In this document: in pieces, positions 1-45,414 of the stretch
Layout of the letters: the number at the start of each line of letters is the position of its first letter
Position numbering within the stretch: the first letter of the stretch is position 1
IMG/VR virus record: IMGVR_UViG_3300037657_000018
Span: 1 to 45,414 of that record
From: a virus
Taxonomy: Duplodnaviria > Caudoviricetes
Reading direction: 5' to 3' (one strand)
Length of the DNA stretch: 45,414 bases
The notes under the pieces: model-generated
Seen by the model: only the letters and a program-made list of their open reading frames with translations
Told to the model about the DNA's origin: nothing
Databases searched by the model: none
Program-made: the position numbers and the translations under genes

Positions 1-127
1 CAACCACCTCGCGGCCGCCAGCGAGGCGCAGATTGCCGACGAGCTTGGCGACTTCGTAGACCTCTACTACACGAACTACGGCAAGGCCGCGCTCGTCATC
101 TACGGCCACTGGTACGACCCAGGCGAC
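1..127. repeat. Terminal direct overlap, identical to 45288-45414 (circular assembly)
   Basis: caaccacctc...cccaggcgac occurs at both ends; 127 nt is a common assembler k-mer; one reading frame runs through the junction. Confidence 0.95.
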
Positions 128-3100
128 GATGCAACCGCAAGCTGGGTTAGCGAGGCCAACCTCCGCTACTTTATCGGCCTGACCAACCGGCTGAATTCGT
201 GCCAGATCATGCCGCATCGTGATGTCGTTGGCCTACGGCTGGCAGGAGCCCAGTTTTTGACGCCGGAGCAGGTTTCCGTGGCGGCCGGCGTCACGGCAGA
301 CTCCAATCAGGTTCAGGCCGTGGCGGCCGACCAGGACAGCATCTATGACCTCGGCGGCCACAGCAACCTCTTGAAGATGTGGGTTGATGTTCCGCGCTCA
401 AGCACTACGGCGCAAATGGCTGATGTAATTGACCCGGGCGCGCCAACGATCTCACTGGCCTTCGGGTACAACAACGCAGCGTTCGTCCAGTGGTCAGCGT
501 CGGCATCCGAGGATGTTCAATACTACAACGTCTACCGCTACTTCGACGGCGCCTCGGCCGTGAAGATCGGAACCTCCACCAGCGCCAACTACTTCGACAC
601 CACGGCCATCAACGGAAGCCCGCACAACTACTACGTCACGGCAGTTGACCGCGCCGGCAACGAAAGCGTGGCGTCATCCACGATGACCACGACGCCCGGA
701 ACGATCATCTCCGTGGGGCGCCCAGCGTACTACGCGCTGTGGTTCCAGGATCCGGGCGCATCGCTGACTTCTGACGAGATCGCTGACATCGCATCGTTCG
801 ACGCCATCGTCACGGGACCGTTTGCGATGGAGGGCGCCGCAGCCGAACCGGCCTACACCGGACTTCTGTCCGCCGTGCGCGCGATCAACAGCGACCACAT
901 CATGCTCCAGTACGTCCACCCGTGGCAGGTCCGGATCGACGGGCAGGGATCTGACCGCAGTCCATACAAGCGGATCAAGGCGTACTGCGACACGGGCACG
1001 TCCGGCGCGGACACGCTCGGGTACGCCTGCAACGTCGATGGCCAGATCATCAAGTCCTACGACCAGGGGCCGACAACGTGGCATGTGAACGTCATGCGCG
1101 CCGGGGCCGCCGACAGCGTGGCCTTCATCTGGGCAGAAGCCTACCAGTACCTCAGTCGCATGAGCGACGAGTACACCGGCCTGTTCGTTGACGACGTTGT
1201 GTACGACCTGGAGACGACCGTCTACGACGCCGCGAACTCCGGCGATACGTCGCCCATGAACACCATCGTCGATTTCGACAACGACAACACCGTGTTCAGT
1301 TCTGACGCGCAGGAAAAGGCCGCGCTCCAGACGTATATGGTGGACTTTATCACGGCCCTGCGCCGAGAGTTCGCGCAGCGTGGACTGCCGAACCGCCTCA
1401 TTGTAGCCAACAGCAGCATCGGCCGGGCGACAAGCCCAGGCGCAAACGCCACGGCCATCTTCAGCCGACTAGACGGGAACATGATCGAGGGGCCGAATCA
1501 GTGGTTCCCAGGCAACGCCGCGTCTGACACGACATGGGATCGTGCGTTCGGCGTTCGCGCACTGATGACGCACGCGCAGACGGCGCCGGCCATGCAGTTG
1601 TTCCAGGTCAAGACAGACAGCAGCATCGCCTACCAGTCCGAGGTTTTGGCGCTGGCCAACGATTCTTGGGTGTGCGCGCAGGGAAACTTGGCGACCACGG
1701 GCTACGGGAACAGCGCAGTGCCCGAGATGGTGCGCCGCCTGCCCGCACCGGGCACCTCGTTCGGATACGACATTGACGACGGCGGAGCCGACCCCGACAC
1801 GCTGACAGCGACGTGGAACAACTACACGGCCAGGATGCTGCTCCAGCGGGCCACTGCTGCACAGTCGGCCGACGCCGACTCGATCTACGCTGTCTGGCCC
1901 TACGTCATCACCGACAACACGAAGTCGCCAGGAGACGTTGGGTACTACCTGTCGCGGTCGTACTTCTGGCCGAAGCCGGCCGATGTTGGAGCGCCCACCA
2001 CGGTCGTCCAGATGAACGATCAGGGCTCCTACGGTGGCGACAGGTTCGTCAATCTCGCGTGGGAAGCGAACGCCCTGCCGGGCGACTTCCGGGGCTGGAA
2101 CATCTACCGCGACCCGTGCGACGGTTGTGATGCGTTCCTGATGGAGTCGCTGCCTACCGTCACGGAAACCGGAACCCTTGCTTACGCGTACGTTGACAGC
2201 GCGGTGACGAACGGCGTGGAGTACACCTATCAGGTTGCCGCAGTTGACGCCAACATGAACGTCGGATCGGCTGCCGATAGCGATCCGCTGACGCCGCACG
2301 ACGACACGGCGCCGCCAATCCCGCAGAACCTCAAGATCGCTGGAGGCGGTTACTACGTCGATCTCGACTGGAACAACTCTGGAGGCGCCGATCTCGTTGG
2401 CTACTACATCGCCCGAGCGATGGAGACAGGGGACGGCCCAGGCACGTTCACGGCCCGCTACGACTCCGTGGCCATCTCGGCCTACCAGGACTCGACGGCG
2501 TTGTCGGCCAACACCTACTACTACTACGCCCGCGCCTACGACGACGACGGCAACATCTCGGCGCCTTCAGACACGGTGTGGGGCGGCTGGCTTGGAGAGC
2601 CCGACCCGCCGACGTTCCCGGCTCCGTCGAACGTGACGGTTCGCGCCGATTACCCGGTGGCCGGCCGCGCTGCCGTAATCGCCTTCGCGCCGGCCGACAC
2701 CGTGGGCATCACGGGCTACCAGATTTTCCGTGGCGCCTCGGCCGACACCGGGGCGTGCGTGCTGTACCGCGACAACGTGACGGATGACGCCCAGTACCAC
2801 AGCGCGTACTACGAGGACTTGAAGGCCAACAGCGACCCGGACACCACCTGGTACTACACGGCCAAGGTGCTGTACGCCACGGGCTGGTCCGAGAAGTTCC
2901 ACACGCCGAGGCCGGGGCTGACCACTGGTAACTACCCGAGCACTGTGCCCGCGATTTCACCCGTCCCCGGTGACGGCGGCATCTTCGTCTACTGGACGCA
3001 ACTTACAGGGTCGGACTCGACACTGGTATATCGCGGAACGACCGCCGCAGAGCAGGCGCTGATCGCCACCGTGGCACACGGCGCGAACCCGTACTTCGAC

Positions 3101-4234
3101 GACAGCGCCGGAGAAGACATCGACTACTACTACAAGGTCCGGTTCAAGGACAACCCGTCCACCTACACCGATTACTCGCTGGTCAGCGCACCGACGACAT
3201 GGGTGGGCCAGCCGTCCGGCGACCCGTCGATCTCCAGCGTGACCGGAGACGCCCTGTCGCACGGCGAGACGGTGACGATCTCGGGTTCGAGCTTCGGGTC
3301 GAAGGCCACGGCCGCGCCCGTGCAGTACGACGACTTTGAGGAAGGTTCGCAGGGTGCAGACATTGCCACTACGTCGGGAACGACTGGGTGGAACATTGTT
3401 TCCGCAGGCGGGGACGGCGCCGGGCCCTGGTCAATGCCGATCTATTCCTCTACAGCGGCTCATACCGGACTCGGAATGATGTCTCGGTACGAGGGGCAGA
3501 CTGGCAGCAGCCGCGTGCTGAAGTCGGGTGCGTGGACAACCGACATGTATATCGACTTCTGGTGGCGCGCAGTTGACCCAGCGGACGCAAGGTCGCCAAA
3601 CTCGAAGCACTGGTTTGCGTATGGGAGCAACAGCGCAAGCAACAACACGCCGCAGCTGAACCTGCTCGGACAGTGCAACGTCGGAGCGCTCATGATCGCT
3701 CCGACATACAAGAACGGCCTCGGTGGGCCGAACGAGTATGTCACATCGTGGTCGAACCTTACTAACGGCATGAACCACTGGCAGTTCTCGTTCAAGTTCG
3801 ACCAGACAGGTGGCTCTGCTGGCCGGTATGACGTGTGGCGCAATGGAGTCAGAATTGACTACAGCGATGCGTTTAAGACGCATGACGCCGATGTCAACGC
3901 CGGGCAGTATTTCGACGAGCTGATTTTCGGCCACTACTACTCGCACTACTACCCGAACAACACCTGCGGGGCCGGCAGCTACTGCGGGTCAGGGTATGAC
4001 TATTTCGACAACATCTACATCGACAACACGACGGCCCGCGTCGAACTCGGCAACGCCTCGACGTATGACGCCTGCACGCAGCGCGAGATCCAGATTCCCT
4101 CGTCGTGGGCGGCTGGCAGCATCGGCATCACGGTTAACACCGGGTCGTTCCCAAACGACACAGAGTACTGGCTGTTCGTCATCGACGAGGACGGGACGCC
4201 GTCTGCAGGCAAGAAAGTCACGATCACCAACTAG
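2..4234 (+). CDS. 3' part of a ~1,914-aa exported multidomain protein: end of CE4 deacetylase, FN3, TIM-barrel glycoside-hydrolase-like domain, further FN3 repeats, C-terminal lectin/lyase-like beta-sandwich
   Basis: Frame is open from nt 2, in frame with ORF 209..4234 and with ATG 43777 across the junction. FN3 signatures (YNVYR...YYVTAVDRAGNES); GH-like GLFVDD/LIVAN/DGNMIEG; DDFE...YFDNIYID module. Confidence 0.85.
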   Translation, partial: NHLAAASEAQIADELGDFVDLYYTNYGKAALVIYGHWYDPGDDATASWVSEANLRYFIGLTNRLNSCQIMPHRDVVGLRLAGAQFLTPEQVSVAAGVTADSNQVQAVAADQDSIYDLGGHSNLLKMWVDVPRSSTTAQMADVIDPGAPTISLAFGYNNAAFVQWSASASEDVQYYNVYRYFDGASAVKIGTSTSANYFDTTAINGSPHNYYVTAVDRAGNESVASSTMTTTPGTIISVGRPAYYALWFQDPGASLTSDEIADIASFDAIVTGPFAMEGAAAEPAYTGLLSAVRAINSDHIMLQYVHPWQVRIDGQGSDRSPYKRIKAYCDTGTSGADTLGYACNVDGQIIKSYDQGPTTWHVNVMRAGAADSVAFIWAEAYQYLSRMSDEYTGLFVDDVVYDLETTVYDAANSGDTSPMNTIVDFDNDNTVFSSDAQEKAALQTYMVDFITALRREFAQRGLPNRLIVANSSIGRATSPGANATAIFSRLDGNMIEGPNQWFPGNAASDTTWDRAFGVRALMTHAQTAPAMQLFQVKTDSSIAYQSEVLALANDSWVCAQGNLATTGYGNSAVPEMVRRLPAPGTSFGYDIDDGGADPDTLTATWNNYTARMLLQRATAAQSADADSIYAVWPYVITDNTKSPGDVGYYLSRSYFWPKPADVGAPTTVVQMNDQGSYGGDRFVNLAWEANALPGDFRGWNIYRDPCDGCDAFLMESLPTVTETGTLAYAYVDSAVTNGVEYTYQVAAVDANMNVGSAADSDPLTPHDDTAPPIPQNLKIAGGGYYVDLDWNNSGGADLVGYYIARAMETGDGPGTFTARYDSVAISAYQDSTALSANTYYYYARAYDDDGNISAPSDTVWGGWLGEPDPPTFPAPSNVTVRADYPVAGRAAVIAFAPADTVGITGYQIFRGASADTGACVLYRDNVTDDAQYHSAYYEDLKANSDPDTTWYYTAKVLYATGWSEKFHTPRPGLTTGNYPSTVPAISPVPGDGGIFVYWTQLTGSDSTLVYRGTTAAEQALIATVAHGANPYFDDSAGEDIDYYYKVRFKDNPSTYTDYSLVSAPTTWVGQPSGDPSISSVTGDALSHGETVTISGSSFGSKATAAPVQYDDFEEGSQGADIATTSGTTGWNIVSAGGDGAGPWSMPIYSSTAAHTGLGMMSRYEGQTGSSRVLKSGAWTTDMYIDFWWRAVDPADARSPNSKHWFAYGSNSASNNTPQLNLLGQCNVGALMIAPTYKNGLGGPNEYVTSWSNLTNGMNHWQFSFKFDQTGGSAGRYDVWRNGVRIDYSDAFKTHDADVNAGQYFDELIFGHYYSHYYPNNTCGAGSYCGSGYDYFDNIYIDNTTARVELGNASTYDACTQREIQIPSSWAAGSIGITVNTGSFPNDTEYWLFVIDEDGTPSAGKKVTITN

Positions 4235-4248
4235 CGGAGGACTCGCCC

Positions 4249-4467
4249 GTGAACTTCGACATGACGCTGAGGCTTGACTTCCTGATTGTGGCAGCAGGCG
4301 TGCTGTTCTTCGTGGCGAGGCTCCAGTCGAAGGTTGACGTTCTGTCGTCGGCCGTCGAGAGGATCACCAATCTGGTGAGCGACATCGAGGGCCGCGTCCG
4401 GGCAACCGAGATCCATGTGGCCGAACACATGGGCGAGAGCAAGTCGGCCAAGGAGGCGAGGAGCTGA
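4249..4467 (+). CDS. Small membrane protein with coiled-coil tail (holin-like/unknown)
   Basis: GGAGG RBS, one hydrophobic helix followed by a heptad-like segment. Confidence 0.65.
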   Translation: MNFDMTLRLDFLIVAAGVLFFVARLQSKVDVLSSAVERITNLVSDIEGRVRATEIHVAEHMGESKSAKEARS

Positions 4468-4673
4468 TGCTCACCAAGATCGTCGGACACTCGGCCATGT
4501 CGGACATGATGAAGAAGTTGAGCGGTGGGCCGCAGTCGCTTCTTCCGATGAGTCCGTCCAAGGGCGTCGGTGTTCCGTCTGGTCGTGGTGCCGCCCCCGC
4601 GAAGACTAGGCAGTACGTCGTTCCGATGCAGAAGCCGAAGAGCACGAAGCTCAAGGGGCCGTGGTGGAAGTAG
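4467..4673 (+). CDS. Small basic hypothetical protein
   Basis: TGATG coupling to the upstream ORF; Lys/Pro-rich. Confidence 0.55.
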   Translation: MLTKIVGHSAMSDMMKKLSGGPQSLLPMSPSKGVGVPSGRGAAPAKTRQYVVPMQKPKSTKLKGPWWK

Positions 4674-6088
4674 AATCCGTCACCGCGAATAGCACGGTCA
4701 TCTGGACCCCGCAGGAGGGCCCACAGGACACGTTTATCAGGTGCCCGGCTCTAGAGGCGTTCTACGGAGGTTCTGTTGGCGGGGGCAAGTCAGACGCCCT
4801 TCTCGGCGACTACTCGCGCGGCTGCGAACTTGGGTCTGGCTGGGTCGGCGTTCTGTTCCGGCGCAACTTCCCGGACATGGACGACATCATCAGGCGCTCG
4901 CACGAAATCTTCGGCCCCGTGTACGGCAGCAAGTGCTACTCGGCGTCCAAGTACCAGTGGAACTTCCCGAGCGGGGCCATCCTGCAGTTCCGCTCTCTGG
5001 AGAAGGACACCGACGTTTACAAGTACCAGGGCCAGCAGTACTCGTGGATCGGGTTCGACGAGCTGACCCAGTGGCCGACGCCATTCTGTTACACCTACCT
5101 GTTCAGCCGACTGCGGTCGGCCAAGGGCATGAAGGTCAGGATGCGCTGCGCGAGCAATCCTGGTGGACCGGGCCATGCGTGGGTGAAGCAAAGGTTCCTT
5201 GATCCCATGCCGCAGAACACCGGCCTGCGCGTCACCACGAAGAGCGGCGGCGCGTACTGGCGCGTGTTCATCCGGGCCCGCCTTGAGGACAACAAGATCC
5301 TCATGGACAACGACCCCGGATACGGGGATCGCGTGTACGAAGTCCACGACCCGGTGCTGGCCCACGCGCTGCGCACTGGAGACTGGAACATCCTCGCGGG
5401 GGCCGCCTTCCCCGAGTTCGACACGCGGCTGCACGTCATCGACAACGCGCCGATGCCGCAGGAGCGGCCGATCAGGCGCTCGATGGACTGGGGATTCAAG
5501 ACCCCATACGGCTGCACCTGGGGCTTCGCCTACGACGGCGACCTGATTATTGGCGGGGAGCTGTACGGGTGGAGCGGAACGCCGAATGTCGGCACCGAGG
5601 AGTCGCCGGAAGAGGTCAAGCGCAAGATCGCCAACTTCGAGGCGATGAATGAGATCTACGTTCCGGTCGGCCTGCTCGACAACCAGTGCTGGGCCGAGCA
5701 CGGGTACAAAAGCGAGATCGTCAGGCTTCTCTCGTCCGAGGGCCCGCACGACATGAACCCGCTGTCGTGGAAGCCGTGGGAGAAGGGAAAGTACTCGCGC
5801 ATCCAGCAGAATCAGCTCCTTCACGGGCTCATGTCGTCCACCAACGGGCGCACGAGGTTCAAGGTCATGCGCCGCTGCGTCCACACAATCAGGACGTTCC
5901 CGCTTCTGCAGCGTGACCAGAACAACCCCGAGGACGTCGATACTCGCTGTGAGGACCACCTCTATGACGCAACGAGGGCGCTGGCCGCTGCCGGCGTACC
6001 CACGCGGGAACAGCTGCGCGGTCGTGCCCTGAGGCGCAACATGGCGCCACGCACCAGAGGCTCAGACCTCACGGGAGGCAATTACTGA
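4661..6088 (+). CDS. terL: Terminase large subunit
   Basis: Walker A YGGSVGGGKS, Walker B WIGFDE, coupling motif ASNPGG, nuclease motifs SMDWG and EDHLYDATR. Confidence 0.95.
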   Translation: MVEVESVTANSTVIWTPQEGPQDTFIRCPALEAFYGGSVGGGKSDALLGDYSRGCELGSGWVGVLFRRNFPDMDDIIRRSHEIFGPVYGSKCYSASKYQWNFPSGAILQFRSLEKDTDVYKYQGQQYSWIGFDELTQWPTPFCYTYLFSRLRSAKGMKVRMRCASNPGGPGHAWVKQRFLDPMPQNTGLRVTTKSGGAYWRVFIRARLEDNKILMDNDPGYGDRVYEVHDPVLAHALRTGDWNILAGAAFPEFDTRLHVIDNAPMPQERPIRRSMDWGFKTPYGCTWGFAYDGDLIIGGELYGWSGTPNVGTEESPEEVKRKIANFEAMNEIYVPVGLLDNQCWAEHGYKSEIVRLLSSEGPHDMNPLSWKPWEKGKYSRIQQNQLLHGLMSSTNGRTRFKVMRRCVHTIRTFPLLQRDQNNPEDVDTRCEDHLYDATRALAAAGVPTREQLRGRALRRNMAPRTRGSDLTGGNY

Positions 6089-8061
6089 TGGCGATTACCC
6101 TGCGGTCTGAGTCTGCGAGAAACGAGGTCAGGGACCTCGTAATCGAGAACTGGCGCACGATGAAGGACGAGCGCGAGGCCCTTGAAATCAAGTGGCGCCG
6201 CTGCATGATGACGTACCTCTGCGAGCACGACAAGGCGTGGGTCCAGTTCGCGAAGGACGCCAACCGGTCCCACCGCTACGTCGCGCTCAACTGGGACGCC
6301 ATCGAGACCCTGCTGCCGCAGGTCTACGACTCCGTGTTCGGGCAGGACGACTACCTGAAGATCCGCCCGATGCGCGAGGGCTTCAATGAGGACGACGACC
6401 AGGTAGCGGAGATGATGAAGTATCTCCTGCGCTACCAGATGATGCACGGGAAGTACAAGCAGACGGCCAAGATCGGCATGAAGCAGCTGCTCATGCTCGG
6501 CAACTGCCCGTGGACGATGCAGTGGGTCGTCCGCAAGGCCGTGAACTACGGGAACTTCGTTGACGCGATGAAGAAGTGGGTCAAGGACACGGCCCAGTAC
6601 CAGCGCGAATACGAAGACATCATGATGGAGTACAACGACATCGCGATCCAGTCGCGCGCGATGGGGCAGGACCCGCCGCCGCCGCCGACGTTCAAGGAGC
6701 CAGCGCGCCCGCCGAAGGACATGTCCGTCGTGTTTGAGGGCCCGGTGCTGCGCGTGTCGTCGATCTTCAACTTCGTTCAGGAGCAGCACCCGAACGACGA
6801 GGCGTCGGCCCTGCGGATCATCCGCTCGTGGCGCACGCTGGCCTACCTGAAGCAGATGGCAAAGCCGGGAGAGGACGGCTACAAGCTGTACGAGAACCTC
6901 TCCAGCGTGCAGGAGATCGCCAGCGAAGACAGGTCAGAGGACAACTCGTCCGAGCACCTGTTGAAGATGGCCCTCGGAATGACGATGCCGACCGGCAAGA
7001 ACAAGGTCCAGCTCAAGGAGATGCACGGCACTTTTGAGATCAACGGCCCAGGTGGCGAGAAGGGCCTCTACGAGAACTACATCTGCACGGTGGCCAACAA
7101 CGAGCTGATCCGCTGCGAGCCGTCGCCGATGTTCTCCGGCCGGCCGCTGGTGCAGAACGCGCGCCTCATCACGATCGAGGGCGGCGTCTACGGCATCGGC
7201 GTTATCGAGAAGGCGCTCGACGAGCAGGACTCGGCTGTGGCCATCCACAACCAGAACATCGACGCCGTGGCCTCGATCATCTCGCCGGAGTGCGAGGTCG
7301 TCGAGGACCAGCTGGTCGATGGAGAGGCAAAGCCCAGCGGCCCCGGAGTGCGGCACTACGTCACGCAGGTCGGGACGTTCAACGCGATCCCGAAGAACTT
7401 TCAGGGCGTCCCCCTGGGCTTTGAGTCGCTGAATGCCTGCATTCGCCGTCACGAGCGTATCACGGGGTCGATCGACACCGGGTCCGGCAACACGGAGTCG
7501 GCCACCAAGACGGCACGCAACACGAACGTGATCGCCACCAAGCTGGGCGGGCACGTCGAGCAGGTCGAGCTGGACTTCATCGGCGAGTCGCTGAACGCGG
7601 CGATGGAGCTGAACGCCCAGTACATCGACGACAACCAGAAGTTCTCGATCACGCAGGACGAGCGCGTCCTGAAGCTGGACATCTCTCCCGAGCACATCCG
7701 GCGCGGGTGGCTCGTGTTCTCGGCCGGGTCGAAGTACATGGCCGAGAAGCAGGCGCGACTTGAGAAGCTGATGATGACGCTGCAGATGGCCACGCAGTCT
7801 GAGGCGAGCGGAAAGCCGTCGCCCGTGCGCATGGACAACCTGTGGCGCAAGCTGTTCAAGGAGGCCCTCGGCGAGGCCGACGACCTGCTCATGTCGAAGG
7901 AAGAATACGAGGCCGCGCTGCAGCAGTACCAGATGATGATCCAGGCGCAGCAGCTGGCCGCAACCAGAACGGCGATTGATGAAGCGACAGGACCTCCGGC
8001 TCCTGCAGCAGGCGCACCGGATGGGGCTTCTGGAGCCCCTGTTGGACCGCCTGCAGCGTAG
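6088..8061 (+). CDS. Portal protein
   Basis: 657 aa directly after TerL; YGIGVIE and TATE-like SATKT motifs; Gln/Pro-rich C-terminus. Confidence 0.85.
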   Translation: MAITLRSESARNEVRDLVIENWRTMKDEREALEIKWRRCMMTYLCEHDKAWVQFAKDANRSHRYVALNWDAIETLLPQVYDSVFGQDDYLKIRPMREGFNEDDDQVAEMMKYLLRYQMMHGKYKQTAKIGMKQLLMLGNCPWTMQWVVRKAVNYGNFVDAMKKWVKDTAQYQREYEDIMMEYNDIAIQSRAMGQDPPPPPTFKEPARPPKDMSVVFEGPVLRVSSIFNFVQEQHPNDEASALRIIRSWRTLAYLKQMAKPGEDGYKLYENLSSVQEIASEDRSEDNSSEHLLKMALGMTMPTGKNKVQLKEMHGTFEINGPGGEKGLYENYICTVANNELIRCEPSPMFSGRPLVQNARLITIEGGVYGIGVIEKALDEQDSAVAIHNQNIDAVASIISPECEVVEDQLVDGEAKPSGPGVRHYVTQVGTFNAIPKNFQGVPLGFESLNACIRRHERITGSIDTGSGNTESATKTARNTNVIATKLGGHVEQVELDFIGESLNAAMELNAQYIDDNQKFSITQDERVLKLDISPEHIRRGWLVFSAGSKYMAEKQARLEKLMMTLQMATQSEASGKPSPVRMDNLWRKLFKEALGEADDLLMSKEEYEAALQQYQMMIQAQQLAATRTAIDEATGPPAPAAGAPDGASGAPVGPPAA

Positions 8062-8186
8062 GGCCAAGACGAATAGCGCTCCAGTAGAGCCGTCCGGTCC
8101 AGAGTGGCCTCTGTTGAGGGCATTCAGGGACGGGAGGAGCGCGGAAGCCAGCGACACACTGGCGTGGCTCATTGGTGCCTTAAACT

Positions 8187-8213
8187 CGACCGACGGGTCG
8201 GAAAACACGGAGG
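8187..8213 (+). promoter_or_regulatory. Leader element: 5-bp stem, GACG loop, then AAAACACGG and RBS (copy 1)
   Basis: CGACC-GACG-GGTCG-G-AAAACACGG-AGG; a second copy at 10582-10609 has compensatory stem changes. Confidence 0.6.
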
Positions 8214-8219
8214 GTGAAG

Positions 8220-9059
8220 ATGGGTAAGTACGACGATCTGAGAGAGATGGGGCGTCTTTCGGGGGAACTCGACGATGACCTCAGTGGTGCGCCCAGCGCG
8301 GAGGACATCGCGTCCTCGACCACCGAGGAGATCCCGTCGTTTTCTGCCGAGTCCGACGACGACACACTCGGGAACGTTATCAGCCTCGACCAGCTCCTGG
8401 GTCTTGGCGACGAACCAGAGGCAACCCGCGAGCCAGAGCCGAAAGGCGAAGACGGCGAAGAGGAAGAGCCGAAGGGGCGTCGCGACAGGATCTCCGAGCT
8501 GTCGGAGCAGCTTAACGCCGAGCGTCGCCGGAACGACGAACTCGTCAATCGGCTCCTTGACCGCAGACCTGACAACACCGAGTCCGATGACGGCGTCCAG
8601 CCCGAGGAGCTTTCTCCGGCGACGAAGGAGTACTTCAAGAAGTACGGCCTCGTCACCAAGGAGGAAGTGTCCGGCCTGCTGAACGACCTGGAGCCGGTGA
8701 TGAAGCGTGTCAAGGACGAGCGGATCGCCGCCGCCATCGCAGCGCACGTCGATGGCTTTACGGTGCAGAACATGCCAGCACTGTACAAGGCCATGGCTGA
8801 CGCGCCCGAACAGAAACGCGCTCTTTACGAGGAAGGCTTGGCGGGGGCCGTAATTCTCGCCCGTGACCTTGTCGGCGGCGGTTCGCCGGACACGGCAGGC
8901 AAAAGGCGCACCGGAAGCAGCCTTGCTTCGCGGCATCACAGCGAGGCTGGATCGTCCAGCCGTCGCGACAACGAAGTCGATGGCGAGGCTGAAAAGCTCC
9001 GGCGCATCGAGTCCCTGACGGCAGAGCAGATTCACGCCCTGCTTGACGGGATCGGCTAA
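8220..9059 (+). CDS. Capsid scaffolding protein
   Basis: Acidic, low-complexity N-terminus plus coiled coil; lies between portal and capsid; ATG 8220 follows GGAGG. Confidence 0.8.
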   Translation: MGKYDDLREMGRLSGELDDDLSGAPSAEDIASSTTEEIPSFSAESDDDTLGNVISLDQLLGLGDEPEATREPEPKGEDGEEEEPKGRRDRISELSEQLNAERRRNDELVNRLLDRRPDNTESDDGVQPEELSPATKEYFKKYGLVTKEEVSGLLNDLEPVMKRVKDERIAAAIAAHVDGFTVQNMPALYKAMADAPEQKRALYEEGLAGAVILARDLVGGGSPDTAGKRRTGSSLASRHHSEAGSSSRRDNEVDGEAEKLRRIESLTAEQIHALLDGIG

Positions 9060-9079
9060 ACCAAGAAGGGAGCAGTCGC

Positions 9080-10153
9080 ATGGCGACTCTCAACACCCTT
9101 GCCGGCCTGCGTTCGTCCAATGAGGCGTCCCCGGAGATGCCCAAGCTGACGCGCGCCTGGTACAACAAGGTCTTCCTGACGATCGCGACGCCGAAGCTGG
9201 TTCACGACCAGTTCGGCATGCCCACCACGCTGCCCCAGGGCAACGGCGAACAGGTCCTGTGGCGGCGCTGGGAGCGCCTCACTGCGGCTGCTGTGCCGCT
9301 GCTCGAAGGCGTCAACCCGACCGGCAAGCGCCTGTCGTACACGAACGTGCTCGGCACCGTGTACTGGTACGGCGACTGGGTCGGCATCACCGACGTCGTG
9401 GACTTCATGCACCCGGACAACGTGCTGTCCATCGCCACCAAGCGGCTGGCCCAGCAGTCGGCGGAGACGAAGGACCTCGTGACCCGCGACGTGGTCAACG
9501 CCGGAACCTCGTTCCTGCGCATCACGGCTGATGGCACCACGCCGACCGTTGGCGTCGGCGCCCGCAGCACTGTCGCTGGTTGCATCACGAAGGCCGCCGT
9601 CGATACGGCCATCACCGTCCTGGAGGCGGAGGATGCCGAGTACTACCACGGCCCGATGGGTGCGTCCGTGAAGACCTCGACCGAGCCCATCGGCCCGGCC
9701 TTCGTGGCGATCGTCCACCCGCATGTCGCGCACGACTTCGTGAACGCCGCGTCCGGCTTCGGCACGGACTGGGTGCCTCGCGAGAAGTACGCCTCAGGCG
9801 GCGTGGCCTACCCGACCGAGATCGGCAAGTACCGCAACGTCAGGTTCCTGACCTCGACGGCTGCCAAGTACTGGGCGAGCACCGGTCACACGGCCAACGT
9901 CGGCACCACGCCCGCCGCGACCTACCGTTCGACGAACGGCAGCAACGGCGACGTGTACTCCGTGCTGATCCTGGCCAAGGAAGCCTTCGGCACGGTCAAG
10001 CTGGCCGGCGCGACGGCGACCTACTACAACAAGCCGGGCGGCAACGCCGACCCGCTGCACCGCAAGGCGACTGCGGGCTGGAAGGGTTGCTGGGGCGCTT
10101 CGATCCTCAACGACGACTTCATGGTCCGCATCGAGTGCCTGGCCCGCTGGTAA
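9080..10153 (+). CDS. Major capsid protein (N4-gp56 family-like)
   Basis: 357 aa; LLEGVNP, YGDW, IVHPHVAHD, EIGKYRNVRF and DPLxxxxxxGWK motifs. Confidence 0.9.
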   Translation: MATLNTLAGLRSSNEASPEMPKLTRAWYNKVFLTIATPKLVHDQFGMPTTLPQGNGEQVLWRRWERLTAAAVPLLEGVNPTGKRLSYTNVLGTVYWYGDWVGITDVVDFMHPDNVLSIATKRLAQQSAETKDLVTRDVVNAGTSFLRITADGTTPTVGVGARSTVAGCITKAAVDTAITVLEAEDAEYYHGPMGASVKTSTEPIGPAFVAIVHPHVAHDFVNAASGFGTDWVPREKYASGGVAYPTEIGKYRNVRFLTSTAAKYWASTGHTANVGTTPAATYRSTNGSNGDVYSVLILAKEAFGTVKLAGATATYYNKPGGNADPLHRKATAGWKGCWGASILNDDFMVRIECLARW

Positions 10154-10180
10154 ACCTGAACCGCTCACGGAGGTGAGAAA

Positions 10181-10540
10181 ATGGCTGTTGGAGACATCAC
10201 CTACACGAACCCCGGTGGCGAGTTGGCCACCTCGGCGTTCGCCAGTGGCAAGCTGATCGTGGACGCCGACGCTGCCGCGAACATCATCTGCGGATTCCAG
10301 CCTACTCGGGTGGAGCTGCTCTTGGTGGACGCCGGTGCGACGGCGAACACGATGATGATCTGGAACAACGCGATGCCTGACGGGACCTACGCGCTCATCA
10401 GCGACGGCGGGGACTTGACGTTCCCGACCACGCTGGGCGTCACGGTCTACTCCGGCGCTTCCGGCGAGGGTTTCACCATCCCCGCCAACCAGACCGGCGC
10501 TGCTGACAGCGACGTGATCTACTGGACGGCGTGGCGCTAG
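10181..10540 (+). CDS. Probable capsid decoration/minor structural protein
   Basis: Directly after the capsid gene; beta-rich, CGFQP...YWTAWR pattern; GGAGG RBS in a hairpin. Confidence 0.65.
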   Translation: MAVGDITYTNPGGELATSAFASGKLIVDADAAANIICGFQPTRVELLLVDAGATANTMMIWNNAMPDGTYALISDGGDLTFPTTLGVTVYSGASGEGFTIPANQTGAADSDVIYWTAWR

Positions 10541-10551
10541 CCACGGCAACA

Positions 10552-10573
10552 GGGGGCCCCTGCGGGGGCCCCC
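10552..10573. terminator. GC-rich hairpin after the capsid/decoration genes (terminator or RNA-stability element)
   Basis: GGGGGCCCC-TGCG-GGGGCCCCC; no U-tract on the + strand. Confidence 0.4.
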
Positions 10574-10581
10574 ACAACACC

Positions 10582-10609
10582 CGCCTGACGAGGCGCAAAA
10601 CACGGGAGG
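10582..10609 (+). promoter_or_regulatory. Leader element: 5-bp stem, GACG loop, then AAAACACGG and RBS (copy 2)
   Basis: CGCCT-GACG-AGGCG-C-AAAACACGG-GAGG. Confidence 0.6.
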
Positions 10610-10614
10610 ACGAC

Positions 10615-11094
10615 ATGGCCAGAGACTTTGCGATCAAGGAAGAAGATGTGGTGGCGACGCGCGAGCGCGAGCTTCGTGAGGCGCTGAAGGCCGCCGAGGT
10701 GCAGAAGGCGGACGACCCGTCCAACGCCGAGCTGTTCAACTTCACGCCCGGACAGCCGTTGCCTCCTGGGTTCGTGAACCCCGAGGGCGGCACCGACGAG
10801 CACAAGTGCGTCGATAACAACGGGCTGTACCAGCCGACGTGGACGCAGCTCTTTCTGGAGCGGATCGTCGATCACCAGCAGGACCCGCAACCTCTGGCGT
10901 GCCTGCCCAAGTACACAGTGCCGCTTGAGCGCTGGGTGGACGTGCCGCCGTCCGTGATGGAGGCACTGAAGTCCGCGATCGAGACGCACCACGAGCACAA
11001 CGCCAAGCCGGGTGACATCGACCTTGGCGTCAAGACGGTCCACGTCACTCGGGACCGGCGCCGGTTCCACTGGCTGCACATGAAGAGCGCCTAG
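10615..11094 (+). CDS. Hypothetical protein in the head-tail region
   Basis: ATG 10615 after GGAGGA; coding-like codon use. Confidence 0.75.
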   Translation: MARDFAIKEEDVVATRERELREALKAAEVQKADDPSNAELFNFTPGQPLPPGFVNPEGGTDEHKCVDNNGLYQPTWTQLFLERIVDHQQDPQPLACLPKYTVPLERWVDVPPSVMEALKSAIETHHEHNAKPGDIDLGVKTVHVTRDRRRFHWLHMKSA

Positions 11095-11103
11095 GAGGGC
11101 AAC

Positions 11104-12015
11104 ATGAGAAAGTTCCTGCCGTTGCTTCTCGTCGCGTTGATGGCCACCTCCGCCATGGCCAGCACTGCGTACATCTACCAGAACGCCGTGACGACGCTTC
11201 GTGGTGACGTTGTCGGTGGTGCTTCTGTCGGTGTGTACTTCGCCGGGACTACGACCAAGGCGACCATCTACTCCGACATGTACACGGAGACCCAGAAGCA
11301 GAATCCGACGCACACGGACGGCTACGGCAGGTTCTTTTTCTACGCCAATCCTGGGCTGTACGACCTCGTAATCAGCGGGCCCAACATCACGACGTACACC
11401 ATGCACGACGTTCGCATCGCGCGGGCTGACTGGACCGGAAGCGAAGCTCTTGAAAGTGGCGCATGGACTCGCTTGCCAATGGTGTCTGGACTGTCTGGCA
11501 AGGGCGCTTCGGCCGCACCGACGGAAGCGACGTGGAAGGGCGTTCACAAGGTGTGGGAGTTCGGCGAGGGCGGAGGTGAGTATCTGTACTGCTCTGTCGC
11601 TTTCCCGTCGTCATACATGAGAGACAGCCCTGCCATTCCCGTGTTCAGGTTCGTTAACGAGGACACGATCTTCGACGGAGATGTCGTGTCGTTCAGGACG
11701 AATTACGTCATCTGTAACACAAGGGAAGTGGCGCAGGACACGGTCAGCGCCATTTCAAAGCTGACCAACAATGCGGCGCTTCGTGCCACGCTGTCTTCGC
11801 CGCTGAAGCACTTCGCAAGGATCAAGCCGGGGTGCGTGCTGTACGCCGTTCTTGACTCGATCCCGTCACTGGACCTGACTGACCATACCATTGTTTCTGT
11901 CCGCATTGACCGCGTGGCCAACGGGGACCACGCGGGAGACATCTACCTTCTCGGGGCAGATATGGCCGTCAAGGTAGACAGGCTTGGCGTTCAGAGCGTC
12001 GGCGAACTCCACTAG
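11104..12015 (+). CDS. Signal-peptide protein with a tailspike-type N-terminal attachment domain
   Basis: MRKFLPLLLVALMATSAMA (AxA cleavage site), then ATIYSD...NPTHTDGYGRFFFYANPGLYDLVISG, typical of tailspike/fibre anchor domains. Confidence 0.75.
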   Translation: MRKFLPLLLVALMATSAMASTAYIYQNAVTTLRGDVVGGASVGVYFAGTTTKATIYSDMYTETQKQNPTHTDGYGRFFFYANPGLYDLVISGPNITTYTMHDVRIARADWTGSEALESGAWTRLPMVSGLSGKGASAAPTEATWKGVHKVWEFGEGGGEYLYCSVAFPSSYMRDSPAIPVFRFVNEDTIFDGDVVSFRTNYVICNTREVAQDTVSAISKLTNNAALRATLSSPLKHFARIKPGCVLYAVLDSIPSLDLTDHTIVSVRIDRVANGDHAGDIYLLGADMAVKVDRLGVQSVGELH

Positions 12016-12030
12016 GGAAGGCTGGTCCAA

Positions 12031-12786
12031 ATGATTATCGTCGAATCTGGATCTGGGCCGCGCTCGTTTCTTGAGGCCGTGCGCAGGATCGTGACGATCA
12101 ACGGCGAGTCCGACATCGCTACGCTGCTGGCCCCGACGAACAGGGTCAAGACGGCCATGCGCGCCGTCGAGGACGCAAGGGACGACATCTTTTACGAGAC
12201 CCTGTGGGAGTTCAGGCGCGCGTTCTACAAGATCACGTTTGTCGAAAAGCAGGTGTGGTACGAAGCGCCGGTTGGCCAGCACAAGGCCGGTCAGTTCCTG
12301 TCGCTGAACGACCCGAACAAGAAGATCCCGTTCGTCAACTACGACGACTTCATCGGCAGGTTCCCAGACCTCCGCTCGTTCCCTCCTGGGGCCGGTGTCG
12401 GCGACATGACAACCGTTCTTGAGTTTCTCGCCCAAGAGCACGCATACGGCCCGCCCGAGTGCTATACGGCGTGGGGTGGGTACATCGGCGTCATGCCAGC
12501 GCCGGACGCCGAGTTCATCGAGAGCTACCCGAGCGCCATCACGACGATGTGGTCGCACGCCACGGCCCTGCAGTCGGAGCAGGACGACATCGGCCTGCCT
12601 CGCGAGCTGTGGACGGCCCACCATCTGCTCGCGATGGCCTACTACAAGAAGGCGCTGGAGTACCCTGACTGGTCAACCGACAGGGACGAGGCGTGGCGGC
12701 TGCTCCACAAGCGCGCGGCGTCGAAGCGCGAGCAGCAGGACGCGAACGTGTACCACAACACCGGCGGCATTGACTACAACGAGTAG
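12031..12786 (+). CDS. Tail adaptor (tail tubular protein A-like)
   Basis: Position, size, and WEFRR / PAPD motifs typical of podovirus adaptors. Confidence 0.7.
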   Translation: MIIVESGSGPRSFLEAVRRIVTINGESDIATLLAPTNRVKTAMRAVEDARDDIFYETLWEFRRAFYKITFVEKQVWYEAPVGQHKAGQFLSLNDPNKKIPFVNYDDFIGRFPDLRSFPPGAGVGDMTTVLEFLAQEHAYGPPECYTAWGGYIGVMPAPDAEFIESYPSAITTMWSHATALQSEQDDIGLPRELWTAHHLLAMAYYKKALEYPDWSTDRDEAWRLLHKRAASKREQQDANVYHNTGGIDYNE

Positions 12787-12795
12787 GCGGTTGGC

Positions 12796-14475
12796 ATGAC
12801 CTACGATCTCAGGCCGGAGCAGGCACCGATCAACCAGTTCGGCGGGCTCAACACGATGGTGTCCGAGGTCGCCCTCGGGCCCGGCCAGAGCCCGAGCATG
12901 GTCAACGTGGACCTGCATGTGTCTGGCTCGGTCCTCAAGCGGTACGGCATGGTGTCGCTGACGATGCCCGTGGGCGTGACCAGCTTCGTGGCCCTCATGC
13001 GCCTGAACCAGCCGGAGGACGGGACGGGGTGGATTTACGCCATCTCGTCTGATGGAAAGCTGTACAGGACGCCGGACCCAGGGACGTGGGGATGGGAGGC
13101 CGTTGACACCACCCCCGCTCTGGAGTTCCCAGACCAGAAGGTCTACGGATGGGCTCAGTCGAGATTCCGCGACGACGCGACGCCGACCGAGTACCCGTCC
13201 GCCCTGTACATCCCAAGGTCGGATGGCGCCCCCGTCATTGTTGTCGGAGCCGCCGACGCCGCCGACGACATTCTGGAGATGCCAGCCGGGGCGTATGGTG
13301 ACGGGTCAGCCGGAAGCGGTACGCCGGGCTACCCGGACACATGGGTCGAGGGCCACTGGCCGCAGTTCATGCGCGTGGTCGGCCTGGGTCGCGGCGCCCG
13401 CATGTGGGCATGGGGGTTTGCCGACGACAAGAACAAGGCGTACTACTCGTGCGTCGATGAGCCGCACAACTTCCTGAACTTCAACGTCGATGATCCTGGC
13501 GCGGCCGACCAGCCATACATCGACGGCGGAGCGATTTATGCCCGGCGCGGCGACGGAGATCGCATCGTGTCGATCGTGGACATGTTCTCGTACACGGTGA
13601 TCTTCAAGTCGCGCGTGACGTTGCTGTACACTGGCGACCCTGGCACCGACGACTGGACGCTGCGGGCCGAGATCCCCGTGGGTTGCGTCAATGACCGCGC
13701 GTGGGTCAAGGCCGGAAACGAGCTGTACTTCTGGTCGCCCAAGGGGCTGCGTGCGCTGTCGGCCGTGCAGGAGTACGGCGACCTGCAGCAGTCCAACCTT
13801 TCGTGGCCGATTTCCAATCTCGTCAACGAGATCGCACCGGGAGAGCACGACCGCATCCGGTGCTACCACGACGTGACGTCCATGAAGACCGTCTGGTTCG
13901 CGCCAGTTGGAGCCACGGCCCACAACGACCAGGCGTTCGTCCACTTCTACGCCAACCAGTCGTGGTCGAGGTACAGCGGGAACTTCTGCAAGATGAACGA
14001 CATCCTTGTCGTTGAGCCCACGGAAAACGAGAACGAGAAGATTCTCGGCGCTCCGTATGGGCTCGGCGTCGTCCGCGCGCAGGCTGGCTACGCAGACATC
14101 GACCAGAACGTCAGCGCCGAGTACATCACGAACTGGCACAACTTCGGGCCGGTGCAGGACTCGTCGCGGATGCTGTGGATCGACGCATGGTTCGGCAACG
14201 GCGGCACTGCGGCCACGCTGGCGTTCCAGTTCGACCTCAAGTCCACATGGGAGATCGTGCAGCGCATCACCAGCTCGTTCGGAAGCTCTGGCACGGTGTG
14301 GCGGCAGTTCAAGTGGGGACAGGCCAAGTGGGGCGTTCGCTCGCGCGCGCACCGCAGGTTTGAGGCTGGCGGCCTGTTCAACATGATCCGGTTCAAGTTC
14401 TACGCAAGCAGCAAAACGTCGTTTGAAATCATGGGCTACAGGCCCGAGGTCAGAATGAGGGGACCGCGCGCATGA
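12796..14475 (+). CDS. Tail nozzle / DNA-stabilisation protein (tubular B or P22 gp10-like)
   Basis: FGGLN start, NVD...G.VLKRYG, VGCVN, LYFWS.KG; beta-propeller-like pattern. Confidence 0.8.
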   Translation: MTYDLRPEQAPINQFGGLNTMVSEVALGPGQSPSMVNVDLHVSGSVLKRYGMVSLTMPVGVTSFVALMRLNQPEDGTGWIYAISSDGKLYRTPDPGTWGWEAVDTTPALEFPDQKVYGWAQSRFRDDATPTEYPSALYIPRSDGAPVIVVGAADAADDILEMPAGAYGDGSAGSGTPGYPDTWVEGHWPQFMRVVGLGRGARMWAWGFADDKNKAYYSCVDEPHNFLNFNVDDPGAADQPYIDGGAIYARRGDGDRIVSIVDMFSYTVIFKSRVTLLYTGDPGTDDWTLRAEIPVGCVNDRAWVKAGNELYFWSPKGLRALSAVQEYGDLQQSNLSWPISNLVNEIAPGEHDRIRCYHDVTSMKTVWFAPVGATAHNDQAFVHFYANQSWSRYSGNFCKMNDILVVEPTENENEKILGAPYGLGVVRAQAGYADIDQNVSAEYITNWHNFGPVQDSSRMLWIDAWFGNGGTAATLAFQFDLKSTWEIVQRITSSFGSSGTVWRQFKWGQAKWGVRSRAHRRFEAGGLFNMIRFKFYASSKTSFEIMGYRPEVRMRGPRA

Positions 14476-15002
14476 AGTGGGTAGCCGTTCCTGTGGCGAC
14501 TGAAAACGTCACGCCAGAGTTCCTGTTCAAGCTGGCGAAGCGGCACAAGCTGCTGCCGGAGAACCTTGCTCTCGCAGTCGAGAACTACCGTCATCTCAGC
14601 GGCACATGCGCCGTGATCGAGATCATCGACGAGGAGTCGAAGGACATCATCGCCGACGTGATCGTATCTGGCGTGATCGACGGAGAGAGCGGGTGGGTTG
14701 ACATGGTTCCGGTGCCGAAGTTCTTCGCACCGCTGAATCGGGACGGGAGCCGCAACGAGGACCCGTACCTGGCTCGCTTCAGGGAGGCGCTGCGACCGTT
14801 GCTCGTGCGCCTGATCGAGAAGCGCGGCCTGCGCAGGCTTGACTGCGAAATCCCGGCTTCTCGTCGGCGCACGGTGAAGGCCATGAAGGCGTGCGGGTTC
14901 GTAGAGGAAGGCGTCAAGAAGTACGCCATCAAACTTCGGGACATGGAACCGGATGACCTTGTGATCCTCGGGATGTACCCAGAGAAGGGCGGTGCGGAAT
15001 GA
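14472..15002 (+). CDS. GNAT-fold acetyltransferase-like protein
   Basis: CGFVEEGVKK...DLVILGM; usual position before ejection proteins. Confidence 0.7.
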   Translation: MKWVAVPVATENVTPEFLFKLAKRHKLLPENLALAVENYRHLSGTCAVIEIIDEESKDIIADVIVSGVIDGESGWVDMVPVPKFFAPLNRDGSRNEDPYLARFREALRPLLVRLIEKRGLRRLDCEIPASRRRTVKAMKACGFVEEGVKKYAIKLRDMEPDDLVILGMYPEKGGAE

Positions 15003-15733
15003 GCTTCCTCGGAGGGCTTGGTCGCGCAGTAGTTGGCGGAATTACCGGCCTCGCGCAGGGTGGCCCGCTTGGCGCCGCTGTTGGTGTTCTCGGCGGAGCC
15101 TTTGGCGGAGGCGACAAAGAGAAGAGGCAGAGCAGCTCTACGTCCTCGACTTCGACCTCGACGACGAAGCTGCGCCCGTGGGAGGCCGGGGAACAGGCGA
15201 TGGTGAACAACGCCATGGGCTCCATTGCGGCCAACCAGCCGATGACTGCCGCCGATGCGAGCGCCCAGCGCGACCGCATCTACTCGTCGCTCTTCGACCC
15301 CGCCGCCAAGGCGCTGAATGAGTCTGCCGCCACATCTCAGGCGCAGCTGTACTCGTCGGCGGCTCGGCGCGGGGCCGCAGACAACACCGCCACGAGAAGC
15401 GAACAGCTGAAGATCGAGGCCCGCAAGGGCAGCGCGCTGGCTGACGTATCGTCGAGCGCATCTCTGAAAGCCGAGGATGTCTACCTGCAGGAAGAGCAGA
15501 ACAGGCGCAACAACATCCTCACGTCGATCCAGGAACTTGGTCAGGCGTGGAACCAGCGCCTGCAGGGATCGACGATCGTGCAGACTGGCGGCCAGTCTGG
15601 GACGGCGACATCGACGACGCCTAACAACTTCTTCTCGTCTGCGGCGGCTGGCATCGGGTCCGCCGTGACCGACAAGAACTCGTACTTCAACAAGGTTGGC
15701 TTCCTGGGCATGGGCGGCCCAAAGAAAGTCTAA
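14999..15733 (+). CDS. Internal virion/DNA ejection (pilot-like) protein
   Basis: Gly/Ala-rich hydrophobic N-terminus, Ser/Thr run, helical Ala/Gln body. Confidence 0.7.
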   Translation: MSFLGGLGRAVVGGITGLAQGGPLGAAVGVLGGAFGGGDKEKRQSSSTSSTSTSTTKLRPWEAGEQAMVNNAMGSIAANQPMTAADASAQRDRIYSSLFDPAAKALNESAATSQAQLYSSAARRGAADNTATRSEQLKIEARKGSALADVSSSASLKAEDVYLQEEQNRRNNILTSIQELGQAWNQRLQGSTIVQTGGQSGTATSTTPNNFFSSAAAGIGSAVTDKNSYFNKVGFLGMGGPKKV

Positions 15734-15744
15734 GGAGGCGCGAC

Positions 15745-17259
15745 ATGGCTGACGAAGACATCATCGGTGCGTTGAACGCTGGCTTTGCCAACGGACGCAG
15801 GCTGTCGCGCCAAGCCGACAAGGACCAGCGCGAGGCCGAGAAGTACGAGCTGTACAAGAAGAAGACCGTCGCCGACATGAACGACAAGGCGCTCAATTCG
15901 AGCCGCCTGATGAATGAAGCGATGGCGACCGAGTGGGCGAAGATCGAGGCGTTCACGTCGCGCAAGGAGTGGGACCCGGCCGCCGACGCGGACGAGGCCC
16001 TGCGCATGTCGATGGACTTCGACAGGACGTGGGGGCCACATCGTCAGGGCCGCGAGCCCGCGATGGACTACTTCACCAAGGCGCTGAACCTGACGGCCAC
16101 GGAAGACCCGAGGGCGGTCGGGCCGACGCGCACCGGCAAGGCTATGGGCCAGACGAAGCAGGGCCCAGGCGAGTGGGAGCAGCCCGCCAACCCGATGGCC
16201 GGGTATCGCAACCCGGAGCAGATCCTGTACGGGCAGGAGCGCTCGCAGAAGCTGACGATGATTCAGGCCGCCCCGCAGCTTCAGGCGATGCTGCTGGAGA
16301 CTCTCGACCAGGTGGCCTTCAACCCATCGACCGGCATGTACGACCCGAACAGGTCGCAGATCGCCGTCATGCGCTTTCAGGCGCGCGTGGCGGCCGAGCT
16401 GGGGCTCAACATGCCCGAGACCATGCCGATCATCCAGAACGTGCTGGACAACATCACGGGCGTCTACGACCGGATCAGGCAGGGGTCGCTCGACCAGAAG
16501 GCCCTTGAGGACGACCGGATGGCCAACTCGCAGGACATGGCCAACTGGGTGCGCGCGCAGTTCACGGACTCTGCCCCCGGCGAAGTGGTCCGCATGATCG
16601 AGGGCAGCGAGGCGATCGCCAACCAGGTGGGCGAGTGGGGCCAGCGCCTCGTCAACGCCGGGTGGAACCCGGCCATGGCCAAGAGCTGGCTCTACAAGAT
16701 GTTCCTGAACAGCGACGGGACGTGGGGCGCGAAGGACGTGAGCGGCCAGCTCTCGGCCGGCAAGGCGCCTGTGTTCGCGCAGAACCTCGCCAAGGCCCCG
16801 ATCGAGTTCTTTGAGGTGGCGCAGGTCCAGTACATGAACAACCCGGAGCTGGCCCTGTCTGGCTGGGAACCCATCTACAGCGACAAGGAGAAGCAGGGCG
16901 GCCTGCGCAACATCGGCACCGGCGAGTACCTCCACCTGTGGCCGCAGGAGAACGCGAAACCTGTGGAGCGCACGCAGGGAAATCCGTATGCTTTGCCGGG
17001 CACCGTTCGTGGCCCCGGCTTCGCCCCGGCCCCGGCCGCCACCGGCCAGTCGGCCCCGGCGAAGGTGGACACGTCCTCTGCCGCCCCGAAGCCTGGTGTC
17101 GCCGAGAAGCTGTCCGGCTCGACGGTTGACCCCGAGGCCGATGCCCGCGACAGGCTAACGCAGACGATCTCCGCTACCTCCGATAAGCTCGGGCGCGGCG
17201 TTCTGGAGGTTGGCAAGCGGGCGCTGTGGAGCATCCCGACTGACCGAAAGGACCGCTAA
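15745..17259 (+). CDS. Probable internal virion/ejection protein
   Basis: 504 aa, helical; AAGGAGG RBS; between the pilot and the giant protein. Confidence 0.7.
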   Translation: MADEDIIGALNAGFANGRRLSRQADKDQREAEKYELYKKKTVADMNDKALNSSRLMNEAMATEWAKIEAFTSRKEWDPAADADEALRMSMDFDRTWGPHRQGREPAMDYFTKALNLTATEDPRAVGPTRTGKAMGQTKQGPGEWEQPANPMAGYRNPEQILYGQERSQKLTMIQAAPQLQAMLLETLDQVAFNPSTGMYDPNRSQIAVMRFQARVAAELGLNMPETMPIIQNVLDNITGVYDRIRQGSLDQKALEDDRMANSQDMANWVRAQFTDSAPGEVVRMIEGSEAIANQVGEWGQRLVNAGWNPAMAKSWLYKMFLNSDGTWGAKDVSGQLSAGKAPVFAQNLAKAPIEFFEVAQVQYMNNPELALSGWEPIYSDKEKQGGLRNIGTGEYLHLWPQENAKPVERTQGNPYALPGTVRGPGFAPAPAATGQSAPAKVDTSSAAPKPGVAEKLSGSTVDPEADARDRLTQTISATSDKLGRGVLEVGKRALWSIPTDRKDR

Positions 17260-20200
17260 TGCCAAGCAATCTCAACCCCACCCCCGCGTGGGTGTTCTCG
17301 GAAGAGATGCTGGCCCCCAAGAGCAGCACGCCTGTGCCGCTGCTTCCTGTAGCGGCCGATAAGGAAACGCCTCAGCTCGCAGTGGGGGCAACTGTAGACA
17401 TCAATGCGGCCCCCGACTGGGTGCGCGAGATGTCGCCTGTCGCCCACATGGCGGTCGGCATGCCGGACGCCCGGCTGGCGATGTTCCCAGACGAGGACGC
17501 CGGTGACGGCGACGACCGGGACGGCCGCCTCCTGCGCGGCGTCAAGGGCATCGCCCTGGGCGTGTCGTCCATGGCCCCGTCTACGCTCACGCTGCTCGGT
17601 GGCGTGATGCAGAAGTTCAACTTCGACAGCGGGCAGGACGTGGCCGAGGCCGGGCTGCAGCTTCAGGCCGTGCTGGAAGACAACCTGGCCGCAGAAAACC
17701 CCACCTTCTACGACCACTTCTGGCAGGGATTCGGCAGCATGCTGTCGTTCATCGTCCCCGGCTTCGGGGCGGTCGGGGCGGCCGGAAAGGTCGCTCTTGG
17801 GGTTGGCCGTCTGGCCAAGCTGTCGAAGGTCGTCAACGGCGCGAGCGAGCTGACGAAGGCTGGCCGGGTGTTCAAGGTGCTGGCTGGCGACGCGGCCATG
17901 TCGATTCTGGAGTCCGGCGTCGAGCAGGCGCAGCGCCAGCAGGAGCTGATGGGTCAGGGCATGACCGCCGAGGACGCCCTGAAGGCCAGCGAGGGCGTGT
18001 TCTGGAAGAACCTGCCGGTGCTGCTGGGCACCAACGCCGCGACCTACTTCACCCCGGCCGGGTTCGTCGCGCGCACGCTGATCGGCGGCACGAGCGAGGG
18101 CCTGCAGGAGCGCTACCAGAGCGTGGTGCAGGACGTGGCCTCCGGCAAGGGCCAGTGGTCGGACTTCTTCAACACCGACAAGTACCGGACGGAGACCGCC
18201 GTTGGTGCGCTGCTTGGCCTGATGGGCGGCGCGCTCCCGGCCGGCGACAAGTTCGGCCCCGACTCCGAGAAGGCCCCCGCCCCGGCGGCCCCGGCCGCCA
18301 CCCCGAGCGCGGGGGGCCCGGCTCCAGCCACGCCCGGCGCCGCCCCGGCCGCCACGGCCCCGGCAATGCCCCCTGGTGCCCCCGTGGGCAAGCCGAACGA
18401 CCGACCCACGGCACAGGGCTACGACGACTTCACCGACGAGGACGAGGGCGCACAGGAGCCCACAGGAGCCGCCGGCCCCGTCGAGCCGGTGCAGCAGGCC
18501 AGCCTGTTCGACGCCGGGCCGATCCAGCCCGAGCAGGTCGAGCAGGCCGTCGCCGAGTTTCAGGCCGGGCTGTCCGAGACGCTGGGCGTTCAGGTCAACG
18601 AGGCGACCCTGTTGGACGAGCCGTCGAGGACGCGCCTCAGGGGCTCCCTGCAGGCCGCCCTTGAGGCCGAGCGGGCGGGCAAGCACACGGAGGCCACCCG
18701 TCATCTGAACGCCGCCTCGGCGATCCTGGGCCGCGCTGCGGTCATGCAGGACGCGGGCAACTGGTTCGGGCGGATCGCCCAGCGCCTGTCCGACGAAACC
18801 GGACTCGACATCTCCCCCGACGAGGTCGCCGCGACGTTCGCCGACCGGGCGTCCGACGTGGCTGCGGCCATCCACGGCGCGCGGCAGCAGGCGGCCGGGA
18901 TGGACCCGGCGGCCGGCGCGCAGTCGTATGAGGGAGAACTCGCACGGGTTTTCATTAAGGCCCGCAAGTCCATGCGCGACACCGTGATCGGGCCCAAGAC
19001 GGAAACCGCCTTGGAGGAAATCGCGCGCTCGGTGTCCGAGGAGCTGGGCGTCCAGGTGTCCGGGTCCGACCTGTTCTCGGCGCTGGGGCCGAAGGACAAG
19101 GTCAAGGCGATCAAACTGATGAGGGAGAACCCGAAGCGCGCGGCCGAGTTCATCAAGAGCAAATTGTTCCACGGGGAACAAACGGCTAACCAAGAGGGCC
19201 AGAACGAGTTGCCGGTTCCTGAGCTTCCGGTGGCCGAGGCGCCGGTGCAGGAACCGGCTCCGGCTGCACCGGAGGAACCGGCCGCACCCGAGGAGGCTGT
19301 CCCGGCGACAAACGAGGAGCAGCTCCGCGAGGAGGCCCAGCGCGGGGTGTACGAAGAGCATCTGCGCGGGGTGAGCGATGACGACGTGTCGGCGTTCGAG
19401 ATGGTCGCCGACTCCATGGACTACGAGGTGGACGGGCAGTTGTTCGTGCCTACCGACCTGACTCAGGAGCAGATCACCGAGATCGCGGCCGAGGTTGGCC
19501 GGATCAACGAGATCACGAGCAGGAAGGCCGGGGAGCGCGCGGCAGAGGCCCTGCGCGAGCGCATCCGCAACATCGTGCGCACCAGCAGGGAGAGCCGGAG
19601 CCAAGGTCCCGCCAGCGCGGTGCCCGCCGCGCCGTCGCCGGGGCCGTCAAACCAGCAGCCCGTTGCGGAGCCCGAGGGCACCCCGGACTTGACTGGCGAG
19701 ACGGCCCCGGCCCCCCAGGATGAACTGTTCCCGAGCGATGCCCCGCAGGGTATGAAGGACGAAATCGTACAGGCCGAAGCCCCGAAGCGCAAGCGCGGCC
19801 GCCCGGCGAAGAAGGAGGCGCGCTCCCTCGACCAGCAGATTGAGGACCAGCAGGCGGTGGTGAAGTACTACCGCAACATCGTACAGAATTCGCGTAATGT
19901 CCGTCAGGCCACGCGGCGCAAGTACGCCGAGGCCCAGCAGAAGCTGGACGACCTGCTGCGCCAGCGCGGCGACGTGGCCCCGGCCGACGCCACGCAGGAG
20001 ATGCAGGAGGCGATCGCGCCCCCGGCCGCGCCAGCCGCCGCCCCGGCTCCGGCCGCCGGCCGCATGGACGACCGGGCTCCCGGCGTGTACGAGAAGAACG
20101 GCGCCACCGAGGTCGTGATCGACCTGTCGCAGGAGGAGTGGTACGAGCCCGATAGGCAGCGCCCTGCGGCCGAGCTGAAGGATGATCGGGCCCGCGCTGA

Positions 20201-23200
20201 CCGTCGTCTTGGCCACGACCCCGGCTCAGGGAATGCCCGCGTCACGATTCTCGACAACGAGAACAACGCCATCGGCGCCATCGATCAGAACGTCACCAGC
20301 GAGACGCCTGAGGGGATCGCCCGCGAGGCCCTGTTCCTGCATGACGAGGCGCGCGCCGTGTTCGGCGACGAGTACGACCCGGCGTCGTCCAGCATCGAGA
20401 TCGTGAAAAATAACGGCGACAGCGTCTACGTCACGATCATCGCCGATAACGCCATCAGGATCGGCTCAGAAGAAGCCGTGGAGGCTGCGCCTGAAGTGGC
20501 CGCCACAGCGCCGGACGCAGCACCGGCCCCAGCTCCCGAAGCGACCGAGAAGGTCGATCTCGTCAAGCTCCACGCCGAGGGCGAGGCCGCGCTTGCTTCT
20601 TATGTGGCCGGGATCAAGTCGGCGTTCAGGTACATGAAGACGGCCAAGGGCCAGAATTACGCTGTGAAGCTGGCTCACTTCCAGTATCACATCGCCGGTG
20701 CATTCACGCTGCTAGCTAAGATGCGTGACGCCAGGAGCAACGCGACAGCCTCTGAGCTTGCGCAGCTTCCGAAGACAAGCTGGTCGATGAAGGAGGAGGA
20801 GTTCATCCTGTTCCTCATCAGAAGCGGCGCCATGGACACATACGTCAGCGACCTGATGATGAGGAACCGCGTGGTCATCAGGGACGTGCTGAATGGCAAG
20901 GCGAGCGATGCGTTCATCGAGTTCCACACTCGGGCTGTTGCCGGGCTGATGAAGTTCATCGGGCCTGCGGCCCCCTACAAGGGAATGATGCCCAAGGAGA
21001 TCAAGGAACTCGCCTCGCGGTTCGCTGACGGAACGGAATATAATCTGGCCCTGACGGACTTCATGATGCGCGTTGCCGGGGTGTACCTTGAGGGCAAGCC
21101 GCTACCGGCCGACGTTCGCCAGAGCGTCGGCACAACTCCTATCGGCACGCGCAATGTCGTATCAGCAAAGAACGCGAAGCTGGCCGAGACGATCCTGTCG
21201 TCGCAGACGCTTGAGAGCGTAGAGGCCGCGCTGGGCATCAACGGAGAGTCGCAGGACATCACGGGCCAGGAGCGGTCGGACGCCGAAACGCACTTCAGGC
21301 GGTCTGGGCAGGGAACCCCGGTGTTCCCGGCAACGCTGAACCAGGAGGTCCGCGTCGTCCGCGCTCTTGTGGCCGCCATCACGGGGGCGAGGACGTATGT
21401 CTACAGGCTCCCGAGGGCGAAGGGCTCGTTCGCAATTCTCGGCCTCTCGCTCCACAACACGAAGACCGTGCTCGTCAACGAAGATCAGGCCGGAGATGCC
21501 GTAATCACGACGGCCATGCACGAGTGTGCCCACGTCCTGCAGAACGAATACCCGGTCCTCTGGAAGGCCGCCCTGCGTGTGATGAAGGCATATGTCGGGC
21601 AGGAGGGATACACGGCGTGGTACAACGCCCGCTTCCCCGCTGGGGGCGGCGCGAAAAAGTCATACGCCGGCCGTAAGTCTCAGCTCAGTCAGGAAGCCGC
21701 CGACCGCGAGTTCTTCGCGGACTTCTTCGGCTCGCTGGCGACGCAGGAGGCGTTCTGGACCGAGTTCTCCGGGCTCTCAAAGAGGGACCAGGGAACGTTC
21801 CTCGGCGTGGTTCGCGGAGTGCTGCGCTCCGTCAAGAACTTCCTGTCCGAGATCATGCCGGGCGTGAAGTTCACGCACGACATCGACATCCTCATGAAGC
21901 TGATGGCTCGGTTCGCGCGGCTTGAAGCCGACCGCCTGGCTGGCGAAACCAGCGGGCGCGACGTGGAGTTCCAGATGGCTGGCCACATCGCTAACGCCGA
22001 GAAGGCGCTCGGGCAAGAGGCGATGAGTGCAGGCGATAGCGTCATCGTGCCGGGGTCCAAGCCGGAGAAGAAGCCGCGCGTAAGCAGGAAGGCACCATCG
22101 GCAGATGCGAAGACTGTCCCGACTCAGGGCATCTCGCAGACGATGGACGACCTGATCGAGGAGAACCGCGACGCCACTCAGGAGATCGCGCGCAACAAGC
22201 GCAGGCCGCCGTTCCCCGGCAGCAACAGCTCCAGCCGTAGAATCCGCGTCACGAGCGACATGACCTACGCGCGGCGCTGGATGTACAAGATGCTGGTGGA
22301 CAGGAACACGTTCGTTTACCACGCCGTGAAGCAGTGGTCGAAGTACTACCCGTACTCCATGCGCCCGGACGTTGTGCTGCAGCGGTTCGTCGCGTGGTCT
22401 GACAAGGCCCAGATCGCGCTGAACACTGCCGTCATGTCGTTCGACAACGAGCGTGTGATTAACGAGAGCCTTGCCAGCGTGATCCGCAGGTTCGACCTTG
22501 GGCTCGCCATCGAGAGCGGGGAGTTCGGGCAGTTCCTGATCGCGGCCCGGCTGCAGTCGATGTACGCCAAGATCGGCAACAGCTTCTTCGGGCAGGACCC
22601 GACATCGCAGGAGTGGGCCGACAACAAGGCCAAGTACGACCAGTACGTTCAGGCGTACAATGACTACCTGGCGAAGAACCAGGACTGGGTGGACGCCGTC
22701 AAGGCCATCACCGACTGGTCGAACGCCATGATGCAGCGCGTGCTCGAAAGCGGCGCCATCTCCAAGGAGCAGTACAAGGACCTCATCACGCGCTACGACG
22801 TGTACGCGCCTATGTACGTCATCCCGCAGGAGGACGGCACCTACGTCCCCGTGCTGGCGAAGGCGCGCGCCGGACGCATCACCAGCTCGATGGACGAGTT
22901 CAACGCCGACTTCGTGCGCCTTGACCCGATGGACGGCCTCATCAAGAACGCCTACAAGATCGAGTTCTTCATTGCCAACAACAACGCCAAGCGCATGGCG
23001 GTGGAGTTCATTAAGCGGGCGTCCGGCGGCGGCACGTCCCTGCAGTACTTCGGCAAGCGCGTGAAGCCGAAGACCAGCGCCGTGGCCCAGAAGGTCGAGG
23101 AGCTGCTGACGGCGGCCGGAGTCTCGGCCGCAGACCGCAAGGCGCTGGCAGCTTCTGGCGTGTCGAACCCTCTGGACACCGTGGCCAAGATCTTCGTGGC

Positions 23201-25013
23201 CTCGACCTACATGGACCAGAACGTCGTAGCCGTCATGATCGACGGGCAGATCCAGTACTGGCAGCTCGACCCGCTGATTTTCGATGCGTTCACGAGCGAG
23301 TCAACGCTTGGCGAGCGGTCGCTGGTCAGGGCCATCCAGTTCCAGACCCAGATCTTGCGCGCCGGCGTGGTGCTGAACCCTGAGTTCATGGCCCGCAACC
23401 AGATCCGCGACCTTCCCTCGGCGATGGTGCTGGCCCACAGCCTCGTGAACAGCCCGATGGACGTTCTCAGGATGCCGATGATGGTACTGAAGGCGCTCAA
23501 CCACACCATCAAGCGCGACGACGTGTGGCGCGACTTCATGATGGACGGAGCCGGGCGCTCCAGCCGCACCACGCTCGACCAGGAGGGCCTCCGCAAGGGG
23601 ACCATGAAGATGGTCGAGGAGAACAGCGCGGCGTTCAGGAAGCACCGGCTGTCTGAGAACCCGGTGCGCTACCTGCTGGCTGGCAATCCTCTGACGGCCC
23701 TGCAGAAGCTGGGCGACCTCGTCGAGAACAACACGCGCCTGATCGTCTACGAGAAGACGCGCAACGACATGCTGGCCAAGAAGATGTCGTCCGGCGAGGC
23801 GCGGGCCAAGGCCGCAATCGAGGCCCGCGAGGCGTCCACCGACTTCAACCGCGCCGGGCTGATCCTGCGCGAACTGAACCGGCTGATCCCGTTCTTCAAC
23901 GCCGCCGTGCAGTCGAACGACAAGATGTTCAGGACGCTGTTCATCGACGAGGGCAAGGGCGCTGCCTGGGCTCGCGGCATGCTGCTGGTGACGGCCCCGT
24001 CACTCGCCCTGTGGATGCTCAACAAGGACGAGGACTGGTACAAGGAGCAGCCGTACTGGGTTCGCAACCACTTCTGGCTGATCTCGATCGACGGTGGCAA
24101 GAACGTCATCATGCTGCCGAAGCCGTTTGAAATCGGCATGGTGTTCGCGTCCATGCCGGAGCGGATGATGGAGTGGTACGCCAACGACGACCCGAAGGGG
24201 TTCAAGGAGTGGGCCGACCAGTTCCAGCGCGACGTTCTCCCGTTTGACCACCGCGTCATGCTGGGCCCGGCGCTGACCGCCATCACCGAGATCCAGTCGA
24301 ACTACGACGTGTACCGGGACACTCCGATCGTCAAGGGCTGGCTGCAGGACGTGGAGCTGAAGGACCAGTACACGTCGCGGACGAGCGAGTTCGCCAAGTG
24401 GCTGGCACGCACGTCGCCCGACGGGAAGCTGTCTCCGCTGATGGTTGACCACTTCGTCTCGGGGGCCTTCGGTGGCCTCGGCACGCTGGCGGCCCGCATG
24501 GCGTCTGGCATCATCCTGTCGATCGACGACGAGGCGCGCGCGAAGCGGCCGGAGTCGAAGATGATCTACGACACCATCCCTGACTGGGTGCCGATGGCGT
24601 CTGCCTTCGTCAAAGTCGGCCCCGTCGAGTACACGCAACAGATGGACGAGTTCTATGAGCAGTTCGACAAGACGCGAGAGGCCGTCACGTCGATGCGCAA
24701 CAACAAGACCTCGGGCCTGAACAGGCAGGAGTGGGCCGAGTTCTACCGCAGGCGCGGAGTTGACCTGGTGCTTAACGAGTCGCTGTCGCGAATCCATGAG
24801 CCCATGTCGAAGCTCACCAAGCAGCTCCGCGTGGTGTACTCTGCCCCGGCCGGCGTGCTGTCGAAGGAAGAGAAGCGCAAGCAGATCAACAAGCTGATCC
24901 GCGCACGGTCGCAGATCGTCACGCAGTACATGGACAAGTTCAACAACATCGACATCGACAGCCTGCAGCAGAGCGTCGATAAGGCCGCAGACGGAATGGA
25001 AGGGAGAAAGTAA
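17259..25013 (+). CDS. Large polyvalent internal virion protein (HExxH zincin-like motif, C-terminal LPD38-like domain)
   Basis: 2,584 aa; MHECAH; DFNRAG...IPFFNAAVQ and WYKEQPYWVRNHFWLI...LPKPFEIG. Confidence 0.85.
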   Translation: MPSNLNPTPAWVFSEEMLAPKSSTPVPLLPVAADKETPQLAVGATVDINAAPDWVREMSPVAHMAVGMPDARLAMFPDEDAGDGDDRDGRLLRGVKGIALGVSSMAPSTLTLLGGVMQKFNFDSGQDVAEAGLQLQAVLEDNLAAENPTFYDHFWQGFGSMLSFIVPGFGAVGAAGKVALGVGRLAKLSKVVNGASELTKAGRVFKVLAGDAAMSILESGVEQAQRQQELMGQGMTAEDALKASEGVFWKNLPVLLGTNAATYFTPAGFVARTLIGGTSEGLQERYQSVVQDVASGKGQWSDFFNTDKYRTETAVGALLGLMGGALPAGDKFGPDSEKAPAPAAPAATPSAGGPAPATPGAAPAATAPAMPPGAPVGKPNDRPTAQGYDDFTDEDEGAQEPTGAAGPVEPVQQASLFDAGPIQPEQVEQAVAEFQAGLSETLGVQVNEATLLDEPSRTRLRGSLQAALEAERAGKHTEATRHLNAASAILGRAAVMQDAGNWFGRIAQRLSDETGLDISPDEVAATFADRASDVAAAIHGARQQAAGMDPAAGAQSYEGELARVFIKARKSMRDTVIGPKTETALEEIARSVSEELGVQVSGSDLFSALGPKDKVKAIKLMRENPKRAAEFIKSKLFHGEQTANQEGQNELPVPELPVAEAPVQEPAPAAPEEPAAPEEAVPATNEEQLREEAQRGVYEEHLRGVSDDDVSAFEMVADSMDYEVDGQLFVPTDLTQEQITEIAAEVGRINEITSRKAGERAAEALRERIRNIVRTSRESRSQGPASAVPAAPSPGPSNQQPVAEPEGTPDLTGETAPAPQDELFPSDAPQGMKDEIVQAEAPKRKRGRPAKKEARSLDQQIEDQQAVVKYYRNIVQNSRNVRQATRRKYAEAQQKLDDLLRQRGDVAPADATQEMQEAIAPPAAPAAAPAPAAGRMDDRAPGVYEKNGATEVVIDLSQEEWYEPDRQRPAAELKDDRARADRRLGHDPGSGNARVTILDNENNAIGAIDQNVTSETPEGIAREALFLHDEARAVFGDEYDPASSSIEIVKNNGDSVYVTIIADNAIRIGSEEAVEAAPEVAATAPDAAPAPAPEATEKVDLVKLHAEGEAALASYVAGIKSAFRYMKTAKGQNYAVKLAHFQYHIAGAFTLLAKMRDARSNATASELAQLPKTSWSMKEEEFILFLIRSGAMDTYVSDLMMRNRVVIRDVLNGKASDAFIEFHTRAVAGLMKFIGPAAPYKGMMPKEIKELASRFADGTEYNLALTDFMMRVAGVYLEGKPLPADVRQSVGTTPIGTRNVVSAKNAKLAETILSSQTLESVEAALGINGESQDITGQERSDAETHFRRSGQGTPVFPATLNQEVRVVRALVAAITGARTYVYRLPRAKGSFAILGLSLHNTKTVLVNEDQAGDAVITTAMHECAHVLQNEYPVLWKAALRVMKAYVGQEGYTAWYNARFPAGGGAKKSYAGRKSQLSQEAADREFFADFFGSLATQEAFWTEFSGLSKRDQGTFLGVVRGVLRSVKNFLSEIMPGVKFTHDIDILMKLMARFARLEADRLAGETSGRDVEFQMAGHIANAEKALGQEAMSAGDSVIVPGSKPEKKPRVSRKAPSADAKTVPTQGISQTMDDLIEENRDATQEIARNKRRPPFPGSNSSSRRIRVTSDMTYARRWMYKMLVDRNTFVYHAVKQWSKYYPYSMRPDVVLQRFVAWSDKAQIALNTAVMSFDNERVINESLASVIRRFDLGLAIESGEFGQFLIAARLQSMYAKIGNSFFGQDPTSQEWADNKAKYDQYVQAYNDYLAKNQDWVDAVKAITDWSNAMMQRVLESGAISKEQYKDLITRYDVYAPMYVIPQEDGTYVPVLAKARAGRITSSMDEFNADFVRLDPMDGLIKNAYKIEFFIANNNAKRMAVEFIKRASGGGTSLQYFGKRVKPKTSAVAQKVEELLTAAGVSAADRKALAASGVSNPLDTVAKIFVASTYMDQNVVAVMIDGQIQYWQLDPLIFDAFTSESTLGERSLVRAIQFQTQILRAGVVLNPEFMARNQIRDLPSAMVLAHSLVNSPMDVLRMPMMVLKALNHTIKRDDVWRDFMMDGAGRSSRTTLDQEGLRKGTMKMVEENSAAFRKHRLSENPVRYLLAGNPLTALQKLGDLVENNTRLIVYEKTRNDMLAKKMSSGEARAKAAIEAREASTDFNRAGLILRELNRLIPFFNAAVQSNDKMFRTLFIDEGKGAAWARGMLLVTAPSLALWMLNKDEDWYKEQPYWVRNHFWLISIDGGKNVIMLPKPFEIGMVFASMPERMMEWYANDDPKGFKEWADQFQRDVLPFDHRVMLGPALTAITEIQSNYDVYRDTPIVKGWLQDVELKDQYTSRTSEFAKWLARTSPDGKLSPLMVDHFVSGAFGGLGTLAARMASGIILSIDDEARAKRPESKMIYDTIPDWVPMASAFVKVGPVEYTQQMDEFYEQFDKTREAVTSMRNNKTSGLNRQEWAEFYRRRGVDLVLNESLSRIHEPMSKLTKQLRVVYSAPAGVLSKEEKRKQINKLIRARSQIVTQYMDKFNNIDIDSLQQSVDKAADGMEGRK

Positions 25014-25631
25014 ATGGACCCGATCACGACACTCTCTGGCCCCATCAGTGTGGCCGCTTTCGACGACGACGTGGACGCTGTCGGAACGGCCGTTCTGGCC
25101 GAGATCATGCAGCTTCTGGACAAGGTCAACGAGGTCATCGGCGGCCTCACCGACGTTTCCGACCTGCTCGACGAGACCATCGTGGACGTGGAGGCCATGT
25201 CCGACCACGAGCTGAGGATCGACAACCTTGAGTCGGCCGCCTCCACCAACCTCGTGTACGACTCCAGCCCGTTCCCTAGCGACACCGTACTGCTTCTGAC
25301 CGCTGCGGACGTTCTCGCCTACCGGACGATCAACATTCGCGGGTCAACTCCTGGGATCACGAACATCAAGCTGGTGCTCCCCTCGGTGAACCAGGCCGTC
25401 GCCCCCATCACGGTCATCGCGCACGACCTCGCGTCTCTTAAGATCTTCGTGGACGGCTCGTGGATGACGGGCGTGGCGTCGAACTACGGCGCAGACGCTG
25501 GATACGTCCTCATGAGTGTCGCCAGCGGCAACGGCATGTGCATGCAGTTCACCGTAGGGAAGAACCCGGTCGATAGCCTCCAGTACTGGACGCCGATCGG
25601 CCCCTACAGCGGCCTGATGATTACGCCATGA
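25014..25631 (+). CDS. Hypothetical protein, possibly structural
   Basis: TAAATG coupling; coiled-coil N-half, beta-rich C-half. Confidence 0.7.
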   Translation: MDPITTLSGPISVAAFDDDVDAVGTAVLAEIMQLLDKVNEVIGGLTDVSDLLDETIVDVEAMSDHELRIDNLESAASTNLVYDSSPFPSDTVLLLTAADVLAYRTINIRGSTPGITNIKLVLPSVNQAVAPITVIAHDLASLKIFVDGSWMTGVASNYGADAGYVLMSVASGNGMCMQFTVGKNPVDSLQYWTPIGPYSGLMITP

Positions 25632-26005
25632 CGCCGTCGCGCTGGACCTACTATACGGTCGAGGAGCTGGCCTGTCGTCATTGTGGCCTGAACCTCATGG
25701 ACCACGAGTTCATGTTGAAAATGGTAGCCATTCGCGACCTGCTGGGGTTCTCCTTGCCGGTGTCGTCGGGCTACCGCTGCCCCGTCCACAACGCCGCAGT
25801 TTCGTCTACGGGCGACGATGGTCCGCACACGACCGGGAAGGCCGTGGACATCGCGATCAGCTACCAGAGCGCGCGGGCGCTCGTCACAACGGCGCTGGAG
25901 ATGGGGTTCTTGGGGGTCGGCATCAAGCAGCACGGCCCCGTCAGTGGCCGGATGGTTCACCTCGACATGGTGCCGGGGCCTGAACGCATCTGGACCTACC
26001 CGTAG
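25628..26005 (+). CDS. Endolysin, peptidase M15A family
   Basis: ELAC.HCG, SSGYRCPVHN, HTTGKAVDI, VHLD zinc-binding motifs. Confidence 0.92.
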   Translation: MTPSRWTYYTVEELACRHCGLNLMDHEFMLKMVAIRDLLGFSLPVSSGYRCPVHNAAVSSTGDDGPHTTGKAVDIAISYQSARALVTTALEMGFLGVGIKQHGPVSGRMVHLDMVPGPERIWTYP

Positions 26006-26017
26006 GAGGGTGATACA

Positions 26018-26296
26018 ATGGACCCCGTAGTCCTCACATCGGTCGGCGCCGCACTGGCCGCCGGGGCCGCTGGCAACGCGATCGGCAAGAGCCCGATCAC
26101 GGGCGAGCGCAAGTGGGACGAGCTGCTCGGCCCCCTGGGTGCCCTGCTAGCCCCGTGGATCGCCAAGCAGGTGTTCAAGGCCGACCTGACGAGCGAGCAG
26201 GTCGTCACGATCAGCGTGGCGGCGAGCGGCATCTGGTCGCAGGGCAAGAACCTGTACCAGTTCGTTCGTGGAGTTTTCAAGAAAGGACCGAAATGA
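26018..26296 (+). CDS. Putative holin
   Basis: Small, with 2-3 hydrophobic segments and a basic C-terminus; next to the endolysin. Confidence 0.6.
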   Translation: MDPVVLTSVGAALAAGAAGNAIGKSPITGERKWDELLGPLGALLAPWIAKQVFKADLTSEQVVTISVAASGIWSQGKNLYQFVRGVFKKGPK

Positions 26297-26559
26297 GCTA
26301 CCTCACCAGACTCTGGGACAAGATCGTTCTCAAGCTCGGCGTCATCGCCGGGTTCATCAAGCCCCTTGCCAACGAGCTGAAGATCGCCGTCAGCGAAGGC
26401 GACGCCGCGAAGGCCCGCGCCATCAACGCGAAGCTGCGCGAGAAGGCGATGGACGTCATCGCCCTGTGCGACAAGGTGGACCTCGTGCTGGAGGACAACA
26501 CCGTCACGATTGCCGAGGGCAGCGAGGTCGCGCTCGCCATCGAGGCCATCGCCGACTAA
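26293..26559 (+). CDS. Hypothetical lysis-cassette protein
   Basis: ATGA overlap, AAGGA RBS; last gene before the terminator. Confidence 0.7.
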   Translation: MSYLTRLWDKIVLKLGVIAGFIKPLANELKIAVSEGDAAKARAINAKLREKAMDVIALCDKVDLVLEDNTVTIAEGSEVALAIEAIAD

Positions 26560-26590
26560 GCACAAGTAGTGAAGTTCTCCGATAGATGAC

Positions 26591-26621
26591 GGCCGGGGGT
26601 TTTTTGCTCCCGGCCTTTTTT
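26591..26621 (+). terminator. Rho-independent terminator ending the late operon
   Basis: GGCCGGG...CCCGGCC stem followed by a T-run. Confidence 0.85.
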
Positions 26622-26626
26622 ATCCC

Positions 26627-26655
26627 TTGCGAAACGACATCCGCTGGGCTATTGT
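26627..26655 (+). promoter_or_regulatory. Sigma70-type promoter of the early/middle operon
   Basis: TTGCGA-17 nt-TATTGT upstream of GGAGG and ATG 26675. Confidence 0.7.
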
Positions 26656-26674
26656 TGCCCATTGGAGGTACGAA

Positions 26675-26911
26675 ATGAAGTCAGCGAGATTCGTTACGCC
26701 GACGCAAAGGCGCAGGATGATCGAAGTGTTCCTTGAGCAGTCGGGCTGGACGTGGTACACCCTGTCGAAGGAGATGGGGATGAGCCAGTCCACCGTCAGC
26801 AAGATCTTCAAGGACCCGAATGGTCGCGGATACGGAAATCCGAGGGTGGAAGTGCTGCAGCGGCTCGCCAAGGCGACGGGCACGTCTGTCGGCTTCTGGT
26901 GCGACATCTAG
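26675..26911 (+). CDS. XRE/Cro-family HTH regulator
   Basis: WTWYTLSKEMGMSQSTVSKI...NPRVEVLQRLAKA. Confidence 0.88.
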   Translation: MKSARFVTPTQRRRMIEVFLEQSGWTWYTLSKEMGMSQSTVSKIFKDPNGRGYGNPRVEVLQRLAKATGTSVGFWCDI

Positions 26912-26920
26912 GAGGCTGTC

Positions 26921-27217
26921 ATGGATTTGGTCGTTCGTAACAGGGCCAAGTGCGGAGCGCTCCTGCTCCCGTCGCTGTTCGACAAGCCGTTCAGGCCCAA
27001 GCTGTTCGCCGTGTGCGACTCTCTCGGGCAGGTTGTGTCGCTCCCGCACGAGGACCGCCGCCATGCGTGGTACGAGGCGCGACAGCGCGTTGAGAACATC
27101 CGCCTGGCCTACGCCGGAGGCGATCCGGCATACCACAACTGGACGCGCCGGGCCAACCGCATCGGTTACAGGCTCTATCGCGTCAGCATCGTGAGGCTGG
27201 ACAATGTCAGACGATAA
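26921..27217 (+). CDS. Hypothetical protein
   Basis: AGGAGG RBS; operon context. Confidence 0.7.
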   Translation: MDLVVRNRAKCGALLLPSLFDKPFRPKLFAVCDSLGQVVSLPHEDRRHAWYEARQRVENIRLAYAGGDPAYHNWTRRANRIGYRLYRVSIVRLDNVRR

Positions 27218-27419
27218 CGTTCGCCCGAGGGGTCGCTGCTGCGACTGCCGCAATCTTGGCATCTTCCCCGATGGGACCGCCGAGTGCGAGGGACCGATCC
27301 CCGCCGTGTATCAGGCGTCGTTAGCGATTGCCGGTATCAAGTTGACTCCGGCAGAGGTCGTGGTCATCCGTTCCTGCGACTGCTACGAGGGCCGTATCAA
27401 GCCGCTGGAGGTGGACTGA
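27204..27419 (+). CDS. Small Cys-rich hypothetical protein
   Basis: CCDC, C, CDC pattern; overlap coupling. Confidence 0.6.
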   Translation: MSDDNVRPRGRCCDCRNLGIFPDGTAECEGPIPAVYQASLAIAGIKLTPAEVVVIRSCDCYEGRIKPLEVD

Positions 27420-27775
27420 TGACCGACCGCCGCGACCAGTACATTTGCGCTGCGCTGACGGGGCTGCTGGCCAACAGCGACACCGAGGGGGCAATGCAGG
27501 ACATCGCCACCGATGCCGTCAATCTTGCCGACGCCGCCCTCGCCGCTGCGGGGGAGAAGGAAGCCGGGACGATCCAGCTGGGTCACACCTGCACCGTCTG
27601 CCCCGTGTTTCAGGCCGAGATCGCACGCCTCAAGCGGCAGGCAGAGCCGCTGACGCAAACCGAAGCCGTCGAGGCATGGAACATGTGGTGCACCAGCGGG
27701 AGCAGCAGCACGGGCATCGAGGGCATTACTGAGCGCGAGCGAATCATCACGGCGGTCAAGAGTAGGAGGGTGTGA
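27419..27775 (+). CDS. Hypothetical phage protein (RD...AL.GLLA...ADA family)
   Basis: TGATG coupling; MTDRRDQYICAALTGLLAN...AVNLADAAL. Confidence 0.7.
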   Translation: MTDRRDQYICAALTGLLANSDTEGAMQDIATDAVNLADAALAAAGEKEAGTIQLGHTCTVCPVFQAEIARLKRQAEPLTQTEAVEAWNMWCTSGSSSTGIEGITERERIITAVKSRRV

Positions 27776-28050
27776 TGGACCACGACATCAGAAAGCCCTG
27801 CCCGCTCTGCGGCAGCAAAAACATCATCAAGCGCCGCGTGGCCACTACCTGTCATGACTGCAACACGAAGGGCGACAACTACGCATGGCATGGGGAGCGC
27901 TGCATGGTTCAAATCCCCACCGCCGACTGGCGGCGGTTGGCAAAGCTGGCAGATGTGGCCGTTCATGCTGCTGGCGAGGCCGGGACCAGAGGGTCGTGGG
28001 GCGACGAGTTGTTGACCCTCATCGAGAAGGTGCGAGCCGCCAATGACTAG
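27772..28050 (+). CDS. Lar-like zinc-ribbon protein
   Basis: KPCPLCGS...CHDC. Confidence 0.65.
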   Translation: MMDHDIRKPCPLCGSKNIIKRRVATTCHDCNTKGDNYAWHGERCMVQIPTADWRRLAKLADVAVHAAGEAGTRGSWGDELLTLIEKVRAAND

Positions 28051-28441
28051 CCCGAAGGCGAGCGGGCCAAGGTGCAGATTTTGCGGCGATGCCCTGATGG
28101 GCGGCGACCGCTGCGGCTACAACGTGGACTGCCTGCGGGTTCAACTCGCCGCCGTATCCGCCGAGCGGGACGAGCTGCTTGCCGTCGCCAACATGAACAA
28201 AGAGAACTGGGTCCTCCGGGCTGGCAACCTGCACAACGAAGTCAACAGGCTGCGGGAAGCCGTCAAGACAACAACCGTCCACCTGATGGCCGCAATTAGT
28301 CTGCTTGAGGACTCGCCCAAGACGGCCGCCCCATCGGACAAGATGTTCGACATCATGCTCAACGACTACCGCAAGGCCGTGGAGATTGGCCGCGCTGCTG
28401 CCGGGTACACGAAAGGAGCCGACGATGCCGACGCCAGTTGA
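28043..28441 (+). CDS. Hypothetical protein (Cys motif plus coiled coil)
   Basis: CRFC...C; overlap coupling. Confidence 0.65.
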   Translation: MTSPKASGPRCRFCGDALMGGDRCGYNVDCLRVQLAAVSAERDELLAVANMNKENWVLRAGNLHNEVNRLREAVKTTTVHLMAAISLLEDSPKTAAPSDKMFDIMLNDYRKAVEIGRAAAGYTKGADDADAS

Positions 28442-28640
28442 GAGGATCAGGGAAGCGTTCAACGCCTTCGACAATCTCCCGGGCCATGCAGTCGGCCCCG
28501 AGGTGATGAGCCTTATCGTAGCCATCACCGCCGCTCTCGAAGCCGAGAGGGAGATGAGGGATTGCTGGCGGTCGTTCCGCGACCATCCGAACGACGACTA
28601 CTCGCGCAGCGTGCTCAACCGCCACCTCGGGGGTGGGTGA
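28425..28640 (+). CDS. Hypothetical protein
   Basis: AAGGAG RBS; MPTPVERIRE... Confidence 0.6.
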   Translation: MPTPVERIREAFNAFDNLPGHAVGPEVMSLIVAITAALEAEREMRDCWRSFRDHPNDDYSRSVLNRHLGGG

Positions 28641-28726
28641 TGGCCTTCTGGGTTCTATTCTGGACGGCCATCGCCGTACTGGCGTGGTGCGCGTGGGACG
28701 AGATGAACCAATGGAAGGGCAAGTGA
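28640..28726 (+). CDS. 28-aa single-TM microprotein
   Basis: MAFWVLFWTAIAVLAWCAWDEMNQWKGK; TGATG coupling; fills the gap exactly; absent from the ORF track. Confidence 0.55.
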   Translation: MAFWVLFWTAIAVLAWCAWDEMNQWKGK

Positions 28727-28727
28727 C

Positions 28728-29075
28728 ATGGCCGATGAACTGAAGCCTTGTCCAGCGTGTGGCGGCGAGAATGTCTGGCCAGAAACAAACTACGGGCCGA
28801 AGGCGGCGCGATGTGATGCGTGCGACCTGCTCATGTACGACTGGAACACCCGCCCCATCGAAGCCGCCCTCCTCGCCCGCGCCGAGGCGGCGGAGGAGAA
28901 GCTGGATAAGGTAAGGAAGTGGCGTGACGACAACCTCGACTACGTCTGCTCCTGCTCCGAGGCCTACACCAGCCGAAACCTGATCGACGGCGACTGCCAG
29001 TGGCACGACATCGAGACCTCCGACCTCGACGCAATCCTGGCCCCCGGCGGCGGGGAGAAAGGCAAGCATGAATGA
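28728..29075 (+). CDS. Lar family restriction-alleviation-like protein
   Basis: ELKPCPACGG...CDAC...WNTRP. Confidence 0.75.
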   Translation: MADELKPCPACGGENVWPETNYGPKAARCDACDLLMYDWNTRPIEAALLARAEAAEEKLDKVRKWRDDNLDYVCSCSEAYTSRNLIDGDCQWHDIETSDLDAILAPGGGEKGKHE

Positions 29076-30174
29076 GCTGGCACTATTCGCGGGCGCTGGT
29101 GGGGGCATCCTCGGCGGGCACATTCTCGGGTGGCGCACCGTCTGCGCCGTCGAGTGGGACCCCTACGCCATCGCTGTACTGTGCGCCCGACAGAATGACG
29201 GCGTTCTCCCGCCTTTCCCGATCTGGGATGACGTGCGCACCTTTGACGGACGTCCATGGCGAGGCCGCGTTGATGTGGTGTCTGGCGGTTTCCCATGTAC
29301 CGACATCAGCGCGGCAGGTAAGGGCGCTGGCATCGGCGGCGAGGCCAGCGGTCTCTGGTCTGAGATGGCGAGAGTTGTCGATGAAGTACGACCTCGGTTT
29401 GTCTTCGTGGAGAACTCACCGCTCCTTGCTAGACGTGGCCTTGCCCTGGTCCTCCGTGATCTTGCCTCCATGGGGTACAATGCTCGGTGGTGTGTGCTGG
29501 GAGCCGACGACGCGGGTGCTCCTCACAGGAGAAAGCGCATCTGGGTCATGGCCTGGTCGCATGGACATCCCGTCAGATTCGCCTCCGACTGTGACCCGTG
29601 CGAGTGCTGCGACGAGCCGTGGTGCCCTTCGTGCGGAGATCACTTTGCCGATTGCGAGTGCCCCGGCCCAACCCAAGACGACGAATACGACTACGACGCC
29701 ACCGGACAGTGGGCCTCCCCAAGGGCTCTGGCCGACGCCAACGGGTCAGGACAACCCGCAGATCAGGGGCGAGGGGAAAGCAGCGGCGCACCCGAAGCGT
29801 GGAACGACTCTGGGCGGTGCTGTGCGGATGTGGCCGACACCGAAGGCCAGCGCGGCTGGACCGGACTTCGCCAAGATGGACCGCAGCGCGACGGGGATCA
29901 GCCTGCAGACGGCGGTGGCGATGTTCCCGACGCCCAAGAGCCGGGACTGGAAGGGCCAGTCGCAGCGGGGGATTCATGCGCAGGGGGATGCGCTGCCGAA
30001 CCTGGACAGGGGCGACGGGACTGTGATTGGTGGCTCACTGAACCCGAACTGGGTCGAGTGGCTAATGGGGTGGCCCATCGGGTGGACAGACTTAAGTGCA
30101 TCGGCAACGGACAGGTACCGCGAGTGGCTGCGCTCGCATGGGAAATCTTGACCGGCAACGGAGGCGGGGGGTGA
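29068..30174 (+). CDS. DNA (cytosine-5) methyltransferase, alpha chain
   Basis: LFAGAGG (I), GGFPC (IV), VENS (VI), HRRKR (VIII), RLKCIGNG (X). Confidence 0.92.
   Translation: MNELALFAGAGGGILGGHILGWRTVCAVEWDPYAIAVLCARQNDGVLPPFPIWDDVRTFDGRPWRGRVDVVSGGFPCTDISAAGKGAGIGGEASGLWSEMARVVDEVRPRFVFVENSPLLARRGLALVLRDLASMGYNARWCVLGADDAGAPHRRKRIWVMAWSHGHPVRFASDCDPCECCDEPWCPSCGDHFADCECPGPTQDDEYDYDATGQWASPRALADANGSGQPADQGRGESSGAPEAWNDSGRCCADVADTEGQRGWTGLRQDGPQRDGDQPADGGGDVPDAQEPGLEGPVAAGDSCAGGCAAEPGQGRRDCDWWLTEPELGRVANGVAHRVDRLKCIGNGQVPRVAALAWEILTGNGGGG
29072..30151 (+). CDS. Overlapping +1-frame ORF: methyltransferase beta chain (TRD-like repeats plus motif IX); start uncertain
   Basis: Open for 359 codons inside the MTase gene; W/F-PTP repeated three times, RDWKG, LNPNWVEWLMGWPIGWT. 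Confidence 0.7.
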   Translation: MSWHYSRALVGASSAGTFSGGAPSAPSSGTPTPSLYCAPDRMTAFSRLSRSGMTCAPLTDVHGEAALMWCLAVSHVPTSARQVRALASAARPAVSGLRWRELSMKYDLGLSSWRTHRSLLDVALPWSSVILPPWGTMLGGVCWEPTTRVLLTGESASGSWPGRMDIPSDSPPTVTRASAATSRGALRAEITLPIASAPAQPKTTNTTTTPPDSGPPQGLWPTPTGQDNPQIRGEGKAAAHPKRGTTLGGAVRMWPTPKASAAGPDFAKMDRSATGISLQTAVAMFPTPKSRDWKGQSQRGIHAQGDALPNLDRGDGTVIGGSLNPNWVEWLMGWPIGWTDLSASATDRYREWLRSHGKS

Positions 30175-30449
30175 TGTTCTATAAGCTGTGGAGAACAGGA
30201 CGGTACTGGTACTTCCGTAAGTTCCAGTTTCGTCCAGACAGGATGTACGGGAGCTGGGGGGCCTGCAGCGACCATCTCTCGGTAGGCGACTTGCGGGAGG
30301 TCTGGCGTCGGGATGTCGAGTTGTGCATCCCCAAGGAGTACAGGGACCGCGTGCAGTACGTCTACAGCGAGCCGATTTGCAATGACCCGCTTTGCCAATA
30401 CGGGATTTGCGGGTGGAAATACGTTCCAGAAGCAAGGAGAAAGCCATGA
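30174..30449 (+). CDS. 91-aa protein with a capsid-like DPLx6GWK motif
   Basis: TGATG coupling; NDPLCQYGICGWK versus capsid ADPLHRKATAGWK. Confidence 0.65.
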   Translation: MFYKLWRTGRYWYFRKFQFRPDRMYGSWGACSDHLSVGDLREVWRRDVELCIPKEYRDRVQYVYSEPICNDPLCQYGICGWKYVPEARRKP

Positions 30450-30796
30450 AGCGACTGACCCGACTGCTCATCATCGCGGCGGTGCTGCTGCCGATGGTCG
30501 TGGGCGCACAGACGGGAACGATCACCACCACATACACCACCACGGCGCCGACCACGGGCAACCCGGTCGTCACCTACGAGTGGCAGATGAGCGCCAACAA
30601 CGGCTCCACCTGGGCTCCGGCTGGCACCAGTACCACGCTATCCAAGGCAATCCCGCTGACGGTGGGCAGCGTCTATATCGTGCGCGTGCGCGGCATCGAC
30701 GCCCTCGGGCAGGCCGGCGTGTGGTCGCCCGTGTCGGACCCGAACACGCCGAACGCTGGGCCTCCGGGTGCATGCGGAAAGCCGTCGTGGCTGTGA
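30446..30796 (+). CDS. Secreted single fibronectin type III domain protein
   Basis: Signal peptide MKRLTRLLIIAAVLLPMVVGA; TAPTTG...YEWQ...YIVRVRGID..G..GVWS..S. Confidence 0.85.
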   Translation: MKRLTRLLIIAAVLLPMVVGAQTGTITTTYTTTAPTTGNPVVTYEWQMSANNGSTWAPAGTSTTLSKAIPLTVGSVYIVRVRGIDALGQAGVWSPVSDPNTPNAGPPGACGKPSWL

Positions 30797-30930
30797 TGGA
30801 CGAGAAGCCGGACGAGCTTGATTCGTGGCTGGAGTGCCTGATCGGCCTGGTGTTCTGGATCGCGTGCGGGATCAGTATCTCCGCCGTTCTCGCGCTCCTC
30901 ATGTGGGCGGCTGTGTCGATCAAATTCTAG
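30796..30930 (+). CDS. 44-aa membrane protein
   Basis: TGATG coupling; long hydrophobic stretch. Confidence 0.55.
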   Translation: MDEKPDELDSWLECLIGLVFWIACGISISAVLALLMWAAVSIKF

Positions 30931-30941
30931 GGAGGTGGATT

Positions 30942-31052
30942 GTGGATATTCTGCTGACTCTCGGTTGGCTGCGCCGGTTCCTGGACGCGCTGGGCGACAC
31001 CAACGACATGTTCTGGATGTTCAACCAGAACCACCCCGGCGGCCGGATGTAG
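30942..31052 (+). CDS. 36-aa microprotein
   Basis: GGAGG RBS then GTG; MDILLTLGWLRRFLDALG... Confidence 0.45.
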   Translation: MDILLTLGWLRRFLDALGDTNDMFWMFNQNHPGGRM

Positions 31053-31098
31053 ACGCTGACGGAGCGACGACGGGCACGGAGGCCCACACACAAGGACG
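31043..31098 (+). promoter_or_regulatory. Cluster of CsrA/Rsm-type GGA sites in the csrA leader
   Basis: GGGC-ACGGAG-GCCC hexaloop, CGC-TGACGGA-GCG loop, and CAAGGACG over the SD. Confidence 0.65.
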
Positions 31099-31104
31099 GT
31101 GCGC

Positions 31105-31308
31105 GTGGAAAAGGGCAATCTCGTAATCAGCCGGAAGCTCGGATCGAAGCTGCTCATCGGGGACGACATCGAGATCACGTTTATTTGTCTGCAATCTGAA
31201 TTTGGTTGTAGACTCCCCGAGGGCGTTTCTGTTAAGGTCGCAATTAAGGCACCGAAGAACGTTCAGGTGCTCCGCGATGACGCCAACGAAAAAGGAAAGA
31301 GCAAATGA
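31105..31308 (+). CDS. csrA: Carbon storage regulator CsrA/RsmA homologue
   Basis: [20 protein letters not shown]...[15 protein letters not shown]; GTG 31105 fits SD spacing. Confidence 0.88.
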
Positions 31309-32357
31309 GTGCTATTTGCAAGCCGGGCGACCCCGGCTACATCAAGCCCGGTTCGATTCAGGCATGCTCGCACATCGGGTGCAGCGAGGTCGGGTCGATT
31401 CTCGGCATGGGCTTTGAGACCCCAGACGAGGTGTACCGGCGCAAGACGTTCCGCGCCGCGCGCGACGGCGAGAAGCGCATCTTTGAGCGCGGCCACGACA
31501 TGGAGCCGGTGATGGTCAAGCGCCTGCAGCAGGACTACAACCGTCGTGTTGTCGCCGAGCAGGTCCAGTACACCGACCCGGCGAATCCGTGGTTCATCTA
31601 CCACGCCGATGGCATGTTTCCCATGTGGAGCCCGCTGCAGGACGGCGACAAGACCCTCGAAGGCCCCGGCATCTGGGAGGGCAAGGCCCCAGGGAGCCGC
31701 GTGGCGGCCGACATGAGGGCCAACGGCATGAGCCAGCACTACGTCTGTCAGGGCCAGAGCGGCATGTACGTCGCCAGCCAGGCGCTCGGGAGGCCCATCA
31801 ACTGGGGCACCTTCGGGTTCCTTGACTACGACGAGTACTCGCTGGTGGCCTTCGACGTGCCGTACCGGCAGGAGTTCATGGACGGGGCGCTGCCGATCCT
31901 CAAGGCGTTCTACCGGTGCCTCGCCAACGACTGCCCGCCGGACCCGTGCGAGCCGGGAGAGCTGATCGCCGAACTGCCTACGGTCAAGGGCGACACCGTG
32001 ACCATCTCGTCCGGCGACCTGTGGACCAGCTTCTGCGTCCTGAAGGAGCTGCGCGACGCCCGCGAGGCGGCCGAGGCGGCCTACGACAGCAAGAAGGCCG
32101 AGCTGATGGTAGCCTGCGGCGACATGACCTCGGTCGTGCTGTCCAGCGTCGGCCGCATCTCGTACTCGTGGCACAAGGGCAGGGAGACCATCGACGGCAG
32201 AGGCCTGCTGACCTACTGCCAGCACCTGGTCGAGGCGTACAACGACCTCGTGGCCGGAAACGCGACCAGCCTGACCCCCAAGACGTTCCGGCGCGAGGAC
32301 TGGGTCAAGACCGGCCAGCCGTCGCGCACGTTCACCCCGACCTTCGGAGGCAAGTAG
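31305..32357 (+). CDS. YqaJ/lambda-type exonuclease
   Basis: [22 protein letters not shown]...WEGK, Y..Q.Q. Confidence 0.85.
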
Positions 32358-33208
32358 TGAGCAACGAAACCACAGACCTCGCGGTTTCTGCCGAGGCCGG
32401 GGGGAACCTTGCGGTGACGGCACTGGCCGAGAAACTGGCCGGTGACTTCCTCGTCCCGGCACAGTCGATCATCAACGTGCTGCGGACGCAGATCATCGCC
32501 GTCCCGGCGAACCAGCCCCCGGTCACTGGAGGCGAGCTGTTCTGCGTCATGTCGGTGATGAGGCAGTACGGGTTCAACCCGATGCTCAAGCAGCTCCACG
32601 CATGGCGCGACGGCAAGGGCAAGCTGGCGATCATGGTCGGGTACGACGGGTGGGTCCAGTACGCCCGCCAGCAGCCGACCTACAAGGGCGTGTCCTACGA
32701 GTTCGGCCCCATCGTGAACACGCCGGACGGCAAGGGCAAGAAGGCGTGGGAGTGGGTGGCGCTGACCATTCACGACACGCGGGGGGACTTCAAGCAGTGC
32801 CCCGTGTTCCTTGACGAGTGGTATGTCCCGCAGCGCGGGCAGTACCCGGAGCCGTGGCAGAAGCAGACGAAGCACCGCATCCACCTCAAGGCGTTCACGT
32901 CCGGCATCCGCGAGTTCTACGGGCTCGGCGGCGTGTATGACGACATCGACGCCGAGGTGATGGGGAGCCAGCAGTTGTCCTCGCCTGGGTCGGCTACCGA
33001 CGACACGGCGATGGAGATTGCGGCGTCCCTGAAGGCCAAAAGCCCCGATGAGGTGCTTGGCTGCGGGTCGTGTGCCGAGTCCGGCATGCGCTCCGAGATG
33101 TCCAGTTGCCTGCGCTGCGGCATGTACGTCTGCGACAACTGCTTCAACGAGAGCAGCGGCATGTGCGAGATCTGCACGGACAAGTCGCTGTCCGATGGGA
33201 AGGCGTAG
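32357..33208 (+). CDS. RecT/Bet-like ssDNA annealing protein with a C-terminal zinc finger
   Basis: GTG 32357; YGFNPMLKQLH, MVGYDGW, PWQKQTKHRIHLKA; C-terminal CxxC x4. Confidence 0.85.
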   Translation: MSNETTDLAVSAEAGGNLAVTALAEKLAGDFLVPAQSIINVLRTQIIAVPANQPPVTGGELFCVMSVMRQYGFNPMLKQLHAWRDGKGKLAIMVGYDGWVQYARQQPTYKGVSYEFGPIVNTPDGKGKKAWEWVALTIHDTRGDFKQCPVFLDEWYVPQRGQYPEPWQKQTKHRIHLKAFTSGIREFYGLGGVYDDIDAEVMGSQQLSSPGSATDDTAMEIAASLKAKSPDEVLGCGSCAESGMRSEMSSCLRCGMYVCDNCFNESSGMCEICTDKSLSDGKA

Positions 33209-33578
33209 CCTAACCACGCCGCGATCGTTTGTCAGGTCCGCCCTGCGGCGGATCTGGCTACGGTCGCGGGAGCGGGCGGCGGCCCTCAAGAGGGAGGGTT
33301 ACTGCTGCGAGAGGTGCCACGCCAAGCAGTCAAGGGCGAAGGGCCGGGAGATCTACGTCGAGGTTCACCACAAGAACAAGATCGTGAACTGGGAGGCGAT
33401 GATCGACTCCGTGTTTGCCTGGCTGCTGCCAGACCCGTCCGAGCTAGAGGTCCTTTGCGAGACGTGTCATGACGAGGAACACAAGAAGCAGGAGCTGACT
33501 AGAGATGCCGAAGGAGACCTGGCTCAAACTGAAGACAAAGCTGCCGTGGTCAAAGAAGTTCAGGCAGCTTCCCGATAA
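33195..33578 (+). CDS. HNH endonuclease
   Basis: CERC...EVHH...LCETCH. Confidence 0.8.
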   Translation: MGRRSLTTPRSFVRSALRRIWLRSRERAAALKREGYCCERCHAKQSRAKGREIYVEVHHKNKIVNWEAMIDSVFAWLLPDPSELEVLCETCHDEEHKKQELTRDAEGDLAQTEDKAAVVKEVQAASR

Positions 33579-34224
33579 CGACCACCGCTTGGCCTATGTG
33601 ATGCACCTGATTCTGGAGAAGCTGGAGCTGTACGACGAGGACGAGGAGCTGTTCGCCACCACTACGTTCCTGCCAGTGAGCCGCTACAGGGAGGTCCGGG
33701 CGCTCCTGATCGAGCGCGAGCTGATGGACCCCAACGGCAGGATCGTGGGCTTTGAGGACAGCCAGACCACGCCCGAGGCGATGCGCCAGAAGCAGTGGCG
33801 AGAGAAGCACGCCGTTACAAGTAACGTTACGAGTGATGTTACAAGTAACGTAACAAGTCACCGGGATAGCAGAAAGCAGAAAGCAGAAACAAATCCTACC
33901 CGTGCGGGTAGGCCAGCCTTCGACGGAAACGTCAACGAGGCCGCCCAGCAGGTCGTCGATGCGGTGAACGTCAAGTTCAACACGAAGCGGTCGGCCACGC
34001 CGACGTTGAAGAAAGTTGTTGCATCGCTGTTTAAGGCGGGGTATAGCAGTGCAGACATCATGCTCGTGGTCTGCCACCGCCTGAACAGCGAGACGTGGTT
34101 CGACCCGCAGAAGTGGGGCCCGGAGTCGCTCATCAGGACAACGACGTTCCCGTCCAGTCTTGAGCGCGCGCTGGACACAGGCGGCGCAACGAAGGCCGAC
34201 AGTTCACCGTACCTGCAGTACTAG
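33505..34224 (+). CDS. Phage replication initiator
   Basis: WLKL N-terminus, RQKQWR, (VTSx)4 linker, GYS..DI...PESLIR C-terminal domain; directly upstream of the helicase. Confidence 0.8.
   Translation: MPKETWLKLKTKLPWSKKFRQLPDNDHRLAYVMHLILEKLELYDEDEELFATTTFLPVSRYREVRALLIERELMDPNGRIVGFEDSQTTPEAMRQKQWREKHAVTSNVTSDVTSNVTSHRDSRKQKAETNPTRAGRPAFDGNVNEAAQQVVDAVNVKFNTKRSATPTLKKVVASLFKAGYSSADIMLVVCHRLNSETWFDPQKWGPESLIRTTTFPSSLERALDTGGATKADSSPYLQY
33814..33890. repeat. Four 12-bp iterons plus AGCAGAA x3 A-rich tract: probable replication origin
   Basis: GTTACAAGTAAC GTTACGAGTGAT GTTACAAGTAAC GTAACAAGTCAC inside the initiator gene, as in lambda O. Confidence 0.75.
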
Positions 34225-34232
34225 GGGGGCGC

Positions 34233-35102
34233 ATGGAGAACGTTCACGGGCTGTTCGATGAGGTGGTCGAGAAGATCGGCCTACCAGAGGACAAGCGCAT
34301 CGGTGTCCGCACCGGGTTCTCGATGCTTGACAAGAAGATGCGCGGCCTCCTGCAGGACAAGCTGTATGTGTTCGCCGCCCGCCCAGGCTGCGGCAAAACC
34401 TCGTTCGCAACCTCGATCATGGCCAACATGGCGCTGTACAGCAGCAACGTGTCGTGCATCATGTTCTCCACTGAGGCCAGCGAGGTCGAAGTCCTCATGC
34501 AGATGACCGAGGCGTACTCCGGCGGGACGCCATTCTACCCCAACGACCGCACGTCAACGGCATCCGAGATTGAGCGCCTGCAGACGGCTGCCGCTGACCT
34601 GCGCATCCACAGCTCGCTGGGCTTCCTGCGGATTCTCTACCGCAAGAAGCTGACGATGGACTTCATCAAGAAGGAGGTGGAGATGTATTGCGAGGAGCAG
34701 GGGGCCGCTGCTGTTGTGGTGATCGATCAGGTGAACCGCATCCGTAGAACGGATAAGGACCGCCACGGATACGCGATCGCCACGGAGCAGTTGGTCAACG
34801 ACCTTGAGGAGCTGGGCACGGAGGTCCAGTGTCCGCTGCTGTGCTTCTCGCAGATGAACAGATCGGCAGATGGAGTGCGCCCGACACTGGCAGGCATCAA
34901 GCACAGCGGCGCGTTCGAGGAGTTCGCTCCCGTCGTGTTGCTGGCCGAGCTGTGCGAGGGCCACGGGCAGAGAGACATCAGCACGGGCCTGATTCGGACT
35001 GACGCGACGATTCATGTGGCAAAGAATCGTCACGGACCAGTGGGCCCGGTGCCATTCAAGTTCTTCGGTGAAAGCCACACATGGAGAGAGGCAGCACTAT
35101 GA
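34233..35102 (+). CDS. dnaB: DnaB-like replicative helicase (motor domain only)
   Basis: TGF..LD, ARPGCGKT, VVID, SQMNR, KHSGAFE, AKNRHGP. Confidence 0.9.
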   Translation: MENVHGLFDEVVEKIGLPEDKRIGVRTGFSMLDKKMRGLLQDKLYVFAARPGCGKTSFATSIMANMALYSSNVSCIMFSTEASEVEVLMQMTEAYSGGTPFYPNDRTSTASEIERLQTAAADLRIHSSLGFLRILYRKKLTMDFIKKEVEMYCEEQGAAAVVVIDQVNRIRRTDKDRHGYAIATEQLVNDLEELGTEVQCPLLCFSQMNRSADGVRPTLAGIKHSGAFEEFAPVVLLAELCEGHGQRDISTGLIRTDATIHVAKNRHGPVGPVPFKFFGESHTWREAAL

Positions 35103-35275
35103 CAGCAGTTCTCATCGCCTTGGTCGTAAGCGCCTTCGCGTTCCTGCTTGGTGGCATCTACGACAGGGTGACTGACATGGCGCGGCTGCTGCGCCAGATC
35201 GACGACCGCGAGGCCAGCAGGGACTGGGCAGAGGCCCACGCAAGGGAGGCCGGATTTGACCCCTATGAGAGGTAG
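35099..35275 (+). CDS. Small single-TM protein
   Basis: ATGA overlap; N-terminal hydrophobic helix. Confidence 0.6.
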   Translation: MTAVLIALVVSAFAFLLGGIYDRVTDMARLLRQIDDREASRDWAEAHAREAGFDPYER

Positions 35276-35579
35276 CGGAGACGACGCCGACCGCATGGCG
35301 CCGAACCCCAACAGGATCACGCAGCCGTTCAGCAAGATCGGCGTCGATAGCGAGCCCGATCTCGTGGTTGTGGCCAAGGAGCGGTACTACTGGAGCAAGG
35401 TGCGCCAGTCGATCAAGGCTGGCATGCTGGTGCAGGCCGCTGGATTTATCACGGAGTCCGATCGGACGCCGCCGCGCATTGGCATCCTGCTCACCAAGCG
35501 GGCTGCTGACACATTCACCGCAGGCTGCGTCGCCCTCCGCGACCCGGCACCACTGGACAAGGAGACCGGCAATGGCTGA
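35265..35579 (+). CDS. Hypothetical protein
   Basis: Fills the operon gap; start uncertain. Confidence 0.55.
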   Translation: MRGSGDDADRMAPNPNRITQPFSKIGVDSEPDLVVVAKERYYWSKVRQSIKAGMLVQAAGFITESDRTPPRIGILLTKRAADTFTAGCVALRDPAPLDKETGNG

Positions 35580-35958
35580 CGAGACACTGGAAACCACCGA
35601 GACCACGACCCCCGAGCCCGCGACTGAGAACCCGCAGGAGCGCATCGCGGCGCTGGAGCAGATGGTCGATGAGCTTCGCCTGTCCCTGCAGGAGGCGAAC
35701 TTCATGAACGAGCAGATGCAGGACCAGGTGCGGTTGCAGTGCGCCGCAGGTATCCTGGCTTCGCAGTCCGGCCTGCGGACCAACCTCGACGCCTGCATCG
35801 CTGTCTCGGTCGAGGCTGCGGACAGGCTGACCGACATCTTCGTCCAGCGCATCAACGAGGCCGGGGCGCGCTACGTCAAGGCCATCATCGAACGCAGGCA
35901 GGGGATGAACCCCACCCCCGAGCCCGTCGTCGAAGCCGAGGAGAAGCCCAGTGTCTGA
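35572..35958 (+). CDS. Hypothetical coiled-coil protein
   Basis: AAGGAG RBS; MADETLETTE... Confidence 0.7.
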   Translation: MADETLETTETTTPEPATENPQERIAALEQMVDELRLSLQEANFMNEQMQDQVRLQCAAGILASQSGLRTNLDACIAVSVEAADRLTDIFVQRINEAGARYVKAIIERRQGMNPTPEPVVEAEEKPSV

Positions 35959-36316
35959 CGAGATCACTCTCGTCCAGAGGTACGAGCCGGGGCCGTGGGG
36001 CGCGCGAACGTCCAACGGCACCGGCGAGACCATGGTGTATAGCGCGCGCGGGCTTCCTGTGTGCTCCTTGCCCCCGGAGGAACTCATTAGAAGCGCCAGG
36101 TACAACAAGCGGCTTGTTGCCTGCTCCCCTGAAATGATCGAGGCGCTGATGTCTATGCACCACCTGTGTAACTTCCTGTGCAAGACGATCGTTGAGGAGC
36201 TTAACGGCGACAGCGCCGCCTCCCTCCAGATCCTGTCTACGCAGGGCGTTATCCTGCGCCTGCTGCTGCGTGCTGGCGTAGCCATCGAACAGAAAGGCGA
36301 AGACGATGCCGGTTAA
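35951..36316 (+). CDS. Hypothetical phage protein (PGPW...N.RL.A..PE..EAL family)
   Basis: EPGPW...NKRLVACSPEMIEAL. Confidence 0.7.
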   Translation: MSDEITLVQRYEPGPWGARTSNGTGETMVYSARGLPVCSLPPEELIRSARYNKRLVACSPEMIEALMSMHHLCNFLCKTIVEELNGDSAASLQILSTQGVILRLLLRAGVAIEQKGEDDAG

Positions 36317-37163
36317 TCTCAGGCACGCGATGGAGGCGTTGAACGAGAACGTCCTGTACAAGGAGCTGCTGACGCGGTCGGCGAAGATCGGCAACATCGA
36401 CCACGCCACCGAGATCGACCTCGTGGCCCGCACGAGGGCAGGAGACAGGGACGCCGAGGACTACCTCATCGCGGCCCATGCCCGCTTCGTGATGAGCCGC
36501 GCCGTGCGCTACTACACGGCCGAGGTGGAGCTGGAGGACATGTTCAACGTCGGCCTGCTCGGGCTGAAGAAGGGCATCGACAGGTACCGTCTTGACAGCA
36601 AGAACAGGCTCCTGTCGTATGCCGTGTCATGGATCGACCAGCAGATCAGGAGCCTCAACTGCGAGACGGCGCGAACCATCCGCATCCCCACCAACCTGGC
36701 AACGCCAGCGAGGAAGATGCGGGCCGTCATCCGCGCAGGCGAAGACCTCGACCTTGAGAAGCACAAGATCAAGACGGCGTCGATGGCCGTCATGCGCGAC
36801 CTGGCCTATGTGCTGATGGAGCCGACGTCGCTTGAGCTTGAGATCGACGAGCCCGAAGAAGGCGAGAGCAGGACGCTTTCAGACAAGGTCGTCATCGAGC
36901 CCGAGGACGTGCTGCAGATGGCAGAGTTTGAGGCCCTGCGCGACATGATGACGAAGACGCTGACCGATCGAGAGCTGTTCGTGTTTGACATGAGGTTCTT
37001 CCACGACTGGACGCTTGAAGAGATTGCCAAGCCGCTTGGCCTGTCTCGCGAGCGCGTGCGGCAGATCATCGCGTCGGCCACGGACAGGATTCAGGACAAC
37101 TACCGGCGCGGCGAGATCAGGGCTGCGAGGACTCGCCGACTTGCGTGTGCGGAGGTGAGATGA
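36306..37163 (+). CDS. Sigma-70 family RNA polymerase sigma factor (RpoD/RpoS-like)
   Basis: Region 2 (ARFV.S.A.RY, EDM...G.LGL, SYAVSWI.Q.I), RTIRIP, region 4 TLEEIA..LGLSRERVRQI. Confidence 0.92.
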   Translation: MPVNLRHAMEALNENVLYKELLTRSAKIGNIDHATEIDLVARTRAGDRDAEDYLIAAHARFVMSRAVRYYTAEVELEDMFNVGLLGLKKGIDRYRLDSKNRLLSYAVSWIDQQIRSLNCETARTIRIPTNLATPARKMRAVIRAGEDLDLEKHKIKTASMAVMRDLAYVLMEPTSLELEIDEPEEGESRTLSDKVVIEPEDVLQMAEFEALRDMMTKTLTDRELFVFDMRFFHDWTLEEIAKPLGLSRERVRQIIASATDRIQDNYRRGEIRAARTRRLACAEVR

Positions 37164-37552
37164 AAAGCTACAGCTTCACACTGATCGTCGGACATGTGGG
37201 CAGGGACCCGCGCGTCGGCGAGACGAACGGCGGTCGTAAGGTCGTGAACTTCGACGTGGCGACCAAGCGATCGTGGAAGGACTCATCGGACCAGTGGCAG
37301 GAGCGCGTCGAGTGGCACAAGTGCAACGCCTGGGCAACCGTGGCCGAGCATGCGTCGAAGCTCCGAAGCGGCGAGCCTGTCATGGTGGTCGGCGTCTACG
37401 AGACGAAGAAGTGGAAAACTCGCGAGGGGGTGGAGCGTGAAACCAAGGAGATCATGGCTTCGCTCGTGATGTCCCTGACCCAGCGCCAGCGCGACGATAC
37501 CCCGACTCCCGATGCTGGCTACGGCTTCGACGCCGACGACCCGCAGGTTTGA
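37160..37552 (+). CDS. ssb: Single-stranded DNA-binding protein
   Basis: IVGHVGRDP, FDVAT, EWH, acidic tail. Confidence 0.92.
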   Translation: MKSYSFTLIVGHVGRDPRVGETNGGRKVVNFDVATKRSWKDSSDQWQERVEWHKCNAWATVAEHASKLRSGEPVMVVGVYETKKWKTREGVERETKEIMASLVMSLTQRQRDDTPTPDAGYGFDADDPQV

Positions 37553-37581
37553 TTGACGGACTGCCTACGTTCGCGTATGCT
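37553..37581 (+). promoter_or_regulatory. Sigma70 promoter with no downstream CDS
   Basis: TTGACG-17 nt-TATGCT. Confidence 0.7.
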
Positions 37582-37588
37582 GTCGGCT

Positions 37589-37661
37589 GCGGCGGCCCGA
37601 GAGGTCGCGGGCCTGCTGTTGGAGCCGGGGGTGGACTCGACCATCCCCGGCTTCTTTTGTT
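37589..37661 (+). ncRNA. Candidate ~73-nt two-hairpin small RNA
   Basis: Bounded by the promoter above and an intrinsic terminator; 5' hairpin GCGGC-GGCCCG/CGGGCC-T-GCTGT. Confidence 0.55.
37621..37661 (+). terminator. Rho-independent terminator
   Basis: 14-bp stem GGAGCCGGGGGTGG/CCATCCCCGGCTTC followed by TTTTGTT. Confidence 0.85.
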
Positions 37662-37790
37662 GAGACTGTCTACGTCACCGAGAGTCTGGCCGGAATGGGT
37701 GCCGCCAGCCGCCGCCGGGGTCGCGCCGGCACCAGCCGCGTACCGTGCACCGTGTACTGTATACAATCGGACACCGGCCCCGTAAACGTA

Positions 37791-37817
37791 AGGGGCGGGC
37801 CAAGTTAGCCCGCCCCT
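37791..37817 (-). terminator. Hairpin ending the minus-strand operon
   Basis: Perfect 10-bp stem AGGGGCGGGC/GCCCGCCCCT; weak T-tract on the minus strand. Confidence 0.55.
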
Positions 37818-37839
37818 CGCGCGTCGGTATTTTCGCCTG

Positions 37840-38085
37840 CTACCTTCGCCGATGGATTGCCCGACAGGCCAGCGCCAGCAGCAGCGCCAGCGCGACGATA
37901 CGCGCGCCGCTGGCGCGCCCGAGCGCCCACAGGAGCGCCGCCAGCACCGCCAGCGCCGCACCAGCCAGCACCAGCCCCCACGCCACGCACCGGGCCACGC
38001 AGGCGGCCCAGCGCCACGCGGCCCAACCGTCAATCCCGTGCCAGCGCGCGAACGCGCTCAACTCGCGCCTGATTTTATCCGCCAT
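37840..38085 (-). CDS. Small membrane protein
   Basis: MADKIRRE...; two hydrophobic helices; overlaps the peptidase stop. Confidence 0.6.
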   Translation of the reverse strand: MADKIRRELSAFARWHGIDGWAAWRWAACVARCVAWGLVLAGAALAVLAALLWALGRASGARIVALALLLALACRAIHRRR

Positions 38086-38980
38086 ACTCGCCGCCCCCGT
38101 CCGTTTCATCGTCGCCAAAGCCGTGGATCAATTCCAGTTCGAGCGCGCGCTTGTCATCAATCGCCGCCTGGTCAAGATCGTCTTCCCATCCCAGCCCTTC
38201 GCCCTGCCACCATTCTTTTGACCAGCGCTCCGGCCCCTTGACCACTTTCCTGTTTTCACGCCAACGCGCCGCGCGTTCAAGTAGCACGGTTGCTGTTTCG
38301 TCCCCGGCGAACGGCGCGCGCCGGGAGAAACGCCGCCCCACGTTTGCGCGGAGGAACGCCTCGCACGCCTCTACTTGCGCGACGATATCGACGGTGAACG
38401 CCTCGCACCGTTCCGAATGCTCGTATCTATAGCCCACCCCGAGATTGAAACAGGAGACGGGCGAAGTGTCGGCCAATGCGCTAATGTCCGAGAACGTGCC
38501 CCGGTGGATCGTCAAGTAAGGCGCGAGATGTTTTTCCAGTTCGACGAACTCATAACACACCGCGCCCCGCTCCCGGCGATCAAGTTCAATGACAACATCA
38601 TACCGATCCAGCATACCGATACCAAGGCCCGTGATGGTACTGTCGCCGCTTTCCTCGCAGTCTGTAAACAGAACATCCGCCGGGCGGCCGGTCATGTCGG
38701 TCCAGTGCCACGCCAGCATTGCCCCGAGCCTGTCATCAAGAGCGCTGCAAACGATACGCTCAGGCGTGAGCTTGTGCACCACGCCGGACCCGAGATGATC
38801 CAAATGCGCCACCAGTAGCACGCGGCCGCCGCGCGAAACGTGGGCCAGAACGCCGCCATCCGCGCGCACCGTATACCAATCGCACGCGCGTGCAATGTCC
38901 ATCGCATCGGTTTCGCACCAGAGCGCCGCCTCACGAGTCAGCCGCCGCCGCCAGCGCCGTGGCATCCTATAGCAGTCCAT
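38075..38980 (-). CDS. M28/M20-like zinc peptidase
   Basis: VAHLD, ALDDRLG, FTDCEE, IELDR, FSDI, NLGVGY.YEH metal-ligand motifs; ATG 38980 after AGGAAGGGG. Confidence 0.85.
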   Translation of the reverse strand: MDCYRMPRRWRRRLTREAALWCETDAMDIARACDWYTVRADGGVLAHVSRGGRVLLVAHLDHLGSGVVHKLTPERIVCSALDDRLGAMLAWHWTDMTGRPADVLFTDCEESGDSTITGLGIGMLDRYDVVIELDRRERGAVCYEFVELEKHLAPYLTIHRGTFSDISALADTSPVSCFNLGVGYRYEHSERCEAFTVDIVAQVEACEAFLRANVGRRFSRRAPFAGDETATVLLERAARWRENRKVVKGPERWSKEWWQGEGLGWEDDLDQAAIDDKRALELELIHGFGDDETDGGGEYGG

Positions 38981-40514
38981 TGTCCGCCCCTTCCTGTTGT
39001 TCGTTCCGTGGCCACGCGGAGAGCGTGTTCCGTTGCGCGCCCAAGTAAAGCCGACAGTCCCAACACACGACATCACTACTCCACGAGTCGATTGCGCCCA
39101 CGGCCGCGCCCGTGACCAAGCCGAGGCAACGCTCGCAGCGCAGCAGCACCGCGAACGCTTGACGCTCGCACGACTCGCAATCGCAGCCGTTGGTGTAACC
39201 GAAATGAGCGCGCCGGAATTCCATCATCGGCCGCAAGTCATCGCACCAAGTCATGGCCGCTGTTGCCGCAGGAACGCACGTCTGGCAAACGCTTTGGTGC
39301 CCGACCGTGACAAGATCGTCACTGTCAACCCAGCGGCCGCACTCATCGCAGGTTTCATAATCGGCCGCGCGCGCGCAGTCTGGACAATACCAGCCGTCCC
39401 CATCGTCGTGCCCCTCGTCCGTATCGACATCACACCCGCAGCGCTGGCACTCAGGGTGCGCGCGCGCGTGACAGACCGCGCACCACACTTCTCCGTCATA
39501 CATAACCGCGTCATCGCCCCGGCAGCGGTCGCCGCAATTGGAGCATTCGTTTGACGGCCGCAGCGGCCCGCCTTCCGTGCTGTCAAGCGTCACACACATT
39601 AGGCCGGGCGCGCGCGCCGTGCTGGTGGACAGGCGCGCCGCGCTAACATCGTACCCGCCCAGCGCGCGCTTGTGTCCGATCAGGTATCGCAGGCTGTCAA
39701 CGTAGGGCAATTGGCAATCGTCCGGCAGGTCACCATCGCGCAGCGCGACAGAGAACGTATCCGCTTGAAGGAGCTTTCCCGTTGCCGTTGCGCGCGAGAA
39801 CGTGCCGCCCCCGGCGAAGTCACCCTCTTTGATCCAATAGCGATTGGCCAGCGCCCACGACTCTAGCATTGCAGACGGTACGCTGGAATTGCGCGGCGGA
39901 TAGATACGGTCCACCAGCAGCCCCTTGTCCGTTTCCCACAGCAGCGCGCGCGCCGTCTGGTCACCGTGGCGAACGACAGCCAAGCGGCAGCCGCCACGGT
40001 CAGAGATGTTAGCGTAGAGCGTGACCAGATCGCAGCATTCATCGGTCATGCACGAATGCCCGCCAATCTCGTTTCGGTACGCTTCAACGATTGCATCACC
40101 GGACAGCAACTCAACATCAGCCGAACCCACGCCATCGGTCAGTGACGAGAACACCAGCGACCAGTCACCAATGATGTCCGGCGGGAAAATTCCAGGCGCG
40201 GCCGTTGGCGCGACCACGGCCGACAGAAACCTTGACGGCCGATAGCGGACGCGCCTGCTATCGTCGCCCGCGTACCGTTGCACCGAGATCCAGCCGGGCG
40301 AGGTGTCCGAGATCCGCATACTGTCATTGGCCCACACCAGATCACGCACCGCGATGGACGCGCGGATCAATTGGCGGACCCGATCTTGGTGGCGCGCCTC
40401 CGCCTCTGTCAGGTCGACGTTGATCTTAAGCCGCGTGTACGCGGTATCAACCACTTGCCCGACGATTGAACACAAGGCCGCCCGCCGTCCCTCAGGAGTC
40501 AATTCGATAGACAT
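38967..40514 (-). CDS. Conserved phage protein with an SCM/ARALLW/DRIYP/PYVDS domain and tandem CxxC zinc-ribbon repeats
   Basis: 515 aa from MSIELT; many CxxC pairs in the C-terminal third. Confidence 0.8.
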   Translation of the reverse strand: MSIELTPEGRRAALCSIVGQVVDTAYTRLKINVDLTEAEARHQDRVRQLIRASIAVRDLVWANDSMRISDTSPGWISVQRYAGDDSRRVRYRPSRFLSAVVAPTAAPGIFPPDIIGDWSLVFSSLTDGVGSADVELLSGDAIVEAYRNEIGGHSCMTDECCDLVTLYANISDRGGCRLAVVRHGDQTARALLWETDKGLLVDRIYPPRNSSVPSAMLESWALANRYWIKEGDFAGGGTFSRATATGKLLQADTFSVALRDGDLPDDCQLPYVDSLRYLIGHKRALGGYDVSAARLSTSTARAPGLMCVTLDSTEGGPLRPSNECSNCGDRCRGDDAVMYDGEVWCAVCHARAHPECQRCGCDVDTDEGHDDGDGWYCPDCARAADYETCDECGRWVDSDDLVTVGHQSVCQTCVPAATAAMTWCDDLRPMMEFRRAHFGYTNGCDCESCERQAFAVLLRCERCLGLVTGAAVGAIDSWSSDVVCWDCRLYLGAQRNTLSAWPRNEQQEGADNGLL

Positions 40515-40527
40515 TGCCGCGCCCCCC

Positions 40528-40716
40528 CTAGTTATCCAGCGCGCCAGCGGCAGCGCAGGAGATGACACACACGCCCAGCGCCACCATTGACGCATCGGAC
40601 CACCCACGCGCGAAGCCGCTAGCGATACAGCACACCGCCAGCACGAGGAACCCAATCGCGGACCCGGCGAACACGTCACGAGCCACCGATTGCGCCAGCG
40701 CGCGCCGCCTAGTCAT
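40528..40716 (-). CDS. Small two-TM membrane protein
   Basis: Overlap coupling with the upstream ORF; hydrophobic. Confidence 0.55.
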   Translation of the reverse strand: MTRRRALAQSVARDVFAGSAIGFLVLAVCCIASGFARGWSDASMVALGVCVISCAAAGALDN

Positions 40717-41017
40717 GGCGCACCGCCTCGCGCGACGAATTGAAATAGCAGACCGACAGGGACGGCCCCTTGATCGACGCGGCCGCCAGCGCCAGCGCGC
40801 GCCGCATTCGCCTGCTGGTGGCCTCGCGCCCGCCCGGCAGCCCGACCATGATCACCGGCACCGACTCACGCAGAGCCGAGCCGCCGCCGTCCCACGGCCG
40901 TGCCCACAACTCCCGATAGCCAATCTCAACCATCCACTGGTGGCCCATCCGCGTCAGCGCATCGGCCACGCGCGCAGCCGCACCAATCGCGGCGGACTCA
41001 AGACCTTGAGACATCAT
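40709..41017 (-). CDS. Hypothetical protein, first gene of the minus-strand operon
   Basis: AAAGGGG RBS; directly downstream of the promoter. Confidence 0.6.
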   Translation of the reverse strand: MMSQGLESAAIGAAARVADALTRMGHQWMVEIGYRELWARPWDGGGSALRESVPVIMVGLPGGREATSRRMRRALALAAASIKGPSLSVCYFNSSREAVRHD

Positions 41018-41058
41018 TCCGAACCCCTTTCGTTTCGGTCAGTAGTATCCCCCGTGAC

Positions 41059-41087
41059 AGTATCGTCCAACTGGGCGCGGGCCTCAA
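41059..41087 (-). promoter_or_regulatory. Sigma70 promoter of the minus-strand operon
   Basis: Minus strand TTGAGG-17 nt-GATACT with an A-rich upstream tract (AAAAATAAC). Confidence 0.65.
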
Positions 41088-41230
41088 GTGTTATTTTTGC
41101 CTACCCTTGCCCAGCAGGCCGCAGGCCCAGCGCGCGACCCAGCCCGGCCGCGTAGTGTTAGCCTGGGTGGACACTATTACCCCGCGCGTATCGCGCGCGC
41201 GCCCGTTGGATATGAACGACAGGAGGAATC

Positions 41231-41668
41231 ATGTCGCGGTCCGTTGATCCCGAGTCGGATTCTAACGCTGGCCTGCCGGTTGTCCGGGCGGATCAGGGTG
41301 GAGAAGGGGAACGCTCCGCCGTGACGGCAGCGGACCGCCACCGCATCGACATCCGCCAGCAGTCGGACATTGCGCTGGCCGTTCGAGCGGTCAGGAAGCT
41401 ATTGCGGCAGCACGACTATGGCGCTGGCAAGGGCAGCCCCGCGTCCGCGCTGGCCTCGCTGGTGAAGGCCCTTGAGACGCTCCACGACCTTGAGGCAGGC
41501 CGGATCGGGCCTGTCAGCCTATCCCGGCGGGCCATCATCCTGTTGCCTGTCGAAGCCGCCACAATGGACGATTGGCAGGCTGGCGCGCGGCGGACCCTTG
41601 GCGAGTCGGCCACCGCCAGCGCGGCGGACGCCCTGCCGCCGTCCTATCGCGCCATTGACGACGATTGA
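41231..41668 (+). CDS. Probable terminase small subunit
   Basis: AGGAGG RBS; helical; C-terminal AIILLP...DDW pattern seen in TerS proteins; first gene of the late-oriented block. Confidence 0.5.
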   Translation: MSRSVDPESDSNAGLPVVRADQGGEGERSAVTAADRHRIDIRQQSDIALAVRAVRKLLRQHDYGAGKGSPASALASLVKALETLHDLEAGRIGPVSLSRRAIILLPVEAATMDDWQAGARRTLGESATASAADALPPSYRAIDDD

Positions 41669-41815
41669 CGCGAGAAGGCCCCTAGCTGGCCGCGTGCGGG
41701 GCGCTGGCCAGATAGGCAGGCATTGCCCTAGATGGCAGCCGGCGGGGCTCCTGTGAAAATCTAGGCCACAATACGGCGCCGTTTGCGCGCGCCCTGCGGG
41801 CACACGCAACCGGTG

Positions 41816-41914
41816 GCTCCGCTTCGCTTCGCCAACGCTCGCTTCGCTCGCTTGAAACCAAAAAGGATGCTCGCGACACAGGCAGACAGCGCTAACGCGC
41901 TGTGCCTGTTGTCG
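41816..41914. repeat. GCT(T)C tandem repeats and a long hairpin in the non-coding block
   Basis: gctccgcttcgcttcg...gctcgcttcgctcgct; hairpin 41874-41914. Confidence 0.6.
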
Positions 41915-42062
41915 TTCGCCGCCAATTCAGACCAGAGGCACGTTCTCATGGGGGTGGTGGGAGGTCTTCGGCCCTGCTTCAGATGTACACCATGTTCCCC
42001 CGCCAATTTTTCGCTGAAATTTGAAGCGTAGTGGATTTAATATTCTGCATTCTGCTATCCCG

Positions 42063-42232
42063 GTTATTCGTAACGTTACATGTTACATAACGTGTTATGC
42101 CTTGCGGCAGTCAACATCGTGTCATTTCAGCACTTGCCATTCTGTCAAAACGCGCACCACTGGGGTCAAAACGGGGTCGCGTAACGGACATGTCACATAA
42201 CATGTAACGTAACGAATAACGTAACGTGTTAC
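42063..42232. repeat. Two inverted arrays of 12-bp iteron-like units
   Basis: 42063-42086 matches the reverse complement of 42197-42220 at 22/24; GT(A/T)AC pentamers in a 12-bp period. Confidence 0.75.
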
Positions 42233-42329
42233 GCACCTGTAGGTGTGGCTGATGATAGCCCTTGCCGGAATCGGGTATTTTCTGTAGGGGTTGCTACGAG
42301 TTTGCGAACTCGGACGGGGGGTGTTGGCC

Positions 42330-42563
42330 ATGGATTGCCTGCGTTGCGGCTTTTTGATGGGTGTGCGCGAGGCTGGCGGGATGGAGTGCCGGCGTTGCGG
42401 CGAGGTTCTGAACGTTCCCGAGCCGGTGGTTTTGAACCGGGTAGGGGTGTTCGCGGGGCTGGTGGAGCCTGTGGTGGCTCGGGTGACGGTGGACGTGACC
42501 TTTGAGCCGGTGAAAGTGGGGGCCGGCGCCCCCGTTTCCGCACCCGGAGGTCGCCGGAAGTGA
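42330..42563 (+). CDS. Zinc-ribbon protein
   Basis: CLRC...CRRC. Confidence 0.65.
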   Translation: MDCLRCGFLMGVREAGGMECRRCGEVLNVPEPVVLNRVGVFAGLVEPVVARVTVDVTFEPVKVGAGAPVSAPGGRRK

Positions 42564-42913
42564 GTGGTCAGGAACTATTCACCCGGTTCTGCAGTCAGGC
42601 CGCCCCCGGCGATCACGGGATTGTGATCGTTCAGGACCCGGCCTATGCCGAGAAGCTGTTTCGGGAGGCGGCCGAGGTACCCGGCGCCGACGCGCGTGAG
42701 GCGCGTCGTGCTGTGCTGGATGGCCACGGCCGCAGCCTGATGTTCCGGGCCGTCGAGGTCCACGGTGACGCCCACCGGCTGGCCGGGATGAACTTCCAGT
42801 GGATGGAGCTGGAAGAGGAGCCCTACCTGTTCGCCTCCCCCCTCTCCGGTCGGCTGCGCACCTCGTCCCCTGACGGCAAGCTGTGGTTCAACGGCGAGCA
42901 GGTGGAGCGATGA
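42560..42913 (+). CDS. Stand-alone fragment resembling the TerL ATPase subdomain
   Basis: GTGA/ATGA coupling on both sides; aligns by eye to TerL around Walker B. Confidence 0.65.
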   Translation: MSGQELFTRFCSQAAPGDHGIVIVQDPAYAEKLFREAAEVPGADAREARRAVLDGHGRSLMFRAVEVHGDAHRLAGMNFQWMELEEEPYLFASPLSGRLRTSSPDGKLWFNGEQVER

Positions 42914-43347
42914 AGCGCAAGGATTGGTGCTGCCTGTGCGGCCAGGAGAAGTGCCAGTGCCCGCCGGTCGGCAAGGAGGGCCTACGGACGCTCGTCCCAG
43001 CCTGTGTGACCTGCGGCATGGCCATGGGGTGGGACCACGCCAGGTGGTGCGCCAAGAGCCGCCTGCGTGGCCTGACGGATCTCGTCCAGTGGGACGACTG
43101 CGTGATGCTGCCGGAGTCATCCCCGCTTGAGATCCCCCGCGCTGTGAGCCCTGAGCCCTCCGATCAGGAGTTTTCCCGCTGTTGGATGTGTCGGTGGTAT
43201 GACCCGAAGCATGTCGGCGCGAATCCGTCCGGGTTCTGTCGGCGTTACGCCCCGGTGGCCGGCGGGCCGCCCGAAGTTCGCCCCACCGACTGGTGCGGCG
43301 AGTTTGAACCAGCGGGCCAGGAGGCCCAGGAAGGTCGGAAGCCGTGA
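42910..43347 (+). CDS. Cys-rich protein (C..C...G.CRRYAP...DWCGEF family)
   Basis: Motif common in small phage proteins; overlap coupling. Confidence 0.7.
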   Translation: MKRKDWCCLCGQEKCQCPPVGKEGLRTLVPACVTCGMAMGWDHARWCAKSRLRGLTDLVQWDDCVMLPESSPLEIPRAVSPEPSDQEFSRCWMCRWYDPKHVGANPSGFCRRYAPVAGGPPEVRPTDWCGEFEPAGQEAQEGRKP

Positions 43348-43772
43348 GTGAGAAGATGCTCAACCGGGCGCTTTCAGTGGCGGCCGGTTTCCTGTTGGTG
43401 GTCCTGCTGCTGATGGCCACCGGTGCCAACGCCCAGTCGGTGTCCGAGAAGCCCCTGACCCACCCGCGCTGGGTGGCGGATGGCCCCGCTGTCGGCCAGT
43501 GGCTGATGACGCTGTCGCGCGCGGCCACCGACACGTCGAGCGACGGCCTGCGCGCCATCGAGTGCCATGCCGACACCGAGACGAAGTTCGTGGCGTACTG
43601 GTACCGCAAGGGCGCCGGGACCGACAAGCGGAAGTGGCCGATTCTCGGCGTGGGCCCAGCCGACACCTGCTACACGATCCCCGCCGGAGAGACGCGGACC
43701 TACACCTTCGACAAGCCGTTCGTCCAGTTCATCATCGTGACGAGCGGCGACGCCGTATTCGCCGGGGAGTAA
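43344..43772 (+). CDS. Signal-peptide protein, small beta-rich (possible spike base/adaptor)
   Basis: MSEKMLNRALSVAAGFLLVVLLLMATGANA (AxA site); LRAI...TIPAGET. Confidence 0.75.
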   Translation: MSEKMLNRALSVAAGFLLVVLLLMATGANAQSVSEKPLTHPRWVADGPAVGQWLMTLSRAATDTSSDGLRAIECHADTETKFVAYWYRKGAGTDKRKWPILGVGPADTCYTIPAGETRTYTFDKPFVQFIIVTSGDAVFAGE

Positions 43773-43776
43773 GCAC

Positions 43777-45414
43777 ATGAAGCGGAAGCTGCTGGTGCTG
43801 TGGATGGCGCTGGTCGTAGGGCTGGCGCTTCTGTCCATGTGCGGGTCCGGGCGGGTCGGGTATCAGGGCGGGTACGCGAGGTCGGTTGGGCCGGGGCAGC
43901 AGGGGTACACTGGGGGCGGCTCCGCTGTCCCCGACACATTCCGCATCTGGAACCACCACTGGAAGTACCCGAACACGGCGGCCAAGACGGCAGGCTACGT
44001 CTACACCGACACGACCCGCTACACGACGATCAACCGCGCCGCCAATGGCCAGAACATCCGCTGGGGCTGGATCAACCGCGCGCTGCCTGATTCCGTGCAG
44101 GCATCGGCAGGCGCCGTTTCCGACTACCAGAACTGGACCCGCTCCAACGGGAACACAACGCAGGACGACTTCACATGGCACGCCTCGCAGCGGCTGTTCT
44201 TTGTCTGGATGACGGCCAATGGCCTGAAGGATGGGCAGAAGGTCGAGGACGCCTATCTCACCGTCAACGTGTCTTCTGGTGCGTGGACGCTTCCGGCTGG
44301 CGTGTACCTCTCTTGCGTCCTTGACACGATCTCCAAAGACTACCGCATCCTGAACGGCAACTCCGTCGGCCTGTGGGGCACGGCGAACAACGACTCGTCA
44401 CGCTTCAAGGCAACGTGGAACCAGTTGGTCCGCGCCACACCGTCGGCGTGGGAGCCCGTGCTGACCGACCGTGGGGACTACCACGACTTCGGGCCGAGAT
44501 CGGCAACGACGTTCGGGCCTGGGGCTGGCGCGGCGCAAGGCACCCCGCTGCGCTTCGACGTGAAGGATGCCGTGCAGCAGGCATTGGACAACGGCGAGTC
44601 TGAACGCGGATTCCTGTTCGTGATCTATGCCTACTCGTCAAACTCGAACACGACGGCTTGGGATTTTATCGCCGGTAATGCGTCGTCGGTGGCCACCGGA
44701 AAGGGCAACCCGACATTCACGGCCACCACGACCAGCAGGCGCGGCCCCAAACCGTGGAGCGGCCAGCGCGTCCCCGTCACGATCCAGTTTGACGACTCCT
44801 ATGATGTCCAGGTCGGGTACTACCGCGCACTGACTGACAGCGGTCATGTGTTCAACGCCGCCGCCTGCTCGACGAACTTCGCGGCCCGCGACTGGCTCGA
44901 CAGCCTCTACACGCTTGACCCAGCGTCCATCTACTTCATGAACCACACCAAGACGCACGCATCCATCGGGTCGGTGAGCGGGTCTGCGCTGTACGCTGAG
45001 CTTTCGCGGACGTGGTTCCCGTCTCTGATTACCGCCGACATCGACACAAGCGCCATCGTTGACTTCTCGCTTGCCGGCGGCGCCGGATCTCCCGTGATCG
45101 ACGCTGAAGCCGTTGAGGCGCTATACGACTTCGGGTACAGGTCCATGCGGTCGGGCGGGTTCGATTGGATGGCGGCCCCAGGATTCAACCACGACTCGTT
45201 CCTGTCGTGGGACGCGCCCGTGAACCGCTACCAGATCAGGTCCGTGGCCGCCGAGTACATTTTCGGCTATCCGGGCGGGTGGGCGGGCAACCACCTCGCG
45301 GCCGCCAGCGAGGCGCAGATTGCCGACGAGCTTGGCGACTTCGTAGACCTCTACTACACGAACTACGGCAAGGCCGCGCTCGTCATCTACGGCCACTGGT
45401 ACGACCCAGGCGAC
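43777..45414 (+). CDS. 5' part of the ~1,914-aa exported protein: signal peptide, Gly-rich linker, DNRLRE/CBM96-like domain, CE4 polysaccharide deacetylase; continues at nt 128
   Basis: Hand translation has no stop. MKRKLLVLWMALVVGLALLSMC; VEDAYLTV...FDVKDAVQQAL; VTIQFDDS, NHTKTH, VIYGH. Confidence 0.88.
   Translation, partial: MKRKLLVLWMALVVGLALLSMCGSGRVGYQGGYARSVGPGQQGYTGGGSAVPDTFRIWNHHWKYPNTAAKTAGYVYTDTTRYTTINRAANGQNIRWGWINRALPDSVQASAGAVSDYQNWTRSNGNTTQDDFTWHASQRLFFVWMTANGLKDGQKVEDAYLTVNVSSGAWTLPAGVYLSCVLDTISKDYRILNGNSVGLWGTANNDSSRFKATWNQLVRATPSAWEPVLTDRGDYHDFGPRSATTFGPGAGAAQGTPLRFDVKDAVQQALDNGESERGFLFVIYAYSSNSNTTAWDFIAGNASSVATGKGNPTFTATTTSRRGPKPWSGQRVPVTIQFDDSYDVQVGYYRALTDSGHVFNAAACSTNFAARDWLDSLYTLDPASIYFMNHTKTHASIGSVSGSALYAELSRTWFPSLITADIDTSAIVDFSLAGGAGSPVIDAEAVEALYDFGYRSMRSGGFDWMAAPGFNHDSFLSWDAPVNRYQIRSVAAEYIFGYPGGWAGNHLAAASEAQIADELGDFVDLYYTNYGKAALVIYGHWYDPGD
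45288..45414. repeat. Terminal direct overlap, identical to 1-127
   Basis: Exact sequence match. Confidence 0.95.

Follow-up and report, generated by a model that had tools for sequence, protein, structure and literature searches.

The window, that is, the whole stretch of 45,414 nucleotides analysed here, represents the circular, 45,287-bp genome of an uncultured podovirus with a GC content of 64%. The repeat at its ends is most likely an assembly overlap of the circular genome. Since this repeat closes the circle and the open reading frame reads through it, the gene starting at 43777 and the frame at 2..4234 are one gene, and the full product is a protein of 1914 aa with 14 Cys. Features are collected in Table 1, in which genes are denoted by their start positions. 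Core genes were annotated via Pfam and PHROGs, except that the adaptor, cement and scaffold were named from gene position. Core gene order is identical in four related phages (L003, L019, L020 and L022). A genome scan returned just three distant Clostridia loci, with capsid identities of 31–36%, and a distant homologue of the signal-bearing clade was found in one MAG labelled as Xanthomonadales.

Table 1. Features of the window (positions are those of the 45,414-nucleotide stretch).
Feature	Position	Strand	Description
43777, continuation (residues 547-1914)	128..4234	+	Lies across the circular origin
Signal-less podovirus core flanking 11104	4661..14475	+	Pfam, PHROGs and position
Terminase	4661	+	Core gene
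Portal	6088	+	Core gene
Scaffold	8214	+	Core gene
Major capsid	9080	+	Core gene
Likely cement	10181, 10531	+	Core genes
11104	11104..12015	+	Predicted exported tailspike/fibre: signal, anchor and C-terminal domain
11104 signal	11104-11160	+	Predicted
11104 virion-anchor domain	11161-11418	+	Residues 20-105, by homology
11104 C-terminal domain		+	~195 aa; relatives carry beta-helix tailspike bodies instead
Likely adaptor	12031	+	Core gene
Likely nozzle	12796	+	Core gene
25014	25014..25631	+	205 aa, signal-less; downstream of LPD38 ejection gene
30446	30446..30796	+	116 aa, signal-bearing; single FN3-like domain; early/middle region
43344	43344..43772	+	142 aa; predicted signal 43344-43433
43777, first 546 aa	43777..45414	+	Signal, Cys22, Gly-rich segment, CBM96-like, CE4/NodB-like
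Terminal direct repeat, 127 bp	45288..45414	.	Copy of bases 1-127

Signal peptides were called by a hydropathy heuristic combined with inspection and conservation. For each strand, all ATG and GTG starts that have a Shine-Dalgarno-like word and open a frame of ≥55 aa were scanned for a charged n-region and a 10-residue hydrophobic core with a mean hydropathy ≥2.5. Four genes on the plus strand matched (11104, 43777, 43344 and 30446), along with two on the minus strand: 40716, a 62-aa probable membrane protein, and 3693, which is antisense within the big gene 43777. No match occurred among the terminase, portal, capsid, adaptor, nozzle and ejection genes. The original prediction had singled out three signal-bearing N-termini, and these are as described: the signal of 43344 ends in ATGANA, that of 11104 in TSAMA, and 43777 begins with MKRK followed by 17 uncharged residues and Cys22. 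It had overlooked the fourth, 30446, whose start is preceded by the Shine-Dalgarno sequence AGGAG and whose FN3-like stretch matches phrog_31 (E 4e-7). Judging from its predicted signal, the phage also exports a protein encoded outside the virion operon.

The leaders display the Sec/SPI pattern of a charged n-region, a hydrophobic core and small residues at −3/−1. In homologues of 11104, 43344 and 43777, the leader sequences diverge yet keep this pattern, so that the conservation expected of genuine signals was found. Nor do the true starts appear to lie beyond the hydrophobic segments, as no in-frame start with a clear Shine-Dalgarno sequence occurs 3′ of the h-regions within the first 50 codons. 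Translation of 43344 could alternatively begin at codon 5, an ATG, with the h-region left intact. The Shine-Dalgarno sequence of 43344 is weak and that of 11104 strong. At a looser cut-off the heuristic also flagged 11 of 99 homologues lacking any extension, and it is therefore leaky when used alone; the decisive evidence is an extension that precedes a domain starting at Met1 elsewhere.

Such evidence is clearest for 11104. Searched as single sequences, 11104, 43344 and 43777 had no significant match in Pfam or PHROGs. A 54-sequence profile of the 11104 anchor family matches the "tailspike head-binding domain" of 7EEQ (E 1.9e-5 over ~48 positions), which is the Pam1 tail entry in the available text of PMC13730344, as well as the tail spike chains of 9VYG; a narrow, 6-sequence profile reaches E 0.14 to 9VYG at best. 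The comparison with tailspike anchors that had been proposed for 11104 thus points to a real anchor, and the gene is predicted to encode a podovirus tailspike with a Pam1-type head-binding anchor. A complex prediction with two adaptors (12031) and three anchors, with a score of 0.15 and a mark of 0.32, gave no answer and counts neither for nor against docking. The mature anchor alone was searched against 1.84 billion proteins. Among the best 150 homologues, 99 begin at the anchor, two have it internally, and 49 carry an N-terminal extension of 12–45 aa that is signal-like in 45 cases. The predicted cleavage site of the 11104 family falls exactly at the start of the signal-less homologues.

The signal and anchor are kept in the tailspike slot of all four relatives whose contigs reach it, and the core virion genes of L003, L019, L020 and L022 lack signals. 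This slot lies between the head genes and the adaptor. Its occupants exchange their C-terminal bodies in the manner of receptor-binding proteins, with tailspike-type bodies in proteins of 961 aa (L003), 520 aa (L022), 694 aa (L020) and 842 aa (L019). The C-terminal domain of 11104 itself is not a beta-helix. On a quick anchor tree of 143 rows and 93 columns, from which seven rows were excluded (P0041, P0055, P0109, P0144 and P0152 as internal or unclear; P0018 and P0024 as near-duplicates), the signal label changes at least 8 times, with four changes forced by starred branches, against a mean of 38 for shuffled labels. It is therefore clustered and not a single accident. Pfam and PHROGs revealed no other tail fibre, in line with the original prediction, which had set aside 25014 as unassigned. 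The latter has no Pfam, PHROGs or PDB match and is a candidate tail needle based on its position and coiled-coil-like N-half.

The 43344/43777 pair is kept in all four loci that show both genes. The small protein contains the RAI…TIPAG stretch noted earlier and is modelled as a jelly-roll-like beta-sandwich (pLDDT 71). It has eight homologues, with a signal-like leader in all seven that are full-length, and L019:318-731 is a distant homologue (E 1e-8). Foldseek found no match to its model at E ≤0.001 (best E 0.03), the ESM Atlas yielded sub-threshold leads only (features ≤0.83; XepA cluster TM 0.52), a PDB sequence search with its alignment gave nothing meaningful, and tblastn against cultured phages returned two weak rows. 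For the suggested kinship with the spike base of RcGTA, neither a sequence match nor a significant fold match was found; the Foldseek rows listed include PirA and YomS and no RcGTA chain. On present evidence 43344 is a candidate for the base that would hold the large protein at a capsid vertex.

The product of 43777 consists of the signal, Cys22, a flexible Gly-rich segment (~residues 23–50) modelled as disordered, a CBM96-like beta-sandwich and a CE4/NodB deacetylase-like domain, followed in residues 547–1914 by FN3-like repeats, a middle domain, a TIG-like domain and a C-terminal module. Its profile matches the CE4 enzymes 7AX7 (E 7e-4) and 2CC0, and the predicted CE4/NodB domain (residues ~333–620) possesses the FDD motif and two metal-site His; D339, D340, H390 and H394 are invariant in 10 of 10 sequences. 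A model of 43777-45414 (pLDDT 47) gave the low-confidence Foldseek leads 7VBO, 8WAB and the HFTV1 turret 8QPG, and no recognised virion anchor was found in the protein. With blastp, the continuation retrieved a Pfam-fn3 protein of L001, a protein of L022 (38% over 1322 columns) and a stand-alone, signal-bearing L020:3924-5024 (E 3e-24). All eight homologues of 43777 are signal-bearing. The Cys after the h-region (as MCG) is present in 6 of 13 N-module homologues and absent from the other 7; it could be a lipoprotein anchor, and 43777 may remain membrane-anchored. Cys22 is preceded by Met, which is atypical of a lipobox.

The original prediction linked export to disulfide folding, an idea rejected here as the main purpose because Cys are neither conserved nor parity-biased. 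For instance, the three Cys of 11104 are missing from both full-length homologues, the second Cys of 43344 is missing in 2 of 9 aligned sequences, and both are missing in the distant L019 homologue. Even Cys counts occur in 16 of 34 signal-bearing anchor proteins versus 25 of 52 signal-less ones. The closely spaced pairs ascribed to the long protein do belong to the same gene, but CDGC (2117) and CGAGSYC (3965) lie outside 43777-45414, in the 2..4234 frame; disulfide pairs in the 1914-aa protein are possible.

A different property accompanies the signals. Bacteroidota-type O-glycosylation, which in the available text of a review is confined to non-cytoplasmic proteins (PMC12871550), uses the motif D(S/T)(A/I/L/V/M/T). 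This motif, which may not be the host's and was chosen after reading the sequences, was counted against signal-less homologues and core proteins, with reversed, E-, N- and D[AGN] versions as controls. With the anchor omitted, 30 signal proteins of the main clade contain 194 motifs versus 87.9 expected (2.2-fold), whereas 70 signal-less homologues contain 125 versus 127; the controls are flat in the main clade. Exported proteins of the window have 23 versus 11.8 expected and 17 signal-less proteins 18 versus 21.4. The 1914-aa protein accounts for 20 of the 23 and 11104 for three (1.3 expected), with none in 43344 or 30446. Across five related phages, the motif occurs at 1.6–2.7 times expectation in exported slots and 0.5–1.1 times in the core. 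After D[ST] there is a preference for L, V, T and M, which resembles the ranking in the available review text (PMC12871550). Signal-bearing appendages do not all share the excess: seven signal-bearing anchors beyond the main clade have 19 motifs versus 16.6, and gp085–gp087 of Cellulophaga phage phi18:3 have 3 versus 9.5. Any excess of the N-glycosylation motif NxS/T is small (25 versus 18.7 in the window; 220 versus 191 in the main clade). The earlier export idea is partly supported, by the conserved signals, and it had missed the O-glycosylation motif.

Several known systems share parts of this arrangement. Pam1 (7EEQ, 9VYG) has a homologous N-terminal anchor and the same podovirus gene order, and beta-helix tailspike bodies occur in relatives of the window. 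Tailspikes of the Pam1 type are trimers attached to the tail or head of the virion. However, they are leaderless and made in the cytoplasm, whereas 11104 has a conserved leader. Likewise, anchor-carrying fibres or spikes of the cultured Oceanospirillum phage GJ44, Idiomarinaceae phage 1N2-2, Serratia phage WR01 and Escherichia phage Alux-21 begin at the anchor, without leader or motif excess. The phi18:3 proteins (NC_021794) bear signal-like leaders, and MS/MS is the basis of their annotation as virion or tail proteins; they provide a precedent for signal-bearing proteins in a tailed virion. As with the 43344/43777 pair, their genes precede those for lysis and terminase, yet they are motif-poor despite a Bacteroidota host, and their record makes no mention of export. 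Burkholderia phage Bcep781 gp49 (NC_004333) has a visible leader and is annotated "possible tail fiber; possible signal peptide domain"; this is a database note only, and the protein is Cys-rich (15 Cys) and belongs to a myovirus-type genome. The RcGTA head spike, as described in the available text of PMC7296036, comprises the base Rcc01079 and the fibre Rcc01080. The base of an RcGTA-type spike is a pentamer that binds a Gly/hydrophobic peptide at the N-terminus of the fibre. As is predicted here, a small jelly-roll gene adjoins a long glycan-binding gene, with Gly and hydrophobic residues in alternation at the N-terminus, although that of the fibre reads IALGLGLGL while 43777 has irregular Y/V/L within 30 Gly-rich residues, and both genes here are signal-bearing with a 1914-aa, multi-module, enzyme-like long protein. 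The RcGTA link is a resemblance only. Bacteroidota general O-glycosylation has the same motif, exported-only restriction and a similar third-position preference, but is described for cellular proteins, the genome here has 64% GC, and the word "phage" does not occur in the available review text (PMC12871550).

The established view is that tailed phages assemble entirely in the cytoplasm. The reading regarded here as probable, predicted from the genes, is that the spikes of this phage undergo Sec export, probable host O-glycosylation and docking at lysis. 11104 and the likely head-spike pair 43344/43777, a role less well supported than the tail-spike case, would be exported to the host periplasm via their Sec-type signals and cleaved there. 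A host system of Bacteroidota type would O-glycosylate them at D(S/T)-hydrophobic motifs, and the spikes would attach to particles built in the cytoplasm when lysis breaches the inner membrane. Given the export signals and a motif count about twice that of chance, maturation of these host-recognition parts probably takes place outside the cytoplasm. No description of such a system was found in the main texts of the literature searched. For example, "signal peptide" and "periplasm" are absent from the main text of the Tunturi paper (PMC11924767), whose supplements could mention signals.

It is unlikely, although worth serious consideration, that the exported proteins instead stay in the infected-cell envelope, where they would remodel or mask surface glycans with the anchor as a re-used domain, perhaps for superinfection exclusion or easier release. 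The MCG of some 43777 homologues, the presence of deacetylase and FN3 modules, which are common in enzymes that bacteria secrete, and the position of 30446 outside the late operon are consistent with retention, and the motif excess is equally compatible with it. The Bdellovibrio MAT fibres are phage-spike-like, signal-bearing fibres of the cell surface, which in the available text of PMC10769870 are cellular adhesins and not virion parts. Retention would nevertheless leave the phage without a recognisable tailspike, and the conserved slot and swapped bodies of 11104 argue against it, as do the atypical Met before Cys22 and the Cys-less homologues. Retention suits 43777 and 30446 better than 11104.

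Export followed by docking at lysis could also serve disulfide folding or shield the cytoplasm from glycan-degrading enzymes, with the motif excess a by-product of domain content. This is rather improbable: the closely spaced Cys of the 1914-aa protein (833/847, 1210/1213, 1826/1832), the two Cys of 43344 and the motif-poor virion proteins of phi18:3 speak for it, but Cys parity and conservation do not, and the motif is not in excess in tailspikes that share the anchor and have similar bodies but lack a signal. Least probable is that the leaders are unused for export, being uncleaved cytoplasm-facing membrane tethers, vestiges or miscalled starts. The leaky heuristic and the weak Shine-Dalgarno sequence of 43344 would allow this, whereas the strong one of 11104, the maintained pattern ending where signal-less homologues begin, and the enrichment in exactly these proteins of a motif that acts solely outside the cytoplasm weigh against it.

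Export, host glycosylation and docking of spikes may extend to the lineage as a whole, although this is more doubtful than for the phage itself. In widespread uncultured podoviruses, the entire host-recognition apparatus, tail spikes plus a head spike of 1914 aa that binds and deacetylates glycans and sits on a jelly-roll base, would be built in the periplasm, glycosylated by the host and attached at lysis. Such a route would be easy to evolve, since a single anchor family has seen several gains or losses of the signal; this family offers matched signal-bearing and signal-less versions. In the cultured phi18:3, the export-then-dock step is already open to test. If true, a Sec-dependent branch would mean that assembly ends with an additional step at lysis, spike maturation would depend on host export and glycosylation, and annotation pipelines would be mistaking these spikes for host auxiliary enzymes. 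Glycans that the host adds to spikes could affect stability, self-binding and host range.

The three signal leaders quoted in the original prediction, those of genes 11104, 43344 and 43777, are real. All SD-bearing starts on both strands of the window were scanned with a hydropathy heuristic backed by conservation, yielding four signal-like plus-strand genes: these three and 30446, an FN3-like gene that had been overlooked. The 30446 product has a TTT-rich start and a C-terminal Cys, with no D(S/T) motif. The same scan flagged no core virion gene as signal-like.

The window (GC 63.8%) ends in a terminal direct repeat of 127 bp and is therefore taken as circular, a phage genome of 45,287 bp whose predicted gene layout is that of a short-tailed phage.

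Features of the window, with the basis of assignment or a remark
Feature	Position	Strand	Basis or remark
Terminase	4661	+	Pfam/PHROGs
SU10-type portal	6088	+	Pfam/PHROGs
Major head protein	9080	+	Pfam/PHROGs
Nozzle-like tail protein	12796	+	Pfam/PHROGs
Gene between nozzle and ejection genes	14472-15002	+	Kept in relatives L003, L019, L020 and L022; presumably acetyltransferase-like, by resemblance
LPD38 giant protein	17259		Pfam/PHROGs
M15 endolysin	25628		Pfam/PHROGs
Two overlapping long ORFs	29068-30174 and 29072-30151	+	Different frames; one C5 DNA methyltransferase-like, the other matching PHROGs methyltransferase-associated families
Signal-bearing single FN3-like protein	30446-30796	+	Among early/middle genes
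Phage-encoded sigma-70-family factor	36306-37163	+	
Peptidase-like ORF (38075-39076) and Cys-rich 570-aa ORF with repeated CxxC	38075-40679	-	Block that may resemble amidoligase-type phage modules

The signal leader of 11104 is a real, conserved feature. It is kept in 6/6 homologues from the first search, four of which carry a pectate-lyase-like beta-helix domain behind a common block of ~86 residues. On its own, the block matches the N-terminal part of proteins annotated as tail fibres or spikes in cultured phages (21 records, best E 2e-5); in the four of these records that were inspected, the gene begins at the block, without a leader. A profile of the mature block gave 2897 matches at E<=0.001 among 1.84 billion proteins; in the best 150 of these, the block is preceded by an extension of 12-45 residues in 49 (45 of them signal-like) and of <12 residues in 99, and is internal in 2. 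The likeness to tailspike anchors proposed for 11104 was borne out by homology: a 54-sequence anchor profile matches the "tailspike head-binding domain" of 7EEQ (E 1.9e-5), the Pam1 tail entry according to PMC13730344, as well as the tail spike chains of 9VYG. In a rapidly built tree covering 143 rows out of the best 150, which at 93 columns is short and cannot separate gain from loss, the signal label requires 8 changes (4 forced by starred branches) versus 38 for shuffled labels. One 40-row clade, referred to here as the main clade, holds 37 signal-bearing proteins, including that of the window.

Signals are likewise kept in related phages, as the original prediction requires. Capsid and anchor scans returned close relatives with capsid identity of 56-68%. 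The 11104 slot is covered in four distinct phages (L003, L019, L020 and L022), not counting L009 and L010, which seem to be copies of L022. Each of the four carries signal and anchor there, on bodies of 520-961 aa, and no signal was seen in the genes for portal, capsid, cement, adaptor and nozzle. A 43344-like gene with a large signal-bearing gene directly behind it lies upstream of the terminase in the window and likewise in L003, L014 and L019. Leaders are present in 7/7 full-length homologues of 43344 and 8/8 homologues of the 43777 N-module. Two relatives possess spanin-like genes before the terminase (L018:972-1322 and L019:4672-5269), marked by DSL motifs and a hydrophobic stretch at the C-terminus; these genes point to a two-membraned host, and the window has no obvious counterpart at that position. 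In another relative, the cement-like gene following the capsid gene is duplicated (L021:5812-6731).

ORF 43777 runs over the origin to position 4234 and encodes 1914 aa. Behind its leader lies a Gly-rich segment of 30 residues, poorly ordered and interspersed with Y/V/L. Then come a beta-sandwich, for which a model of low confidence matches alginate- and chondroitin-binding modules as well as the HFTV1 turret, and a predicted CE4 deacetylase-like domain, in which DD and two His are invariant. FN3-like repeats lead on to a C-terminal module, whose counterpart in L020 is a separate exported gene. The 43344 fold is predicted as a small beta-sandwich (model pLDDT 71). PMC7296036 describes the RcGTA spike as a jelly-roll pentamer gripping an IALGLGLGL peptide. 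The suggested RcGTA-like spike pair stands as a resemblance, not as membership: the Gly-rich segment here has no regular repeat of the IALGLGLGL type, and Foldseek with the 43344 model gave nothing at E<=0.001. Among the rows it listed were PirA, YomS and numerous uncharacterised phage proteins of small size, none of them an RcGTA chain. The Cys pairs CDGC and CGAGSYC exist, although in the cross-origin continuation of 43777 rather than in its 43777-45414 part. Disulfide folding, the purpose originally offered for export, was rejected as the main reason, since Cys parity is alike in signal-bearing and signal-less anchor proteins (16/34 versus 25/52) and Cys conservation is lacking in both 11104 and 43344.

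What is enriched instead is D(S/T)(A/I/L/V/M/T), the motif that serves Bacteroidota O-glycosylation as acceptor site; according to PMC12871550, this modification acts only on non-cytoplasmic proteins. In the window, this motif occurs 23 times in exported proteins (11.8 expected; 20 of the sites lie in 43777) versus 18 times in signal-less ones (21.4 expected), in a post hoc test for a host presumed to have the Bacteroidota-type system. With the anchor removed, 30 main-clade proteins contain 194 (87.9 expected) and 70 signal-less homologues 125 (127 expected); per-protein median ratios are 2.36 and 0.84, and the main-clade proteins are flat for control motifs. In five related phages, the motif stands at 1.6-2.7x expectation in the exported slots, compared with 0.5-1.1x for core genes. 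As this glycosylation acts only outside, the excess independently supports these proteins leaving the cytoplasm. It is not general to signal-bearing appendages: seven signal-bearing anchors that do not belong to the main clade have 19 (16.6 expected), and gp085-087 of phage phi18:3, which share signal-like leaders with the window's set, differ from the main clade in being motif-poor (3 versus 9.5 expected). These phi18:3 virion proteins (L038:2892-8584) come from a Bacteroidota phage and appear as if shunning the glycosylation motif of its host. The seven outside anchors (P0060, P0061, P0085, P0116, P0142, P0143 and P0163) have N[ST][AILVMT] 36 times versus 19.7 expected, possibly the modification system of another host.

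We lean towards a route, inferred throughout, in which Sec export and cleavage would bare the anchor at a new N-terminus, the host would glycosylate the exported proteins, and docking on the particle would occur when lysis mixes periplasm with cytoplasm. The DNA-holding parts (portal, adaptor, nozzle and the candidate needle 25014) have no leader, as fits export followed by docking. That the leaders go unused seems very improbable beside their conservation and the motif excess. Retention in the envelope is unlikely, though the foremost of the alternatives; a lipid anchor for 43777 is conceivable because Met-Cys-Gly stands behind the h-region in 6/13 N-module proteins. Export for some other reason we judge rather improbable.

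Titles and abstract openings of the open-access papers retrieved on signal peptides of phage fibres, spikes or virion proteins do not announce the export-and-dock route. Sequence records do offer precedents: phi18:3 gp085-087, with their signal-like leaders, are annotated from MS/MS as virion or tail proteins, and the record of Bcep781 gp49 reads "possible tail fiber; possible signal peptide domain". The case for the route is weaker for 43344/43777 and strongest for 11104, a known tailspike anchor on a probably different manufacturing route.
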